64,000 bases of DNA, from NCBI GenBank assembly GCA_947085425.1, contig CAMTWK010000026.1:6507-70506 (forward strand). Direction: 5' to 3'. The position numbers were made by a program, and so were the translations under genes. This document shows, in pieces, positions 1 through 64,000 of the stretch. The notes beneath the pieces were generated by a model. The model searched no databases. It was not told the origin of the DNA and saw only the letters and a list, made by a program, of their open reading frames with translations. How positions within the stretch are numbered: the stretch's first letter is position 1; every line of letters starts with the position of its first letter. Source of the stretch: an uncultured Burkholderiales bacterium (GTDB lineage: Bacteria > Pseudomonadota > Gammaproteobacteria > Burkholderiales > Usitatibacteraceae).

Positions 1-653
1 GTTTCTATTTCTTCAAGCTCTTTATTGATGAAAATCCGAAGAGCTTGAAACGTGCGGGTTGCGGGGTTGAAGCCCGGCTCGCGCGTACGGACGGTCTCAC
101 CCACGAGTTTGGCAAGCTCGCCCGTCGTCCGTAAATTTCCGCCGCCCCTTGTCGCAACAATCTTTCTTGCAATCTGCCGAGCAAACCGTTCTTCACCATA
201 GCGCCAAATGACCTCTCCAATTGTTTGTTCATCTGCCGCAGCCAACCACTCGGCGACCGTCTTGCCCTGGCTTTGGTCCATTCGCATGTCCAACGGTGCA
301 TCAAACCGAAACGAAAACCCGCGCGCGCCGTCGTCAAGCTGCGGTGATGACACACCCAAATCCGCCAACACCCCGTCAACCTTTTCAACTCCAGCCTGTT
401 TCAGTACCGCCGTGAGATCACTCATTGTTGCGTGTATCAAAATAAATCTCGGATCATTGATATCGCATGCCGCGATGGCCGCCCGATCCCGATCAATGGC
501 AATTAGTTTTCCGCCCGCGCCGAGCTTTTCCAAAATGAGGCGCGAGTGTCCGCCACGCCCGAACGTGCAATCAACATAAACACCGTCCTCAAGAATGCGG
601 AGGGCTGACACCGCTTCATCAAGGAGGACGGTGGTGTGTGGTTCGCCATTCAT
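1..653 (-). CDS. rsmH: 16S rRNA (cytosine1402-N4)-methyltransferase RsmH, N-terminal ~217 aa; 3' end runs off the left window edge
   Basis: Absent from the ORF track because it is open to the edge. The reverse complement from ATG 653..651 reads [57 protein letters not shown], which carries the HxxVLLxE and DxTxGxGGHS signatures of RsmH/MraW. An AGGA RBS precedes it, and it starts 7 nt after the mraZ stop, as in dcw clusters. Confidence 0.9.
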
Positions 654-660
654 CTGTCCT

Positions 661-1104
661 CTAGAGGGAGAAATCTTCGGTGCCGGGGGGAAGTCCCGCC
701 GACCCTGAAGTGAATGCCGACAGCTGTTCGTTCCAAGCTGTCAATGACCACAACTCAAAGTGTGACCCCTGCCCGACAAACATGATTTGTTTCTCGATGC
801 CTGCATACGCGCGCAATTCAGGCGACACCAGGATGCGTCCGGCCGCATCGAGCACCAACTCCTCGGCGAAACCGATCAACATGCGTTTCCAAACGGAGGC
901 GGTGGCATTCATTGCCGGAAATTTCATGACGCGGTCACGAATCGGCTCCCAAACTGCTTGCGGGTAAAGCAACAAACACTTGTCCGGGTGGGCGGTCAAC
1001 ACCAGCTTGCCGCCCGATGGCGCGGAGAGTCCGTCGCGATGTTTGACCGGCACGCCGAGGCGCCCCTTCACATCCAGATTAATTTGCGACGCACCTTGAA
1101 ACAC
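661..1104 (-). CDS. mraZ: Division/cell-wall cluster transcriptional regulator MraZ
   Basis: Lies in ORF 661..1215(-). The product contains [16 protein letters not shown] and [16 protein letters not shown] (two MraZ-type repeats). The family-typical N-terminus (V)[15 protein letters not shown] fits a GTG at 1104 (147 aa); an ATG at 1146 is the alternative start. Confidence 0.9.
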
Positions 1105-1190
1105 GTTGCCCCCAATTATTAAAATTCTTTTGCCCGCCGAAATCATTGCGCTCGGTAAAATCCGCCCAAAGCAATAAAACAAGCGGTTTT

Positions 1191-1215
1191 TTCCAAAAAA
1201 CCCACTTTTCACCAC
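1191..1215 (-). promoter_or_regulatory. Putative MraZ operator (three direct pentamer boxes on a 10-bp phase)
   Basis: The minus strand reads GTGGT-gaaaa-GTGGG-ttttt-TGGAA, 87-111 nt upstream of the GTG start. The layout matches the three TGGGN repeats with 5-nt spacers described for the E. coli mraZ promoter. Confidence 0.5.
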
Positions 1216-1232
1216 TTGTGGACACTATAGGT

Positions 1233-1261
1233 AATAAAAAACCCGCGGTCAAGCGGGTTTT
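1233..1261 (-). terminator. Rho-independent terminator-like hairpin upstream of the mraZ control region
   Basis: The stem is AAACCCGC / GCGGGTTT with loop ggtcaa. On the minus strand it is followed by TTTTTTATTAC; the plus-strand T-run is interrupted. Confidence 0.5.
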
Positions 1262-1626
1262 GAACATTTTTTCGTTACAGTTCAGGTACTTAGCGCACTT
1301 TGTTGAAGCAAAATACCCTGTGGAAAACTTTGTTGATAATTAATAAGATAGCCTTCAAACCTAAAGTAACTTCGCAGGATTAGTGCTTAAAAATCAGGCG
1401 TTTACTGTAAATATATACAGAAAAATGCTTTTTTACTGCACACCGTGTCGTCGCCACGTGCCGACACATTCAAAAAAAATAAAGTCGAACAACCACGCCA
1501 CTCTTCTGGCAAAACTGTTTGCGAAAGCGCGCCAAACCTATTGTTTAACTGATTTGCCGATCACCCCTCATCAGCAGGCGCTCGAATTGATATTGACCAA
1601 TTCAGGCGGCGGCACTTTTAAAACTG

Positions 1627-1731
1627 ATGGACATCAATTTTTCATGGCGATTCGTCGCGCTGCTCGCGCTGGCATTTTTTGCCGGTCTGGTGGACTCTGT
1701 CATCGGTGCTGGCAGGGACCGATGGCAATGA
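1627..1731 (+). pseudogene. 5' fragment (34 codons) of a TauE/SafE (DUF81) family membrane-transporter gene
   Basis: ATG 1627 gives MDINFSWRFVALLALAFFAGLVDSVIGAGRDRWQ*. FFAGLVDSVIGAG matches the conserved first-helix motif FxAGxVDxxAGGGG of TauE/YfcA proteins. The reading frame ends 2 nt before the convergent kinase gene, and the rest of the gene is absent. Confidence 0.45.
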
Positions 1732-1732
1732 A

Positions 1733-3487
1733 TCAGCTGGTCACCACACTAACAGCGACCGGCAGAGTCACGGTAAATTTCACCCCCGACCGATCGGGTA
1801 AATTTTCAGCCGAAATCGTGCCGTGATGAAATTCGGCAATCAGTCTGGCAATGTAAAGCCCCAACCCCAGGTGCGACTGATCACTCTTGCCGACCCGCTT
1901 GGAGACCATCGAATCAAACAATAAAGCCAATTCGGCGCCACTATCCGGCAGCAATGGCCCGCTGTTTTCGACGGTGATACAAACCGACAATTCTGACGCG
2001 CGGAAAATTCGCACTACCACCGGCGAATCTGCATTCGCAAAATCGATGGCATTTTGAACCAACTTATCGAGCATTTGCGCCACCGCATCCGCAGCCGCAT
2101 CAACCTCGATGCGGTCCGCATCCGCCGTGAAAATAAACCGGCTGCCGACAAATGTTTGTTGATAACCGGCGACACAACCGGCAACCAAACCGACCAGATC
2201 GATCGGCTCGCGTGCCGCACCCTGCAACATACGTTCCAACTGCGTTGCCTCCGACATGCGCGCAATCAGTGTCGCCAGTCTCGCCACACCCTCGTCGGCG
2301 CGCGCGAGAAAAACGGCGTCGTTTGGCGACATTACCGATGCCCGCAGATTGTCGAGCGACGACCGCACCACCGCCACCGGCGTGCGCAATTCGTGCGACA
2401 ACTGTGCGGCAAGCTGTTCAAGATAACTGTTGTAGCCTGCCTGTCGCGCCACCATCGTGCGCAGGGTTTCGTTGAGTGCGCCGATTTCATCGCGGTCGGT
2501 GGTGGCGTGAATTTCACCACGCACCCGCCCCTGGCTGTCGATGGCGCGATTCGCCTCGCGCTGCAATTTGGCCAGCCGCGCCGCCAGCCGGAACGCAAAG
2601 CCGAATAAAAATACAAACACCACCAGAAAAAGCACCAGCGTCATGATCACCAGCGACTCCGCCGCCCCTTTGGCCATATTGCGATAAGGCGCATCGGTTT
2701 CCTCGATGACCACGGCCGCGACAATATTGTCCTGTTGCCAAACCGGCGCGGCCGCAGATAACACGGCCACCTGATCCGGCAGCACATGCCACGCCACTGT
2801 TGTGGCGCCAATCGCCGCGCGTTGCGCTTGCGCCAACACCAGCAGTTTGGTATTTGAATCGGGGACGGTTTCCGATGCTGGCGGCAATAACATCGGCATC
2901 AAGGTACGGGTGATCGGATTGAGAATCGCCTGAATTGGCGGTGCAGATAACCAACGCGATTTATGCGTGCCGCCATCGGCATTTTTGGTTGCGGAAAAAT
3001 TGGACCATTTGTTTGATTTGGCCGACAACGACCCAGCCAACCCACGCACCCGACCGCGACCATCCACCACCCAAACGCGGCCGTCGTGCGCGCTGCTTTG
3101 ATTCAAAATCTTTTCGACTTGTTTGTCGGGTTGGTATATATCGCCCAGACTGGCCAGCAACGCCGGGTCGCTCGATGAAAAAAAAGCCACAATTCGTTCA
3201 CGCTCCATGGCCACCGTGTCAACCTGGTCGGCCTGGTCGGTCGGCGCTGCGCCGGCAATGCCACCCAAGTAGATTTCCGGTCGGTCGGACAATGAGGCAG
3301 CCACCAGTCGCGCAGCCGTCACGGCAACCTGTTCCTGTCCACTGCGTAAATAACCGACCATCTCGCGCACGAACATGACACCAACCAGTGGAATCAACAA
3401 CAACAGCAACGACGCGGCGACAAATTTGCCGCGTACACTCCGGCCAAATGCCACTTTTTTAATCAACGGGCGCACCCCATGCCACAA
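1733..3487 (-). CDS. Sensor histidine kinase (two TM segments, periplasmic sensing region, HAMP, HisKA, HATPase)
   Basis: 584-aa ORF. TM segments are FVAASLLLLLIPLVGVMFV and LVIMTLVLFLVVFVFLFGFAF. The H-box is LSHELRTPVAVV, with LVQNAIDF and GLGLYIARLIAE ATPase boxes. It starts 10 nt after the response-regulator stop. Confidence 0.9.
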   Translation of the reverse strand: MWHGVRPLIKKVAFGRSVRGKFVAASLLLLLIPLVGVMFVREMVGYLRSGQEQVAVTAARLVAASLSDRPEIYLGGIAGAAPTDQADQVDTVAMERERIVAFFSSSDPALLASLGDIYQPDKQVEKILNQSSAHDGRVWVVDGRGRVRGLAGSLSAKSNKWSNFSATKNADGGTHKSRWLSAPPIQAILNPITRTLMPMLLPPASETVPDSNTKLLVLAQAQRAAIGATTVAWHVLPDQVAVLSAAAPVWQQDNIVAAVVIEETDAPYRNMAKGAAESLVIMTLVLFLVVFVFLFGFAFRLAARLAKLQREANRAIDSQGRVRGEIHATTDRDEIGALNETLRTMVARQAGYNSYLEQLAAQLSHELRTPVAVVRSSLDNLRASVMSPNDAVFLARADEGVARLATLIARMSEATQLERMLQGAAREPIDLVGLVAGCVAGYQQTFVGSRFIFTADADRIEVDAAADAVAQMLDKLVQNAIDFANADSPVVVRIFRASELSVCITVENSGPLLPDSGAELALLFDSMVSKRVGKSDQSHLGLGLYIARLIAEFHHGTISAENLPDRSGVKFTVTLPVAVSVVTS

Positions 3488-3497
3488 TCAATCCGCT

Positions 3498-4187
3498 TCA
3501 TGCACGCCACCGGTAACCCATGCCATAAACCGTTTCAATTTGATCGAACGCGGCATCAACCGTTTCAAATTTTTTGCGGATGCGTTTCAGATGCGAGGTG
3601 ATGGTGTTGTCATCCACCGTCAATTCGGCTTCGCGCATCAGTTGGTCGCGGCTCTTCACATGGCCGACAAATTTCACCAGTGCATGAATCATCCAAAATT
3701 CCGTCACTGTCAAAGCCACCGGCTGGTTTTTCCAATTGACCAGTAGTCGATTGATATCCAGCACCATGTCCCCGCGGTGCAAAACATCTTCGGCACGGGA
3801 TGGAATTTTTTGTGCGTCCAGCCGACGAAACAATGCGGCGATACGCGCACTCAAATGCGGCATCGAAACATCCTTGGTCACATAATCGTCCGCACCCAGC
3901 CTTAAACCGGCAACAATGTCAAAGTCACTGTCACGTGCCGACAAAAAAATAATCGGCAGCGCCGCTGACATTCCGCGCAGTTCCCGACAAAGGGTAAATC
4001 CACCGTCAATTTCGTCACCGAGTCCGATATCGATCACCGCCAGATCCGGCAACTTTGTTTTAAACGCCTGCATGGCTTCCCGCCGATTGGCAAAACCGGC
4101 CACGTCATAACCCTGGCGTTTTAAGGCGTCGCTGTAATTCGCCCGAATAATCGCGTCGTCTTCAACAATCGCAATGTGTTTTTGCAT
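3498..4187 (-). CDS. OmpR-family response regulator (REC + winged helix)
   Basis: Lies in ORF 3498..4229(-). MQKHIAIVEDD (ATG 4187) is the family-typical N-terminus. The phospho-acceptor context is DLAVIDIGLGDEIDGGF, and the C-terminal trans_reg_C is TVTEFWMIHALV...VYGMGYRW. Confidence 0.9.
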   Translation of the reverse strand: MQKHIAIVEDDAIIRANYSDALKRQGYDVAGFANRREAMQAFKTKLPDLAVIDIGLGDEIDGGFTLCRELRGMSAALPIIFLSARDSDFDIVAGLRLGADDYVTKDVSMPHLSARIAALFRRLDAQKIPSRAEDVLHRGDMVLDINRLLVNWKNQPVALTVTEFWMIHALVKFVGHVKSRDQLMREAELTVDDNTITSHLKRIRKKFETVDAAFDQIETVYGMGYRWRA

Positions 4188-4404
4188 TTTTTGCCCGTGG
4201 CGCGGTTTGGTTGATCGTGTCCAAACCAATATACCGCAACCTCAAGTTCACCCGGCCGCACGCCACGCCGGCATCACAATCCCGCCACAATTCGCACCGG
4301 ATTGCGCCGCAATTCAACCCCAATGCCGCTCATATTCCAGCGCCCAATACCTATCAGCCACACGTAATCGTGCGTCTGGCCGGGCAAATTTTCGGGGGAA
4401 TGAT

Positions 4405-5463
4405 ATGTGGGCAAAATTCAAGAAACCCATCCTCACCAAAACATCTGCAAGTTTGCAGACCGAGGGAAAGCTGGATTTTTTTAAAATGGTCTGCGCCGCC
4501 ATGGCCGTTGGATTGGCGTTTAGTGTGGCTGCGGCGGTGGTCACGCTGCTGCTCGCCCAATCTGCGACAGCTAATGCGAACAATACCTTGTTCGCAGAGT
4601 CCACCAGTCAGCCTGGCACTGCCAATGATGCCGGTGACCGTCGGCACCTGGCAGCGGTCGCTGTTTCCGCCGACAGTGTGTCATCCGCATCCGCGCTGAA
4701 CAACCCCAACCCGGTAGTGAGGATTCATCAACCGGCACCGGGAAACCTGCTCATTTCTGACGGTTGTGGCGGCGAATTTATTGCCGCCACTGAGCGCGAT
4801 TTTCAAATCATCGTTAAAGACGGCGTGATCGATGTACAGGTCATGCAGACCTTTGTACTTCCCGGCACCGACGCCAACACGTTCATGGACGCAAGCTTCC
4901 ATGCCGTCCTGCCAAAAGATGCCTTGTATTCGAGCTTTCGTGTGGTCACAAGCAACCGTGATTTGATTGGTGAATACAACCAGCATGCCGATTTGAACGG
5001 TACCTATCACCCGGAAGATGCCGGCAAACTGCAAACACGCGGCGTGGTGCGCGTTTACGAATCCAGCCAACCGGTGGCGAGCAATACTTTTTCGTCCGAC
5101 CCGCTCCTTGATTTGGTTGAAGGTGAATCGATTATTGTCACCTACCGCTATCTCATGCCAATCAAGTCAATCGACGGCGTGAAACAAATTTCCATCGCCG
5201 TCACCGACCCCATTTACCCGCAGGACTTACAACAAGATACGCATTTTTTGCCGGCAACAAAAATCGACGGCCGGATCACTGCGACAGTATGGGTCGTTTG
5301 GCAGGGGTCATCCGCCAACAGCCGTGGTGCGGCTGCCTTTCCCAAAAAATTGCGCAGCGCGCCCACCAATTTGTTACTAGAACAGCAACGCGGCCGCATT
5401 ACCGGCGCCATCTGGCAGACAACCGACGTCCAACCGGGTGATCAATTCACACTGGCATGGTGA
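4405..5463 (+). CDS. Membrane-anchored or secreted protein with a VIT-like beta-sandwich region
   Basis: Lies in ORF 4174..5463. ATG 4405 follows a GGGGGA RBS. The N-terminus MWAKFKKPIL...FFKMVCAAMAVGLAFSVAAAVVTLLLAQSATANA is a signal or anchor. The central VIDVQVMQTFVLPGTDANTFMDASFHAVLPKDALYSSFRVVTSNRDLIGEY follows the VIT-domain pattern (x-F-x-N...y-F-P-L-P..aav..f...i.G). No vWA domain or sorting signal was seen. Confidence 0.6.
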   Translation: MWAKFKKPILTKTSASLQTEGKLDFFKMVCAAMAVGLAFSVAAAVVTLLLAQSATANANNTLFAESTSQPGTANDAGDRRHLAAVAVSADSVSSASALNNPNPVVRIHQPAPGNLLISDGCGGEFIAATERDFQIIVKDGVIDVQVMQTFVLPGTDANTFMDASFHAVLPKDALYSSFRVVTSNRDLIGEYNQHADLNGTYHPEDAGKLQTRGVVRVYESSQPVASNTFSSDPLLDLVEGESIIVTYRYLMPIKSIDGVKQISIAVTDPIYPQDLQQDTHFLPATKIDGRITATVWVVWQGSSANSRGAAAFPKKLRSAPTNLLLEQQRGRITGAIWQTTDVQPGDQFTLAW

Positions 5464-5804
5464 CCACTAATTTCGCCGGCACAACTTGATACAAATCAAA
5501 CCCTGGAGCCGGCCGCCTGACCGCAATTGGTCCGTATGATTTGTTTAATACGACCAGGCAGACAGGCGGCCTCTGGGCCAGCAGCAAAAATTGCCGCTTT
5601 GGTAATTGACCAACTATTTATTTAGACGATTGTTTGTTGGCAAACGCCTGAGATGCCGCTCCAATCAACGACCTTGCAGCTGCAACAATACGCGCCGTTT
5701 TTTCCATCGACATTTTCACTATCTTCATGCATTCCATTGCCGTAAAATCAGGTTTTGGGAGCACCGTTAATAAATAAGAAATTTGGAATCTACCTGGAGG
5801 AAAT

Positions 5805-6779
5805 ATGCCTTTGAAAAAAATTATCACATCCGTTGCCGCTTTGACATTCAGCTTGGCTACCGCCATCGCGCACGCCTACCCTGACAAACCTGTCACCATC
5901 ATTGTGCCCTTTGCCGCTGGCGGACCAACCGATACCGTCGCCCGGTCTGTCGGACAAGTCATGTCAAAGTCACTTGGCCAGCCGGTACTGATTGAAAACG
6001 TTGCCGGTGCCGGTGGCACCATCGGTGTTGGCCGTGGCGTTGCTGCCGCTGCCGACGGTTACACCCTGGTATTGATGCACATCGGCATTTCCACCGCCCC
6101 GTCGCTTTACCGCACATTGAAGTACGACGTCACCAAAGATTTGGAGCCAATCGGTTTGATCACCGATGTGCCAATGACCATGATTGGCAACAAGGATTTC
6201 CCACCGAATGATTTGAAGGAATTGCTGGCCTACGTGAAAGCCAACAAAGCCAAAGTGTCCTACGCCAATGCAGGCATCGGTTCCGCGTCACACTTGTGTG
6301 GCATGTTGTTCATGTCCGCCATTGATACCGACATTTTGACTGTTCCGTATAAAGGTACGGCGCCGGCAATGACCGATCTGCTCGGTGGCCAGGTGAACTT
6401 CATGTGTGATCAAACCACCAACACCACTTCGCAGATCAAAGGCGAAAAGGTCAAGGCTTATGCGGTGACATCAAAAACACGCGTTGCATCATTGGCCAAT
6501 GTGCCAACCATGGATGAAGCCGGTTTGAAAGGCTTCAGCGTAGGTGTTTGGCATGGTTTGTGGGCACCAAAAGCAACCCCTAAGGCGGTGATTGACCGCG
6601 TCAACAAGGCCATGCAGGACGCCCTGAAAGACAAGGATGTGATCGAGCGTTTTGCCAGCCTGGGTACCATGCCAGAACCATTGGCCCGCCAGACACCCGA
6701 CGCACTACGTGCACACGTGGTGGCTGAAATTGCCAAATGGGCACCAATTATCAAAAAAGCCGGCGTTTATGCGGACTAA
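5805..6779 (+). CDS. Bug-family (TctC-like) tripartite tricarboxylate transporter substrate-binding protein
   Basis: 324 aa with a signal peptide ...ATAIAHA, then YPDKPVTIIVPFAAGGPTDTVAR, the hallmark start of Bug/TctC receptors. It is an orphan: no tctAB genes are adjacent. Confidence 0.85.
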   Translation: MPLKKIITSVAALTFSLATAIAHAYPDKPVTIIVPFAAGGPTDTVARSVGQVMSKSLGQPVLIENVAGAGGTIGVGRGVAAAADGYTLVLMHIGISTAPSLYRTLKYDVTKDLEPIGLITDVPMTMIGNKDFPPNDLKELLAYVKANKAKVSYANAGIGSASHLCGMLFMSAIDTDILTVPYKGTAPAMTDLLGGQVNFMCDQTTNTTSQIKGEKVKAYAVTSKTRVASLANVPTMDEAGLKGFSVGVWHGLWAPKATPKAVIDRVNKAMQDALKDKDVIERFASLGTMPEPLARQTPDALRAHVVAEIAKWAPIIKKAGVYAD

Positions 6780-6811
6780 TCGCCGACTGATTCGATAACA
6801 AGTCAGCTTCA

Positions 6812-6843
6812 AAAAAACGCCCCGTTCCCGGGGCGTTTTTATT
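6812..6843 (+). terminator. Rho-independent terminator after the Bug-family gene
   Basis: ACGCCCCG-ttcc-CGGGGCGT stem followed by TTTTTATT, about 35 nt after the stop. Confidence 0.8.
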
Positions 6844-6886
6844 GGTGGCCCGGCACGCCAACAAGCACGCGGGTTAAACTTGGCGG

Positions 6887-7768
6887 ATGCGAAAAAAGCC
6901 CGCCACCAAATTTTCCCAAAATACCATCGCCATTGTCTACGACTTTGACGGCACACTGTCGCCGCAACCCATGCAGGAGTACACCGTACTACCAAAAATT
7001 GGCGTGGCACCCAAAGAGTTTTGGACGCAGGTTCATAAAGAAGCGCAGGAGACCGGCTCGGATCCGATGCTCACCTACATGCGCCTGATGATGGAAAAAC
7101 TTTACAAACACGATGACGTGCGCGTCACCCGTGAAGACTTTGCGCTGATGGCCAATCAAATCAAATACTTTCCCGGCGTTGAAAGTTGGTTTCCACGTAT
7201 TGATGCCTACATTAATAAGCGTAGCGGCGGACGCGTCAATGTCCAGCATTACATCATTTCGGCCGGCCAAAAAGAGATACTTGAAGGCATCTCCATCCAC
7301 AAACACTTCAAACAAATTTACGCCTCTGAATACCACTTTAATCAATACGGCATTGCCACCTTTCCAAAACTATTGATTACCGACACTTCAAAAACACAGT
7401 TCCTGTTTCGCATCAACAAGGGCAAGGAGGCGTTGTCAGAATCGATCAACGAGCACATGCCGGAGCACAAACGACCGATTCCGTTTGCCAACATGATCTA
7501 TTTGGGCGATGGCATGACCGATGTACCGTCCATGGCGCTGGCCAAAAAAAGTGGCGGCCATGCCGTCGCCGTCTATAACCCAAAGGTGGCAAAGACCAAA
7601 GTCACCTGCATGGGCCTGTTGGAGGCCGGCCGGGTGGACTTTATTGCACCGGCCGATTATCGCGCCAGCAGCAAACTGTCATCACGCGTGACATTGCTGC
7701 TCGACTCGGTGATTGCCGGAATTGCCTACGCTGAAGAGGTCGCCGTTTGCAAATCGGAACAAGCGTGA
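6887..7768 (+). CDS. HAD-superfamily hydrolase-like protein
   Basis: 293 aa with HAD motif I IVYDFDGTL, motif II-like ISAGQ and motif IV YLGDGMTDVPS. Confidence 0.7.
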   Translation: MRKKPATKFSQNTIAIVYDFDGTLSPQPMQEYTVLPKIGVAPKEFWTQVHKEAQETGSDPMLTYMRLMMEKLYKHDDVRVTREDFALMANQIKYFPGVESWFPRIDAYINKRSGGRVNVQHYIISAGQKEILEGISIHKHFKQIYASEYHFNQYGIATFPKLLITDTSKTQFLFRINKGKEALSESINEHMPEHKRPIPFANMIYLGDGMTDVPSMALAKKSGGHAVAVYNPKVAKTKVTCMGLLEAGRVDFIAPADYRASSKLSSRVTLLLDSVIAGIAYAEEVAVCKSEQA

Positions 7769-7851
7769 ACAGGGCGAACCACCCCTCAACCACTACAACA
7801 CCGACCAAAGACGTGCCGTCCGTCGACGACAAATCACCGACAAAGCCGCCC

Positions 7852-8859
7852 ATGCGGCGTTTGACCTTTGCTTGTTTGCGCGAACTGTCCGCCAACCATT
7901 TCACATCGGGCGCCGACCTCGCCAAAAAATTTGCGATTTCCCGCAGCGCTGTTTCAGATGCGCTAAAAGTCGCCGACCAACTTGGTGTGACGGTATTTTC
8001 CTTAACCCGTCGTGGTTATCGGCTTGGCACGCCAATCGATTTTCTTGACCTTGACCCGATCCGCACCCAATTGCGCGCACAATCCAAACGCATCAATTTG
8101 TCGATCGTCGATTCAATTGATTCGACCAACAGCGCAGTCATGCTACAGGCGGCATTAAACGCGCCAACCGGCACCTGCCTGGCGGCCGAAATGCAAACTG
8201 CCGGACGCGGCCGCCGCGGGCGCAGCTGGCAATCCGGCCTGGGCATGTCGCTGACATTTTCGTTGTTATGGCGCTTTGACAAAGGTGCCGCCGCCTTGGG
8301 CGGTTTGTCACTTGCCGTCGGTCTTGCCGTTGCCAACGCCCTGCGTGAACTCGGTGTTCCCGCCGAGTTAAAATGGCCCAACGATATTTTGGTGGACGAT
8401 AAAAAATTAGGCGGCATCCTCATAGAAACCCAGGGCGACATGCTCGGACCCACTGCCGCCGTGATTGGCATCGGCCTGAATTTCAGATTGTCTGATTCGC
8501 TGCGCGCGGAAATCGACCAATCGGTCACATGTATTGTCGAGGCACTCACTGACAATGGCATGCAAAAATTTGTCATGACACGCAACGACCTGTTGGGCGC
8601 GATATTGCGGCACCTGGTCGGCATTCTCGATCAGTTCGCGGAAACCGGATTTGCGCCAATGCGCGACCCCTGGCGTGCTCTTCATGCCTTTGAGGGTCGT
8701 ATGGTTGACGTGATCGGTCCGGCAGGAAGTTATGCCGCCAAAGTGGTGGATGTTGCGCCGGACGGCACCTTGCTGGTGGATCGCGGCACGGGACGCGAAC
8801 CCATTACCGCCGCCGAATTGTCATTGCGCATAACCACCAAATCGGCAGTCCGGATATGA
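7852..8859 (+). CDS. birA: Bifunctional biotin-[acetyl-CoA-carboxylase] ligase / biotin operon repressor BirA
   Basis: Lies in ORF 7747..8859. ATG 7852 (MRRLTFACLRELS) gives 335 aa. The N-terminal HTH is SGADLAKKFAISRSAVSDALK and the ligase motif is GRGRRGRSWQS, with KWPNDILVDDKKLGGIL. The stop overlaps the coaX start (ATGA). Confidence 0.9.
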   Translation: MRRLTFACLRELSANHFTSGADLAKKFAISRSAVSDALKVADQLGVTVFSLTRRGYRLGTPIDFLDLDPIRTQLRAQSKRINLSIVDSIDSTNSAVMLQAALNAPTGTCLAAEMQTAGRGRRGRSWQSGLGMSLTFSLLWRFDKGAAALGGLSLAVGLAVANALRELGVPAELKWPNDILVDDKKLGGILIETQGDMLGPTAAVIGIGLNFRLSDSLRAEIDQSVTCIVEALTDNGMQKFVMTRNDLLGAILRHLVGILDQFAETGFAPMRDPWRALHAFEGRMVDVIGPAGSYAAKVVDVAPDGTLLVDRGTGREPITAAELSLRITTKSAVRI

Positions 8860-9668
8860 GCACGCACTTATTGATTGACGCCGGCAATAGCCGCATCAAA
8901 TGGCGGTTGGTCGCTAACGGAACCGAACGAACCGGTGTTGTCCTGACCAGTTTGATCACCAGCGATCCATCCGCGCTCATTGACCTCAAAAAAATTGCGG
9001 CGGCCTGCGAGTTGCAGATCACCGCGTCTGTTGTCGCAGGAAAACCGGTCCAAGACGCGTTGCTCGCCGCAGTCCATCCGCAGCCGATTCATTTTGTTTG
9101 TTCGACTGCGTCCGCCTGCGGATTGATCAATCAATATACGCAGCCGAGCCAACTGGGCAGCGATCGGTTTGCCGCACTGATTGCCGCGCATCATTTACAC
9201 ACCACCACCGGCACCGCGCCAAGTCACCGCGCGCGGACAAAATTGGTAGTGATGGCGGGCACGGCAATCACCATCGACGCGCTAACCGCCGACGGCATAT
9301 TTTTGGGCGGCGTCATTTTGCCGGGGCTTGCCACCATGCAAATTGCGCTCGGTCAACACACCGCATTATTGCCGGCCTACCAACCCGCATCCGGCGCGGT
9401 CGCCGGGCCGGTGACGTTTGCACGTGACACCCGTTCCGCCATTCAAACTGGCGCCGTTGATGCTGCCGTCGGCGCGATTTTGGAAAACATCCGCCGATTG
9501 CAGCGGGCCGTACCCGCGAACATTGAGTCAAACATTGAAATTGTCGCCAGTGGCGGCGATATCAGCGCAATTGCTCATGCTATCTCACCACCGATGTCGA
9601 TCCCGCTTACAATCATCGATGATTTGGTCATTCGCGGCCTCCACTTGATCGCACAGCAACAAAATTAG
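8856..9668 (+). CDS. coaX: Type III pantothenate kinase CoaX
   Basis: 270 aa starting MSTHLLIDAGNSRIKWRL (the ASKHA phosphate-1 motif of CoaX). The birA-coaX pairing is common in Betaproteobacteria. Confidence 0.9.
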   Translation: MSTHLLIDAGNSRIKWRLVANGTERTGVVLTSLITSDPSALIDLKKIAAACELQITASVVAGKPVQDALLAAVHPQPIHFVCSTASACGLINQYTQPSQLGSDRFAALIAAHHLHTTTGTAPSHRARTKLVVMAGTAITIDALTADGIFLGGVILPGLATMQIALGQHTALLPAYQPASGAVAGPVTFARDTRSAIQTGAVDAAVGAILENIRRLQRAVPANIESNIEIVASGGDISAIAHAISPPMSIPLTIIDDLVIRGLHLIAQQQN

Positions 9669-9724
9669 GCTTCAACCGGCCCCACATTTTTTACTTCGAT
9701 CGCGTTAATTACACACTTATCCCC

Positions 9725-10516
9725 ATGGCACGATTTATTTTCTTTGTCCTTCTCATTGCCAATGTCGCCTTGGGTGCCCATCTGTATTTGTCCCCAACCA
9801 ATAACGGTGAAAACTCCCCCAAAGAGATTAATCGTGAGGCGGTAAAGATCATTTCGATCACCGATTCGGTGCGCGCACAAAAAGAGGCGGTTGAAGCCAA
9901 AACTCTGGTGCAGAGCCTGGTCACCGCGCAATGTATGCAGCTCAGTGTGCGTCCGGCGGATGTAGCTCGTGCACAAACCGCGTTTGCCGCCCTGCAACTG
10001 GGCGACCGGCTGTCCTCAAAAAATATTGAAGAGTTCACCCGCTTCGCCATCGCCCTTCCCATTCAACGTGATCGGAAAGCCGCCGATGCTTTGATTGCAA
10101 ATCTAAAAAAGGCAAATGTAAAGGATCTACTGGTGATGGCGGATCACTCCATTTCACTCGGTTTGTTTTCCAGTGATGAAACAGCCAGGCGAGTGGTCAG
10201 CGATTTGGAAACCAAAATTCCCACACTGATCAAAGGCATTACGATCACGGCAAAAAATCCGATCGCCAAAGAAACCACATTTGCCATCCGCGCCCCGGAT
10301 GCCACCCTCATCGCAAAAGTGGCGCTGATGCAACGAGAATTTGAAGCGAGTGTATTAAAAGGGGTGGAGTGCCCCAACCCGGCGGGGACGGCTACCGCCT
10401 TATCGAGCCCGGCGAGCCCATCGTCTTCAACCACGCCGGCTGCACCGACGCCAACCAACGATACCGCAACGGTTGCACCGGCCAATAACCCCACTGCGCC
10501 CGTCGGCAAACGCTAA
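9725..10516 (+). CDS. Membrane-anchored SPOR-like domain protein with a Pro/Thr/Ala-rich tail
   Basis: 263 aa with the N-terminal anchor MARFIFFVLLIANVALGAHLYL. HSISLGLFSSDETARRVVSDLETK resembles the SPOR core. The C-terminus SSPASPSSSTTPAAPTPTNDT is low complexity. Confidence 0.5.
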   Translation: MARFIFFVLLIANVALGAHLYLSPTNNGENSPKEINREAVKIISITDSVRAQKEAVEAKTLVQSLVTAQCMQLSVRPADVARAQTAFAALQLGDRLSSKNIEEFTRFAIALPIQRDRKAADALIANLKKANVKDLLVMADHSISLGLFSSDETARRVVSDLETKIPTLIKGITITAKNPIAKETTFAIRAPDATLIAKVALMQREFEASVLKGVECPNPAGTATALSSPASPSSSTTPAAPTPTNDTATVAPANNPTAPVGKR

Positions 10517-10577
10517 TTGTCAGACCGCATGGTACCGCCCGCACAAGTTTAGCCATCATAAGTGGCGGCGAATGAAA

Positions 10578-13553
10578 TTATTCGGCCGGCAAACCATCTG
10601 TTTTTGCCTGCGCCAGCCGCGCAAATGCGTCACAAAAATCTTCCACGGCATTGACCTTGAAAATTACTTCGCACACGCCCACCTGGTCTGCCTGCGCGCG
10701 CAGTACTTCATCGATAAAACCCGAAGCCACCGCAACCGGTAAATCGGCGCGGATGGCACGGGCCTCTCGCGCCACATCCAGCCCGGACATTCCAGGCATA
10801 TTGTAGTCGGTAACCAGTAAATCAAAAGCTTGCGGGTTGGCACGAAGTGCGGCCAGCGCGTCATTCTGGACAATAAAACCGCTCACCGAGAAACCCCGTC
10901 GCTGCAATAATCTTTGCACCAGAAAAACCAAGGCTTCGTCGTCATCCACGTATAAAATTCGCTGCCCTTTGCCCGCCTTCGGTGATTCTTTTTTTTGCGG
11001 CGCCGCTTCTTGTGGCGACAACAACGCATCGGTGATCACTGGCAAATAGATGAAAATCGTTGTCCCCTGTCCCGGTGTACTGTCGACAACGATTGCACCA
11101 TGGTGAGACTGCACGATGCCATGTACAACCGACAAACCGAGTCCGGTGCCCTCGTCAACCGGTTTGGTGGTAAAAAACGGTTCGAAAATTCGCCCGATAA
11201 TTATTGCATCCATCCCCGAGCCGTTATCTTGTACGCCAAGACGAACCGCCTTGCCACCTTTTTTGGAAAACAACGCACCAACACTGGGATGCGATTTTGC
11301 AAAATCGGCATCTACAGCCACCTCATCCAATCGAATTTCAACCCGGCCCGCCTTGCCATTCATGGCCTGCGCGGCATTGGTCACCAGGTTGATGACGACC
11401 TGCTGAATCTGTGTGGTATCGGCCTGCACTTCGACGCCACCGGCATCGCCGTCAAATTCCAGCTCCACTCTGGCGGGCAAGGTCGCGCGCAACATCCGCA
11501 CCGACTCGTCGACGACCGCCCCCAACGCAATCGGTTTTAATTCCGTTGGCTGGCGGCGACTAAAGGAAAGAATTTGCTGCACCAGATTGCGTGCGCGCGC
11601 CGCCGATTTGCGGATTTCGTTCAGACTCTGCAATGCCACCGGATTGTCACTGACATCTTCTCTCGCCAGTTCGATGTTGCCCAAAATGCTGGCGATAATA
11701 TTATTAAAATCGTGCGCGATGCCACCGGCGAGGGTGCCAATTGCCTGCATTTTTTGCGATTCCCGCAATTGTTCCTCAAGCTGCGTTCGCGCCGCCTCGG
11801 CTTCAGACTGCTTGATCTGCGTTTGCTGCAACTCAAGCAGCGCGTCGGCCGCCTGCCGCCGGGCACGCTCGGCAGAGGCGTATGCGAAGGCATTGTCCAG
11901 CGCGATCGCCGCATAGGCGCTCAGTGTCCGACAGATAAAGCCTTCGCGTTCACCATAGGCGTTCGGGCGAATCGACTGGATGGACATCACACCTATCAAG
12001 CGATCGCCAATCATCAGCGGCACGTAAAGCATGCTCAACGACAATAAGGTTCCGGGCACCCGATTTGTTTTGTCTTCCTCGTCGGCGTTAACGCTAAGCT
12101 CCTGCCGCTCGCGCGCGCACTGCGCGGTATACGATGTCGGATCGTCCATTGGAATGGCCAGATAAGCCAGCTGTTTACCATCCTCATAATCAAAGGAGCC
12201 ATTTAATAATTTGCCGGTTGGATCGAGCAGGTAAACAGAAAACGACGTAACGTCAAACAGATTGCTAACATGGCGCAGCATGGTGGCAAACACTGCATCA
12301 GCATTCAGACTCGCAGTCAACTCACGGCCTATTTTGCCCAACGTTTCCAACGTCGCGCTTGCTTCTTGCAGGGCCGCCACCCGGCTGGCCTCGGATCGGA
12401 TTTGTTCGCCGAGGTCACTAATAATGGAAATAGACCCGCTATATTTGCCGTCAACGTAGCGTGGTGCAGAGGTAATTGAAACCTGGGCATCACTGCCGTC
12501 TTTTCGACGTAAACACGATCGATAGGTGGATGCCCGCCCGGATCGCCGTGACTCCCTCTGCAACCATTCCTCGCGCCGCGACTCGGGCATGGTGAGCATA
12601 CTCGCGGTCAACGCCAAAATCTCCTGCTCGTCGTATCCGACAATCTTGGCAAATGCCGGATTGACAAATTCAAAACGCCCATCTTCGTTGGTGATGGTCA
12701 GACCCTGACCAATATTGTTGACAATCTGCGCGGCAAAATCACGTTGCACCCGCAGCTCGCGCTCGGCTTCCGCTGTTTTTTTCGCCTGCATTTCAAATTT
12801 TTCGCGGAACGTATACGCAAAGAAAAAATCCTTTAGCGGGCGATTCGGTGCCGAGTTGCTGATTTCCGTCGGCTCGACAAAGCGGATGTACAAATACAAT
12901 GCGACCGACAGGACAAATGCGATCATCAGTTTGGTCGTGACGGCGGCATATAACAGCGATGAGAATGTGGCACTTTCCACAAATGCGCCGGTGGTAAACG
13001 CAACCCCGTCAAAAACCAAAACACACGCCAAGGTAACAAACACCCGTAAAAACGGCAGCCCAGGAAAGTGGCGGTTCATGGCGCCATACAAAACCATCAG
13101 CAAAAATACGTCTGCAAGCAATACCGCCGTACCCACCAAGGTGACGCGTGCGCTCTGATGAAAAATTTCAGCGGAAATGTTTAAAAAATTGCTGGTGCCG
13201 GGAATAGTTACCTGAATGCTGGCGATAAACATCACCAGCGTCATAATCAAATTTGCACCGATAATTCCGTAAATAATTTTGCGTGCTTCGCCTGCATCCT
13301 CACGCAGGTAGACCAGCAGGATCGCCATCACACTGATGGCAAACATGATTGTTCCCGGACTGACCGTAACACCCTCCCACAGCGGCACATATATTGACGA
13401 GGTCAATATGACCTGTACCGGTTGAAACACACCCAACGAGATATAGAGGGGCGTCAGCCCATATCGCTGGCGCAGCCAAAACAGGCAGAACACCAAACCC
13501 ATCAGTCCCATCGCCTGAAAGGCTAGAAAAAACAGAGCCGCACTTTGCATCAT
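10578..13553 (-). CDS. Hybrid sensor histidine kinase / response regulator (polytopic N-terminal membrane domain, PAS, GAF, HisKA, HATPase, REC)
   Basis: Lies in ORF 10578..13643(-). ATGATG at 13553 follows a GAGGGAG RBS. About 270 aa of multiple TM helices are followed by PAS (ITNEDGRFEFVNPAF) and a GAF-like region. The H-box is GIAHDFNNI, the ATPase G-boxes are GTGLGLSVVHG, and the C-terminal REC is RILYVDDDE...DLLVTDYNMPGMSG. Confidence 0.9.
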   Translation of the reverse strand: MMQSAALFFLAFQAMGLMGLVFCLFWLRQRYGLTPLYISLGVFQPVQVILTSSIYVPLWEGVTVSPGTIMFAISVMAILLVYLREDAGEARKIIYGIIGANLIMTLVMFIASIQVTIPGTSNFLNISAEIFHQSARVTLVGTAVLLADVFLLMVLYGAMNRHFPGLPFLRVFVTLACVLVFDGVAFTTGAFVESATFSSLLYAAVTTKLMIAFVLSVALYLYIRFVEPTEISNSAPNRPLKDFFFAYTFREKFEMQAKKTAEAERELRVQRDFAAQIVNNIGQGLTITNEDGRFEFVNPAFAKIVGYDEQEILALTASMLTMPESRREEWLQRESRRSGRASTYRSCLRRKDGSDAQVSITSAPRYVDGKYSGSISIISDLGEQIRSEASRVAALQEASATLETLGKIGRELTASLNADAVFATMLRHVSNLFDVTSFSVYLLDPTGKLLNGSFDYEDGKQLAYLAIPMDDPTSYTAQCARERQELSVNADEEDKTNRVPGTLLSLSMLYVPLMIGDRLIGVMSIQSIRPNAYGEREGFICRTLSAYAAIALDNAFAYASAERARRQAADALLELQQTQIKQSEAEAARTQLEEQLRESQKMQAIGTLAGGIAHDFNNIIASILGNIELAREDVSDNPVALQSLNEIRKSAARARNLVQQILSFSRRQPTELKPIALGAVVDESVRMLRATLPARVELEFDGDAGGVEVQADTTQIQQVVINLVTNAAQAMNGKAGRVEIRLDEVAVDADFAKSHPSVGALFSKKGGKAVRLGVQDNGSGMDAIIIGRIFEPFFTTKPVDEGTGLGLSVVHGIVQSHHGAIVVDSTPGQGTTIFIYLPVITDALLSPQEAAPQKKESPKAGKGQRILYVDDDEALVFLVQRLLQRRGFSVSGFIVQNDALAALRANPQAFDLLVTDYNMPGMSGLDVAREARAIRADLPVAVASGFIDEVLRAQADQVGVCEVIFKVNAVEDFCDAFARLAQAKTDGLPAE

Positions 13554-13699
13554 TACTCCCTCAATACTATTTTCACAGGTTGCCAGCCAATCCCAAAAGT
13601 AAAGAAAAATCAGCCACTTCCTGAAGTCATGTTCTGCATCCAATCCAACGATTAACGATTAACGATTCATTGCGAATCTCTTTCAACGACGGAGTTTTC

Positions 13700-14539
13700 T
13701 TATTTGTTTTTTTCTGCCTGTGCGGGCAATTTTGCAATCCGCACAAACGCATCACAAAAATCTTCAACCGCGTTGCCTTAAAAATGACCTCGCGCACACC
13801 CGCCTCTGCAGCTTGCTGCTGCAATGTTTCGTCGATAAAACATCGCGAAGGCACTTTTAATGGCGCGCCGCTACCGATGTCACCAGAGTGCCGACCAGTT
13901 TCTCCGTGTCAACATTACGCCAGATCATTTTTTGGTCTTCCGTCATAAATCCGTAACGGCTACCCGTGGACATGGCTTCTTCGGCGACATTCGGCCGGAT
14001 CGCGAGCTGGTCAATGCCAAGATGAACCGCGCCAATCGTTGCCCGTGGGCGTTCAATATCGGCACACTCAGGATCGAAACCAAATTGCCGGTGATTTTTG
14101 AGACGGTCGGCGACCCGACGAAAAAATCCGCACCGGCCGATAATTGCTGAAACATACGCGTCTTGCTGATGTTCACCACCCGTCCATCTTTTGGCGGCAC
14201 AGCGGCACATATCACCTGACCGTCGATGTCGGAATAAGTCACGTCGGTGTAACCGGGGTGCAACGATAAAAAATCCGGCAATGTTGGATCTCACTGGCGG
14301 GGATCCACCCGCTTGATCAACGGGCGTGTGGCCAGTCGTTCAAGTACCGCACGCGCTCCGCCCATTATTTCGTCGGCATTGCCGGCCGTGACGGTTGCAA
14401 GAATTCGTTGCGAATTCTTGGTATTTGCGACCGACTGTTGCATATCCGCATAAATTCTCCAGGCGACAATCAACGCAAACGGGACAGACACCATCGTTAC
14501 CAATAAAAAAACATGGGTCCGTATGGAATTGAAACGCAC
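13700..14539 (-). pseudogene. Decayed sensor kinase gene: TM + Cache-like sensor region fused by deletion to the last ~45 codons of a REC domain
   Basis: Three ORF-track pieces (14291..14539, 13943..14281, 13857..14294 tail) form one sensor N-terminus. It is broken by an in-frame TGA (14293..14291) and a frameshift near 14040 (PILNAHGQ / TIGAVHLGIDQL). After the stop at 13857 the text continues as RCFIDETLQQQAAEAGVREVIFK, then (after a 1-nt shift near 13775) NAVEDFCDAFVRIAKLPAQAEKNK*. This parallels the C-terminus GFIDEVLRAQADQVGVCEVIFKVNAVEDFCDAFARLAQ of the intact neighbour. Confidence 0.75.
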
Positions 14540-14672
14540 TTGCCCCCCTTGATTTGCCGGATATTACAGCTGCGGTTGTTTGCTATGGCGCATCCCGTTC
14601 GTTTAAATGCCGGCACGACCACGCACCATTAACACGTGGTCGTATACATCAAAAACCCGACCAAATTGAGCG

Positions 14673-14704
14673 CGTTCAGCCGTTCAGCCGTTCAGCCGTT
14701 CAGC
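14673..14704. repeat. Perfect tandem repeat (CGTTCAGC)x4
   Basis: Four exact head-to-tail 8-mers lie in the intergenic region between the pseudogene start (14539) and the SPFH gene stop (14807). Confidence 0.95.
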
Positions 14705-14806
14705 CATGTCAATCGGCATTTTTTGTTATTTTCTTAAATCGCGCCCACCAAGCTCAGCCAGCCCCACGGATCGCGCGGACCGTGCAATTTTTGGCAAAGT
14801 GCCTCA

Positions 14807-15802
14807 CTAGGCCTTGCTACCCGGCCCGCCTCTCGACTTGTCCAAAACGGTCATGGCGGCGGACATCATGGCCGCAACATCGGCAATATTGGCCGGCACA
14901 ATCAGGGTATTGCCGACTTTGGCGAGGTTGCCGAACTGCGCGACATATTGCTCGGCAATTTTCAAATTGGCCGCCTGTTGACCACCCGGAACCTCCAGCT
15001 GGATGGCCACCACCCGCACCGCCAACGCCGTCGCGTCGGCCACCGTGGTCAATGCCAGCGCTTCACCCTGCGCACGGTTGATCGCCGCTTGTTTTTCGCC
15101 CTCCGACTCCAAAATCGCCGCTTGACGTTTACCGTCGGCAATATTGATTTCCTCTTGACGCAGGCCCTCGGACTTGGCGATCAATGCGCGTTTTTCACGC
15201 TCGGCAATGATTTGTGCCTGCATCGAACGCAGAATCGATTCCGGCGGGGTCAGGCTCTTGATTTCGTAACGCAACACCTTGATTCCCCAGGTGCGTCCGG
15301 CCTCATCCAGCACCGAAACAATTTGCCGGTTGATTTCATCGCGGCTCTCGAATGTTTTGTCGAGTTCCATTTTGCCGATTTCAGAACGCAATGCAGTCTG
15401 CGCCAACTGCGTGATGGCCATGATGTAATCCGACGAGCCATAACTGGCCAATTTTGGATCCATCACCTGGAAATAAATTATGCCGTCCACTGCCAGCTGG
15501 GTGTTGTCGCGGGTGATACAAACCTGCTCGGGAATATCCAGCGGGACTTCCTTCAAGCTGTGTTGATAATTGACGTGATCAATAAACGGCACAATCACGT
15601 TCAGACCCGGCAACAAGGTCGCGTGATATTTGCCGAAGCGCTCCACCACCCAGGCACTTTGTTGTGGAACAATACGCACGACTTCGATAATAAAAACAAC
15701 AATGGCACCCAGAAAGAAAAAGGGAATCGCATAACCTGAAAACACCGGCGTGGCGTACATGGCGGCGGTGGCAATAATCACGGCGACAAATTTAAAAAAC
15801 AT
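14807..15802 (-). CDS. SPFH/band 7 (stomatin-like) family protein
   Basis: Lies in ORF 14807..15889(-). ATG 15802 follows a GGAG RBS. An N-terminal TM is followed by IVPQQSAWVVERFGKYHATLLPGLNVIVPFID, the typical SPFH start. It lies downstream of an NfeD gene. Confidence 0.9.
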   Translation of the reverse strand: MFFKFVAVIIATAAMYATPVFSGYAIPFFFLGAIVVFIIEVVRIVPQQSAWVVERFGKYHATLLPGLNVIVPFIDHVNYQHSLKEVPLDIPEQVCITRDNTQLAVDGIIYFQVMDPKLASYGSSDYIMAITQLAQTALRSEIGKMELDKTFESRDEINRQIVSVLDEAGRTWGIKVLRYEIKSLTPPESILRSMQAQIIAEREKRALIAKSEGLRQEEINIADGKRQAAILESEGEKQAAINRAQGEALALTTVADATALAVRVVAIQLEVPGGQQAANLKIAEQYVAQFGNLAKVGNTLIVPANIADVAAMMSAAMTVLDKSRGGPGSKA

Positions 15803-15885
15803 GGGGACGCTCCGTTTAGGGTTGGTTTCGAAGACCTGCTTGTTCAGGTCGATACTGGGTGTGAGAAATTGGTCGCGGCTGTTCT

Positions 15886-16299
15886 TCAATTTGATACCAC
15901 CAACACACCATGCTCGGTGGCGGTTATGGTCAACACATCATTGGGCTTGGCGCTGCCGTTGACCCGGGCATCCCACGACGCACCGCGATACTTCACCCGG
16001 GCGGTATGGTTGGTTTCGTTCACCCAACTTTCAAAAATCACGGTCTGGCCGATCTCCAGACTATTCTGCGCGGCACTGTCTTTGGGGTGATTGCGCCACC
16101 AACGATGCACCAAATAGGTTCCGAGTAGCGCTGCGGCGGCGGTGGCCATCACCTGTAGCCAGAATGGCCCGCCCAGCCACGCAACCAGTGCACCAATCAA
16201 CGCCGAGGCACCAAACACCAACAGGTAAAAAGTGCCGGTCAGCAGGTCAATAATAATGAGTAAAAAACCAATAATAGCCCAGATCAAATATGCGGTCAT
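15886..16299 (-). CDS. NfeD family membrane protein
   Basis: Lies in ORF 15886..16404(-). ATG 16299 follows a GGAGAGGG RBS. There are three TM helices, then the OB-fold tail GQTVIFESWVNETNHTARVKYRGASWDARV. The NfeD-SPFH pairing is an operon classic. Confidence 0.85.
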   Translation of the reverse strand: MTAYLIWAIIGFLLIIIDLLTGTFYLLVFGASALIGALVAWLGGPFWLQVMATAAAALLGTYLVHRWWRNHPKDSAAQNSLEIGQTVIFESWVNETNHTARVKYRGASWDARVNGSAKPNDVLTITATEHGVLVVSN

Positions 16300-16507
16300 T
16301 GCAATCCCTCTCCTGGTGTCTGCATCATGTTTCGGCTGTTTTTGTTGTTTCGTTGTTTCGTTGTTTCGATGGCCGGGCTCATCACTCCAACGCCGGGGGC
16401 ACAAACTTCATTCAAATAACCCACGCCTTACAAAGGTGGACAACAGATTCGCCGTCAAATTCAACCGGCCGGCCGGCGGCGACAAGGGTTTTATCGGTGT
16501 ACGACTT

Positions 16508-16972
16508 TTACATCATTCGTTTTGCGGAAACAATGTTGGTATTGACCCCCGCAAAATTTAATCCGCCGAACAAGCGCCCGTGTTCAATTTTGACACATCG
16601 ATTCATCACCACATCCAATCCGGCTTGTGATGCCGTTGCCGCCGCCGATTCGTTAATCACACCCAATTGCATCCATAAACATTTGGCACCAATGGCAATC
16701 GCCTCGGTAGCCAAAACATCAAGTTCTTCTGATCGGCGAAAACAGTCAACCATATCGACTTTTTCCGGGATGTCCGCCAATGACGGATAACACTTTTCAC
16801 CGAGAACCTCAGTGTACGCCGGGTTGACCGGAATGATGCGATAACCGTGACCTTGCAGGTATTTCGCGACAAAATAACTCGGTCGCGACCAATTGGCGGA
16901 CAGCCCGACAACCGCAATGACTTGGTTGGTTGTCAACAGGCGGCGGAGTCCCGCAATGTCATCCACAGTCAT
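16508..16972 (-). CDS. CoA-binding domain protein (YccU/YneT-like)
   Basis: 154 aa containing IAVVGLSANWSRPSYFVAKYLQGHGYRIIPVNP, the CoA_binding_2 signature. Its ATG overlaps the ccmH stop (ATGA at 16972..16969). Confidence 0.8.
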   Translation of the reverse strand: MTVDDIAGLRRLLTTNQVIAVVGLSANWSRPSYFVAKYLQGHGYRIIPVNPAYTEVLGEKCYPSLADIPEKVDMVDCFRRSEELDVLATEAIAIGAKCLWMQLGVINESAAATASQAGLDVVMNRCVKIEHGRLFGGLNFAGVNTNIVSAKRMM

Positions 16973-17577
16973 TTTGGGTCCGGATCATTGTTGAGTAATT
17001 TTCGCGCCCGACGGGTGGCGTCATCGCCGCCAGCTGCGTCAGATGGCGGAAGCGGCGGTGAAACAACCAGCGCCCGACGACGCGCCATCCACCACATTAA
17101 TATTCCGCCGCCGCCCAGCAGGAAAAACGGGGCGAACCAAAGCAGGTAGGTTTTGCCATCCACCGGCGGTCTATACAGCACAAAATCGCCATAACGCGCC
17201 TTCAGGTAGGCCTTGATTTCATCGTCTGTCTTGCCATGATCTATCAGCAAACGCACTTCCCGTCTCAAATCACCGGCCAGCCCGGCGGGGGATTCGGCCA
17301 AAGTTTGATTTTGGCAAACCAAACAGCGTAATTCACTTTCTAATTTTTTCAATCGCTGCGCTAATTCTGGAGGCGGCAAATCTGGCTCTGCCATCTGGAT
17401 TTGTGCTTCGGCTGTAACGAAACCATAGATGAACACGGATAAACACAGATGTTTCAGTAGAAGTTTTTTGCCGCCGACGGACGCCGAAACCCGTCGATAA
17501 AATCTTGAAACATCAATAAATACGCGCGCTTTCAGGAACAAATGGCTGAAAGTGCTCTCCAGACGGTGAGTTTGCAT
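16969..17577 (-). CDS. ccmH: Cytochrome c-type biogenesis protein CcmH (CcmL)
   Basis: Lies in ORF 16969..17649(-) and has the LRCLVCQNQTLAESPAGLAGDLRREV signature. The start is uncertain. There is no ATG, GTG or TTG just before the signal-like KKLLLKHLCLSVFIYGFVTAEA, so the in-frame ATGs are 17577 (used here) or 17649. Confidence 0.8.
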   Translation of the reverse strand: MQTHRLESTFSHLFLKARVFIDVSRFYRRVSASVGGKKLLLKHLCLSVFIYGFVTAEAQIQMAEPDLPPPELAQRLKKLESELRCLVCQNQTLAESPAGLAGDLRREVRLLIDHGKTDDEIKAYLKARYGDFVLYRPPVDGKTYLLWFAPFFLLGGGGILMWWMARRRALVVSPPLPPSDAAGGDDATRRARKLLNNDPDPK

Positions 17578-17665
17578 ATTTTTTATGCAATTATCTTCAC
17601 CCTGCTGCGACAAATCTCGTTTGGTGTTATTGGTGTTATCCGTGTTCATCTGTGTTTATCTGTGG
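17427..17665. repeat. Inverted pair of GTGTT(N)ATC-unit repeat blocks flanking ~180 bp between ccmG and mature ccmH
   Basis: The plus strand at 17630-17665 reads ggtgttatccgtgttcatctgtgtttatctgtgg. The reverse complement of 17427-17451 reads catctgtgtttatccgtgttcatct. A shared core tatccgtgttcatct is present in opposite orientation. Confidence 0.7.
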
Positions 17666-17679
17666 TTGCTACGTTTTTT

Positions 17680-18288
17680 TTACAACGCTTTTTGCAATTC
17701 AAAAATCATCGGCAGCAACTTTTCATTCATCACTTTTGCATCAATGGGACCGGTATGTTTGAATCTGATGTTGCCCAGTTTATCAATCACAAATGTTTCC
17801 GGCGCACCATACACCCCCCAATCAATCGCCACCCGGCCGTCCAAATCGCTGACGCTGAGCTGGTACGGATCGCCAAATTTGGTCAACCAATTCTTGGCCG
17901 CGGTGGGGTCATCCTTCCAATTCAAACCCACGATCGGCAACAGTTTTTGTTTGGCCAGTTCGTTCAAAAATGGATGTTCGTACCGACACGACACACACCA
18001 GCTTCCCCAGACGTTTAACAACCACACCTGACCCTTGAGTTCACCCGGCGAAAACTGTATCTGCGGGGTATGCAACACCGGCAATTTAAACTGCGGTGCC
18101 GGCTTGTTGATGAGCGCCGACGGCACTTCACGTGGATTTAAAAACAACCCCTGATACAAGAACCAGACCAGCGTAAAAAAAATCACCAGCGGCAGGAAAA
18201 ACTGCCAGGCACGCTTCACTACCGACCCGGCTGCCGGCGAGGTAACTACCGCCGCTGGTTTTTCCGGCCGGTTTTCTGCGCCCGTCAT
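17680..18288 (-). CDS. ccmG: Thiol:disulfide oxidoreductase CcmG/DsbE
   Basis: 202 aa with an N-terminal anchor and the thioredoxin motif WGSWCVSCRYEHP. It overlaps the ccmF stop. Confidence 0.9.
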   Translation of the reverse strand: MTGAENRPEKPAAVVTSPAAGSVVKRAWQFFLPLVIFFTLVWFLYQGLFLNPREVPSALINKPAPQFKLPVLHTPQIQFSPGELKGQVWLLNVWGSWCVSCRYEHPFLNELAKQKLLPIVGLNWKDDPTAAKNWLTKFGDPYQLSVSDLDGRVAIDWGVYGAPETFVIDKLGNIRFKHTGPIDAKVMNEKLLPMIFELQKAL

Positions 18289-20321
18289 TCGGCCACCTGC
18301 CGCGCAAAATCGTCGCGTCTGTTGCCACTGCGGCCATTTGCTGGCGGTGTATTTGCGCCTGCCGGGGCACGAATTGGAATGCGATAACGTTTATCCCCAA
18401 TCGCAAAAATCCCTCCCAACGCCATCAAAATGCAGCCCGCCCATATCCAGTCAATAAATGGTTTGATGTAAATCCGCACACCCCAGGCACCGTCCGTGGC
18501 GTTCTCCACCGGCTCGCCCAGCGCCACATACAGATCACGCGTGAAACCGGAATCGATGGCGGCTTCGGTCATGGTTTGTCCGGAGGCAAAATAGGTGCGT
18601 TTTTCGGGCGATAGCCGCGTCACCACCTTGCCATTCTGGCTGACCTCAAAACGGCCTTTGACGGAGGAATAATTCGGCCCCGGCACATCACCGACGGACA
18701 CAAATTTGAACGTGTACCCCCCCTCGGTGACACTGCCGCCCGGTGCCATACGCACATCGCGCTCGGTCTCGTAGCCTCTGACCAGCGTGATGCCAATCAC
18801 CAACACCGCCATACCGACATGTGCGATGTGCATGGCGTAATAACTTGAACTATTACTGCGTAATTTTTGCCACAACCCGTCTCCCGCGGTCGCGCGGAGA
18901 CGATGCACAATGGCGGCAACCGAGGCGGCAATAATCCAGAACGCCAACAACAATCCCAGCGCCACCAGCAACGACCATTTGCCCATCACGAACGGAACAA
19001 CAATTGCACTCGCCACCGCCACGGCAAACGCCCACTTCAATCGCGTCCACAAATCCGGCAACGTCGCCCGTCGCCATGCCACCACCGGCCCGACCGCCAT
19101 CAAAAATAATGCCGGTGCCATCAACGGATAAAACACCGTATCAAAATACGGCGGACCGACGGAAATCTTGCCGAGTTTCAGGGCGTCAAGAAACAAGGGG
19201 TAGAGTGTGCCGAGCATCACCGCCAGCATCGCCACCACCAGCAAAACATTATTGGCGAGCAAAAACGATTCACGCGATATGCCGGCAAAGCCGCCGGGAA
19301 TCCTGGCCAGCCCCAGTTGCGGCGCGCGCCAGGCGTACAACGCCAGTGACGCGCCAATCACCACCACCAGAAAGGCGAGAATAAACGCACCGCGCGCCGG
19401 GTCGGTGGCAAAGGCATGCACACTGGTCAGTACGCCAGAGCGCACCAGAAACGTGCCCAACAGTGACATCGAAAACGCCATGATCGCCAGCAACACCGTC
19501 CAGCTTTTGAAGATGCCGCGTTTTTCGGTCACCGCCAGCGAGTGGATCAACGCCGTGCCGATTAACCACGGCATGAACGAGGCGTTTTCGACCGGATCCC
19601 AAAACCACCAGCCACCCCAGCCCAATTCGTAATAAGCCCAGGCACTGCCGAGGGCAATGCCGAGCGTCAGAAAAATCCACGCGGCGGTGGTCCACGGCCG
19701 CGACCAGCGCGCCCACGTCGCGTCAAGCTTGCCGCCGATCAGCGCCGCCACCGCAAACGCAAACGCCACCGAAAAACCGACATAACCCATATACAGCATC
19801 GGCGGATGGTAGATCATACCCATGTCCTGCAACAGGGGATTGAGGTCGCGCCCTTCGATTGCCGCCGGCCACACACGATCAAACGGGTTTGAGGTCATCA
19901 GCGTGAAAAGGAAAAACCCGATGGCAATCAGCCCCATCACCGCCAACACGCGCGCGATCACTTCCTGCGGCAAATTGCGGCTGAACACAGACACGGCATA
20001 AGTCCAGCCCGTGTGCATCACCAACCACAACAACAACGAGCCTTCATGGGAGCCCCACGACGCCGTGATCTTGTAATACACCGGCAGCTTGGTGTTGGAA
20101 TTCGCGACCACGTTTTTGACCGAAAAATCACTGGTGATAAAACTGTAGATCAGACAGGCAAAGGCGATCACCACAAACACAAATTGGCCGGCTGCCAAGG
20201 GTCGCGCCATCGCCATCCATTGACCGTTGTTGCGGAATGCACCAACCATCGGCACGGTGCCGAGCACAATGGCCAGACACAGGGCGATGATCAAAGAAAA
20301 GTGACCGAGTTCAGGAATCAT
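18285..20321 (-). CDS. ccmF: Cytochrome c haem lyase subunit CcmF
   Basis: 678-aa polytopic protein starting MIPELGHFSLIIALCLA, with the WWFWDPVENASFMPWL tryptophan-rich motif. Confidence 0.95.
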   Translation of the reverse strand: MIPELGHFSLIIALCLAIVLGTVPMVGAFRNNGQWMAMARPLAAGQFVFVVIAFACLIYSFITSDFSVKNVVANSNTKLPVYYKITASWGSHEGSLLLWLVMHTGWTYAVSVFSRNLPQEVIARVLAVMGLIAIGFFLFTLMTSNPFDRVWPAAIEGRDLNPLLQDMGMIYHPPMLYMGYVGFSVAFAFAVAALIGGKLDATWARWSRPWTTAAWIFLTLGIALGSAWAYYELGWGGWWFWDPVENASFMPWLIGTALIHSLAVTEKRGIFKSWTVLLAIMAFSMSLLGTFLVRSGVLTSVHAFATDPARGAFILAFLVVVIGASLALYAWRAPQLGLARIPGGFAGISRESFLLANNVLLVVAMLAVMLGTLYPLFLDALKLGKISVGPPYFDTVFYPLMAPALFLMAVGPVVAWRRATLPDLWTRLKWAFAVAVASAIVVPFVMGKWSLLVALGLLLAFWIIAASVAAIVHRLRATAGDGLWQKLRSNSSSYYAMHIAHVGMAVLVIGITLVRGYETERDVRMAPGGSVTEGGYTFKFVSVGDVPGPNYSSVKGRFEVSQNGKVVTRLSPEKRTYFASGQTMTEAAIDSGFTRDLYVALGEPVENATDGAWGVRIYIKPFIDWIWAGCILMALGGIFAIGDKRYRIPIRAPAGANTPPANGRSGNRRDDFARQVAE

Positions 20322-20350
20322 TTATATGTCCAAAAAAAACTGCAAAAACG

Positions 20351-20842
20351 TTATTGGCCCGGCGCCTGCGTGACCACCGACTTTTGTCCGGCAAAAATAT
20401 TGCCGTCGATCGGCTTGCCCGCTTGTTTCAGGGCTTCGGCGGCTTCCGGTGGCATGTAATTTTCGTCATGTTTTGCCAGTACTTCCGAGGCGCGAAAAAT
20501 GCCATCACCACCGATACGCCCCTGCGCCACCACACCCTTGCCCTCTTTGAACAGATCGGGCAGGATGCCGGTGTAGGTCACCGGAATTGTTTTGGCGGTG
20601 TCGGTAATACTAAAGCCCACGGTCAGCCCGTCGATTTGGCGTTTAACACTACCCGCCGTCACCAACCCACCAATTCGAAAGGTGCGCTCTTTTGGTGCCT
20701 GGTCATCAGCGACCTGCGTGGGCGTGAAGAAAAACACCCGGTTCTCGCGCAACGCGCCCACCACCAGTGTGGCGGCAATACCCAATATGGAAAGTCCGAT
20801 CAACACCCATAACACGCGTCTTTGCCTTGGTCTTAGTATCAT
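20351..20842 (-). CDS. ccmE: Haem chaperone CcmE
   Basis: 163 aa with an N-terminal anchor and an OB fold; [12 protein letters not shown] contains the haem-binding His. Confidence 0.9.
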
Positions 20843-21015
20843 GATTGTTCCGATATTTTTTGCACAATGATTTGCTCGCGAATTTCCGCCTGTGCACGAT
20901 GAATCCGCAACCGCACCAAAATAATTTCAAGAGTCACCGCGGCCAGGAATGCGCCAAACGAGCCCCAAACAAACAAACCGCGGCCACCCATCGAAAAAAA
21001 GTCCGCCCAATTCAT
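20839..21015 (-). CDS. ccmD: Haem exporter protein CcmD
   Basis: Lies in ORF 20839..21045(-). [34 protein letters not shown] begins at ATG 21015 and overlaps the ccmC stop (ATGA at 21015..21012). Confidence 0.85.
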
Positions 21016-21746
21016 ACGTTTGCCTCCTTGATTGTCCGCACCCACGCGTTGTTTTTTTCCCGCTCAAGGATGATGGCGCGCACCCGGCACAAGGCAATCG
21101 CAATCGCGTACATCCAACACGCCAATGCCATGATCAACATGGCCAACAGCATGGTCGCCGCCATTTTATTGCCCTGGCTGATCGATACCGAGGCCCCCTG
21201 ATGCAGGGTATTCCACCACTTCACCGAAAAATAAATGATCGGCACATTCACCGAACCGACCAGCACCAACAATGCACCGGCCTTGTCGGCGCGCTTTTTG
21301 TCTTCAATCGCATTGACCAAGGCAAGATAACCGACATACAAAAACAACAGGATCAGGGTTGAGGTCATGCGTGCATCCCACGCCCAATAAGTACCCCAGG
21401 TCGGCCTGCCCCACAACGCTCCGGTCCATAATGCCAGCGCCGTAAATATGGCGCCAGTAGGCGCCAGTGCTTCGATCATCATTGACGATAAGCGCGTTTG
21501 ATAGACCAGCGACAACACCGCATAACCGGCCATCACCAGATAAATGAACATCGCCATCCATGCAGTCGGCACATGGATAAAAATAATCCGATACACCTCT
21601 CCCTGCTGAAAATCTTCAGGGGCGACAAACAAACCCAAATAAAGTCCGGCCACACACAACAAACTTGCCAACGCGCCAAACCACGGCACCATTTTACCGG
21701 CCAGGGGATAAAACGACGAAGGAGCGGAATATTTAAACAGGCTCAT
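21012..21746 (-). CDS. ccmC: Haem exporter protein CcmC
   Basis: 244 aa with six TM helices and the WGTYWAWDARMTS tryptophan-rich motif. Confidence 0.95.
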   Translation of the reverse strand: MSLFKYSAPSSFYPLAGKMVPWFGALASLLCVAGLYLGLFVAPEDFQQGEVYRIIFIHVPTAWMAMFIYLVMAGYAVLSLVYQTRLSSMMIEALAPTGAIFTALALWTGALWGRPTWGTYWAWDARMTSTLILLFLYVGYLALVNAIEDKKRADKAGALLVLVGSVNVPIIYFSVKWWNTLHQGASVSISQGNKMAATMLLAMLIMALACWMYAIAIALCRVRAIILEREKNNAWVRTIKEANV

Positions 21747-21758
21747 GTTAATCCAGTC

Positions 21759-22466
21759 TTAATCCAAAGAAATTTTCACCGCTGCCGCAACCGCAAATGG
21801 CACTGCAACCATCCCCGACAGCGCCAGCGCCGCCAATAACGATAAATTTGCCGCCGCATCCAGACCGGTCATGGTGGACTCCACCGCACCCGCACCAAAA
21901 ATCAGCACCGGAATGTAAAGCGGCAAAACCAACAAGGCCATCAAAATTGAGCTCCCGCGCACCCCGAGCGTGAGTGCCGCGCCGATCGCGCCCAACATCG
22001 TCAAAACCGGGGTACCCAGTAATAGACCGGCAAACACCACCAACAGTTCCTTCGCATCCAGACCAAATTGCAAACCCATCAACGGCGACACCAACGCCAC
22101 CGGCAAGCCGGTGGTGAGCCAATGCGCAACCATTTTACCGCCACACAGCAATGGCAGTGGATAACGCGATAACACCAATTGTTCCAACGTGCCATCCAGA
22201 TAATCCTGCTGAAACAAGCGCGGCAGCGTCAGCAGCACGGCGAGCAAGGCGCACACCCACACCACACCGGGGGCAATTCGTTTCAGCAGCACGGTTTCCG
22301 GGCCGATTGCCAGTGGAAACAAACTCACCACGATGACAAAAAATACCAGCGCCTGCACCAGCTCGCCACGTGAACGCATGGCGAGTTTGATGTCGCGGGC
22401 GGCTGCGACCAGCAGTCCGCGCTCCGGAGTTTGCAATTCAAATTCAGCTGGCGTCTGGACTTTCAT
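21759..22466 (-). CDS. ccmB: Haem exporter permease CcmB
   Basis: 235-aa polytopic protein located between ccmA and ccmC; it contains LVFFVIVVSLFPLAIGPE. Confidence 0.9.
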   Translation of the reverse strand: MKVQTPAEFELQTPERGLLVAAARDIKLAMRSRGELVQALVFFVIVVSLFPLAIGPETVLLKRIAPGVVWVCALLAVLLTLPRLFQQDYLDGTLEQLVLSRYPLPLLCGGKMVAHWLTTGLPVALVSPLMGLQFGLDAKELLVVFAGLLLGTPVLTMLGAIGAALTLGVRGSSILMALLVLPLYIPVLIFGAGAVESTMTGLDAAANLSLLAALALSGMVAVPFAVAAAVKISLD

Positions 22467-23098
22467 CGCGTTATCTCCTGCATCACCAGTTCTTTGACCC
22501 GGCCTTGCAACGGCAGGGCCAAATGTGTGGCGATGACAGCGATACCGCCGCGCGTCAAATGGGCATCGACCGTTTGCAGCAGCAAAGCCACGCCGGCATC
22601 ATCAAGCGCGTTGGTCGGCTCATCGAGTAGCCACACCCTGCGGTCACTAAGTAACAGTCTGGCCATGCCGATGCGGCGCTTTTGCCCCTGTGACAATTTA
22701 CGGCCGATCACCTGTCTGCGGCCCAGCAAGCCGACCTGATTTAACGTTTCCAGCCGTACCGCAAGTGTGGTGTTGATGGTATCCAGCGCCAATTGATCGG
22801 CCAGATTTTCCTCGGCGCTGAGTTCGTCCTTTAACGCATTGGCATGGCCGACGTACAACACCGCCGCACGATGCAGCGGCGACAACATGGCCAATTTTTG
22901 GTCGTTGAGATAAACCTCCCCCCCGTCCGACGCGGCCAATCCGGCCAACAGCCGCAACAAACTGGTTTTACCCACGCCATTGGGACCGCGCAGAATCAAC
23001 GCCTCGCCGGGCAGCACCTCAAACGACAAGTCGGCAAATAAAAAACGTTCGCCGCGCTTAAGCGTGAGCGCAGCCGCGCGCAGCCGGGCGGCTGTCAC
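22463..23098 (-). CDS. ccmA: Cytochrome c biogenesis ABC ATPase CcmA
   Basis: 211 aa with Walker A GPNGVGKTS, signature LSQGQKRR and Walker B VWLLDEP. The GTG start overlaps the ccmI TAG by 1 nt. Confidence 0.9.
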   Translation of the reverse strand: MTAARLRAAALTLKRGERFLFADLSFEVLPGEALILRGPNGVGKTSLLRLLAGLAASDGGEVYLNDQKLAMLSPLHRAAVLYVGHANALKDELSAEENLADQLALDTINTTLAVRLETLNQVGLLGRRQVIGRKLSQGQKRRIGMARLLLSDRRVWLLDEPTNALDDAGVALLLQTVDAHLTRGGIAVIATHLALPLQGRVKELVMQEITR

Positions 23099-24486
23099 TA
23101 TGGGACAACCTTGTTGATGGTGATGTTCACCTTTGACGCCGACGGTTTGACGGCGGTACTCACACCAACAAAATCACCGGGCTTTAAGACTGCATCACCG
23201 GCTTTGGAAATGCGCGCCTCAATGGTCACCGACTCAAACGACGACAAACTCATACCCGATGTCATGGCCATGGCATCGGTTAATGAATAGGCATGCGGCC
23301 AAACCGCCGGTGCACCGATCCGTAACACCGCCAGCGGCATTTTCGGGCCATCGGTCGCGCGTGCCAATACAAACATGATGTCGCCTTTGGCCAGTTTCGC
23401 CTTGAGTTCCGGCGCGAGATCAATTTGCCCTGACACGGTTTTTCCGGCCGCAGCCGTCGCAGGACCTGGATCGGCAGGCGGTGCGGCGGCTGGCGCTGAT
23501 GGTGCGACAGGCGCGGGTGTGATGGCGGGCGCGGGGGCCTGCCGCGCGCTTTCCACCTGTGGCTGCTGCGGAAAAGCCGGTTGACCGGTTTTGATTTCGT
23601 TGATGATGGCAGTGACTTGTACAAAATCATCCGAATCCCTGGGCACCAACGATTTTAGTTTTTCCCAACTTTTGAGTGCCGCCGTTTTATTGCCGGCGCG
23701 CATGTCGGCGGTGCCGGCCAGGGCCAGCGCCTTCATATTGTTGCCGTCAATTTTTAATGCCTGCAAAATAAGTTGGCGTGGTTTGCCCTCAAATACGCCG
23801 TCTTGCAGCATCACCTCGGTATCGGCGTAATCAGCAAGCAACTGCGCATCATTGGGTGCAAGCGCGACCGCACGGGCAAAGGCTTTGGCCGCCAGGGCAT
23901 ATTGCCCGAGCGCGTTTTGCGAACGCGCCAACAGCACCCAACCCTTTGGATCGTTCGGGTTTTCTTCCATTTTCCGCGCCAAGTTTTCCACCAGCGCCAA
24001 CACTTGTTTATCCGACATGGCGGCATCGGCCGGAGTGGACGGCTCCGTCGCCGATGGTGACGTGGCCAGCATGGTGCCGGCGTGGCTCCCTTGGGCACCC
24101 TGGTAGCCTCCCCAATACATATAACCAAGGGTGGCACCCACCACGACAAACAACGACACAACAATTGCCAGCGTCCACGCCGGTTTCGCGGCATTATTTA
24201 CTGAAGGTGCAGGCCCATCCTGATCTTTCACTTCCAAGCTCACCTCGCCGACCATACGCGTGGCCAGCTCATCGAGGGCGCGATCACGCGCGGATTCGTC
24301 AATCAATCCGCGTTGAAACTCCGTTTCAATCTCCTGACTTTGCAAACGAAACGCGGCCAGATTGGCCGACTCGGTGGAAATGTCGCCCGCCACCACGTCT
24401 TGATCGGTAAAACGATGGCGCAATATCGGAAACAACACAAAAACCAGCGCCAGCAACAGCATGATGGAAGCAATCACATAAAACAT
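23098..24486 (-). CDS. ccmI: c-type cytochrome biogenesis protein CcmI (CycH-like, TPR)
   Basis: Lies in ORF 23098..24531(-), with ATG 24486 (MFYVIASIMLLLALVFVLFPIL). Two TM helices are followed by TPR repeats (GWVLLARSQNALGQYALAAKAFARAVALAPNDAQLL) and a Pro/Ala linker. It is unusually placed first in the operon. Confidence 0.8.
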   Translation of the reverse strand: MFYVIASIMLLLALVFVLFPILRHRFTDQDVVAGDISTESANLAAFRLQSQEIETEFQRGLIDESARDRALDELATRMVGEVSLEVKDQDGPAPSVNNAAKPAWTLAIVVSLFVVVGATLGYMYWGGYQGAQGSHAGTMLATSPSATEPSTPADAAMSDKQVLALVENLARKMEENPNDPKGWVLLARSQNALGQYALAAKAFARAVALAPNDAQLLADYADTEVMLQDGVFEGKPRQLILQALKIDGNNMKALALAGTADMRAGNKTAALKSWEKLKSLVPRDSDDFVQVTAIINEIKTGQPAFPQQPQVESARQAPAPAITPAPVAPSAPAAAPPADPGPATAAAGKTVSGQIDLAPELKAKLAKGDIMFVLARATDGPKMPLAVLRIGAPAVWPHAYSLTDAMAMTSGMSLSSFESVTIEARISKAGDAVLKPGDFVGVSTAVKPSASKVNITINKVVP

Positions 24487-24838
24487 AAGTTCAGGCCGAG
24501 AAAGAAATAGACTGACATTATAGCCAGCCACACTCTGTCAGGTTGAAATTTGCTGTCGGTCACCACATCGGCTTTTGTAACCGCCATGATTTGGCTGGTC
24601 GAAATTGCAAAATAATGACGCTTAACTTCAAATACCGCCATTTTTGGATAAACTAATCACGGCGCATGATTTACAAATTATAAAATTACGCCTCTGCTTC
24701 TTCGTATACAGATCCGGCCATTCAACTTTTTAAAAATCGTTCGTGCCGCTTGGAGCATCCGATCGGCTCTGCCAAGGATAGGCAATACAGTCAGCGTATG
24801 GTTTGTATGGTTTGCGCAGGTTGTGCCAAAAAAAACAA

Positions 24839-25678
24839 ATGCCCCATCAGACAGTTCTGGAATACCGGCACTACCGTTATTTAAAAATTGCGCTGCTGGT
24901 CATCGTCACCTCGATCGCCGCGTACGTGTTTCAAGACGCGCCGGTTGGTCGATACGGCGGTACGCCGGTGGGATATGCGTTGGGCATCGCCGCTGCCGCC
25001 GTCGTTTTTTGGCTGATGTGGTTCGGCGTGCGCAAACGTCAATACACCGGGTCCAAAACAACTTTACAAGGCTGGTTATCCGCCCACGTTTATTTGGGTG
25101 CGGCGCTGATTATTATCACCACCTTGCACGCTGCGTTTCAGGTGGGTTGGAATATTCATACGCTGGCGTATTTGTTGTTATTGATCGTTATCGCTTCCGG
25201 TTTTTTTGGCGTCTATGCCTACCTGCGATTTCCAACCATGCAGACCAATAACCTCGGTGATGAAACCCTCAACGCGGTGTTATTACGCATAGGTGACCTC
25301 GACAAAGAAGCGCAGCGGCTGGTCATGACCCTGCCCGACAAATTTAATCAAGCCGTACAGCAAAGTGTGCAGTACACACTTATCGGTGGCAGCGTACGCA
25401 ACCAATTACGACTCAAACATCCCGATTGCCCGACCAACAAAGCCATCCCCATTCTGGAAGACCAAACCAACAAAGCGGAATTGAACATCGAGCAGGCGCA
25501 GACCTTGCACGCGCTTTATAGCGTGATGTTACGCAAACAAAAAGCGGTCGTGCGCGCCCGCCGCGACATTCGCTTCCGGGCGATGATGCAAGTCTGGCTG
25601 TACGTGCATGTGCCGCTGTCATTTTGTTTATTGGCGGCGTTGATTGCGCACATCATCTCTGTGTTTTTTTACTGGTAA
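24839..25678 (+). CDS. Five-TM membrane protein with two H-x13-H pairs (putative di-haem b-type transmembrane electron carrier)
   Basis: Lies in ORF 24803..25678, with ATG 24839 (MPHQTVLEY). TM3 is SAHVYLGAALIIITTLHA (His83/His97) and TM5 is YVHVPLSFCLLAALIAHI (His257/His271). Each pair is spaced by exactly 13 residues, as in ferric-reductase/YedZ-type bis-haem helices. Confidence 0.6.
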   Translation: MPHQTVLEYRHYRYLKIALLVIVTSIAAYVFQDAPVGRYGGTPVGYALGIAAAAVVFWLMWFGVRKRQYTGSKTTLQGWLSAHVYLGAALIIITTLHAAFQVGWNIHTLAYLLLLIVIASGFFGVYAYLRFPTMQTNNLGDETLNAVLLRIGDLDKEAQRLVMTLPDKFNQAVQQSVQYTLIGGSVRNQLRLKHPDCPTNKAIPILEDQTNKAELNIEQAQTLHALYSVMLRKQKAVVRARRDIRFRAMMQVWLYVHVPLSFCLLAALIAHIISVFFYW

Positions 25679-25690
25679 GGCGGTGTTGAC

Positions 25691-27487
25691 GTGAAGCTAC
25701 TTCTCGCCCGTCTCAACCGCAATAAACAAGGACAGGTCGCCCGCACCGATGAAATTCTTGAGTCCGAGTCAATTCCGATCGGGCGCGGCAGTGACTGCAA
25801 ATTACATTTACCCGACCCGCGCGTGGCCTTACATCACGCCGTCATTCAGAAAGGCGCGGCCGACAGAATCAGCATTGACGCCACCCAGGGAGTGATTGCA
25901 ATTGATGGCCGGTCCGAGCGTGCATCGTTGCTCAAAACCGATCTGCTGATCAAACTTGGCCCCTACACTATCATCGTGTTGCCGACGCCGGACGATGTGG
26001 ATGTCGCCATATCGTTGGAATTGACCGAACCTTTGGCCGATCGCACCGAAGCAACCATACAAGCGCAAAAAATCGCCTCTGCCGGACTCGGCTCAACCTG
26101 GCTCTCCAAACGCCGGATGTCCTGGCTGCTTGCGGGCGTGGTTGCCCTGATTTTTATAATCTGGCCGATCTGGCATGTCGTGAATACCGACACCCATATA
26201 GTCGGCGAAAAAAAGCTCGCCAAGATCACCGCAGATGCGTCTTGGGATCCCGGTCCGCTTGATAGTGGTCATACCAGTTTTGGCCGCGATTGCATTCGCT
26301 GCCACCAAACGCCGTTTGTACAGGTCAAAAACGAAACCTGCGAATCCTGCCATAAATCCATCGGCTGGCATTTCGCATTGGAAACGGCGGCGGCCAAACA
26401 ACTGCACACCAACGTGTTTAGTACCGATGGCAGCGAGGGAAGATGTGCAGCTTGTCACCGTGACCACAAAGGCAAAAATGCACTGAAGCGACAAGATTCG
26501 CCCTTGTGCACAGATTGCCACCGCGATCTTAAAACCCGCCATAACGAGGTGGCCTCACCCAATATTGGCGACTTTAAGAAGGATCATCCGGCGTTTAAAT
26601 TGTCGATGCTGGTTGCAGGCAAAACCGGCAAAGACGCGGTCATACGGGTATCACAGAGCGACAAAAACAAACTGGTCGAAAAATCGAATTTGAAATTTCC
26701 GCACGATGTGCATCTGTCCGAAAATAATCGGGACGGTGTGCGCAGCCCGGGTGGCAAACGCGCCATGGAATGCAAAAATTGTCACGTGCCGGATGAAACC
26801 GGCACACGTTTTAAGCCGGTGACGATGAAAGAACATTGTCAGGATTGTCACTCACTTGAATTCGAACCAACGGCAACCAGCCGACAGGTGCCGCACGGCA
26901 AAGTTGATGATGTGATCGCGACCATCAATGAGTTTTATGCGCAAGCGGCCTTCATGGGCAAAACGATTGACCAGCCACCGTCAAAAATTTGGCGGCCGGG
27001 TGATGAGCCACGTACCGGTCCGGATAAAAATATCGCCTGGGTCAATCAAAAAGCCAAGGCCATCACCACCGAGATGATGGAAAAACGGGTTTGTTTTGCC
27101 TGCCATGAAATCACCCGTGTTGGTGTCGGTGCGGCACAATCATGGCATATCGCACCCATTGCCGTGACCAGACACTGGTTGCCGAAGTCCCGTTTCCCAC
27201 ATAGTCAGCACGCGACCTTTAGTTGCAAGAAGTGCCACGACGTTGAAAAGTCGCAAACCAGTGCGGATATTGCCATTCCGGATTTGGCCTCCTGCCAATC
27301 GTGTCACTCCGGCAATGTGCCCGAACAAGATAAAGCTCCCGGCAGCTGTGAAAGTTGTCACGGCTTTCACACCGGCGGCACCCGCGCCGGGGTACCGGTG
27401 GTACTACCCAAATTAAAAGATGTCGCCATTACCACCCGTTCCGGAGTGTTTAAACATCCAACCAGCACCCGTCCAGCGGCCAAATGA
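25691..27487 (+). CDS. FHA-like domain / single TM / periplasmic decahaem c-type cytochrome fusion
   Basis: 598 aa with a GTG start. Residues ~25-100 are FHA-like (IPIGRGSDCKLHLPDPRVALHHAVIQ...IDGRSE...IKLGPYTIIV). KRRM precedes the TM WLLAGVVALIFIIWPIWHVV. There are ten CxxCH: CIRCH, CESCH, CAACH, CTDCH, CKNCH, CQDCH, CFACH, CKKCH, CQSCH, CESCH. Confidence 0.85.
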   Translation: MKLLLARLNRNKQGQVARTDEILESESIPIGRGSDCKLHLPDPRVALHHAVIQKGAADRISIDATQGVIAIDGRSERASLLKTDLLIKLGPYTIIVLPTPDDVDVAISLELTEPLADRTEATIQAQKIASAGLGSTWLSKRRMSWLLAGVVALIFIIWPIWHVVNTDTHIVGEKKLAKITADASWDPGPLDSGHTSFGRDCIRCHQTPFVQVKNETCESCHKSIGWHFALETAAAKQLHTNVFSTDGSEGRCAACHRDHKGKNALKRQDSPLCTDCHRDLKTRHNEVASPNIGDFKKDHPAFKLSMLVAGKTGKDAVIRVSQSDKNKLVEKSNLKFPHDVHLSENNRDGVRSPGGKRAMECKNCHVPDETGTRFKPVTMKEHCQDCHSLEFEPTATSRQVPHGKVDDVIATINEFYAQAAFMGKTIDQPPSKIWRPGDEPRTGPDKNIAWVNQKAKAITTEMMEKRVCFACHEITRVGVGAAQSWHIAPIAVTRHWLPKSRFPHSQHATFSCKKCHDVEKSQTSADIAIPDLASCQSCHSGNVPEQDKAPGSCESCHGFHTGGTRAGVPVVLPKLKDVAITTRSGVFKHPTSTRPAAK

Positions 27488-29397
27488 TGCGCGCTCAAAT
27501 ATTTTCAACCAGTCTCGTCTGCAGTCTGCTATTGATTGCCTGCTCGGGCGGCGGTGGTAATGAGACAACTGTTTGTCAAACAAATTGCACACCACCGGCG
27601 GCACCAGCAGTCGATGCACTGTCCGTGGCCGATGTTGAGCGGGTGATTGCGCAGGCCGCGTCCGAAGCAAACGCACGCAGTCAGCGCGCCACCATTGCCG
27701 TGGTGGATCGGGTTGGTAACGTATTGGCCGTGTACCGCATGAATGGTGCCGCCACCACCTTTCGCATCAGTAGTGGCCGCGGCGTGAATGGCGGCTTGGA
27801 AAACATCGACATTCTGCCGGATGGCCTTGCGGCCATCAGCAAGGCCATTACCGGCGCCTATTTATCCTCCAACGGCAATGCATTTTCATCGCGCACCGCC
27901 AGCCAGATTGTGCAGGAGCACTTTAATCCGCGTGAACTTAATCAACCGAGTGGCCCGTTATACGGTGTGCAGTTTTCGCAATTGCCGTGCTCGGATTTAA
28001 TGCGCCGCGCCAGCGACGGCAGCGTTGGCCCGAAGCGTTCACCATTGGGTCTGTCCGCCGATCCGGGTGGCTTGCCACTCTACAAAAACAATCGGCTGGT
28101 GGGCGGTGTGGGCGTGATTGCCGATGGTGTTTATGGCCTCGATCTCGACGCCACCGACATTGATCAAAGCATCGACGAATTGATCGCGGTGGCCGGTACC
28201 AGCGGATTCGCCGCACCGGATGATATTCGTGGCAATCGCATTACCGCCGATGGTCGCACCTTTCGTTTTGTAGACTCTGAATCGCTGCAGTCCAACCCGG
28301 CACAAGCGCCTGCCCTGGCGGCAATCAGCGGCGCACTTATTTCAGTCGGTGGCTATTTTGACGGCGCGATACGTTTCGGCACCTCGTTTGGCAACGCCGC
28401 ATCGGGCTATCGCGCTGCCACCTCCACTGATCCCAGCCAGTTGGTGGCGCAAAGTGCATTTGTATTGGTGGACGCGGCCAACAACAATCGTTTTGCAGCC
28501 CGCGCCGGTACCGATGGTCTGATCACACTGGCCGAAGCCACCACCATTGCCAGCGAAGCCATCAAAGTCGCCAATCGCACCCGCGCACAAATTCGCCGAC
28601 CACTGAATACCCAAGCACAAGTGACCGTGTCGGTGGTCGATACCAACGGCAACATTCTGGTCATCGCCCGCACACCGGACGCCCCGATCTTTGGCACCGA
28701 TGTGAGTTTGCAAAAAGCCCGCACCGTCATGTTGTTTTCGCATCCAAATGCCGCCAGCGATCTTTCAGCCCTGCCCAACATCACCTACCTGGGTGCCGGC
28801 GGTAACCCGGTCGGTGGTGCGCGTACGTTTGCGCAAACCATTACCGCTACACGATCATTTTTTAACGACCCTGCCATGCTGTCGAACGGGATCGCGTTTT
28901 CCAATCGCGCCATCGGCAGCATCGCCCGCCCCTATTTTCCGGATGGCATTATCGGCACCAGTGCCGGCCCCTTGTCATCATCCATCACCAGTTGGAGCCC
29001 GTTTAATGTCGGCTTACAACTCGACCTGAGTTATAACGCCATCATTGCAGCCGCGTCCAGCCCAACCGGTGACTCAGTTACCGGTGGCTGCACCGGGTTA
29101 TCCAAGGCAAGAAATGGTATCCAGATTTTTGCCGGGGCGGTGCCGATTTATCGGGGCAACCAATTGGTTGGTGCCATAGGTGTTTCCGGTGATGGGGTCG
29201 ATCAGGACGACTTGATTTCCTTTTATGGCCTGCATAACGCGGGCGTGGTTCTCAACACCAACATCGGCAATGCGCCCAAACCAATACGTGCCGATAATTT
29301 AGTCCCGCAGGGACTCGGCACCCGTTTACGTTACGTGCAATGCCCGGTCGCGCCGTTTATCAACGGCAGCGAACAAAACGTTTGTGAGGGTTTGTGA
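27484..29397 (+). CDS. Lipoprotein with two GlcG/DUF336-like (haem-binding/'haem-degrading' fold) domains
   Basis: 637 aa with a lipobox LLLIAC followed by SGGGG. Domain 1 is ATIAVVDRVGNVLAVYRMNGA...GGLPLYKNNRLVGGVGV. Domain 2 is VTVSVVDTNGNILVIARTPDAPIFGTDVSLQKA...GAVPIYRGNQLVGAIGVSGDGVDQDD. The ATG overlaps the upstream stop (ATGA). Confidence 0.7.
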   Translation: MMRAQIFSTSLVCSLLLIACSGGGGNETTVCQTNCTPPAAPAVDALSVADVERVIAQAASEANARSQRATIAVVDRVGNVLAVYRMNGAATTFRISSGRGVNGGLENIDILPDGLAAISKAITGAYLSSNGNAFSSRTASQIVQEHFNPRELNQPSGPLYGVQFSQLPCSDLMRRASDGSVGPKRSPLGLSADPGGLPLYKNNRLVGGVGVIADGVYGLDLDATDIDQSIDELIAVAGTSGFAAPDDIRGNRITADGRTFRFVDSESLQSNPAQAPALAAISGALISVGGYFDGAIRFGTSFGNAASGYRAATSTDPSQLVAQSAFVLVDAANNNRFAARAGTDGLITLAEATTIASEAIKVANRTRAQIRRPLNTQAQVTVSVVDTNGNILVIARTPDAPIFGTDVSLQKARTVMLFSHPNAASDLSALPNITYLGAGGNPVGGARTFAQTITATRSFFNDPAMLSNGIAFSNRAIGSIARPYFPDGIIGTSAGPLSSSITSWSPFNVGLQLDLSYNAIIAAASSPTGDSVTGGCTGLSKARNGIQIFAGAVPIYRGNQLVGAIGVSGDGVDQDDLISFYGLHNAGVVLNTNIGNAPKPIRADNLVPQGLGTRLRYVQCPVAPFINGSEQNVCEGL

Positions 29398-31265
29398 TGC
29401 GGCCGGCTTGGACATTGCCGAATAAGCCGTGCCAGGTGGTGTCCCTACACGCGCTGTTGCTGGTTTGTGCCGGCACTTGTGTCATGGATGTCGCGGCGTT
29501 TTCGCCACCAGCGTTAACGGCGCCACAGCAATTAGCCCCCACACCAGTGGACGAGGCCGAACCAATTGTGCGTTCGCGTGCACCGTCGGACACACGCACA
29601 CCCATGAAATATCCATTACCGCCCATCGACCCGACAAAAGTCGATGCGCCGACTCCTATGGATATTCGTCAATCCATCTCAGTGCCGGACCGCTGGCGCA
29701 TTATGGATTCGCTTGGGTTCAAATTTCCATGGTACGACCCGTATAACCACAACGTCTGGAAGGGTGACAAACCATTTCCACCGTTTGCCAAATTGCACGG
29801 TGGCAACAACAACGACTGGTTCTTGGCGCTGTCGGTGATTTCCGATTCGCTGATCGAGACGCGTCGGCTGCCGCTGCCGGTTGGCGCACAGTCGTCGTTG
29901 CGACCGGACGCGAACAATGTGTTTGGCCGTGGCAAACAAACGGTTTTTGTCGAGACCGTCATCCTGTCAGCGGCAGTGATCAAGGGAAACACCACCTTTC
30001 GCCCGCCCGACTACGAATTCCGTTTTGTGCCGGCCTTTCAAATCAACCATGCCCGCATCGGGGAGGTGCGCGGGTTAAAAATCGATCCGCGCCTTGGGAA
30101 GAGTCGCACCGACCGCCATTTTGCAGTGCAGGAATTATTCGGCGATGTGCATTTGCGCAACGTCTCCGACCATTACGATTTTGACTCGCTGCGGGTGGGC
30201 ATTCAGCCGTTCATTTCCGATTTCCGTGGTTTTGTTTTCCAAGATGTGCCGTTCGGCGTGCGCCTGTTTGGCAATCGCGACAACAATTTTTGGCAGTACA
30301 ACGTTGGTTATTTCCGGCGCATGGAAAAAGACACCAATAGCGGCCTCAATGACTTCAGCCAAAAAATGCGCCGCGATCATTTGTTTGTCGCCAATGCCTA
30401 TCACCAGGATTTTCCGGTCATCGGCCATACCACGCAGGCAACCATCATTCACAACGTCAACCGTGAATCAGCGGCGGATTATTACGATCGCAACGGCTTT
30501 TTGATCCGTCCGGCGGTGATTGGTGACGCACGACCGCGCAACTACAACGTGACTTATGTGGGGTTGAGCGGCGACGGGCACATCGATCGATGGAATCTGA
30601 CCACCTCGGTGTACGGCGCGTTCGGCACCGATCAGCGCCATCCGCTGGCGCAGAAAAAGCAAACCATTCGCGCCGGTTTCGCCGCCGCCGAACTTTCCCG
30701 CGACTTCAGCTGGCTGCGGGTGCGCGGCAATGCGCTGATTGCCAGCGGCGACAAAAATCCGTTTGACGGCAAGGCGACCGGCTTTGATGCCATTTTCGAA
30801 AACCCGCAGTTTGCCGGTGCCGACACCAGTTTTTTTATTCGCCAGGCGATTCCCCTACTCGGCGGCGGTGGCGTGGCCTTATCACAACGTAACGGTGTGT
30901 TGCCGTCGCTGCGCTCCTCCAAGGATCAAGGCCAATCGAATTTTGTCAATCCCGGCCTAACTTTGATTGGTATGGGCGCGGACGCGGACCTCACACCACG
31001 TATTCGACTGATTGCCAATATTTCCAAGCTCAATTTTATAAACACCTCGTCACTTTCGGTGTTGCGCAATCAACACGTCACGTCAAAAAATCTCGGAGTT
31101 GATATTTCGGCAGGTGTGCAAATCCGACCGGTCATGAGCCAGAACATCGTGCTCAACATTTCCGGCGCGGCGCTGCTTCCCGGCCGCGGACTCAAACAGT
31201 TGTACGATGAAGACAAACGTGGGCCGCAATATTCCGTGTTATTTAACTTGATCCTGACCTATTGA
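29394..31265 (+). CDS. Putative outer-membrane beta-barrel protein (no haem motifs)
   Basis: 623 aa with a signal-like N-terminus. Alternating hydrophobic patterns are frequent, and the C-terminus YSVLFNLILTY ends in an aromatic residue, as in OMP beta-signals. The start overlaps the upstream stop (GTGA; ATG 29397 is the alternative). Confidence 0.5.
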   Translation: MMRPAWTLPNKPCQVVSLHALLLVCAGTCVMDVAAFSPPALTAPQQLAPTPVDEAEPIVRSRAPSDTRTPMKYPLPPIDPTKVDAPTPMDIRQSISVPDRWRIMDSLGFKFPWYDPYNHNVWKGDKPFPPFAKLHGGNNNDWFLALSVISDSLIETRRLPLPVGAQSSLRPDANNVFGRGKQTVFVETVILSAAVIKGNTTFRPPDYEFRFVPAFQINHARIGEVRGLKIDPRLGKSRTDRHFAVQELFGDVHLRNVSDHYDFDSLRVGIQPFISDFRGFVFQDVPFGVRLFGNRDNNFWQYNVGYFRRMEKDTNSGLNDFSQKMRRDHLFVANAYHQDFPVIGHTTQATIIHNVNRESAADYYDRNGFLIRPAVIGDARPRNYNVTYVGLSGDGHIDRWNLTTSVYGAFGTDQRHPLAQKKQTIRAGFAAAELSRDFSWLRVRGNALIASGDKNPFDGKATGFDAIFENPQFAGADTSFFIRQAIPLLGGGGVALSQRNGVLPSLRSSKDQGQSNFVNPGLTLIGMGADADLTPRIRLIANISKLNFINTSSLSVLRNQHVTSKNLGVDISAGVQIRPVMSQNIVLNISGAALLPGRGLKQLYDEDKRGPQYSVLFNLILTY

Positions 31266-31266
31266 A

Positions 31267-34200
31267 ATGAAACAAAACTCGTTTATGGGTAAGCCTTTTC
31301 AAGCAAAAATGTTCGTGAACGCGCTGCTGTGCTTGAGTTTGCTCGGCGCCGCTGTTGACACCACTGCCAGTGGCGGCGAAAAGCCGGTGGCGCGCAGCTA
31401 CGCGGTGACGCCGGCTGCGCCGGCGCGGCAATCGGTCATGGACGAATCACAAAAGTCATTTGGCTGTGTGTCGTGTCATACCACCACCGATCGCCATACC
31501 ATGCACGCCAATCCCGGTGTGGTGATTGGTTGCACCGATTGTCACGGCGGTGACGCCAAAGTGGTCAAGCCTGCCAATGTGGTTCGCACCGGTCAAGGGG
31601 AAAAACAATACGCAGAGTTGATGGCCAAGGCGCATATCCTGCCGCGTTTTCCCGCTGCCTGGAATACCCCGTCCAGCTCCAACCCGGAGTCAACCTACAC
31701 ACTGCTCAATCGTGAAGCGCGTGAGTTTGTGCGATTTATCAACCCCGGTGATTTACGTGTCGCCCGTGAAGCCTGCGGCGCCTGCCATCTGGAAATTATT
31801 CAGGCGGTCGAACGCAGCCTCATGTCAACTTCGGCGATGTTATGGGGCGGCGCATCGTATAACAACGGCATTCTTCCCTATAAGCGTTACATCCTCGGCG
31901 AAGCCTATACCGCCAATGGTGTGGGTGCGTTACTAAAGAATCCGGTGCCGGTCACCCCGCACATGACCGCGATGGGCATTCTGCCGTCACTCGCACCCTT
32001 ACCCGCCTGGGAAACGATTCCACCGGGTGATGTGTTCCGGGTGTTCGAGCGTGGCGGCCGGGTGATCAACACACAATTCCCCGAAGTCGGATTACCCAAC
32101 GTCAGCGGCGCGTTGCAAAAGCTGGATGAACCCGGCCGGCCGGACATCAAACAATCCAATCGTGGCCCCGCCACCGGTCAGCGAATCGCCGTACCGGTCA
32201 TCAACATCACCAAAACACGCCTCAACGATCCCCACCTGTGGTTCTTGGGCACCAACGAACAACCGGGTGACTATCGCTCCTCGGGTTGCACCGCCTGCCA
32301 TACCATTTACGCCAACGACCGCGACCCCAAACACAGTGGTCCGTATGCAAAGTTTGGCAACGAAGGCAAGAGTCAGAGCAAAGACCCCACCATCGACAAA
32401 ACCAAATCCGGCAGTCCGCTCAAACACGAGTTCACCCGCGCCATTCCCTCGTCGCAGTGTATGGTTTGCCATATGCACCAGCCCAACATATTCGTGAATT
32501 CGTTTTATGGCACCACCATGTGGGACTACGAAGCCGATGCGCCACAAATGTGGCCGAAAAAACAAAAGTACCCGACCGCCAAAGAATCGTTTGAGATTTT
32601 AAAACGCAATCCTGAGGAAGCGGCCACTCGCGGCCTGTGGGGCGACCGCGATTTCCTCAAACGCATCTGGGAAAACAACGACAAAAAGAAAGACACCCAG
32701 TTCGCCGATTACCACGGACACGGCTGGAACTTTCGGTATGTGTTCAAGCGTGATCGCAAAGGCACACTGCTCGATAAAAACAATGCGCCGGTGGCCGATA
32801 CCGATCCAAAAAAATTCGACAAGGCGGTACACCTGACCTCGATTCACCTCGACGTTGGCATGCATTGTGTGGATTGCCACTTCTCGCAGGACGTGCACGG
32901 CAACGGCCATATTTATGGCGAGGTGGCGGCGGCGATCGAAATTGATTGTATCGACTGCCACGGCACCGCCGACAAATTGCCAACACTGTTTACCTCCGGC
33001 CCGGCGGCCTCGCCGCAAGGTCGCGATTTACAACTGATGCGCACGCCGGATGGCCGCAAACGATTTGAGTGGATCAACGGTGACCTGTTTCAACGTTCGA
33101 GCCTCGATCCGAAACTCGAATGGAAAATGACCCTGGTAAAAAATAGTGTGACGCCTGGCAATGCCAAGTACAACGAAAAGGCGGCGCGCGCAAAATTAAT
33201 GCACAGCGGTGCATCGGGACGCGATGGGAATTGGGGGCCGGGTAGTACACCAACCCAATCGGCAGCAAACGATTACGCCCACAGCAACGAAAAAATGACT
33301 TGTTACACCTGCCATCTTTCCTGGACCACCTCGTGTGCGGGTTGCCATTTGCCGATTCAGGCCAATGCCAAAACCGATAAACAACATTACGAAGGGGGCG
33401 AATCACGCAACTACGCCACCTACAACCCGCAAGTGGCACGCGACGATATGTTTCAGCTGGGTCGCCACGGCCCGGTCAAAGGCAGCCGTATTGCACCGGT
33501 GCGCTCCAGCTCGGCGTTGGTCCTGTCGTCGATGAATGCCAATCGTGAGCGTATTTATATCCAACAGCCGCCGATTGCCGCAAGTGGCTTTTCCTCACAG
33601 GCGTTCGCACCACACTACCCACACACCGAACGCAAAACCGAAACCAAAACTTGTAGCGACTGCCACGCCGCACGCGACGGCGACAACAACGCCATCATGT
33701 CGCAGCTGTTGTTACACGGTACCAACTACGTAAACTTTGTCGGCTTTAATGCATGGGTGGGCTCCGGCAAACACGTTGAAGCCGTACAAGTCACCGAATG
33801 GGACGAACCGCAGGCGGTGATTGGTAGTTATTTACACAAATACGCCTATCCGGATTGGTTTCAGAATCATCAAAAAGCCGGAAAAAAACTGCAACTGCAT
33901 CATTCACAAAGCACCGGTGGTCAGGCCGGCTGTGTGCAATTGCGCGGCGAATATTTGTTCGTCGCGGAAGGTGCGGGGGGCTTTCGGGTCTATGACGTCG
34001 CCTCGATTGCCAACAAGGGCATCTCGCAACGCATTATCTCGGCGCCGTTTTCACCGTTGGGACAAAACACCAACGTACCATCCAAAAATGCCACTTGTAT
34101 GGCTCTACCCACCAATCAAGCCATTGCACCGGAGCGCAACCAAGGCGACTTGATGCGCACCACCAATCAAGAGCAGGCGTTTCATCCGATTTACCACTAC

Positions 34201-35109
34201 GCATTTGTGGTCGATGCGGAAGAGGGCTTGATTGTGGTGAACGTGGATACGCTGGCGGATGGTGAGCCGCGCAATAATTTCCTGAAACGCGCCGCAACCT
34301 GGAACGAAGGCAATGTGCTCAAAGGTGCACGCCACATCGTATTGGGTGGGTATTACGCCTACGTGGCAACCGACAGTGGTCTGGTGGTATTAAATTTGAA
34401 CGATCCGCTTAAACCGAAGGTGGCGGCGAGTCTGCCTCTCGACAATATTCGAGCCTCTGCGTTGCAATTTCGTTATCTGTTTGTGACCACCGCCAAAGGC
34501 TTGGAAATCATCGACATCACCGACCCGAACAAACCCGCCGTCAAGGCCGGTGTACCGCTCGCTGATGCACGCCGCGTCTATGTGGCACGCACCTATGCCT
34601 ATGTGGCGGCCGGGCGTGATGGCTTGGTGATTATCGATGTCGAAAAACCAGAACAGCCGCGCCTATACACAAGCTTTACCTCTGGTGACGGCATCAATGA
34701 CAGTCACGACGTGATTGTTGGCTCGACCAACGCTTCGTTGTTTGCTTATATCGCCGACGGCAAGAATGGCCTGAAGGTGCTGCAACTCACTTCACCGGAT
34801 TCACAACCCAAGTTTTACGGTTTCTCACCCGAACCCAAGCCCGAGCTGATTGCCTGGCGTAAAACCGATTCACCGGCGCTGACCCTGGCAAAAGGGCTGG
34901 ATCGGGATCGGGGTGTCGATGAAACCGGTGGACAGATTGCCGTATTTGGACGAATTGGTTCACGGCCGTTTAATCGCGGCGAAATGGATAAGTTTTACCT
35001 GACACCGGAAGGTAAATTGTGGACCGTGACCGACGCCATCGAGACTGGAAAATTTGTACCGCTATCCGCGATAGTGGCCGCACCAACGGCGAGCGGAGGA
35101 GCACGGTAA
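31267..35109 (+). CDS. Secreted 1280-aa decahaem c-type cytochrome with a C-terminal LVIVD-repeat beta-propeller region
   Basis: The signal peptide is MFVNALLCLSLLGAAVDTTA. There are ten CxxCH: CVSCH, CTDCH, CGACH, CTACH, CMVCH, CVDCH, CIDCH, CYTCH, CAGCH, CSDCH. The C-terminal ~400 aa carry repeated GLxVxxxxDPxxP units: GLIVVNVDTLADGEP, GLVVLNLNDPLKP, GLEIIDITDPNKP, GLVIIDVEKPEQP, GLKVLQLTSPDSQP. Confidence 0.85.
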   Translation: MKQNSFMGKPFQAKMFVNALLCLSLLGAAVDTTASGGEKPVARSYAVTPAAPARQSVMDESQKSFGCVSCHTTTDRHTMHANPGVVIGCTDCHGGDAKVVKPANVVRTGQGEKQYAELMAKAHILPRFPAAWNTPSSSNPESTYTLLNREAREFVRFINPGDLRVAREACGACHLEIIQAVERSLMSTSAMLWGGASYNNGILPYKRYILGEAYTANGVGALLKNPVPVTPHMTAMGILPSLAPLPAWETIPPGDVFRVFERGGRVINTQFPEVGLPNVSGALQKLDEPGRPDIKQSNRGPATGQRIAVPVINITKTRLNDPHLWFLGTNEQPGDYRSSGCTACHTIYANDRDPKHSGPYAKFGNEGKSQSKDPTIDKTKSGSPLKHEFTRAIPSSQCMVCHMHQPNIFVNSFYGTTMWDYEADAPQMWPKKQKYPTAKESFEILKRNPEEAATRGLWGDRDFLKRIWENNDKKKDTQFADYHGHGWNFRYVFKRDRKGTLLDKNNAPVADTDPKKFDKAVHLTSIHLDVGMHCVDCHFSQDVHGNGHIYGEVAAAIEIDCIDCHGTADKLPTLFTSGPAASPQGRDLQLMRTPDGRKRFEWINGDLFQRSSLDPKLEWKMTLVKNSVTPGNAKYNEKAARAKLMHSGASGRDGNWGPGSTPTQSAANDYAHSNEKMTCYTCHLSWTTSCAGCHLPIQANAKTDKQHYEGGESRNYATYNPQVARDDMFQLGRHGPVKGSRIAPVRSSSALVLSSMNANRERIYIQQPPIAASGFSSQAFAPHYPHTERKTETKTCSDCHAARDGDNNAIMSQLLLHGTNYVNFVGFNAWVGSGKHVEAVQVTEWDEPQAVIGSYLHKYAYPDWFQNHQKAGKKLQLHHSQSTGGQAGCVQLRGEYLFVAEGAGGFRVYDVASIANKGISQRIISAPFSPLGQNTNVPSKNATCMALPTNQAIAPERNQGDLMRTTNQEQAFHPIYHYAFVVDAEEGLIVVNVDTLADGEPRNNFLKRAATWNEGNVLKGARHIVLGGYYAYVATDSGLVVLNLNDPLKPKVAASLPLDNIRASALQFRYLFVTTAKGLEIIDITDPNKPAVKAGVPLADARRVYVARTYAYVAAGRDGLVIIDVEKPEQPRLYTSFTSGDGINDSHDVIVGSTNASLFAYIADGKNGLKVLQLTSPDSQPKFYGFSPEPKPELIAWRKTDSPALTLAKGLDRDRGVDETGGQIAVFGRIGSRPFNRGEMDKFYLTPEGKLWTVTDAIETGKFVPLSAIVAAPTASGGAR

Positions 35110-36503
35110 TGAATCTGACCCAAAATTTTTCCCGTCAATGGCTGAATGGTTGTGTGGCCATCATGACCATTACTGCCATCGGCTGCGCCATGTTGCTGCC
35201 GTTGCACGCCGCTGCCGCCACCACCGCGGTGACAAACACATCCTCACCGCTGCTGCCGTATCAGTCGCCACACAAAACAGAAGGCGCAGTGACCTGCGCC
35301 TCGTCGCTTTGTCATGGCGCAATTACCAGCTGGAAAGACTCCAACGTTTTACAAAATGAGTACATCACCTGGAGCCGGCTCGACAAACACGCCCGCGCCT
35401 ACAACGTCTTGCTCAATGATCAATCAAAACTGATCGCAAAAAATCTCGGTCTGACGGAACCGGCGCATCAGGCAAAAATTTGTCTCGATTGCCACGCCCA
35501 CAATATTCCCGCCGCACGACATGGCGAACGATTTACCTTACAGGACAACATCACCTGTGAAGCTTGCCACGGTCCGGCCGAAAAGTGGTTGCGTCCACAC
35601 GTTGAACCCAACGCCAGCCATGCAAAAAATATTTCCTTGGGCCTGTACCCGACCGACGATCCACAGGCGCGCGCGAAATTATGTTTATCCTGCCACTTCG
35701 GCAACAAAGACAAACTGGTCACCCATCGCATCATGGGTGCCGGCCATCCACGCATGAGTTTTGAGTTGGAAAACTTTACCGCGTTGGCACCACGCCACTT
35801 TACCGTCGACAAAGACTACAGCCAACGCAAACGCGTCTGGGATGGCCTGAAAGTCTGGGCGATCGGCCAGGCATTGGCCGTCAGTGCCACCCTCGATATT
35901 CTCAACGACGACAAACTCGGTCGCGATGGTTTGTTCCCGGAATTGGTGCTGTTTGATTGCCACGCCTGCCACCGGCCGATGTCGGAAAACCGCCTGCAGA
36001 CCACCACCCCACTCGGCACCCGTGCCACGCCGGGTTTGGTGCGTTTAAACGACGCCAATATGTTGATGCTGCGGGTGATTGCGCGCGCACTCGATCCGGC
36101 ATTGGGTGAGAAGGTATCTGCTCATACCGTTAAGTTGCACCGCGCAATTGCCGGCGACGGTGACACACGCCAAGCAGCGACCCATTTGCAATCGTTGGCG
36201 GAAAACGTCGTCAATCTGATTGAAGCGAAAAAAATTGACGGTCCATTCATGACCTCGATCGCGCTGGGTTTGGTGGATGACGGCATTAAAGGTCTGTATC
36301 GCGACTACAGCTCCGCAGAACAAGCTGCGTTGGCGATTTCATCGGTGGGGCAATTCATGGCCAAACATGATGTGATGAAGTCACCAACCGCCTTTAATCG
36401 CGAATGGCAGAAACTCAACGCAACACTCAAACACGATGAAAAATTCAAACCGGAAGAGTTTGTTTCCGGACTCAGGGCGTTACGGCCCACCTTGGTTAAG
36501 TGA
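35109..36503 (+). CDS. Periplasmic multihaem c-type cytochrome (4 CxxCH + 1 CxxxxCH)
   Basis: Lies in ORF 35019..36503. ATG 35109 overlaps the upstream TAA (TAATG). The signal peptide is IMTITAIGCAMLLPLHAAAA. Haem motifs are CASSLCH, CLDCH, CEACH, CLSCH and CHACH. Confidence 0.8.
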   Translation: MNLTQNFSRQWLNGCVAIMTITAIGCAMLLPLHAAAATTAVTNTSSPLLPYQSPHKTEGAVTCASSLCHGAITSWKDSNVLQNEYITWSRLDKHARAYNVLLNDQSKLIAKNLGLTEPAHQAKICLDCHAHNIPAARHGERFTLQDNITCEACHGPAEKWLRPHVEPNASHAKNISLGLYPTDDPQARAKLCLSCHFGNKDKLVTHRIMGAGHPRMSFELENFTALAPRHFTVDKDYSQRKRVWDGLKVWAIGQALAVSATLDILNDDKLGRDGLFPELVLFDCHACHRPMSENRLQTTTPLGTRATPGLVRLNDANMLMLRVIARALDPALGEKVSAHTVKLHRAIAGDGDTRQAATHLQSLAENVVNLIEAKKIDGPFMTSIALGLVDDGIKGLYRDYSSAEQAALAISSVGQFMAKHDVMKSPTAFNREWQKLNATLKHDEKFKPEEFVSGLRALRPTLVK

Positions 36504-36515
36504 GGCACACAAACC

Positions 36516-38924
36516 ATGACCATAGAACGATTTGAAATTGCCATTCTCGGCTCCGGCCCTGCCGGATTATCCGCCGCCGGCCATGCTGCGGAATTAAAGG
36601 TCTCGCATATTTTGCTGGAAGCCGAAAGACAACCGGCCAGCACAATTTTTAAGTATCAAAAAGGCAAACACGTCATGGCGGAACCAGCTGTGTTGCCACT
36701 GCGCAGCCCGATGAGCTTTTCCGCCGGCACCCGCGAAAATATTTTGGGCGCATGGGACAACGAGCTCAAAAAACTCGGCGTCAATATTCGTTATCAGGCC
36801 GAGGTCAAAACCATCACCGGCGAAAAAGGCGCGTTTGTCATCACCCTCACCAACGGCAGCAAGATTGAGGCCGGCACGGTGGTGTTGTCGATTGGTGTAC
36901 AGGGTAATTTGCGTAAACTCGGCGCGCCCGGCGAAGACCTGATGGAAGTGCAGTATCAATTGAGCGACCCGGCAGAATTCAACGACGAAACCATTTTGGT
37001 GGTGGGCGCGGGTGACGCGGCGATTGAAAATGCGCTGGCCTTGGCCAAACAAAACCGCGTCATTATGATCAACCGCAACGATGAATTCACACGTTGCAAA
37101 GACGGCAACTTGTCGGCCGTGCTGGATGCTATCTCCAACAACATCCTCGAATGCCGCTTCGGCACCAAGATCGATCGGGTCGAATCGACCAACGGCGAAG
37201 GTGACACTCCGATTCGTTTTATCGCCAATACCCCGCAGGGTGTGGAAACCATCAATTGCCATCGGGTGATTGCCCGCCTGGGTGCGACCCCACCACGTAA
37301 ATTGGTGGAAAGTTTTGGCATCACCTTCCCCAACAATGATCCTTCGTCGGTGCCGCAATTGTCGGCGCAATACGAATCAAACGTGCCCGGCATTTATATT
37401 ATTGGTGCCTTGGGCGGTTACCCGCTGATCAAACAGGCGATGAACCAAGGTTACGAGGTCATTGAATACGCCCTCGGCCGCAACATCGAACCGGCCGACG
37501 AACCGCTATTGCGCGCCAAATTTTCGACCTATCGTGCGGCCAAGAGTGTCAGCGAGGGTCTGGATCGTATCCGCGAAAATGTGCCGCTGCTGTCGGCATT
37601 GACCACCTTGCAACTGCGCGAATTTTTGTTGGACAGCGAAGTGCACACCCCGGCGTTGGGGGCCACCATCTTTGCCAAAAACGATTACACCAATTCTTTC
37701 TTTTCGATTGTCGAGGGCTCGGCGACCGTTGCCATCAAGGGTGCCGACGGCAAAGACGCCACGGTGGTTTTGAGCAAGGGGCAATTTTTTGGCGAAATGG
37801 GTTTGATTTCCGGACGCCGCCGCACCGCCACTATTCTTGCCGGCGACGATTGTGTATTGATCGAAACACCACGCCGTTCGATGTTGAAATTGCTCGCCTC
37901 GGTTGAAGCCGTGCGCAAAACGCTTGATCAGGTGTCACTGAAACGGGCGGTGCGCCAATATTTGCAAGCGCAAATTGCCGAAGAAGAAGTCGACTTTTTG
38001 GTCGAAGGTGCGGTCATCAAAAAATACGCGGCCAATGAAACTGTCTTTAACGAAGGTGACAAAGCCGACGGCCTGTACATGATCCGCCGCGGCTCGGTGA
38101 TGGTGTCACGCGCGATCTCCGGCAAAGAGGTGGTGATGTCGTACGTGTCGGCCGGAAACTACGTGGGTGAAATGGCGCTGATGTCGGATGCGCCCCGCTC
38201 CGCCACGGTGCGTGCGGCGGTACCCACCGAATGTGTGATGTTGGAGGCGCAACGGTTTGTCGACGTGGTCGGACGCAATAAAGCCATGCGTGGTGGTATG
38301 GATGCAAAACTGATGCAACGTATGTCGGCCAACCAGGCAATGGAATCAAACTCCGACTCGGGCAACCTGATTTCATTTTTAATGAAACAGGGGCTGGGCG
38401 AAGCCACTGACGTATTACTCATTGACGAGTCCTTGTGTATTCGCTGCAACAACTGCGAAAAAGCCTGCGCCGAATCCCACGACGGCACCTCGCGACTCGA
38501 TCGCGAAGCCGGTCCTACCTACGCACAAATTCATGTGCCAACCTCGTGCCGACATTGTGAACATCCACACTGCATGAAAGATTGCCCTCCCGACGCGATT
38601 CATCGTTCACAAAACGGTGAGGTGTTTATCAACGACGCGTGTATCGGTTGCGGCAATTGTGAAAAAAATTGCCCTTACGGTGTGATCCAATTGGCGCCGG
38701 CCATTCCCCCGGTCAATAAACCATCCGTACTGTCCTGGTTATTGTTTGGTTTAGGTGATGAACCGGGCATGTCCAGCCAGAAGGTCGACAAGAAAGCACC
38801 GAAAAAAGCCGTTAAGTGTGACATGTGCAAAGACCTGAAAGGCGGACCGGCATGTGTGCGCTCCTGCCCAACGGGTGCGGCGTTGCGTGTGTCACCCGAG
38901 CAATTTTTGGATTACACCCGCTAG
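36516..38924 (+). CDS. Cytoplasmic fusion: FAD/NAD(P)-binding oxidoreductase + two cyclic-nucleotide-binding domains + four-Cys-cluster ferredoxin domain
   Basis: 802 aa with dinucleotide folds IAILGSGPAGLSAAG and ILVVGAGDAAIENA. The cNMP motifs are FFGEMGLISGRRRTATILA and YVGEMALMSDAPRSATVRA. The Cys clusters are CIRCNNCEKAC, CRHCEHPHCMKDCP, CIGCGNCEKNCP and CDMCKDLKGGPACVRSCP. No signal peptide or TM was seen. Confidence 0.85.
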   Translation: MTIERFEIAILGSGPAGLSAAGHAAELKVSHILLEAERQPASTIFKYQKGKHVMAEPAVLPLRSPMSFSAGTRENILGAWDNELKKLGVNIRYQAEVKTITGEKGAFVITLTNGSKIEAGTVVLSIGVQGNLRKLGAPGEDLMEVQYQLSDPAEFNDETILVVGAGDAAIENALALAKQNRVIMINRNDEFTRCKDGNLSAVLDAISNNILECRFGTKIDRVESTNGEGDTPIRFIANTPQGVETINCHRVIARLGATPPRKLVESFGITFPNNDPSSVPQLSAQYESNVPGIYIIGALGGYPLIKQAMNQGYEVIEYALGRNIEPADEPLLRAKFSTYRAAKSVSEGLDRIRENVPLLSALTTLQLREFLLDSEVHTPALGATIFAKNDYTNSFFSIVEGSATVAIKGADGKDATVVLSKGQFFGEMGLISGRRRTATILAGDDCVLIETPRRSMLKLLASVEAVRKTLDQVSLKRAVRQYLQAQIAEEEVDFLVEGAVIKKYAANETVFNEGDKADGLYMIRRGSVMVSRAISGKEVVMSYVSAGNYVGEMALMSDAPRSATVRAAVPTECVMLEAQRFVDVVGRNKAMRGGMDAKLMQRMSANQAMESNSDSGNLISFLMKQGLGEATDVLLIDESLCIRCNNCEKACAESHDGTSRLDREAGPTYAQIHVPTSCRHCEHPHCMKDCPPDAIHRSQNGEVFINDACIGCGNCEKNCPYGVIQLAPAIPPVNKPSVLSWLLFGLGDEPGMSSQKVDKKAPKKAVKCDMCKDLKGGPACVRSCPTGAALRVSPEQFLDYTR

Positions 38925-39057
38925 GAGTCCGCGCGGACCCCTGGCTTGCGAGGCACTTCGCCTCTTTGGTTTTGGCGGAGGGCGTGGGTGCAGCGTTCCG
39001 CGTGGTTCGGCGTGGTGTAAGCAACACCCCGCAAAATGTCGGCAGCGGCGGCCTTGA

Positions 39058-39215
39058 GAAAGCACATTTAGGAAATTCAGTTCCGCTACATCCGCGCAAA
39101 AGCGTCAACTGACAAGGTCGACCCGACCCGGCGACATGCGTGCCACCCAAAAGCAACTCGGGCACGCATCAGCCAAGATGACGGAGCACTATGTTCGCGC
39201 CCGTTTAGGAAATGT
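39058..39215 (+). pseudogene. C-terminal fragment of a tyrosine integrase gene (remnant outside the current island)
   Basis: The frame containing ORF 39136..39351 reads ...RPGDMRATQKQLGHASAKMTEHYVRARLG, the conserved LGHxxxxMTxxYxH tail with the catalytic Tyr. A stop lies at 39055-39057 and no upstream catalytic boxes are present. Confidence 0.55.
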
Positions 39216-39328
39216 AGTTGAACCAGCGAAGTGGTTTTATCGCAGCAATAAAACCGTTGAATTGCGGAGCGCTCCGCAAGTCAACGGTTTCTCAACCGGT
39301 TCACACTTAACACAAGTACCTGATTTTA

Positions 39329-39374
39329 TTGGTGGGCCGTGTTGGACTTGAACCAACGACCAAAGGATTATGAG
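39329..39374. repeat. Distal att repeat: 46-bp exact copy of the 3' part of the tRNA(CAT) gene
   Basis: ttggtgggccgtgttggacttgaaccaacgaccaaaggattatgag is identical to 46189..46234. It runs from CCA to the anticodon loop. Confidence 0.95.
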
Positions 39375-39470
39375 CAGATTTGACGAGAAAAAACACTTAT
39401 TTTTCAATGCATTAGCGCACAAGTCCTGACTGTGTATTGGACTGTGTACGCTATGCAAATCTGATTATGA

Positions 39471-39935
39471 CTACTTTTTCTTAGCGTCCCTTTTTGCCTT
39501 CAATTGTGCTGAAAGTCGACCTGCGTTTTCTTTGAGTTGTGAATCAAATTCGCCCATCGAAACTGCTTCGCGCAATTTCTCGAACACAGGAATCAGGTTC
39601 GTCATTTCGCCAACTTCAACTGCGGTTTTACCTTTGGCGATCTCCAACGGTTTGTAGCCGTAACGAAGTTCGACGTAGGTTTTGCCGTCGTTGCCCTTGA
39701 ACCACATCTCACGCACCAAAGCATCGCGTTGCTGCGTCAGAACCGCGCCTGTCTCGTCATTCTTTACGCGCTTGATACGTGACACCGTCAAACGCTTTCC
39801 TTGCGACGCTGCGCGTGCTGCTTCGATCTGCTCGTGGATCGACGTAATCAGTTTGTTGCGACGAATAACTACCGCATCGACACGATTTGGACGTGTTACC
39901 GCCGATGCTTTTAGTGTTTGTAGGATGCTTGCCAT
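39471..39935 (-). CDS. Hypothetical protein (154 aa, Lys-rich C-terminus)
   Basis: A clean ORF, MASILQTLKASAVTRPNRVDAVVIRRNKLI...SAQLKAKRDAKKK. I recognise no motif. Confidence 0.5.
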   Translation of the reverse strand: MASILQTLKASAVTRPNRVDAVVIRRNKLITSIHEQIEAARAASQGKRLTVSRIKRVKNDETGAVLTQQRDALVREMWFKGNDGKTYVELRYGYKPLEIAKGKTAVEVGEMTNLIPVFEKLREAVSMGEFDSQLKENAGRLSAQLKAKRDAKKK

Positions 39936-40045
39936 GAATGCCTCGCTTTGTTGTTGATGACAAAAACGATGCTATGGACTTGGTGATTTACTGTCTATCT
40001 GCGAAGATATTTACTTGGCTGTCCGATAGTTAGTGCTCGTTCAAG

Positions 40046-40072
40046 AGACGCTCGCTGCTGCAGCGAGCGTCT
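40046..40072. other. Perfect 12-bp-stem hairpin
   Basis: AGACGCTCGCTG-ctg-CAGCGAGCGTCT lies between the IS remnant and the 154-aa gene. No T-run follows on either strand. Confidence 0.3.
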
Positions 40073-40118
40073 ATCGCTATTTAGGTGCTGAAAGTAATTT
40101 TGTGTAGACTGATTTTTG

Positions 40119-40282
40119 TTACAGTGATTTCGTACCGATGTCGAGTTTTCTGCCGACTTCCGCATACGTGAGTTTCTGCTCGGTGATGAGTTTGAAGGCT
40201 TCAGCTTTGAATTCGGCGGTGAAAGTGCGGCGGGGAATACGTTTCAAAATGACTCCCATGAAAAACGTTGGGACACTACTGA
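40119..40282 (-). mobile_element. Truncated IS3-family-like element: terminal inverted repeat plus the first 46 codons of an OrfA (HTH) transposase gene
   Basis: The minus strand reads TCAGTAGTGTCCCAACGTTT-ttc-ATG, then MGVILKRIPRRTFTAEFKAEAFKLITEQKLTYAEVGRKLDIGTKSL*. This is the RRxFxxEFKxxAV...LGI pattern of IS3/IS911 OrfA. The remainder is deleted. Confidence 0.7.
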
Positions 40283-40292
40283 CTTGGGCTAT

Positions 40293-41291
40293 ATGAAAAG
40301 AATTAAATTTATTGACTTGTTTTGTGGAATAGGTGGCTTTCACTATGCCATAGAAGATGCTGCGCGGAGATTAGGATTTGAGACCGAATGTGTATTTGCA
40401 AGTGATATAGATAAAGAAGCAAGCGTCGCTTACAACGAAAATTTTGGCATTGACTCACATAGTGACATAACAAAAATAGATGCTAAAGACATACCGCCAC
40501 ATGACATATTGCTTGCGGGATTTCCGTGCCAGGCGTTTAGCATTATCGGTGCAAGAAAAGGGTTTGACGATACAAGAGGCACACTATTTTTTGACATAGC
40601 ACGAATACTTAAAGAGAAGCAGCCCAAAGGTTTTGTCTTAGAAAATGTCAAGCAACTTCGAGGGCATGACGGTGGCAGAACTCTTGTTGTAATACTGGAC
40701 ACCCTAAAGGAATTAGGGTATCAGGTTGAATACAAAGTGTTGAATGCAAAAGATTTTGGATTGCCACAAAAAAGGGAACGCATCTTTATTGTGGGATGGA
40801 AATCAACTCTAAAATTTGATTGGGAATTTGACGAAGTGAAAATGACGCCATTATCAAAAGTTTTGGAAAAGAAAGTCGATAACTTTTATTATGCCTCCGA
40901 AAAAATTGTCGCTAGTAGAATGTTGAATGTAAAAGCAGCGCAAATTGAACATAATCGACCGACCATTTGGCACCAAAACAAAAGTGGCAACATAAGTGCG
41001 CACGAATATAGTTGCGCTTTACGAGCTGGCGCATCTTACAATTACTTGTTGGTAAATGGCGTGAGAAGAATGACAGAGCGTGAAATGCTTCGGCTGCAAG
41101 GATTTCCAGAGCACTTTAAGATAACGCATACATACGCGACAATAAGACGCTTTGCGGGAAATTCATTACCAATTCCAACTGCGAATGCGGTAATCTATAT
41201 GCTTATTGATAAAAATATCAAAAAAAGCTATGAGCCAAAGACTACCAAAGTTGCGACAAGCAATAAAGTCCACACCACTGTATCCACTTAA
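40293..41291 (+). CDS. DNA (cytosine-5)-methyltransferase (type II R-M, M subunit)
   Basis: Lies in ORF 40284..41291. Motifs in order are FIDLFCGIGGF (I), GFPCQAFS (IV), RGTLFFD, VLENVKQL (VI), QKRERIFIVG (VIII) and GNSLPIP (X). The wording is close to M.HhaI-type enzymes as I recall them; the specificity is unknown. Confidence 0.9.
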   Translation: MKRIKFIDLFCGIGGFHYAIEDAARRLGFETECVFASDIDKEASVAYNENFGIDSHSDITKIDAKDIPPHDILLAGFPCQAFSIIGARKGFDDTRGTLFFDIARILKEKQPKGFVLENVKQLRGHDGGRTLVVILDTLKELGYQVEYKVLNAKDFGLPQKRERIFIVGWKSTLKFDWEFDEVKMTPLSKVLEKKVDNFYYASEKIVASRMLNVKAAQIEHNRPTIWHQNKSGNISAHEYSCALRAGASYNYLLVNGVRRMTEREMLRLQGFPEHFKITHTYATIRRFAGNSLPIPTANAVIYMLIDKNIKKSYEPKTTKVATSNKVHTTVST

Positions 41292-41991
41292 CAGCTTTCC
41301 AAGCCAATTTGCAAAAAAATTAGCTGAATCAATTTGTGTGCATATAGCTACGCGAGGTGAGGCTGATTTAGAGGGAAATGAATGGGAACAAATATTTGCG
41401 AATTGTATTGGTGCTAAGTGGCATCCATCAAATATTGGATTGGACGACATTCAACACAACCAATCATCTACGGCTTGGGGTGCGAAAACTGTAAAAGGAA
41501 AAATTCTAACAACAAGTGAAGCAAACTTAAACCCACAAAAAGTGAGATTGATAAGTGGGCGAAATTCACCAAACTATAGTTACGAAGAAACAATTGACCC
41601 AAAAACGTCAGATCCAAATAAAGTTGGAGAGATGGTGCTTGATATTTGGAATACAAGAGTTAGAGAAGTAAGAGCACATTTTGGAAATTTAAGAACTGTG
41701 GTGTTGCTAAAAGGCGATGCGCTTAAAAGTGTTGCTGTATTTGAAATGGAAACAGAACTTTATATAGTTAAAGAATTTACTTGGAAGTGGAATAAGAATG
41801 GCAACTTGGAAGGATCCGATACAAATTCGGAGCATAGATTTACTTGGCAACCACACGGTTCGCAATTTACGATAATTGAATTTATTCCAACCAATGCGCT
41901 GCGATTAGCGATTAAACGACCAAAAGACATACCAAAATCAGAAGTGCTAAAGCAAATTGGCTTTAACGATACTTTTTTTAGTAGGATTTGA
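41230..41991 (+). CDS. Putative type II restriction endonuclease (partner of the m5C methyltransferase)
   Basis: Lies in ORF 41206..41991, same strand as the MTase gene, whose 3' end it overlaps by 62-86 nt depending on the start (ATG 41206 or 41230). I recognise no family motif; the call rests on context. Confidence 0.45.
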   Translation: MSQRLPKLRQAIKSTPLYPLNSFPSQFAKKLAESICVHIATRGEADLEGNEWEQIFANCIGAKWHPSNIGLDDIQHNQSSTAWGAKTVKGKILTTSEANLNPQKVRLISGRNSPNYSYEETIDPKTSDPNKVGEMVLDIWNTRVREVRAHFGNLRTVVLLKGDALKSVAVFEMETELYIVKEFTWKWNKNGNLEGSDTNSEHRFTWQPHGSQFTIIEFIPTNALRLAIKRPKDIPKSEVLKQIGFNDTFFSRI

Positions 41992-41993
41992 TA

Positions 41994-42167
41994 TCAGTAG
42001 TGTCCCAACGTTTACAAAGCAAGGCAATTTAATCGAATGATTTAATTGGTGAATTTAGCATTTACGTATGGTTTCGATTTGAATTGAAAAGCAAAATGCG
42101 CCGCTTATGAAATCAACAACTTACGGGCAAAATTACAGTCAAAATTCAAACGTTGGGACACTACTGA
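41994..42167. mobile_element. 174-bp MITE with 20-bp perfect terminal inverted repeats and a 7-bp target duplication
   Basis: It reads TCAGTAGTGTCCCAACGTTT ... AAACGTTGGGACACTACTGA, the same 20-mer as the IS remnant end at 40263..40282. It has no coding capacity and is flanked by TTTGATA (41987-41993) and TTTGATA (42168-42174). Confidence 0.85.
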
Positions 42168-42173
42168 TTTGAT

Positions 42174-42524
42174 ATGGGAAAAGAAGAATTAGAAGAGAGA
42201 TTTGTGGGGTATCTGACTCGTAAAATGAAACGAGATGGTAGGCTATACGGCAAGAGTTATTTGAAAGACAAGCTTGCACGCCTAAGAAGATTGCAGAAAA
42301 TCCTCCCAATCTCCAAATTAGGAAATATTACCGATGAAAATTATTTTGAACTTACAGACAAAGTAATGAAAAAGTTGAATCAACCTATTGGGTCTATTGG
42401 CAGGAACTATAAGTATGGTGACTGTATGGTGGTAATGCGTTTGTTATATGAAATGAATAATGCAGGCAAGCAAGGAAAACGATATGTTTATTATGGCGGA
42501 GTAAAAGTTCCTAATGCTAGATAA
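42174..42524 (+). CDS. Hypothetical 116-aa basic protein, originally abutting the restriction gene
   Basis: MGKEELEERFVGYLTRKMKRDGRLYGKSYLKDKLARLRRLQKIL. Its ATG begins at the last base of the MITE target duplication. It loosely resembles an integrase N-terminal SAM-like/core-binding segment. Confidence 0.45.
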   Translation: MGKEELEERFVGYLTRKMKRDGRLYGKSYLKDKLARLRRLQKILPISKLGNITDENYFELTDKVMKKLNQPIGSIGRNYKYGDCMVVMRLLYEMNNAGKQGKRYVYYGGVKVPNAR

Positions 42525-42594
42525 AATATATCTTCACTAAATAACACAGTCTGCAAATTTTGCAACGCATGAAATGCGTGAGTGCACCTATGCT

Positions 42595-43176
42595 CTAAAT
42601 CAAATCTATTGCTCGGCGCATCATCTCATCGTTTAGATCAATATAGCGTTGCGTGGTGCTCATGTGTTTGTGTCCTGCCAACGCCATTAGCACTCGAACG
42701 CCAACCCCTTTGTTCGCAAGCGTCGTGATGAATGTTCTCCGACCACTGTGACTCGTCGCACCTGCAATTCCTGCACGGTGATACCAAATCCGCATCATTT
42801 GGCACAGCGTATTGCCGCTGAATCCATTTCTATTGCGTTGAGAACCGATTAGCGGTGCGTTGCTGTCATTGAATTTCGTTGCTTTGATGTATGACGCCAA
42901 CTCGCGCTGCAATTTGTTGCCGACGATTACGACGCGTCCCTTGTTGCCCTTTGTTTGGTCAGAGCTCAATCGAATCTCCGATTTGATCGTTCCATCGACG
43001 TTGAGTACATCGGCAACTTTGATCGCGGCAATTTCACCGACCCTCATGCCGCCCCATGTTGACAACAAAATCGCCGTTCGATTGCGCGCAGGATGCGGAC
43101 CGATTGCTAAACGAGCCAGGACGGCACGTAGTTCTTTTTCGCTGAGTGTTTTTGCTTGTGGCATTTTTGTAAGCAT
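42595..43176 (-). CDS. Short (193-aa) tyrosine recombinase, catalytic domain only
   Basis: Catalytic boxes are present: GMRVGEIAAIKVADV (Arg I), TKGNKGRVV (beta-hairpin Lys), HSGRRTFITTLA (His-x-x-Arg II) and LAGHKHMSTTQRYIDL (His/Tyr). Confidence 0.8.
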   Translation of the reverse strand: MLTKMPQAKTLSEKELRAVLARLAIGPHPARNRTAILLSTWGGMRVGEIAAIKVADVLNVDGTIKSEIRLSSDQTKGNKGRVVIVGNKLQRELASYIKATKFNDSNAPLIGSQRNRNGFSGNTLCQMMRIWYHRAGIAGATSHSGRRTFITTLANKGVGVRVLMALAGHKHMSTTQRYIDLNDEMMRRAIDLI

Positions 43177-43345
43177 CTAATGAAATGATGTGCCAACGGT
43201 AATTGCTTATTTAATTAATGTCCATCTTTTTGGACCGTCGAAAAAAATGCTTAGCACTCAATCGGTTGGCACTACAAATAACAAATTGTGGAAAATGTTA
43301 GATACCGAGAAAGTTGCTGTCCGTCGCCTTACGTGTTGGTCGCGG

Positions 43346-43510
43346 TCACTTGAACTGAACTGATTTTGACTTCAAGAACTCCTTGATCGCTACTCGGTAA
43401 ACGTACGAAGGTTTGGTGTCCCAATCAGCCGCAAATTTGCTGACGAAATCGTGCCATGTCTTTGGCAATCGAAGCGAGGTCAAATGCTTTTCGGTTTTGG
43501 TGTTTTTCAT
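43346..43510 (-). CDS. Ribbon-helix-helix (CopG/Arc-like) small protein, 54 aa (below the ORF-track cut-off)
   Basis: ATG 43510 follows a GGGAGA RBS. The product is MKNTKTEKHLTSLRLPKTWHDFVSKFAADWDTKPSYVYRVAIKEFLKSKSVQFK*. It has a beta-strand (LTSLRLP) followed by two helices, typical of RHH proteins. Confidence 0.6.
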   Translation of the reverse strand: MKNTKTEKHLTSLRLPKTWHDFVSKFAADWDTKPSYVYRVAIKEFLKSKSVQFK

Positions 43511-43519
43511 GTCTCTCCC

Positions 43520-43696
43520 TTAGGTTTCTATAACGATCAACGTAAAGTCGTTTGCGCCATCGCGCATCTCGTTTATCTCGCGGACAAATCTATACATTCC
43601 AAATTGGTTGGCGACGTCAGCGCTAAAGATATTCTTGATTTCATTATTTTTAATGAAGTCGCTTAGCTGCTTCTTAGTAATCATTTCGTATTCCAT
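43520..43696 (-). CDS. Small hypothetical protein, 58 aa (paralogue A, unlisted in the ORF track)
   Basis: ATG 43696 follows an AGGA RBS. The product is MEYEMITKKQLSDFIKNNEIKNIFSADVANQFGMYRFVREINEMRDGANDFTLIVIET*. Its stop lies 9 nt before the RHH start. Confidence 0.5.
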   Translation of the reverse strand: MEYEMITKKQLSDFIKNNEIKNIFSADVANQFGMYRFVREINEMRDGANDFTLIVIET

Positions 43697-43707
43697 ATTT
43701 TTCCTTT

Positions 43708-43887
43708 TTAGGTTTCCAATAAGATCAAGGTTATTTTCCTTTTGGAAATTCTCTTTTTCTTGATCTCATTCATGAAATTGGTTAGACCAAAATCATCTTC
43801 AATGTCATCAATCAATAAGTTTCTTATGTTGGCTGCTTGAATTAATTTCATTAGGTCTTGTTTTGTTTTGATTTCTTTCTTAAGCAT
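43708..43887 (-). CDS. Small hypothetical protein, 59 aa (paralogue B, unlisted in the ORF track)
   Basis: ATG 43887 follows an AGGGA RBS. The product is MLKKEIKTKQDLMKLIQAANIRNLLIDDIEDDFGLTNFMNEIKKKRISKRKITLILLET*. It aligns with paralogue A (KxQL, I.N, D...FG..F..EI, TLI..ET*). Confidence 0.5.
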   Translation of the reverse strand: MLKKEIKTKQDLMKLIQAANIRNLLIDDIEDDFGLTNFMNEIKKKRISKRKITLILLET

Positions 43888-43907
43888 TCTTTTCCCTTAC
43901 ACGATTT

Positions 43908-43919
43908 CACGTTAACGTG
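43908..43919. promoter_or_regulatory. Perfect palindrome CACGTTAACGTG upstream of the small-gene operon (candidate operator)
   Basis: A 12-bp dyad lies 21-32 nt upstream of ATG 43887 on the transcribed side. An RHH repressor is encoded in the operon. Confidence 0.3.
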
Positions 43920-44067
43920 TTGTCTTGTATTTATCGGGCTAAAGAATCGAAGATGAATCTAACGGCAATAAAGTGAACTGCAACCTTAGAAAATTGCACT
44001 CATTCAGATATCCATAACAAAAATTGGTCGCGGTTAATCCACAGACCTCACCACTGACTACTACTGT

Positions 44068-44574
44068 TTACCCAATCTCGCCGAACCGACGTTGCTGAAA
44101 CGGAACCTGCTTCGTCACGTAAAACAGCAACTGTTCAAGGTCAACTACGCCGCGCACGTCCACCTGCGAAGAATGCGTGCTCGTACCAAACATTTTTTGC
44201 CATTGCTTGGACACGAATTGCTCCACTTGCTCAACACTTCTGCGGACGCTGCCGTCGTGCATTGCTAACAGGTGAATATGTACTCGACCTGTTGCTTCAC
44301 CGACCTCGCGCGTTGCGACGATGGTCAAGCGCGAGTTTTGCTCGCCGCGTGCGCAACGCCGCCCAAAGCAAAATTGATTCAGTCGCTTTGAAATTTCCGC
44401 AATGATTGGCTCGCAATTATCGAAATGCCGACTCGTCTTTGGGTCGACATATGAGTCAACGCATCGATTGGTATTCAGCGTGATGAAGTAACCGTGCTGC
44501 TCATGTGCAAGTCGCTTTTGCCATGCCGAAACGACTTCGGCTTGCGAATAGAATCTTGAGGTTCTTGTGTCCAT
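44068..44574 (-). CDS. HUH-superfamily Rep-like protein (inovirus Gp2 / YagK-YfjJ-like)
   Basis: 168 aa with three ordered motifs: GYFITLNT (motif 1, FxTLT-like), RVHIHLLAM (motif 2, HUH) and LLFYVTKQ (motif 3, YxxK). Confidence 0.6.
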   Translation of the reverse strand: MDTRTSRFYSQAEVVSAWQKRLAHEQHGYFITLNTNRCVDSYVDPKTSRHFDNCEPIIAEISKRLNQFCFGRRCARGEQNSRLTIVATREVGEATGRVHIHLLAMHDGSVRRSVEQVEQFVSKQWQKMFGTSTHSSQVDVRGVVDLEQLLFYVTKQVPFQQRRFGEIG

Positions 44575-44779
44575 TTTCCGTGTGCATACTTGTGTTGTTG
44601 TATGTTCTATTTATGCTTGGGACGGACCAAAAATGCCGAAATCTGAAAATAAATTTTGATTCAGATGCGGTTTTTAACGCAAGTGATTGCTTACATCGAG
44701 TTAGGGCACTCCGCAGGTGCTTTTCCGTTTCATTGCGTACCATAAGCTTATCGATAAGCGTCACAACGAAAGCGCGCTG

Positions 44780-46039
44780 CTACTGTTTCGGTGCGTAGCG
44801 TTTACCGCCCAAGCTTTCAGCCACCTTAATTGGCGTCAGATGCGAGTAGTGCTTCTCGATCATTGCAATCGAAGTTCCCATCTGTTTGGCGAGGTCATGA
44901 ATAGGAATCTTGTCCTCGACTAAGCGCAAAGTTGCATAAGTATGTCGCAGCGAGTACAACGTCCTTTCGTTGCCGTGCCCATCTTCGAGCAAACCGATTT
45001 CTAAGAGAAAATCGCGGAACGTGTGGTTCAAGTTCTTCGTCTGCTTGCCGTCAGACATCCGAAAAACATGCTCGTCAACTTTGGCTTTCAGCAACTCATC
45101 GAACGTCATGTCTTTTAGCGAATCAAACCGAAGTTGAATTCGGTTGAAGTACGTCTCGCAGGTATGACGGGCAACCAACTCGCGCTCGCCTGTTTTGCCG
45201 CTTACGCTGACGATCAAATACCGACCATCTTTGGCTTCATGCCATCTGAGGTTTTTCCACTTCAAGTTTGCTGCTTCGGTACCTGCACGAATGCCTGTGT
45301 TGGCGAGAATCAACACGTAATCCCAAAGTAACTCGCGCATCATCTTGCTACGCGGTTTGTTGGCTTTTTTTACCCAATGCCGAAGATTTGCCGTTAACTT
45401 GCGCCATTCTTCCAACGTGAAGTCAGGACGGCGTTTTGATTTGCGACCATTCTTCTGCAATGCAGGAACGTTCTTGCGTGTCGCGAGTCCTTCTTGCACG
45501 GCGAGGTCGAAGATGCGGTTCATCGCCGCATTGTGGTTGGCAAGCGTCGACGCAGCAGGGGTCTTGCCCATTTGCTCAATGCGCCATGCACTGAATGCTT
45601 CGAGTTCGTTGTCGCCGATGTTATCGACGTGCCGCGATTTGAAAAATGGAATAAGGTATTTTTCCGTCGCCATGACGTAGTCCTTATAGGCGACTTTCCC
45701 TGTTCCGTTCGCGAGCGCTTTTTCCATCAGTGCTACTGATTGCTTTGCAACATCGGAAAACCGTTTGCTAATCGCGTTTAAACCGTCTTCTGCGCGAAAA
45801 CGTGCTCTGTCGTATGCGTCGCCTGCAATACGTTTGGCTTCTGTCAGATTTGATCGCTTGGTCGATATGCGATGCCACCCTGAACTCGGCAACTTGAAGC
45901 GCGCCTGCCACTTCGACGAAAGGTCTCGCCGATACAAGACGACTTCGCCGTCGCGTATTTTGTAAGTACGTTGTGAGGTCAATTCATTCGCCGTAAAAGT
46001 CGCGTCACATTCAGGACATCTCAGCACGCTATTCAGCAT
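44780..46039 (-). CDS. Tyrosine-type site-specific integrase of the island
   Basis: 419 aa with boxes NTGIRAGTEAANLKWKNL (Arg I), YSLRHTYATL (His-x-x-Arg) and MGTSIAMIEKHYSH (Tyr). It lies about 150 bp from the tRNA 3' end. Confidence 0.9.
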   Translation of the reverse strand: MLNSVLRCPECDATFTANELTSQRTYKIRDGEVVLYRRDLSSKWQARFKLPSSGWHRISTKRSNLTEAKRIAGDAYDRARFRAEDGLNAISKRFSDVAKQSVALMEKALANGTGKVAYKDYVMATEKYLIPFFKSRHVDNIGDNELEAFSAWRIEQMGKTPAASTLANHNAAMNRIFDLAVQEGLATRKNVPALQKNGRKSKRRPDFTLEEWRKLTANLRHWVKKANKPRSKMMRELLWDYVLILANTGIRAGTEAANLKWKNLRWHEAKDGRYLIVSVSGKTGERELVARHTCETYFNRIQLRFDSLKDMTFDELLKAKVDEHVFRMSDGKQTKNLNHTFRDFLLEIGLLEDGHGNERTLYSLRHTYATLRLVEDKIPIHDLAKQMGTSIAMIEKHYSHLTPIKVAESLGGKRYAPKQ

Positions 46040-46188
46040 GATGAACCATGCGGAATGCCACGTAGAAACACCATGCTAACTGACAATTTTGGCGTCGCAG
46101 AAATTTGCGACTGTGCAATGACTGTGCACGCACAGCAAATTTGGCGCGAAAAATAAACCAATCACAAGTCATTGATTTATATAGCTTT

Positions 46189-46234
46189 TTGGTGGGCCGT
46201 GTTGGACTTGAACCAACGACCAAAGGATTATGAG
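46189..46234. repeat. Proximal att repeat inside the tRNA gene
   Basis: Identical 46-mer to 39329..39374. Confidence 0.95.
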
Positions 46235-46266
46235 TCCTCTGCTCTAACCAACTGAGCTAACGGCCC
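46190..46266 (-). tRNA. tRNA with anticodon CAT (elongator Met, or Ile2 if lysidine-modified)
   Basis: The reverse complement is GGGCCGT-TA-GCTC-AGTTGGTTA-GAGC-A-GAGGA-CTCATAA-TCCTT-TGGTC-GTTGG-TTCAAGT-CCAAC-ACGGCCC-ACCA. It folds as a 77-nt cloverleaf. The variable region and T-arm wording is close to E. coli ileX as I recall it, so Ile2 is possible. Confidence 0.9.
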
Positions 46267-46394
46267 TGCGTGTTTCTGCTGCTTACGTCCTCTGCTCATT
46301 TTTCGTCGATTAAACTCCGACGAAAAATCCACTGCGCGGCATGCATGCCGCTTAAATTCGCGAAGCACAAGACATGCCGCAGGGCATCTCTTGT

Positions 46395-46425
46395 GTCCGC
46401 GCTCTTCCAACTGAGCTAACGGCCC
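46395..46425 (-). other. Orphan tRNA 5' half (acceptor 5' strand + D-arm) 129 nt upstream of the intact tRNA
   Basis: The reverse complement GGGCCGTTAGCTCAGTTGGAAGAGCGCGGAC matches the first 20 nt of the tRNA (GGGCCGTTAGCTCAGTTGGTTAGAGCAGAGGAC) and then diverges. No anticodon arm, T-arm or 3' acceptor follows. Confidence 0.6.
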
Positions 46426-46530
46426 TTTGCATCAAAAAACTACTGCAAAAGTCACAGTGTCGTGCAATTATAACGGAGCAGGCCGCGTTGCCCGATCACG
46501 TTATCGTCTTATCGTCCGTGTGCAAAAAAT

Positions 46531-49299
46531 ATGCCCCATCCACTTCACCCCACCAAGACCAACAAATCCGCCGTCTTCCCCAAGTCGGCGGCCGCGCATT
46601 ATTTGGCACCGCTGTTTATACCGCGGTCGGTGGCGTTGGTGGGGGCATCGTCCCGCGAAGGTTCTTTGGGCCGTTTTGTATTCGAAAACATGCTGGCTGC
46701 GGGTTTCAGCGGCGAGATCTATCCGGTCAACCCCAAGTACAAGTCTATTTTTGATCGGCCAACGTTTGCCTCGGTGACCGATCTGCCGACCGTTCCGGAT
46801 TTGGTAGTGATCGTTTGTCCGGCGCATACCGTCGCGGACATCCTCCACGATGCCGGTGTAAGAGGTGTGCCGGCTGCGCTGGTGCTGTCTGCAGGGTTTG
46901 CCGAGATTGGTAAAGAAGGCAAAATTCGCGCCAGACTGATTGCGGCAGAGTTGAAGCGTTATGGCATGCGGATGCTGGGGCCAAATTGTGTTGGTTTGAT
47001 GCGCCCGGCCATCGGTTTAAACGCGACCTTTGCCAACGCCACAGCCAAGCCGGGGGCAATGGCGTTGGTTTCACAATCGGGGGCCGTTTGCACGGCAATT
47101 CTAGATTGGGCAGCCACCACGGAGATTGGTTTTTCGAGTGTGATTTCGTTGGGGGGTGCACTTGATCTGGATTTTGGTGACGTGCTGGATTTTTTGGTGC
47201 ACGATCCGGAAACAAAAAGCATTCTGATGTACATCGAAGGAGTACGCGATGCCCGTCGGTTGATGTCGGCCTTGCGCGCGGCGGCACGGGTCAAACCGGT
47301 GGTGGTGCTGAAGGCGGGACACAATCAATCCGGCAAAGCGGCGGTACTCAGCCATACCGGTGCCCTCGCGGGCAGCGACAAGGTGTGGAGTTCGGCGTTG
47401 GCACGGGCCGGTGTGGTGCGCGCCAAATCTTCGATGCAATTATTTGCCGCGGCCAGGGTGTGCTCAGACCCGCGATTTGCCCGCAGTCTTGGCGGTGACC
47501 GATTGGCGATTATCACCAACGGCGGCGGGCCTGGGGTGGTGGCGGCCGATTGTGCGGACGACAATCATTTGCCACTGGCAACCCTTGAAGCCACCACCAT
47601 TAAAAAATTAAATGAGGTGTTGCCGGTGCATTGGTCACACGCCAATCCGGTCGATATTATTGGTGACGCGCCAGCCGAGCGATTTGGCGCGGCGTTGGCA
47701 ATTGTATTGGCCGACAAAAATGTCGATGCAGTGTTGGCCATGTATTGCCCAACGGCGATGACACGAGGTGAAGACGCGGCCGATGCCATTATTCCATTGG
47801 CGGTTGAAGCGATCGCTGAGATGAAAAAGCCGGTGTTTACCGCCTGGCTGGGTGGTGCGTCGATTGTCACCGCCAGAAAACACTTCGCCGACGCCGGTGT
47901 CGCCAATTTTCTGACACCCGAAAGTGCGGTGGAGGCTTTTTCACATTTGGCAAAATTTCACAAGCATCGGACCATGCTGCTAGAGTCGGTCCCCACCTCG
48001 GTGTCGATGAGCCTGACGGATCTGGAACAAGCGATTGCCACCGCGCAAGAAATTCGCCAGGTGGCGTTGGCGGAAAACCGCACCTTGTTACGTGAAGCGG
48101 AGGCGAAAGCGCTGTTGGCGGCATTTCAGCTACCGGTCAAGGTCGGCGAACTGGTCACATCACGCGCGGCGGCTGAAGCCGCAGCGAAGAAAATGGGCTT
48201 CCCAGTGGTGCTCAAAATTGATTCGCCTGACATTACCCACAAGAGTGATGTCGGCGGCGTACGTCTGAATCTGGTTAACACCCGCCAGGTTAGCGGCGCG
48301 TTCGACGCCATCATTGCGGCCATTGCTGATGCTGCGCCACTGGCAAAAATCAACGGCATCAACGTCCAACCGATGCTGAAATTTAATCACTCGCGTGAAG
48401 TGTTGGTGGGCATTTCCCGCGACGCCACGTTCGGGTCGATCATTTCATTTGGCACCGGCGGTGTCGCCGTTGAGGTGGTGGGGGATACGGCCGTTGCCTT
48501 GCCACCACTCAATGCTGTGCTGGCAAAAGAGTTGATTGATAAAACCGATGTCGCAAAAATGCTCGGTGCCTACCGCAACATTCCGGCCATCGACGAGGCG
48601 GCATTGCTGGATGTGGTGGTGCGTGTCTCGACCATCGCCTGCGCCTTGCCGTGGGTGCTGGAAATGGACTTGAACCCGGTGCTGACGCACCCCGCCGGTG
48701 CGGTGATTGCCGATGCACGCATTGTCATCGATGCCCACGCACCGATGACGGATTCGCGCTACCGGCACATGGCGATTTTTCCGTATCCGATTGAGTTGCA
48801 GCAATCGTTGACGTTGCGCGATGGATCACCGATCAAGGTGCGGGCGATCCGGCCGGACGACGCCGATCGCGAACGTGCCTTTGTGGCCGCCATGTCGGAT
48901 ACATCTCGTTATTACCGATTTTTTCATTCACTCACCGCACTGTCCGATGAAATGATCGCGCGTTTTACCCAGCTTGATTACGATCGCGAGATGGCTTTGA
49001 TTGCGCTGACCGAAGATGAATCGGAAATTGTTGGTGTGTGTCGTTATCATCCCAACGCCAACGGCGTCAGTGTTGAGTTTGCGATTGCCATTGCCGATAA
49101 GTGGCAACAAAAAGGCATGGGCAGATTGCTGATGGACAAACTGATTCACTGCGCCCGCGACGCCGATTATGCCAGCGTTGAAGGCTCCGTCTTGCTTGCC
49201 AATGTCGGCATGTTGAAACTGGTGGCTGCACTCGGATTTCAAACCGAACACAGTTCCGATGCAAACGACACCATACGGGTGAACCTGTCACTTCGATAA
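46531..49299 (+). CDS. Pat/YfiQ-like protein lysine acetyltransferase (NDP-forming acyl-CoA synthetase-like region + C-terminal GNAT)
   Basis: 922 aa. It has a CoA-binding N-terminus (PRSVALVGASSREGSLG), a succinyl-CoA-synthetase-like middle, an ATP-grasp region (GFPVVLKIDSPDITHKSDVGGV) and a GNAT tail (QQKGMGRLLMDKLI). Confidence 0.85.
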   Translation: MPHPLHPTKTNKSAVFPKSAAAHYLAPLFIPRSVALVGASSREGSLGRFVFENMLAAGFSGEIYPVNPKYKSIFDRPTFASVTDLPTVPDLVVIVCPAHTVADILHDAGVRGVPAALVLSAGFAEIGKEGKIRARLIAAELKRYGMRMLGPNCVGLMRPAIGLNATFANATAKPGAMALVSQSGAVCTAILDWAATTEIGFSSVISLGGALDLDFGDVLDFLVHDPETKSILMYIEGVRDARRLMSALRAAARVKPVVVLKAGHNQSGKAAVLSHTGALAGSDKVWSSALARAGVVRAKSSMQLFAAARVCSDPRFARSLGGDRLAIITNGGGPGVVAADCADDNHLPLATLEATTIKKLNEVLPVHWSHANPVDIIGDAPAERFGAALAIVLADKNVDAVLAMYCPTAMTRGEDAADAIIPLAVEAIAEMKKPVFTAWLGGASIVTARKHFADAGVANFLTPESAVEAFSHLAKFHKHRTMLLESVPTSVSMSLTDLEQAIATAQEIRQVALAENRTLLREAEAKALLAAFQLPVKVGELVTSRAAAEAAAKKMGFPVVLKIDSPDITHKSDVGGVRLNLVNTRQVSGAFDAIIAAIADAAPLAKINGINVQPMLKFNHSREVLVGISRDATFGSIISFGTGGVAVEVVGDTAVALPPLNAVLAKELIDKTDVAKMLGAYRNIPAIDEAALLDVVVRVSTIACALPWVLEMDLNPVLTHPAGAVIADARIVIDAHAPMTDSRYRHMAIFPYPIELQQSLTLRDGSPIKVRAIRPDDADRERAFVAAMSDTSRYYRFFHSLTALSDEMIARFTQLDYDREMALIALTEDESEIVGVCRYHPNANGVSVEFAIAIADKWQQKGMGRLLMDKLIHCARDADYASVEGSVLLANVGMLKLVAALGFQTEHSSDANDTIRVNLSLR

Positions 49300-49334
49300 T
49301 CAGACTTGACACCAGCCGACAACAATGCAGAAAA

Positions 49335-49368
49335 CAAAAAAGGCAGCCAAGGCTGCCATTTTTGTTTG
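49335..49368. terminator. Weak bidirectional terminator-like hairpin between convergent pat-like and rpoD genes
   Basis: AAAAAGGCAG-ccaagg-CTGCCATTTTTGTTTG. The stem is short (5-7 bp). Confidence 0.4.
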
Positions 49369-49425
49369 CATCTATTCGATGTGGTGTGTGTGACCCACCA
49401 ACAACGATAAAATTGAACGTTTTAA

Positions 49426-49677
49426 CCTGCATATTTCACGGGGTTGCGTGCGAGAGTGGGTCGATGGACGTGTGATTTTCCGTTCGACTGACCACGGCAT
49501 AGCCGGCCGTGTTTGGCAAATGAGCACGGAAAGAGAACGGAAAAACGCATGTTCAGCGGCCTGTAATCGGGCGCAAAGGATCCGTGTTCAATAAAAACCA
49601 AATTGGATGACAAAGCGCAATACAACTTCACGGGCCAGTCCCCAGGCGGAGTGGGGCCGACCCGTGAAATATGCAGG
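49426..49677. repeat. 252-bp segment bounded by a 17-bp perfect inverted repeat (CCTGCATATTTCACGGG / CCCGTGAAATATGCAGG)
   Basis: The exact inverted 17-mers are at 49426-49442 and 49661-49677. The right copy abuts the rpoD stop codon (49678-49680). A third partial copy, GTGAAATATGCAGGCTA, lies at 56278-56294. Confidence 0.7.
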
Positions 49678-51621
49678 CTAGGACTCTTGCTCCAAGAAAC
49701 TCTTTAAACGCTCGGAACGGCTCGGGTGACGCAGCTTGCGCAACGCCTTGGCTTCAATCTGGCGAATACGCTCACGCGTCACGTCAAACTGTTTGCCAAC
49801 TTCTTCGAGTGTGTGGTCGGTGTTCATTTCAATACCAAAACGCATCCGCAATACTTTTGCTTCGCGAGGCGTGAGTGAATCCAACACATCTTTGGTGACA
49901 TTGCGCAGCGACGAATATTGTGCTGCATCTGTTGGCGCCAATGTGTTGGTGTCTTCGATGAAATCGCCCAGATGGGAATCATCATCGTCGCCAATCGGCG
50001 TTTCCATCGAGATTGGCTCTTTGGAAATCTTCATGATCTTGCGAATCTTTTCTTCCGGCATTTCCATTTTTTCCGCCAGTGTCGCCGGATCAGGCTCGAG
50101 GCCGGTTTCCTGCAGAATCTGCCGCGAAATACGATTCATCTTGTTGATGGTTTCGATCATGTGAACCGGAATACGAATGGTCCGCGCCTGATCGGCGATC
50201 GAACGGGTGATCGCTTGACGGATCCACCATGTCGCATAGGTGGAGAATTTATAACCGCGACGATATTCAAACTTGTCGACGGCTTTCATCAGACCAATGT
50301 TGCCTTCCTGGATCAAATCCAGGAATTGCAATCCGCGGTTGGTGTATTTTTTGGCAATCGAAATCACCAAACGCAGGTTGGCTTCGATCATTTCCCGTTT
50401 TGCGCGGCGTGCTTTGGCTTCGCCAATCGACATTTGCCGTGAAATTTCTTTTAAATCCTTGATCGGAATACCCACGTCTTTTTGGATTTCAATCAGGTTT
50501 TCCTGCAGCTCAACCACGGCCGGTTTGAATCGCAACAACGCAACGGCATAAGCCTTGGCGTGTGGCGCGGCGATTTCATCTGCGATCCACTTCAAATTAA
50601 TTTCATTACCCGGGAAGGCCTTGATAAAGTGCGCGCGTGGCATGCTGGAATTTTGCACACACAGATGCTGAATCTCGCGTTCTTTTTTGCGCACCGAATC
50701 CACCAGTCCGCGCAGTCCGTTGCACAACGACTCAACCTGCTTGGCACCAAAACGAATCTGCATCAATTCGGCAGATAACTCTTCCTGCAAATCTTTGTAG
50801 GCGCGGGCGCGATAGCCCTTTTCAACCAGCACCTTTTTCATCTTCTTGTAGATTTTGCGAATCTGGTTGAAGTGAACCATCGACTCTTGTTTTAACTGCG
50901 CCAGGTTGGCGGCGGCAATAGCGCCATCCTCATCGGCATCTTCTTCCTCGTCGTCGTCAAGCTCGTCGTCATCTTCCAATTCTTCATCGGACAATTGCGA
51001 CTCTTTGACTTCGTCTTCATTTGGATCGACCAACCCATCGATCACTTCATCGATGCGCATTTCATCACTCTCAACTTTATCCGCGAGGGCGAGAATGGCT
51101 TCAATGGTGGTCGGGCAGGCGGAAATCGCCTGGATCATATGTTTCAATCCGTCTTCGATGCGTTTGGCGATTTCGATTTCGCCTTCACGGGTCAGCAATT
51201 CAACCGAACCCATTTCGCGCATGTACATACGCACCGGGTCGGTGGTGCGTCCAAATTCAGAGTCAACCGTTGACAGCGCCTGTGCCGCTTCTTCATCCGC
51301 ATCGTCGTCGGCAACAGCAGGGGCCGCCTCGTTCATCAATAACGTTTCGGCGTCCGGCGCCTCGTCATAGACTTGAATGCCCATGTCGTTAAAGGTAGTG
51401 ATAATGGCTTCGATTTGTTCCGCGTCGACCATGTCCGGCAAATGGTCGTTAATTTCGCCGTAGGTCAAAAAGCCACGGTCTTTGCCCATCGAAATCAGAC
51501 CTTTCAGACGGGTTTTCTGTGCCTCAACATCAGCGGGTGCCATTTCGGCAGACTTCGCCTGCCGTCCCTTTGGGAATGGATATTCGTCGTGATCTTGAGC
51601 GCTTTTTGGTTTGCGGGCCAT
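49678..51621 (-). CDS. rpoD: RNA polymerase sigma factor RpoD (sigma-70)
   Basis: 647 aa with an acidic region 1 ([17 protein letters not shown]), region 2.4 ([14 protein letters not shown]) and region 4.2 ([30 protein letters not shown]). Confidence 0.97.
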
Positions 51622-51928
51622 TTTGTAATCCAGATAGAGGCAGATTTAGCGGCGTGAAAAACAATGGCGCAGATTCTTTCGGCCAAAGCCCTTCAGCAAT
51701 GCTAAACAGGGGGCAAGAGGGGGAAACAGAACCGTCAATTTTATCACGCCAGCCGTTTTTACGATAGGTCTAGCTTGATTTTACCAATCGCGACAAGGAC
51801 TTATCGCCATAGAGTGGCCTGGATCGCAGAAAGTTTCACAGCAAAAATAATGCCACAGATGAAAATACATAACAAATACACCGGATTTCAGCCAATAACA
51901 GCTGGGAATGCCCGTCTTTATTCAAGCT

Positions 51929-53761
51929 TCAATCTAAGCCGAGATCTTGGGCGCGCCGCATGGTCTCCGCCCGCTTTATCGCCACATTGGCATCTTTGCG
52001 CAACCGATTCAGCGCTTCGGCAAATTCGGTGTCCAAATCAAGCCGGTCGGTATCGACTTCGCTGAGCAATAACGACGCTTGTTTCAATGAGTAGACATCC
52101 TGACTATCGCGAAAGTGTTCGACAATCATGGCCTGATGCAACACTTCACCGTCATGTGCACGAATATACGACGCCACACGAAAGGCAGTGCCCAGTGGCG
52201 TGTCGTCATCCTCGGCAACATTGATATCAAATTGATTGGCCAGCGACGGCTTGACCAGCATGCGACCAACAATTTGAATCGCCAATCCGACTGCCGGCGC
52301 TTTAATACGTGGTGCAGGGGCGCCGGCTTCCGGCCCCTTTTTTCCCCATGGCTTAAACGGCTTATCAGGCGACCAGATTTTTTTCCCGGGTGATTCGCCT
52401 TGTGGTGTTGCCGATGGTGTGCCATGCGACGAGGCCTGATGAGACTTCGCAGTACCAACATGAGGTGTTTGACCGAGTTGCGCCGACAACGGCACCATTT
52501 CTTCAATTTCTCGTGCGCTGAGACCGGTTTCTTCAACCAATTGTCTGCGCAACATATATGCGAGCGCTGGCGCAACAATCTGCCCGATATAGGGTTTGAC
52601 CAAAGCAATCAAACGGCTGCGTCCTTCCAAGCTGGTCATGTCAACGTTCGCGCGTATTTCGTCAAATAAAACCACCGACAACGGCGCGGCCTGTTTGAGT
52701 GCGTCGAGGAAGGCATCTTTACCCAACCGTCGAACATACGAATCCGGATCATCTTCAGCTGGCAAAAACAAAAAGCGCACTTCTTTGCCATCGGTGATGA
52801 TCGGCAGGGATTGTTCGAGCGCCCGCCATGCGGCCCGTCTGCCGGCTTTGTCACCGTCAAAACAAAACACCAGATTGTCGGCCATGCGTAATAATTTTTC
52901 GACATGAGTTGGTGTGGTGGCGGTGCCCAATGTGGCGACGGCGTTTTCGACCCCGGCCTGCGCCAGCGCAACCACGTCCATATAACCTTCCACCACAATC
53001 ACGGTGTTGTCATCGCGAATGGCACGGCGCGCATGAAATAAGCCATACAACTCACGGCCCTTTTCAAACAACGGTGTCTCGGGAGAATTCAAATATTTGG
53101 GTTCGCCCCGGCCGATCACGCGACCGCCAAAGCCAATCACGTTGCCACGTTGATCAAGAATTGGAAACATGACGCGATCTCGAAAACGATCGTATCGCCG
53201 ACCCTCTTCCGAGTCGATCACCAAGCCGCATTCTTTGAGTGCGCCCGCCGTGTAGTCCTCCACCGCGCCTTTTAATCCCTGCCAATCTTCGGGTGCAAAA
53301 CCGAGGCCAAATTTGGCGGCAATTTCACCGGTCACGCCGCGCCCCTTGAGATAGTCAATCGCCTTTGGTGACGACTTTAATTGGCACCGATAAAATTGCA
53401 TGGCGGCCGACATGATTTCACCGAGGCTGGCGGAAATACGCGCTTTTTCCAGGGACTCTTCGCGGTTGGCTTCATTTGGCAATGACATGCCCACCGACTC
53501 TGCCAGCTCTTGCACGGCATCACGGAATCCCAGACCGCTGTATTCCATTAGAAAACTGATGGCGGTACCGTGGGCACCGCAGCCAAAGCAGTGATAAAAC
53601 TGTTTGGCCGGTGCCACCGAAAATGACGGCGACTTTTCGTTGTGAAACGGACAGCAAGCGGAATAGTTTTGGCCGGATTTTTTCAGCTTCACATGCCGAT
53701 CAATCACCTCGACAATGTCGATACGCGCGAGCAGCTGCTGGATAAAATCTTGCGGGATCAT
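51929..53761 (-). CDS. dnaG: DNA primase DnaG
   Basis: 610 aa with the zinc ribbon CCPFHNEKSPSFSV...YHCFGCGAHG and the TOPRIM VVEGYMDVVAL. Confidence 0.97.
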   Translation of the reverse strand: MIPQDFIQQLLARIDIVEVIDRHVKLKKSGQNYSACCPFHNEKSPSFSVAPAKQFYHCFGCGAHGTAISFLMEYSGLGFRDAVQELAESVGMSLPNEANREESLEKARISASLGEIMSAAMQFYRCQLKSSPKAIDYLKGRGVTGEIAAKFGLGFAPEDWQGLKGAVEDYTAGALKECGLVIDSEEGRRYDRFRDRVMFPILDQRGNVIGFGGRVIGRGEPKYLNSPETPLFEKGRELYGLFHARRAIRDDNTVIVVEGYMDVVALAQAGVENAVATLGTATTPTHVEKLLRMADNLVFCFDGDKAGRRAAWRALEQSLPIITDGKEVRFLFLPAEDDPDSYVRRLGKDAFLDALKQAAPLSVVLFDEIRANVDMTSLEGRSRLIALVKPYIGQIVAPALAYMLRRQLVEETGLSAREIEEMVPLSAQLGQTPHVGTAKSHQASSHGTPSATPQGESPGKKIWSPDKPFKPWGKKGPEAGAPAPRIKAPAVGLAIQIVGRMLVKPSLANQFDINVAEDDDTPLGTAFRVASYIRAHDGEVLHQAMIVEHFRDSQDVYSLKQASLLLSEVDTDRLDLDTEFAEALNRLRKDANVAIKRAETMRRAQDLGLD

Positions 53762-53865
53762 TTAGTGATTATCAATTCTGACAACGTCGACATGCGGTTT
53801 GGCTGTGCGCCATATATGGACCGATGGACCCACGCACATTGACGCACACACAGACTGACACGTCA

Positions 53866-54318
53866 CTAACCCAGCCGCGCCTTGACGGTCGCCGACAATT
53901 TGCCCATGTCGGCACGCCCCGCCACCTTTGGCCTGAGCGCGCCAATTACCTTGCCCATATCCTTGCCGGACGTCGCGCCGGTTTCGGCAATCACTTGATC
54001 AAGGATGACACTCAGTTCGGCGTCGGATAATTGCTGCGGCATGTAGGCCTGCAAGATGCCGACTTCAAATTGCTCGATGGCAACCAGATCAAGGCGGTTT
54101 CCCTTGGTGTATTGCTCGATCGAGTCCTTGCGTTGTTTCAACATTTTTTCGATGATGGTCAACACAATATCGTCGGTGATGTCGATGCGCTCATCGACCT
54201 CGCGCTGTTTGATTGCCGACGTCAGCAAACGAATCGCCGCGAGCTTTTCAGATTCGCGCGCTTTCATCGCCGCTTTCATGTCGTCGTTTATTTTGTCACG
54301 CAATATGGATGTGGCCAT
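53866..54318 (-). CDS. GatB/YqeY domain-containing protein
   Basis: 150 aa, MATSILRDKINDDMKAAMKARESEKLAAIRLL... It sits in the position between rpsU and dnaG that is typical of this family. Confidence 0.85.
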   Translation of the reverse strand: MATSILRDKINDDMKAAMKARESEKLAAIRLLTSAIKQREVDERIDITDDIVLTIIEKMLKQRKDSIEQYTKGNRLDLVAIEQFEVGILQAYMPQQLSDAELSVILDQVIAETGATSGKDMGKVIGALRPKVAGRADMGKLSATVKARLG

Positions 54319-54463
54319 GTGGGCTCCTGCCTGTTTAAAAGCGAATGTCGAAAGACGAATTATGCGTTAACGCTGGCCGGCTGCTGCGCCACCATTACCG
54401 CCATTGCGATCATTACCATTAGGCAGTAACCAGCAATATCGAGCAACAACTGGCAATTACCGG

Positions 54464-54497
54464 CAATAAAAAAGGCAGGTAGCGAACGCTACCTGCC
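54464..54497 (-). terminator. Rho-independent terminator after rpsU
   Basis: The minus strand shows GGCAGGTAGCG-tt-CGCTACCTGCC followed by TTTTTTATTG, about 40 nt after the rpsU stop. Confidence 0.8.
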
Positions 54498-54533
54498 TCA
54501 AATTGAATTCTTTTCTAAAGATTCGCGATGCGC

Positions 54534-54743
54534 TTAGTATAGTTTCGGCGGCAGCATTTGTGCACGCAATCGCTTGTAGCGGCGCTTGACGGCGGCAGCG
54601 TGTTTGCGCTTGCGCTCGGCAGTTGGCTTTTCGTAGAACTCACGCGCGCGTAAGTCGGTCAGCAGACCGGTTTTTTCAATGGCACGTTTGAAGCGGCGCA
54701 GTGCCACATCGAACGGCTCGTTCTCTTTCAGTTTGACCAACAT
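54534..54743 (-). CDS. rpsU: 30S ribosomal protein S21
   Basis: 69 aa, [47 protein letters not shown]. Confidence 0.97.
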
Positions 54744-54927
54744 ATCAATATTTCCTTAATCACTTTTATGGTTATGCCCGCCCAACCTGTTGAGAGGTTG
54801 TGGGTCTGAAGCTTAAATTTCCCCGCTGCAATCAAGAAGCAATCGATAACATTACACACCGATTTGCAGTGAAGCCCAATATAATAGCCAAGTTTTCCAA
54901 ATTCCACAACATATTCAATCACCTACC

Positions 54928-55965
54928 GTGTTAATCCTCGGCATCGAATCCTCTTGCGACGAAACCGGCGTGGCGCTTTATGACACCACGCGGGGCCTGC
55001 TTGGCCATCAACTGCATTCACAGATCGAGATGCACACCGCCTACGGTGGGGTAGTGCCGGAATTGGCCTCGCGTGATCATATTCGACGGGTGATTCCACT
55101 TATTGAAGGCCTTTTTATCGATAGTGGTTGCTCACTTAAAGACATCGACGCCATCGGCGTGACCCAGGGACCGGGGCTCGCCGGTGCCTTACTGGTCGGC
55201 AACAGTGTGGCTGTTGCGTTGGCGGCAGCACTAAATAAGCCGGTGATTGGCATCCATCATTTGGAGGGCCATTTACTTTCACCGCTGCTCGCCGAGCCAA
55301 AGCCGGATTTTCCGTTTATTGCTCTGTTGGTTTCCGGCGGACACACCCAACTCATGGCGGTTCGTGGCGTCGGCGACTACACCCTGCTGGGTGAAACCGT
55401 GGACGACGCGGCGGGCGAAGCGTTCGACAAAACCGCGTCTTTATTGGGATTGGGTTATCCCGGTGGTGCCAAGTTGTCAAAACTGGCGATGACGGGCAAT
55501 CCGTCGATTTACAAACTGCCGCGGCCGATGATCCATTCCAATGACCTGGAGTTCAGCTTTAGTGGCTTGAAAACCGCTGTACTCACGCTGGTCAACAAAC
55601 TCAAATTGGCCACTGGTGGTCTGACCGATCAGCAACGCGCGGATGTGGCGGCCGCATTTGAAGCAGCCATAGCCGAGGTGTTAACCGTTAAATCTCTGAA
55701 GGCGCTCAAACAAACCAATATGCAGCGCATCGTGGTCGCGGGGGGGGTTGGAGCCAATCGACAACTGCGCAGTGTACTCACGCGTGAAGCCAACAAAATG
55801 GGTGCCGAGGTTTTTTATCCGCCATTGGAGTTGTGCACCGATAACGGCGCGATGATTGCGTTTGCTGCCGCACTTCGCCTCAGCCATGGGGTGGCGTCAT
55901 CAACGTTTGAAAATGGCAGTTTTGCGGTTAAACCCCGCTGGCCGTTGGCGGATCTACAGTCTTGA
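54928..55965 (+). CDS. tsaD: tRNA N6-adenosine threonylcarbamoyltransferase TsaD
   Basis: 345 aa with a GTG start, (M)[23 protein letters not shown] and [10 protein letters not shown]. It is divergent from rpsU as in most proteobacteria. Confidence 0.95.
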
Positions 55966-56411
55966 TGACGCAAATTGAATTTCAGTTTTTTTTGGAGGAA
56001 CACGGGAAGACCACCAATTCAATTGCGAAATCGCCGTTGATCCTGTTGTGCGTTGTTTTAATCAATTCGGACGCGCCATACACGCGGCAAGAATAAGTTT
56101 TCGTTGGCAACCTTTGCCGATTTGGCGTGACACTTGCGCTCAAGCTGAATCGGCGATTGGCAACCCAAACTCGAATGCATCCGCGTTGCGCCTGCGTGAT
56201 GAGCCAGGCGCGCACGTCAAGGCTGGCGTACTGGCTGCAAAGATCAAGGGAAATGCCGACACCTTTTTGCGGTTACGGTGAAATATGCAGGCTAATTTTT
56301 GAAAAGTGGGGCGACGCTTGCCCCCACGGTAATTCATGCGGCATTGAGCTCTTTCAATATCACACTCCCGCCAGACCGCGCCGATCTGTACTTTCCGGCC
56401 TGCGGCAGATT

Positions 56412-56948
56412 TCAGTCCGGCGCCTGCTGCCGATATTTTTCTTCTGATTCCTTTAATGCGTCCTCGGCTTTTTTGACCGCCGCTTCCAGACCGGCTATTC
56501 GGCTGTAATATTCTGGCAGCCGCATGACAGAATTTCCGTCTTTACGCACCACAATTCGGGTTTCACCGGCGACCGGGTCACGACCGGTTTCGAGGTCTTT
56601 TTTCGCCTTGTCCAAGGCTTCTTCCGACAGTTTTACGTTGTTCTGGAGCTTGTCCCGTAATGCCGCGCGCGCGTCGCCACGCGCCTTGATGTCGGCAAAT
56701 TTTTGTTCCTTGCCCGCGCCGTCTTTGGTCTGCATTTTGACAATATTGGCGGTGGGGTCAACTGTCACCTTTGACGCTTGTTCACCCTCTTTCGGCGCTT
56801 TGTCCGAATAGGTCCCCTTGCCATTTTTGTCAACGTGTTTATAAATAGTTTGCGCAACTCCCGCGCCGGACATGGTCATCATTATTGTCGCAGCGAGTGA
56901 CGCGGCAAACATTCCGAATCGCGCACTGCGTGGGTGTTGTTTAGACAT
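56412..56948 (-). CDS. DUF4124 domain-containing secreted protein
   Basis: Lies in ORF 56412..57056(-), with ATG 56948. A signal peptide is followed by IYKHVDKNGKGTYSDKAPKEGE (the DUF4124 pattern) and a coiled-coil tail. The start overlaps the 3' end of the moeB-like gene by 8 nt. Confidence 0.7.
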   Translation of the reverse strand: MSKQHPRSARFGMFAASLAATIMMTMSGAGVAQTIYKHVDKNGKGTYSDKAPKEGEQASKVTVDPTANIVKMQTKDGAGKEQKFADIKARGDARAALRDKLQNNVKLSEEALDKAKKDLETGRDPVAGETRIVVRKDGNSVMRLPEYYSRIAGLEAAVKKAEDALKESEEKYRQQAPD

Positions 56949-57744
56949 GTTCCATCTCCTTGGTGACCTGTTTGGCACGATTTGCAGACGCACATACCGG
57001 GCAAGCCGGATCCTGACGAAAACGAACGTCGCGCCACGCCAGATTGCGCGCGTCAAACATCGATAACCGACCTTGTCCGTCCGTCACATTTGTTTCATTT
57101 TCAAGGCCGGTCAACAAACGGATGGCCTGAACAGCTTGCATGGTGCCAATCACGCCAACCAAGGGTGCAAACACACCCATTACCGCGCAGCGCTCCTCGG
57201 CCATGTTTTGGTCTTCCGGAAACAAACATGAGTAACAAGGCGAATTATTCGAACGAAAATCGAAGCTGGTGATCTGCCCGTCGAAACGAATTGCCGCACC
57301 CGACACCAGCACTTTGCGGTATTTAAAACAGGCGCGATTAATAGCGTGACGGGTTGCAAAATTGTCGGTGCAATCCAATACCAAATCAGCCATCCGCACC
57401 AGGCTATCAAGTGCGTCGTCATCCAACCGGATGGTGGTAGCCTCGACGACAATGGTCGAATTGATTTCGGCAAGGGAAGCCTTGGCCGATGCCGCCTTGT
57501 TTTGACCAATGGTTGCTTCACGATGAATGACCTGACGCTGTAGATTCGTTAGGTCGACATCATCACCATCGGCAATCAAGATGCGCCCGACACCAGCGGA
57601 TGCCAAATACATCAGCGCGGCGGAGCCCAATCCCCCCGCACCCACCACCAGCACGGTGGCACTGTCCAATTTTGCCTGCGCCTCCAGACCAAACGGTTCG
57701 AGCAGAATATGCCGCGAATAACGCAGTAATTTATGATCGTCCAC
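56941..57744 (-). CDS. moeB: HesA/MoeB/ThiF family adenylyltransferase (molybdopterin-synthase adenylyltransferase-like)
   Basis: 267 aa with LLRYSRHILL, VLVVGAGGLGSAALMYLASAGVG, DLTNLQRQ and two CxxC pairs (CYSC, CPVC). Confidence 0.85.
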   Translation of the reverse strand: MDDHKLLRYSRHILLEPFGLEAQAKLDSATVLVVGAGGLGSAALMYLASAGVGRILIADGDDVDLTNLQRQVIHREATIGQNKAASAKASLAEINSTIVVEATTIRLDDDALDSLVRMADLVLDCTDNFATRHAINRACFKYRKVLVSGAAIRFDGQITSFDFRSNNSPCYSCLFPEDQNMAEERCAVMGVFAPLVGVIGTMQAVQAIRLLTGLENETNVTDGQGRLSMFDARNLAWRDVRFRQDPACPVCASANRAKQVTKEMEHV

Positions 57745-57771
57745 GTCACCCTTCCGAATAAAGTTCGCGAC

Positions 57772-59367
57772 TTATTTGGATACGGCGGCCTTCACATCTG
57801 CCGGCTTGGCTGCCGCGACAGTGGCGGCAGGTTTTGCGGCGGCAATTGCAGTCGTCATGGCCAGCCACGCCTTGGGATTGGCGGCAACTGCCTGACCATT
57901 CAATTGATTCAAGGCCTGCTGCAATACAAAGTCGATCGGACGTCCGTCGGCAGCCATGCGCGGTTTGTATTCAACCGGCTTTTCTTCTTCTTTCTTGAGC
58001 GCGAGCTGCACGGCACGTTGTTCATCCGTCGCAGTTTCACCCGGCGAATTTTTGATCGCCTCGATTGCCTTTTGCTCTTCTTCCGTCGTCAAATGCCGCT
58101 CCAGATCCGCTTCGCGCATCACCAGCCGTTGTGAGCCATCATCAACTTGTTTATCCGGTGAAATTCCCTTCGCCTGGATCGAACGACCGGCCGGCGTGAA
58201 ATAACGCGCCGTTGTTAATTTGATCGCGCTGTTTTCACCGATCGGCAAAATTGTTTGCACCGATCCTTTGCCAAACGTTTGTGTGCCCATGATGGTTGCG
58301 CGCTTATGGTCTTGCAAGGCACCTGCAACAATTTCAGATGCCGATGCGCTGCCGTTGTTGACCAACACAATGAGCGGCACAGTCTTGGCGGCAGGATTCA
58401 GCTTGGCCAAAATATCGTCTTTACCGCCGCGGCGTTGATAGTCTTCTTTTTTAGCATACAGACGCATTTTTGCGTCTTCAATGCGACCCTCGGTGTACAC
58501 AACCAACACATCCTTGGGTAAAAACGCCGCCGAGACGGCCACCGATGCTTCGAGCACACCGCCCGGATCGTTGCGCAAATCCAAAATCATGCCTTTGAGC
58601 TGTCCATTGTTTTGCTTAAAAGAATCATTGATCGCGCGCACCATTTTTTCGGGGGTCGCTTGTTCAAATTGTGTCAGTCGAATATAGGCAATGCCTGGCT
58701 CCAGTTGGCGACTGCGCACACTTTGAATTTCAATTACCGCGCGCTTAACGTTAAACACCAGCTCACGTCCTTCACCGCGCCGCAAAATAGTCAGCACCGC
58801 CTCGGTACCCGCCTCGCCACGCATGCGTTTCACAGCCTCGGTCAGCGACACGCCGCGCAAATTCGATTGATTGACTTTAATGATGTAGTCGCCCGACTTG
58901 ATGCCGGCTTTAAACGCGGGCGTGTCATCGATCGGCGAAATGACTTTTACAAACCCGTCTTCACTGCCAACCTCAATACCCAGGCCACCAAATTTTCCGC
59001 TGGTGGCGGTTTGCATTTCTTTATATGCTTCTTCATCCAAAAATGCCGAATGTGGATCCAGCCCATTCAACATGCCGTTAATTGCCTCTTTGATCAGGCG
59101 TTTATCATCCACTTCTTCGACGTAGCCGGCTTTTACCCGGCCAAATACCTCGGACAACATGCGCACTTCTTCAATCGGCAAATTCAACATGGATGACTGA
59201 CGCACCGCAACGGCTGAAAAATGCAGCGACAATGACACCCCCAAGACAGCACCAAGGCCAATCAAACTGGCGGCCTTCATTTTTTTGCCGAATTTTGGCG
59301 GGTGGGTTTGGATCAATTTTTCCATATTCAATTTTCCGATTTCAACGTTCATTATTTGCCGACCCAA
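57772..59367 (-). CDS. S41-family carboxy-terminal processing peptidase (Ctp/Prc-like)
   Basis: 531-aa ORF with a PDZ domain (GIEVGSEDGFVKVISPIDDTPAFKAGIKSGDYII) and a catalytic region (NGSASASEIVAGALQD...GKGSVQ). The start is uncertain; internal ATGs at 59325 or 59280 are plausible. Confidence 0.9.
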   Translation of the reverse strand: MGRQIMNVEIGKLNMEKLIQTHPPKFGKKMKAASLIGLGAVLGVSLSLHFSAVAVRQSSMLNLPIEEVRMLSEVFGRVKAGYVEEVDDKRLIKEAINGMLNGLDPHSAFLDEEAYKEMQTATSGKFGGLGIEVGSEDGFVKVISPIDDTPAFKAGIKSGDYIIKVNQSNLRGVSLTEAVKRMRGEAGTEAVLTILRRGEGRELVFNVKRAVIEIQSVRSRQLEPGIAYIRLTQFEQATPEKMVRAINDSFKQNNGQLKGMILDLRNDPGGVLEASVAVSAAFLPKDVLVVYTEGRIEDAKMRLYAKKEDYQRRGGKDDILAKLNPAAKTVPLIVLVNNGSASASEIVAGALQDHKRATIMGTQTFGKGSVQTILPIGENSAIKLTTARYFTPAGRSIQAKGISPDKQVDDGSQRLVMREADLERHLTTEEEQKAIEAIKNSPGETATDEQRAVQLALKKEEEKPVEYKPRMAADGRPIDFVLQQALNQLNGQAVAANPKAWLAMTTAIAAAKPAATVAAAKPADVKAAVSK

Positions 59368-60671
59368 CGCATCGGGTCAAACGGCTTGCCATCCAAACGT
59401 AATTCAAAATATACACCCGATTCCAACGCGCCACCGGTCGAGCCGACTGACGCGATGGACTCGCCGGCAGACGTGGTATCGCCAACTTGCTTGATCAAAC
59501 TTTCATTGTGGCCGTATAAGCTCAAAAACCCGGCACCATGATCAACAATAACCAAATTGCCATAACCGCGCAGCCAATCTGCAAAAACCACGCGGCCATC
59601 AGCCACCGCCCGCACCGGCAAACCATCTGCGGAACGAATAAACAACCCCTTCCAAGTGACGCCACCTTCCTCACGTTGGGCACCGAATCGGCCGGCAAGT
59701 TCACCACGAACCGGTAACTTCAGCTTTCCCCGCAGGCTGGCAAAGGCATGCCCCACAAAACCACTGTCAGCTTCGTCGGTGACGACCGCACCTGGCTTGC
59801 GGATGCGCCCCGCGTCTGTTTTGTCGCCGGATGGCTTTGCATCGGACCGCGGGTCGGCTTTGGGCTTGCGTGCAAGCGCGATGGCGATTTGTTCAACTAA
59901 TTTTGTCAGGCGATTTTCGTCGCGCTTTAATCGGCCGACTTCACGCCGGTTTTTGCTGATGTCTGAGCGCACCTGTCCCAATATTTTTTGGCGGCTGGCG
60001 CGCTCGGCGACCAGCATGGCGCGCGCTTTTTTTTGTTCGTTTGCATTGGCGGCAAGCTCGGTTTGTTTTTCGTGGGCTTCAACCTCAAGCGCGGCAAGTA
60101 TGGCGACGCTTTTTTTTAATCGGCCAATCGCTGCAATGCGCGAGCGAGTGACATACCCCAGATAGACCAGCCGCCGCTCGACTGCGGAGACATCTTCGCC
60201 ACTTAACATCAAACGCATGGCATCGGTATTGCCGTACATGTATTGATGACGAATGAGTTTGTCGCGTAAATTTTCTTCGCGGACGATATCGGCGCGGGCG
60301 GTGACAACCCTCCGCTCAATGTCAGCCAGATCGCGGCCAATTTCCCGCTGCTCTGTTGCCATCGTTAATAAATTTCGATTGGCCTCGGAAATGGCCTTCT
60401 CAGAGACCTTGAGCTGATCAGAAATTTCATTGCGCGACTCTTCACTTTTGATGAAGGCGCGATTGAGCTTGTCGATTTGACCCCGCAACTCCTCCAACGC
60501 CTGCTTCTTTTCGACACTTTCGGCTTTGGACGGACCGGACGTATTTGCTTGGTTCGCCTTTACATTTACACTCAAACAGGCGAAACCAAGCAATGACAAG
60601 GCGATCAAGACATAACCGACTGGAAATGGCCGCCGATAATCGATGTTGATGTTTTTATTCGATGTCAACAA
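59352..60671 (-). CDS. envC: Murein hydrolase activator EnvC-like / M23 peptidase family protein
   Basis: 439 aa with coiled coils and the C-terminal LytM domain GYGNLVIVDHGAGFLSLYGHNESL. No ATG lies near the N-terminus, so a TTG start at 60671 is assumed. Confidence 0.85.
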   Translation of the reverse strand: MLTSNKNINIDYRRPFPVGYVLIALSLLGFACLSVNVKANQANTSGPSKAESVEKKQALEELRGQIDKLNRAFIKSEESRNEISDQLKVSEKAISEANRNLLTMATEQREIGRDLADIERRVVTARADIVREENLRDKLIRHQYMYGNTDAMRLMLSGEDVSAVERRLVYLGYVTRSRIAAIGRLKKSVAILAALEVEAHEKQTELAANANEQKKARAMLVAERASRQKILGQVRSDISKNRREVGRLKRDENRLTKLVEQIAIALARKPKADPRSDAKPSGDKTDAGRIRKPGAVVTDEADSGFVGHAFASLRGKLKLPVRGELAGRFGAQREEGGVTWKGLFIRSADGLPVRAVADGRVVFADWLRGYGNLVIVDHGAGFLSLYGHNESLIKQVGDTTSAGESIASVGSTGGALESGVYFELRLDGKPFDPMRWVGK

Positions 60672-60704
60672 TTGTCACACCATTGCATCGTAGTGGGCAT
60701 TCCG

Positions 60705-61448
60705 TTAAGCCCGCCCTTGGGCGGCGACTGCGGCACCGGCTTTGGCGATTTCATCCTGATCACCCAGGTAATAACTGCGAATGGGTCGCAGGTCGTCTGT
60801 CAATTCGTAAACCAATGGCACCGCCGTAGGAATATTCAGGTTCACAATTGCCTCATCGGCAACGTTGTCCAGATGTTTGACCAACGCACGCAGCGTATTG
60901 CCGTGGGCGGCGATGATAACTCGTTTGCCGGCGCGAATCTGCGGGGCAATTTCCATTTGCCAATAGGGCACAAATCGATTTACGGTGTCTTTCAAACACT
61001 CCGTTTGTGGTAGCTCCTCTGGCAATAAATCCGCATAACGATAGTCTTTTGACGGATGGCCGGGGTCGTTCAAATCAAGCGGCGGCGGCGGCGTGTCGTA
61101 ACTGCGCCGCCAGCTCAAAACCTGTTCTTCGCCGAATTTTTTTGCCGTCTCGGCCTTGTTGAGCCCCTGCAAGGCACCGTAGTGGCGTTCATTTAATCGC
61201 CAGTGTTTGATGACCGGCACCCAGCGTCGATCCAGCACCTCCTGGGTAATCCAGAGGGTGCGTATTGCGCGGGTCAAAAGCGACGTGTAGGCCAAATCAA
61301 TATCAAAGCCCTCGGCTTTTAAGACTTTGCCGGCGCGTTCGGCCTCAAATTCACCTTTTTTAGTGAGATCAACATCGACCCAACCAGTAAATCGATTTTG
61401 TTGATTCCATTGCGATTCGCCATGCCGCATCAAGATCAATTTTTTCAT
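60705..61448 (-). CDS. gpmA: 2,3-bisphosphoglycerate-dependent phosphoglycerate mutase
   Basis: 247 aa, [29 protein letters not shown] (the RHGE catalytic motif). Confidence 0.97.
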
Positions 61449-61705
61449 TTTTCAGATTTCCGCTTGTTTTTCCAATAATTCACTTGTTTTTTACCGTTTG
61501 GGTGCCACATGCCATTGCGCCACCCGACCATCCCGCAGTCGGGAAATTGATGCAAAGTGTTAGAATAGCTAGTTTACGTGATGCGGTTCATCATGAACAT
61601 CGGGCGACTGATTCGAGCGGCACCAAAACGTTCCGAACTGCGCCGATTCAAGTACAACTCTTTTAGCCGACATCACCCTTTTGCACCCCTAATATAGATT
61701 TCTCC

Positions 61706-62119
61706 ATGACAGAATTTATTTCCCAAAACATGATGCTGGTTGCACTTTTTTTTGCCAGCGGTGTCATGTTGCTTTGGCCGACAATTTCCAAATCACTTGG
61801 CGGCTCTAAAGATATCGGCACGCTGGAAGCGACCCGACTCATGAATTCCGGCGACGCATTGGTGCTCGACATCCGCGACAACGGCGAATTTAGTGGCGGG
61901 CGTATTCCCAAGTCGAAAAACGTGCCGTTGGCAGAGTTGGACAAACGTATTGAGGATTTCTCAAAATTTAAAGATAAGCCGGTCATTGTCACCTGTCGCA
62001 GCAATAGCCGCGCGGGCGCCGCCGTCAGATTGCTTAAGGCCAAGGGCTTTAGTCAGGTTTATCAACTTGCCGGCGGATTTGCGGCTTGGCAACAAGCCAG
62101 TCTGCCCGTCGAGAAGTAA
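61706..62119 (+). CDS. Rhodanese-like domain protein (membrane anchored)
   Basis: 137 aa with an N-terminal TM; the active-site loop is VTCRSNSRAG. Confidence 0.85.
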   Translation: MTEFISQNMMLVALFFASGVMLLWPTISKSLGGSKDIGTLEATRLMNSGDALVLDIRDNGEFSGGRIPKSKNVPLAELDKRIEDFSKFKDKPVIVTCRSNSRAGAAVRLLKAKGFSQVYQLAGGFAAWQQASLPVEK

Positions 62120-62135
62120 CGAAGGGACTATCACA

Positions 62136-62399
62136 ATGCAAAAAGTAACCATGTATTCGACTGCCGTTTGCCCTTATTGCCAAATGGCAGAACGTTTGTT
62201 GAACACCAAGGGCGTGACTGAAATCGACAAAGTCCGCATTGATCTCGACCCGGTCAAGCGCGATGAAATGATGGCTAAAACGCAGCGCCGCACGGTTCCA
62301 CAAATTTATATCGGAGAAGTCCATGTTGGTGGCTTTGACGATTTAAGTGCGCTCGATAAGGCCGGCAAACTCGAACCCCTGCTGGCCGGCACAAATTAA
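62136..62399 (+). CDS. grxC: Glutaredoxin 3
   Basis: Lies in ORF 61893..62399, with ATG 62136. It reads MQKVTMYSTAVCPYCQMAERLL...TVPQIYIGEVHVGGFDDL (87 aa). Confidence 0.93.
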   Translation: MQKVTMYSTAVCPYCQMAERLLNTKGVTEIDKVRIDLDPVKRDEMMAKTQRRTVPQIYIGEVHVGGFDDLSALDKAGKLEPLLAGTN

Positions 62400-62473
62400 T
62401 TTCACCCGACCCTCGCCAATTGGGGCCGATCGTTTTTATTGTTTGTATTATGTTTTGACGTATTAATTTAAGG

Positions 62474-62998
62474 ATGAATGAAATGACCGACACAATCGAC
62501 ACCGCAGCAGCAGCAGCCGCACCAGCAAATCAGGAAAACCAGCCTCTTTACAACATCGAAAAAATTTACGTAAAAGATCTTTCGGTGGAAGTACCCAATG
62601 CCCCGGGAATTTTCCTGGAACGAGAAGCACCGCAGGTTGATGTGCAATTGCATCACGCCTCAAAGTCGGTCGACGATGGCATTTATCAAACTGAATTGAC
62701 CATTACCGTGACTGCAAAAATCGGCGAAAAGACCATGTTTCTAGCCGAAGCCAATCAGGCTGGCATTTTCCAGATTCGCAACGTACCCAATCAAGATTTG
62801 GACGCGATTCTTGGCATTGGTAACCCGAACATTCTCTACCCGTACGTTCGCGAAACCATTTCCGACGCCATTACCCGCGCCGGATTCCCACCGGTTTTGC
62901 TGAACCCAGTGAATTTTGAGGCGCTGTATCAGGCTCAAAAAGCGCAAGAAGCGCAGGCCGCCACCCAGCAGCCGGCCATTGCCACAACAACACATTAA
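62474..62998 (+). CDS. secB: Protein-export chaperone SecB
   Basis: 174 aa with YNIEKIYVKDLSVEVPNAP...ILYPYVRETISDAITRAGFPPVLLNPVNFEALY. Confidence 0.95.
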   Translation: MNEMTDTIDTAAAAAAPANQENQPLYNIEKIYVKDLSVEVPNAPGIFLEREAPQVDVQLHHASKSVDDGIYQTELTITVTAKIGEKTMFLAEANQAGIFQIRNVPNQDLDAILGIGNPNILYPYVRETISDAITRAGFPPVLLNPVNFEALYQAQKAQEAQAATQQPAIATTTH

Positions 62999-63009
62999 TC
63001 ACCGGGCCA

Positions 63010-63621
63010 ATGCAAATTAAGCGTTTTTTCGTGTTGTCAATTTGCTCCAAAAACGCCGCAGCCTTCGCTGCGGCGTTTTTGCTGGTTACCACCGTCATCA
63101 ATGCGCAACCGTTGCCGCCTGATAAGTCGGTTGCCGGCAATCCAGCCACGGCAGCACCGTTGGCATCGACAAAACCTGCCGTATCCACCACAGCGGCTCC
63201 CGTAACAGCCATACCTGCCAACACCGCGGTCCCCCTCAAATTATTTGTCACTATTGGTGATCGGCCGGCGGTGTTGTTTGATGCCCCGTCCAATCGCGCC
63301 AACAAAATTTTCATCGTTGTGCGCCTGACACCGCTGGAATTACTGGTGAAACTCGAAAAAATGACCAAAGTTCGCGATGCCGACGGCATTGTCGGCTGGG
63401 TGGATAACGACGCTCTTGGTTCGCGCCGTCACGTGCAAGTTTTCGTGCCTGTTGCGACTGTGCGTACGACACCCAGTGCCACGGGAAATTTGTTATTCGA
63501 TGCACAACGCAGCGTACTGCTGGAGGTAACCGGTGCCACGACCGCCGATGGTTGGTTACCGGTCAAACATCGGGACGGTCAAGGTGGATTTATTCAGCTG
63601 TCTCAGATTTGGGGTGGTTAA
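63010..63621 (+). CDS. Secreted bacterial SH3-domain protein
   Basis: 203 aa with a signal peptide and two SH3b-like segments (KVRDADGIVGWVDNDAL; ADGWLPVKHRDGQGGFIQLSQIW). Confidence 0.6.
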   Translation: MQIKRFFVLSICSKNAAAFAAAFLLVTTVINAQPLPPDKSVAGNPATAAPLASTKPAVSTTAAPVTAIPANTAVPLKLFVTIGDRPAVLFDAPSNRANKIFIVVRLTPLELLVKLEKMTKVRDADGIVGWVDNDALGSRRHVQVFVPVATVRTTPSATGNLLFDAQRSVLLEVTGATTADGWLPVKHRDGQGGFIQLSQIWGG

Positions 63622-63657
63622 TATGCGCGGCTTTTATCCTTGCCGACCAAGCAAAGC

Positions 63658-64000
63658 GTGAAGATCGCCATACTCGGTGCCGGCGCTTGGGGAACGGCTT
63701 TGGCGGTGGCGCTTGCCAAAAAAAATTCGGTCGTATTGTGGGGCCGGGACAAGTCGCAAATGGCTGCACTGGCCTCAACCCGGGTCAATCAAAAATATTT
63801 ACCGGAAATTCAGCTGCCTGAAAATATCAACATCACCAGCAACTTATGTGATGCGGTTGCAGATGCCGATGTTGTTCTGATCGCCACATCAACCGCCGGT
63901 CTGGCCGATACTATTACCGCCATCAACGCCGTTACCACTCTGGCCCCGCCCATCATATGGGCGTGTAAAGGATTTGTTCGGGCGACCGGGCTGCTGCCGC
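63658..64000 (+). CDS. gpsA: NAD(P)H-dependent glycerol-3-phosphate dehydrogenase, N-terminal 114 aa (runs off the right edge)
   Basis: Absent from the ORF track because it is open to the edge. GTG 63658 gives (M)KIAILGAGAWGTALAVALAKKNSVVLWGRDKSQMAALASTRVNQKYLPEIQLPENI, the GpsA Rossmann N-terminus. It follows secB as in many proteobacteria. Confidence 0.9.
   Translation, partial: MKIAILGAGAWGTALAVALAKKNSVVLWGRDKSQMAALASTRVNQKYLPEIQLPENINITSNLCDAVADADVVLIATSTAGLADTITAINAVTTLAPPIIWACKGFVRATGLLP

Follow-up and report, generated by a model that had tools for sequence, protein, structure and literature searches.

What would a bacterium do with a single polypeptide that joins a thioredoxin reductase (TrxR)-like flavin domain, two cyclic-nucleotide-binding (CNB) domains and a polyferredoxin, and that is encoded beside genes for multihaem cytochromes? 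The gene that raises this question, here called T, is the last gene of its operon and occupies exactly positions 36516-38924 on the plus strand of the window, by which we mean the whole 64,000-nucleotide stretch of DNA that was analysed.

The product of gene T and its redox modules

According to the open reading frame listing, T starts with ATG and encodes 802 amino acids, and the sequence GAGG lies ten nucleotides 5′ of the start (36502-36505). The gene is present in a single copy in the source genome. A weak terminator-like hairpin with a T-run (38950-38974, plus strand; 5-bp stem, a consensus match only) follows 26 nucleotides past the stop codon. A search for hydrophobic segments along the protein revealed neither a signal peptide nor a membrane helix. 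The first β strand of the Rossmann fold begins already at residue 4, which excludes a signal peptide, and a cytoplasmic location of the predicted protein is thus supported. The sequence-only reading that preceded our analysis had described a single cytoplasmic polypeptide of 802 residues with three types of module, and the reading frame, the Pfam matches and the absence of a hydrophobic segment all agree with that description. Domain profile searches, which it had suggested as a check, matched the Pyr_redox, cNMP_binding and Fer4 families to T. The modules are arranged in the order TrxR-fold FAD/NAD(P)H domain, two CNB domains and then a HycB/HydN-type four-cluster Fe-S module. Given the E-values and the invariance of key positions in 76-80 homologues, these sequence-based assignments are far beyond chance. 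Foldseek matches were restricted to the N-terminal ~330 residues and the whole arrangement is absent from solved structures; a literature search for a characterised CNB-TrxR-ferredoxin fusion found nothing relevant.

The flavin domain (aa 4-320; 36525-37475, plus strand) is defined by Pfam (Pyr_redox_3, 1.2e-27, residues 10-297; Pyr_redox_2, 3.5e-26, residues 7-312), by PDB sequence matches (2zbw, 7a7b and 5ygq) and by Foldseek (E 1e-25 and TM 0.85 to 7a7b and 5mh4; Bdr; TrxR in the FR conformation). Two dinucleotide motifs, GSGPAG at residues 12-17 (36549-36566) and GAGDAA at residues 164-169 (37005-37022), had been recognised as arranged like those of TrxR, and their positions, the fold match and the invariance of G12, G14, G17, G164, G166, D167 and E171 in alignments of close and distant homologues bear this out. 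The two-domain fold with GxGxxG and GxGxxA places the domain in the low-Mr TrxR structural superfamily, which comprises TrxR, TrxR-type FNR and YpdA. The absence of a CxxC redox pair was also read correctly, as in the alignment T has Q-L-S-D (in QYQLSD, residues 146-151, within 36948-36980) opposite the CAVC of S. aureus TrxR, and none of the five Cys in residues 1-640, outside the Fe-S module, is kept among homologues. We rejected the assignment of T as the low-Mr thioredoxin reductase TrxB (TIGR01292; 67.3 bits versus a cut-off of 343.45), whose redox-active CxxC is missing, and as the bacillithiol disulfide reductase YpdA/Bdr (TIGR04018; 104.6 bits versus 339.9), whose GGGPCG motif with its conserved Cys reads GSGPAG in T, with Ala replacing Cys.

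In combining the low-Mr TrxR fold and both motifs with the lack of CxxC, T resembles the TrxR-type FNRs (B. subtilis YumC, the C. tepidum and R. palustris FNRs, Thermus 2zbw) and YpdA/Bdr, although its identity to these enzymes is only ~20% and its scores fall under the NCBIfam cut-offs. FNRs deliver electrons one by one from their FAD to an Fe-S protein. T differs from the TrxR-type FNRs in that its ferredoxin partner is covalently fused, with the two CNB domains in between. The NADPH loop of T reads INRNDEFTRCK (37068-37100); R187 and R193 are retained and sit where the HRRxxxR of TrxR holds its 2′-phosphate binders, and no acidic residue follows β2, but at the second Arg position of HRR the T family has Asn or varies. 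Between the flavin domain and the first CNB domain lies a family-specific linker motif, EPADEPLL (37488-37511, plus strand), in which the homologue alignment shows D328 and L332 to be invariant and P326, A327, P330, L331 and, just beyond it, K335 to be kept in at least 90% of the sequences.

The C-terminal module (aa 633-795; 38412-38900, plus strand) contains four Cys motifs, at residues 641-651, 678-691, 709-720 and 768-785 (38436-38468, 38547-38588, 38640-38675 and 38817-38870), which supply 16 Cys for four predicted [4Fe-4S] clusters. No substitution of any of the 16 occurs in 80 close homologues or in 35 distant ones (33-59% identity), and Pfam Fer4 families match residues 673-788 with E-values down to 8e-12. 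The motifs CxxCxxCxxxC(P), CxxCx4Cx3CP, CxxCxxCxxxCP and CxxCxnCx3CP of the HycB/HydN/DmsB type are all present. The same four motifs occur in HycB3/HycB4 of HDCR and in HycB of E. coli FHL, which are the best PDB and NCBIfam matches (HycB3 3e-18, FHL HycB 8e-17, then ArrB 7e-16 among PDB entries). The earlier claim of a polyferredoxin with four Cys clusters therefore stands, with its attribution to the DmsB/NrfC type refined, since the PDB matches identify the cytoplasmic HycB/HydN wires, and not DmsB/NrfC proper, as nearest. T was rejected as an equivalog of HydN (58 bits versus 260) and of DmsB (56 versus 214) in NCBIfam. E. coli AegA/YgfT, in which a HydN-like module and an NADPH flavoprotein likewise form a single cytoplasmic polypeptide, has an NCBIfam match on T at residues 635-794. 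AegA differs from T in that its domain order is reversed, its flavoprotein is GltD-like and not TrxR-like, and it has neither CNB domains nor multihaem partners.

Operon partners and distribution

Gene B (24839-25678, plus strand), which lies right beside T in operons of the Gamma/Alpha type, encodes a 279-aa membrane protein with five helices that is probably a di-haem b protein and could act as a relay. Its model by AF2 has a pLDDT of 91.4, and it carries two invariant H-x13-H pairs, H83/H97 and H257/H271 (numbering from M13), in TM3 and the last TM. The proposal of haem binding comes from this His pattern and one weak, sub-threshold Pfam match (Ni_hydr_CYTB, 8e-5, 23 bits versus a threshold of 30.1), since a Foldseek search found no PDB match at E<=0.001 and the NOX/ferric-reductase profile PF01794 found nothing at E<=1 in the source genome. 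We consequently rejected NOX/FRD and cytochrome b561 as identities for B and retained the His pattern alone; its spacing on two helices resembles NOX/FRD haem ligation, but no homology was detected. The automatic ESM-Atlas name for B is 'ferric reductase like', which we treat as a lead only. The remaining partners, all on the plus strand, are F (25691-27487), with an FHA head, one TM helix and a periplasmic decahaem cytochrome c; H (27484-29397), a lipoprotein with three HbpS-like domains; U (29394-31265), an exported 623-aa protein with no Pfam match and conserved synteny; L (31267-35109), a 1280-aa decahaem cytochrome with an LVIVD β-propeller that is 57-89% identical between loci; and C (35109-36503), a c554-like cytochrome with four CxxCH and one Cx3CH, directly 5′ of T.

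The T architecture was found in at least 591 species genomes at 55-92% identity, mostly of Beta-, Gamma- and Alphaproteobacteria. Its carriers are proteobacteria of soil, sediment, freshwater and the sea, hundreds of species in all, and belong mostly to lineages of aerobic heterotrophs (Lysobacterales, Steroidobacteraceae, Limnobacter, Oceanibacterium). Operon partners adjoin T in 74 of the 80 loci fetched, in the order B-F-H-U-L-C-T or (C)-T-B-F-H-U-L, with C-T-B-F seen in L068, L080, L076 and L078. Where T is isolated, the FHA-decahaem protein F is encoded elsewhere in the genome (five of five tested), and among 300 sampled genomes of the class, the 13 that carry T, from at least 11 genera, are precisely those that carry F. 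The triad of T, the Hx13H membrane protein and the FHA-decahaem cytochrome is still present at 33% identity (L095); the conserved core is this triad, and the association of T with B, F and the multihaem genes is obligate. The sequence-only reading had asked how the architecture is distributed and whether it co-occurs with the multihaem genes, and had reckoned with its being widespread without them and having a known unrelated role. It is indeed widespread, yet tied to these genes by synteny and by complete phyletic co-occurrence, and we know of no unrelated role. The sequence of the T locus is present in DNA metagenome runs only.

A few loci depart from this pattern. In L092 a flavin-less variant with two CNB domains and the Fe-S module adjoins a small ferredoxin, a separate Pyr_redox_2/Reductase_C flavoprotein and a c554-type cytochrome; the contigs of two further flavin-less representatives, P0253 and P0206, are too short to include neighbours. 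P0187 was rejected as a new architecture, since it is a T that has been split or has suffered a frameshift (233 + 564 aa). Clustering of all flank ORFs of the 80 loci yielded the seven operon genes, antisense shadow ORFs, lineage-specific housekeeping synteny and nothing else, so that no cyclase, kinase or phosphatase recurs beside the cluster. A divergent ccm operon adjoins the cluster here; ccm genes were not recovered within the flanks examined at other loci, and we therefore do not claim this adjacency as conserved.

Two preprints name parts of such clusters, "PtdE" (of ptdDEFG) and a Ferrigenium "[4Fe-4S] protein" (10.64898/2026.01.22.701106), whose function is called unknown. The products of ptdDEFG (a tetrahaem protein, a cNMP/Fe-S protein, a ferric-reductase-like membrane protein and a decahaem protein) match C-T-B-F of the Gamma/Alpha-type loci, although in the marine ptd cluster PtdA, PtdB and PtdC take the places of H, U and L. 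The Ferrigenium triad of an Fe-S protein, a 5-TM protein and an FHA-multihaem protein corresponds to T-B-F. We liken T to PtdE and to the Ferrigenium protein by their descriptions and gene order, not by sequence. The preprints mention only 'two 4Fe-4S clusters' or '[4Fe-4S]', and the TrxR-fold domain, the four-cluster wire, the cNMP cassettes and the His pairs of the partner are undiscussed there.

Direction of electron flow

T is always accompanied by a putative di-haem membrane protein and a decahaem cytochrome, and probably therefore marks the inner, signal-controlled end of a widespread envelope-crossing electron pathway. On balance we favour a conserved, cNMP-gated transmembrane conduit with T, B and F as its core, in which T would be the redox subunit on the cytoplasmic side. 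The FAD of the TrxR-fold domain would be reduced by NAD(P)H, and electrons would depart singly along the four [4Fe-4S] clusters of the attached Fe-S module. Contact between T and B would allow them to reach two bis-His b-haems of B, stacked across the inner membrane, and from there the ten periplasmic c-haems of F. Beyond F they would pass to C with its four haems, to the lipoprotein H with its HbpS-like domains, to the exported U and to L, the decahaem protein with the LVIVD propeller. Outward transfer driven by NAD(P)H would, however, dissipate membrane potential, so that by itself it could not conserve energy as a respiratory step. Known envelope conduits (the Mtr, Pcc, Mto and Cyc2 routes) drain or supply the quinone pool and are controlled transcriptionally. 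More tentatively, and with rather less than even confidence, we suggest that T-B-F is a new kind of inner-membrane electron gate that connects the cytoplasmic NAD(P)H pool to a periplasmic and outer multihaem chain without quinones, with cAMP/cGMP acting on T and phospho-threonine on the FHA domain of F as switches. T-B-F shares with TmcABCD/HmcABCDEF and with the NOX/ferric reductases a common logic, by analogy only, of a cytoplasmic Fe-S/flavin module, a membrane b di-haem and an outer-face partner; these systems lack cNMP and FHA domains, unlike T and F.

The electrons might instead flow inward, so that the multihaem proteins would take them from an external or periplasmic donor and pass them via B and the Fe-S wire to NAD(P)+ at the flavin. 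TrxR-type FNRs are reversible, which fits this alternative, and inward flow would be akin to that of the Tmc/Hmc complexes of sulfate reducers or of the uptake routes proposed for iron oxidisers. The triad is found in Fe(II) oxidisers of the Gallionella/Ferrigenium type (L048), FHA-decahaem proteins are listed for 27 Gallionellaceae genomes (PMC10734462), and an inward route via a nonahaem partner is proposed in the Ferrigenium preprint (10.64898/2026.01.22.701106). However, moving electrons from the positive to the negative side works against the membrane potential, NAD(P)+ (about -320 mV) lies uphill from Fe(II) and most periplasmic donors, and no quinone module, proton module or other means of coupling is visible in the cluster. 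Most carriers, moreover, belong to lineages of aerobic heterotrophs. We consider the inward direction unlikely.

Proposed cyclic-nucleotide gating

The outward, gated conduit that we prefer would be controlled by the two CNB domains of T. CNB-A (aa 366-483; 37611-37964, plus strand) is delimited by Pfam and a tandem match to PKG/PKA-R, and CNB-B (aa 484-612; 37965-38351, plus strand) by Pfam, with its best stretch at 502-587, and by AF2 secondary structure. Pfam cNMP_binding (PF00027) matches T in two stretches (5.1e-40; 135.8 bits versus a gathering score of 27.5), and membership is further indicated by the Gly-Glu and Arg-[ST]-Ala cassette pattern in the sequence. The phosphate-binding cassettes are FFGEMGLISGRRRTAT at residues 424-439 (37785-37832) in CNB-A and YVGEMALMSDAPRSAT at residues 549-564 (38160-38207) in CNB-B; both keep the Gly-Glu and Arg which contact cNMP in canonical domains. 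Two complete cassettes had been proposed from the sequence at these places, and the contact residues prove invariant in the family. According to the AF2 secondary structure, the long C-helix of CNB-B (aa 589-610) runs into the Fe-S module. Since the CNB tandem lies between the flavin and Fe-S modules, with the latter on this helix, we propose that cNMP binding is the gate: cAMP or cGMP might change the position of the Fe-S wire with respect to the flavin or B, thereby controlling electron flow. Canonical CNB domains are likewise fused to an effector in the mycobacterial Pat acetyltransferase, the EAL protein Bd1971 and the family 2B encapsulin shell, which appear among the NCBIfam/PDB matches; none of these is an electron-transfer protein, whereas T has a PKA-R/PKG-like tandem between two redox modules.

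It is conceivable, though we give it a low probability, that the CNB domains have lost the ability to sense cAMP or cGMP and are now a scaffold, for dimerisation or as a spacer, or receive a different ligand, which would leave T as an unregulated NAD(P)H:Fe-S subunit. Many bacterial domains of the CNB fold do take other ligands (cf. CooA, NtcA, CprK). Moreover, of the 35 most divergent relatives only 22-25 retain the cassette Arg, about one third having lost it, and the relative P0177 has no recognisable cassette, so that cNMP control is perhaps not universal. Against this, the alignment of 76 sequences shows F425, G426, E427, G433, R434, R435 and R436 of CNB-A and G551, E552, R561 and A563 of CNB-B to be invariant; these include the phosphate/ribose contacts (G426, E427 and R436; all four in CNB-B), while their surroundings vary at 55-92% identity. 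Both canonical cassettes are retained even in the flavin-less variant P0263, three class-III nucleotidyl cyclase domains are encoded in the source genome, and the best PDB matches of the tandem are the genuine cNMP-binding tandems of PKG and PKA-R (1e-28 to 1e-17).

That T is a combined redox and cNMP sensor or regulatory subunit, which would report the cytoplasmic NAD(P)H/Fe-S state to the conduit, for instance via the FHA domain of F, and carry no bulk flux, seems improbable to us. Fe-S clusters can serve as sensors, and the cluster does contain two cytoplasmic modules of signalling type (CNB in T, FHA in F), but a full NAD(P)H-flavin domain with a HycB-like four-cluster wire of 16 invariant Cys is the anatomy of electron transfer, and neither Pfam nor NCBIfam recognises an output domain in T. 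We can largely dismiss the idea that T is a free-standing cytoplasmic reductase, a YpdA/Bdr-like thiol-disulfide enzyme or TrxB variant beside the cytochrome genes by chance: YpdA/Bdr is the top NCBIfam match of the N-terminal domain and Bdr has the top Foldseek TM-score, yet the YpdA and TrxB scores given above are far under their cut-offs, the flavin domain has no conserved Cys, co-occurrence with F is complete and synteny extends over three proteobacterial classes.

The T family thus appears to couple a pyridine-nucleotide flavoenzyme and a four-cluster chain to di-haem and decahaem proteins, with two intact CNB sensors in mid-path. If the gated conduit is real, T-B-F would be the first electron-transfer enzyme gated by a cyclic nucleotide, and aerobic Proteobacteria would have in it a widespread, NAD(P)H-driven export route for low-potential electrons. 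Through a post-translational gate it would tie the reducing power of the cytoplasm to redox chemistry in the periplasm or outside the cell, and it would provide a testable function for gene clusters that two recent studies found highly transcribed or conserved yet left "completely unknown". Genetics and biochemistry are feasible because cultured carriers of T exist, namely Tahibacter soli (L077) and Oceanibacterium hippocampi (L070).

Modules of the 802-residue protein T

Gene T is an ATG-start ORF of 802 codons (36516-38924, + strand) that begins 12 nt past the stop codon of the cytochrome gene before it; a GAGG lies ten nt 5′ of the ATG, and a weak hairpin and T-run follow 26 nt past its own stop. 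The sequence-only reading had described T as a cytoplasmic flavoprotein fused to two cyclic-nucleotide-binding (CNB) domains and a polyferredoxin. Every motif that it quoted is in its place, and Pfam returned all of these modules: Pyr_redox_3 (1.2e-27, residues 10-297) and Pyr_redox_2 (3.5e-26, residues 7-312), two copies of cNMP_binding (5.1e-40 overall), and several 4Fe-4S families between residues 673 and 788. The cytoplasmic location holds because no hydrophobic segment was found in T and the first Rossmann strand already starts at residue 4. The observation on T is fully confirmed, and the reading of T is supported.

In sequence searches against solved structures, the flavin module matched disulfide-free proteins related to thioredoxin reductase (TrxR), namely Thermus 2zbw, S. 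aureus Bdr/YpdA 7a7b and R. palustris FNR 5ygq; true TrxRs were matched too, and identity was about 20% throughout. An AF2 model built from 76 homologues (mean pLDDT 83.3, pTM 0.70) gave only TrxR-like proteins as PDB matches in Foldseek, the top TM-score of 0.85 being to Bdr and to TrxR in its flavin-reducing conformation. The CxxC of TrxR aligns to Q-L-S-D in T and the five Cys beyond the Fe-S module are all unconserved, which bears out the earlier remark that a CxxC redox pair is missing. Both TrxB and YpdA/Bdr were rejected as identities since T scores far under each equivalog cut-off; we therefore class the domain as an NAD(P)H flavoenzyme of TrxR fold outside both groups. By analogy, it would functionally most resemble the TrxR-type ferredoxin-NADP+ reductases. 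At the positions of 2′-phosphate-binding arginines T has R187 and R193, and β2 ends without an acidic residue, so that the predicted cofactor preference leans towards NADPH without being settled.

For residues 366-612 the matches are the CNB-A/CNB-B tandem of PKG and of PKA regulatory subunits (1e-28 to 1e-17) and also CRP (1e-12). Two complete cassettes had been proposed, and both indeed carry Gly-Glu and Arg-[ST]-Ala in the phosphate-binding cassette. Across 76 sequences whose overall identity is just 55-92%, G426, E427, G433, R434, R435 and R436 of CNB-A and G551, E552, R561 and A563 of CNB-B are invariant, and the cassette Arg persists in 22-25 of the 35 most distant full-length relatives (33-59% identity).

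The Fe-S module has four Cys motifs whose 16 Cys are invariant in close and distant homologue sets alike. The four clusters noted earlier stand, and their assignment to the DmsB/NrfC type is refined: among solved structures the module comes closest to HycB3/HycB4 of HDCR and to HycB of formate hydrogenlyase, which are cytoplasmic wires of four clusters, and after these to ArrB, NrfC and FdnH. PtdE, the cNMP/Fe-S protein of a preprint, was published as having "two 4Fe-4S clusters"; judging the identity of T and PtdE by description and gene order, this number appears to be an underestimate for T.

Distribution and association with multihaem genes

A word-indexed protein search found at least 120 full-length proteins at 65-92% identity to T, all with the same Pfam set and named at most "cyclic nucleotide-binding domain-containing protein". 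An exhaustive HMMER search gave 921 50%-clusters at E<=1e-30, and a scan of species-representative genomes gave at least 591 relatives. The best 80 of these lie in Burkholderiales (Usitatibacteraceae, Casimicrobiaceae, Limnobacter, Gallionella), Lysobacterales, Steroidobacteraceae, Nevskiaceae and several Alphaproteobacteria, and include the cultured carriers Tahibacter soli and Oceanibacterium hippocampi. Four loci (L024, L017, L026, L073) of near-identical organisation bear the MAG labels Vicinamibacteria, Mycobacteriaceae, Streptomycetaceae or Sulfotelmatobacter, which means that either the entire operon was transferred horizontally or proteobacterial contigs were mis-binned.

T closes a tightly packed run of seven genes in the window, B-F-H-U-L-C-T, whose other members encode a membrane protein (B), an FHA-headed decahaem cytochrome (F), an HbpS-like lipoprotein (H), an exported protein (U), an LVIVD decahaem cytochrome (L) and a c554-like cytochrome (C). 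When the six partners were searched by tblastn against the best 80 of the at least 591 loci, two circularly related orders emerged, B-F-H-U-L-C-T (Burkholderiales-type) and (C)-T-B-F-H-U-L (Gamma/Alpha-type), and a marine Rhodospirillaceae MAG has the minimal form T-B-F plus C. At least one partner lies within the flanks at 74 of the 80 loci; contig ends cut two of the six partnerless loci, and F is encoded elsewhere in all five of their genomes that were searched. Among 300 genomes of the class, evenly drawn and at least 90% complete, T and F each occur in 13, the same 13 of at least 11 genera (12 of 12 without the unpublished G042), a pattern without exception although related genomes are not independent. 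The architecture is widespread, yet by synteny and co-occurrence it is tied to the multihaem genes; the outcome that would have refuted the earlier reading, wide spread without multihaem neighbours, is not what was seen. One of the 13 genomes, G134 (C12, C14), has two copies each of T and F. With 52-53% and 29-30% identity to their counterparts in the window, these point to conduits that are duplicated or paralogous.

On the - strand (16969-24531), and transcribed divergently from the multihaem operon, lies a complete operon for System I cytochrome c maturation (ccmA, B, C, E, F, redoxin ccmG, ccmH, ccmI); this adjacency was not recovered within the flanks of other loci. The DNA 3′ of T (38925-46266) looks mobile, with genes for a DUF6641 protein, a C5 DNA methylase and integrases (42595-43176 and 44780-46039) and a tRNA (46193-46266, - strand), so that the operon ends at an integration hotspot.

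Membrane partner and proposed electron path

B (24839-25678, + strand), read from M13, has 279 aa, five predicted helices and five invariant His: H83/H97 in TM3, H257/H271 in the last helix, and H107. Each pair has the spacing H-x13-H and, given a predicted parallel orientation of TM3 and the last helix, the pairs fit two bis-His haems, one per membrane face. The helical insert of about 100 residues between TM4 and TM5, predicted to be cytoplasmic by the positive-inside rule, is a candidate docking surface for T. Database support is weak, consisting of a sub-threshold Ni_hydr_CYTB match and the automatic cluster name "ferric reductase like", and two preprints call the B-type protein motif-less or "ferric-reductase-like". 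Membership of B in the NOX/FRD family is not demonstrated, as neither a PF01794 match nor a PDB fold match was found, although the AF2 model is confident. We therefore treat B as a putative di-haem protein of undescribed fold, which may be a new di-haem membrane fold.

Electrons could pass from NAD(P)H through FAD to the four [4Fe-4S] clusters of T, across the membrane through two putative b-haems of B to the ten c-haems of F, and onward to C, H, U and L. We lean modestly towards outward flow because a pyridine-nucleotide flavoenzyme forms the cytoplasmic end, the membrane potential helps electrons outward, and no energy-coupling module is present. The same complex working inward is improbable, as electrons would move against that potential, again with no such module. 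If flow is outward, the T-B-F step would dissipate energy and conserve none; its use would thus lie in supplying low-potential electrons to the outside, not in respiration of the usual kind.

The CNB tandem sits in the chain between the flavin module and the Fe-S wire, with the conserved motif EPADEPLL at the flavin/CNB-A junction, and in the AF2 model a low-confidence linker (residues 611-632) joins the Fe-S module to the long C-helix of CNB-B. Nucleotide binding moves the CNB C-helix in PKA, PKG, Epac and HCN. This arrangement makes it structurally plausible that cNMP gates electron transfer within T or from T to B. The genome encodes three class-III cyclase domains; among the flank ORFs of the 80 loci, no cyclase, kinase or phosphatase recurs beside the cluster.

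Known systems and family edge

The literature already mentions the genes. A preprint on part of the system, the ptd cluster, calls its function "completely unknown". Work on Ferrigenium straubiae (10.64898/2026.01.22.701106) left open the roles of the proteins that it described, an FHA-nonahaem, a [4Fe-4S] protein and a five-helix membrane protein that lacks recognisable motifs, and a Gallionellaceae pangenome (PMC10734462) has 27 genomes listed with a "forkhead-associated protein" of 10 haems. Neither the two preprints nor the pangenome describe the flavin domain, the wire of four clusters, the cNMP cassettes and their conservation, B's His pairs or the strict co-occurrence of T and F. The modules themselves are known. 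As functional analogues we count TrxR-type FNRs, HycB wires, the AegA/YgfT polyferredoxin-flavoprotein fusions, Tmc/Hmc transmembrane complexes and NOX enzymes. We regard the T family as a large, uncharacterised one whose domain combination and context make it a variant of transmembrane electron-transfer systems, one that is widespread, testable and unusual in its predicted regulation.

At 33% identity to T, locus L095 keeps the triad intact: a T-like gene, a membrane protein of 275 aa that likewise has the two Hx13H pairs, and an FHA-like decahaem. A full-length relative at 34% identity (L093:8001-10430) follows rpoD and adjoins Planctomycete-type PSCyt3/PSD and HXXSHH genes, with B and F absent from its flanks; it may represent a different context at the family edge. 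L092:1291-7854 holds a flavin-less 506-aa variant, two CNB domains with canonical cassettes plus Fe-S, adjoined by a 69-aa ferredoxin and a separate, divergent Pyr_redox_2/Reductase_C flavoprotein; its further neighbours are a c554-type cytochrome of 791 aa and a gene of the metallo-beta-lactamase fold. This single case is consistent with an NAD(P)H to ferredoxin to Fe-S input, and may represent the input module in a naturally "split" form. At L090:4952-7349 and L091:2859-5256, T is itself divided inside the flavin domain into ORFs of 233 and 564 aa, one nt apart; the same division in contigs of several sequencing runs points to a frameshift or to a genuine form with two genes.
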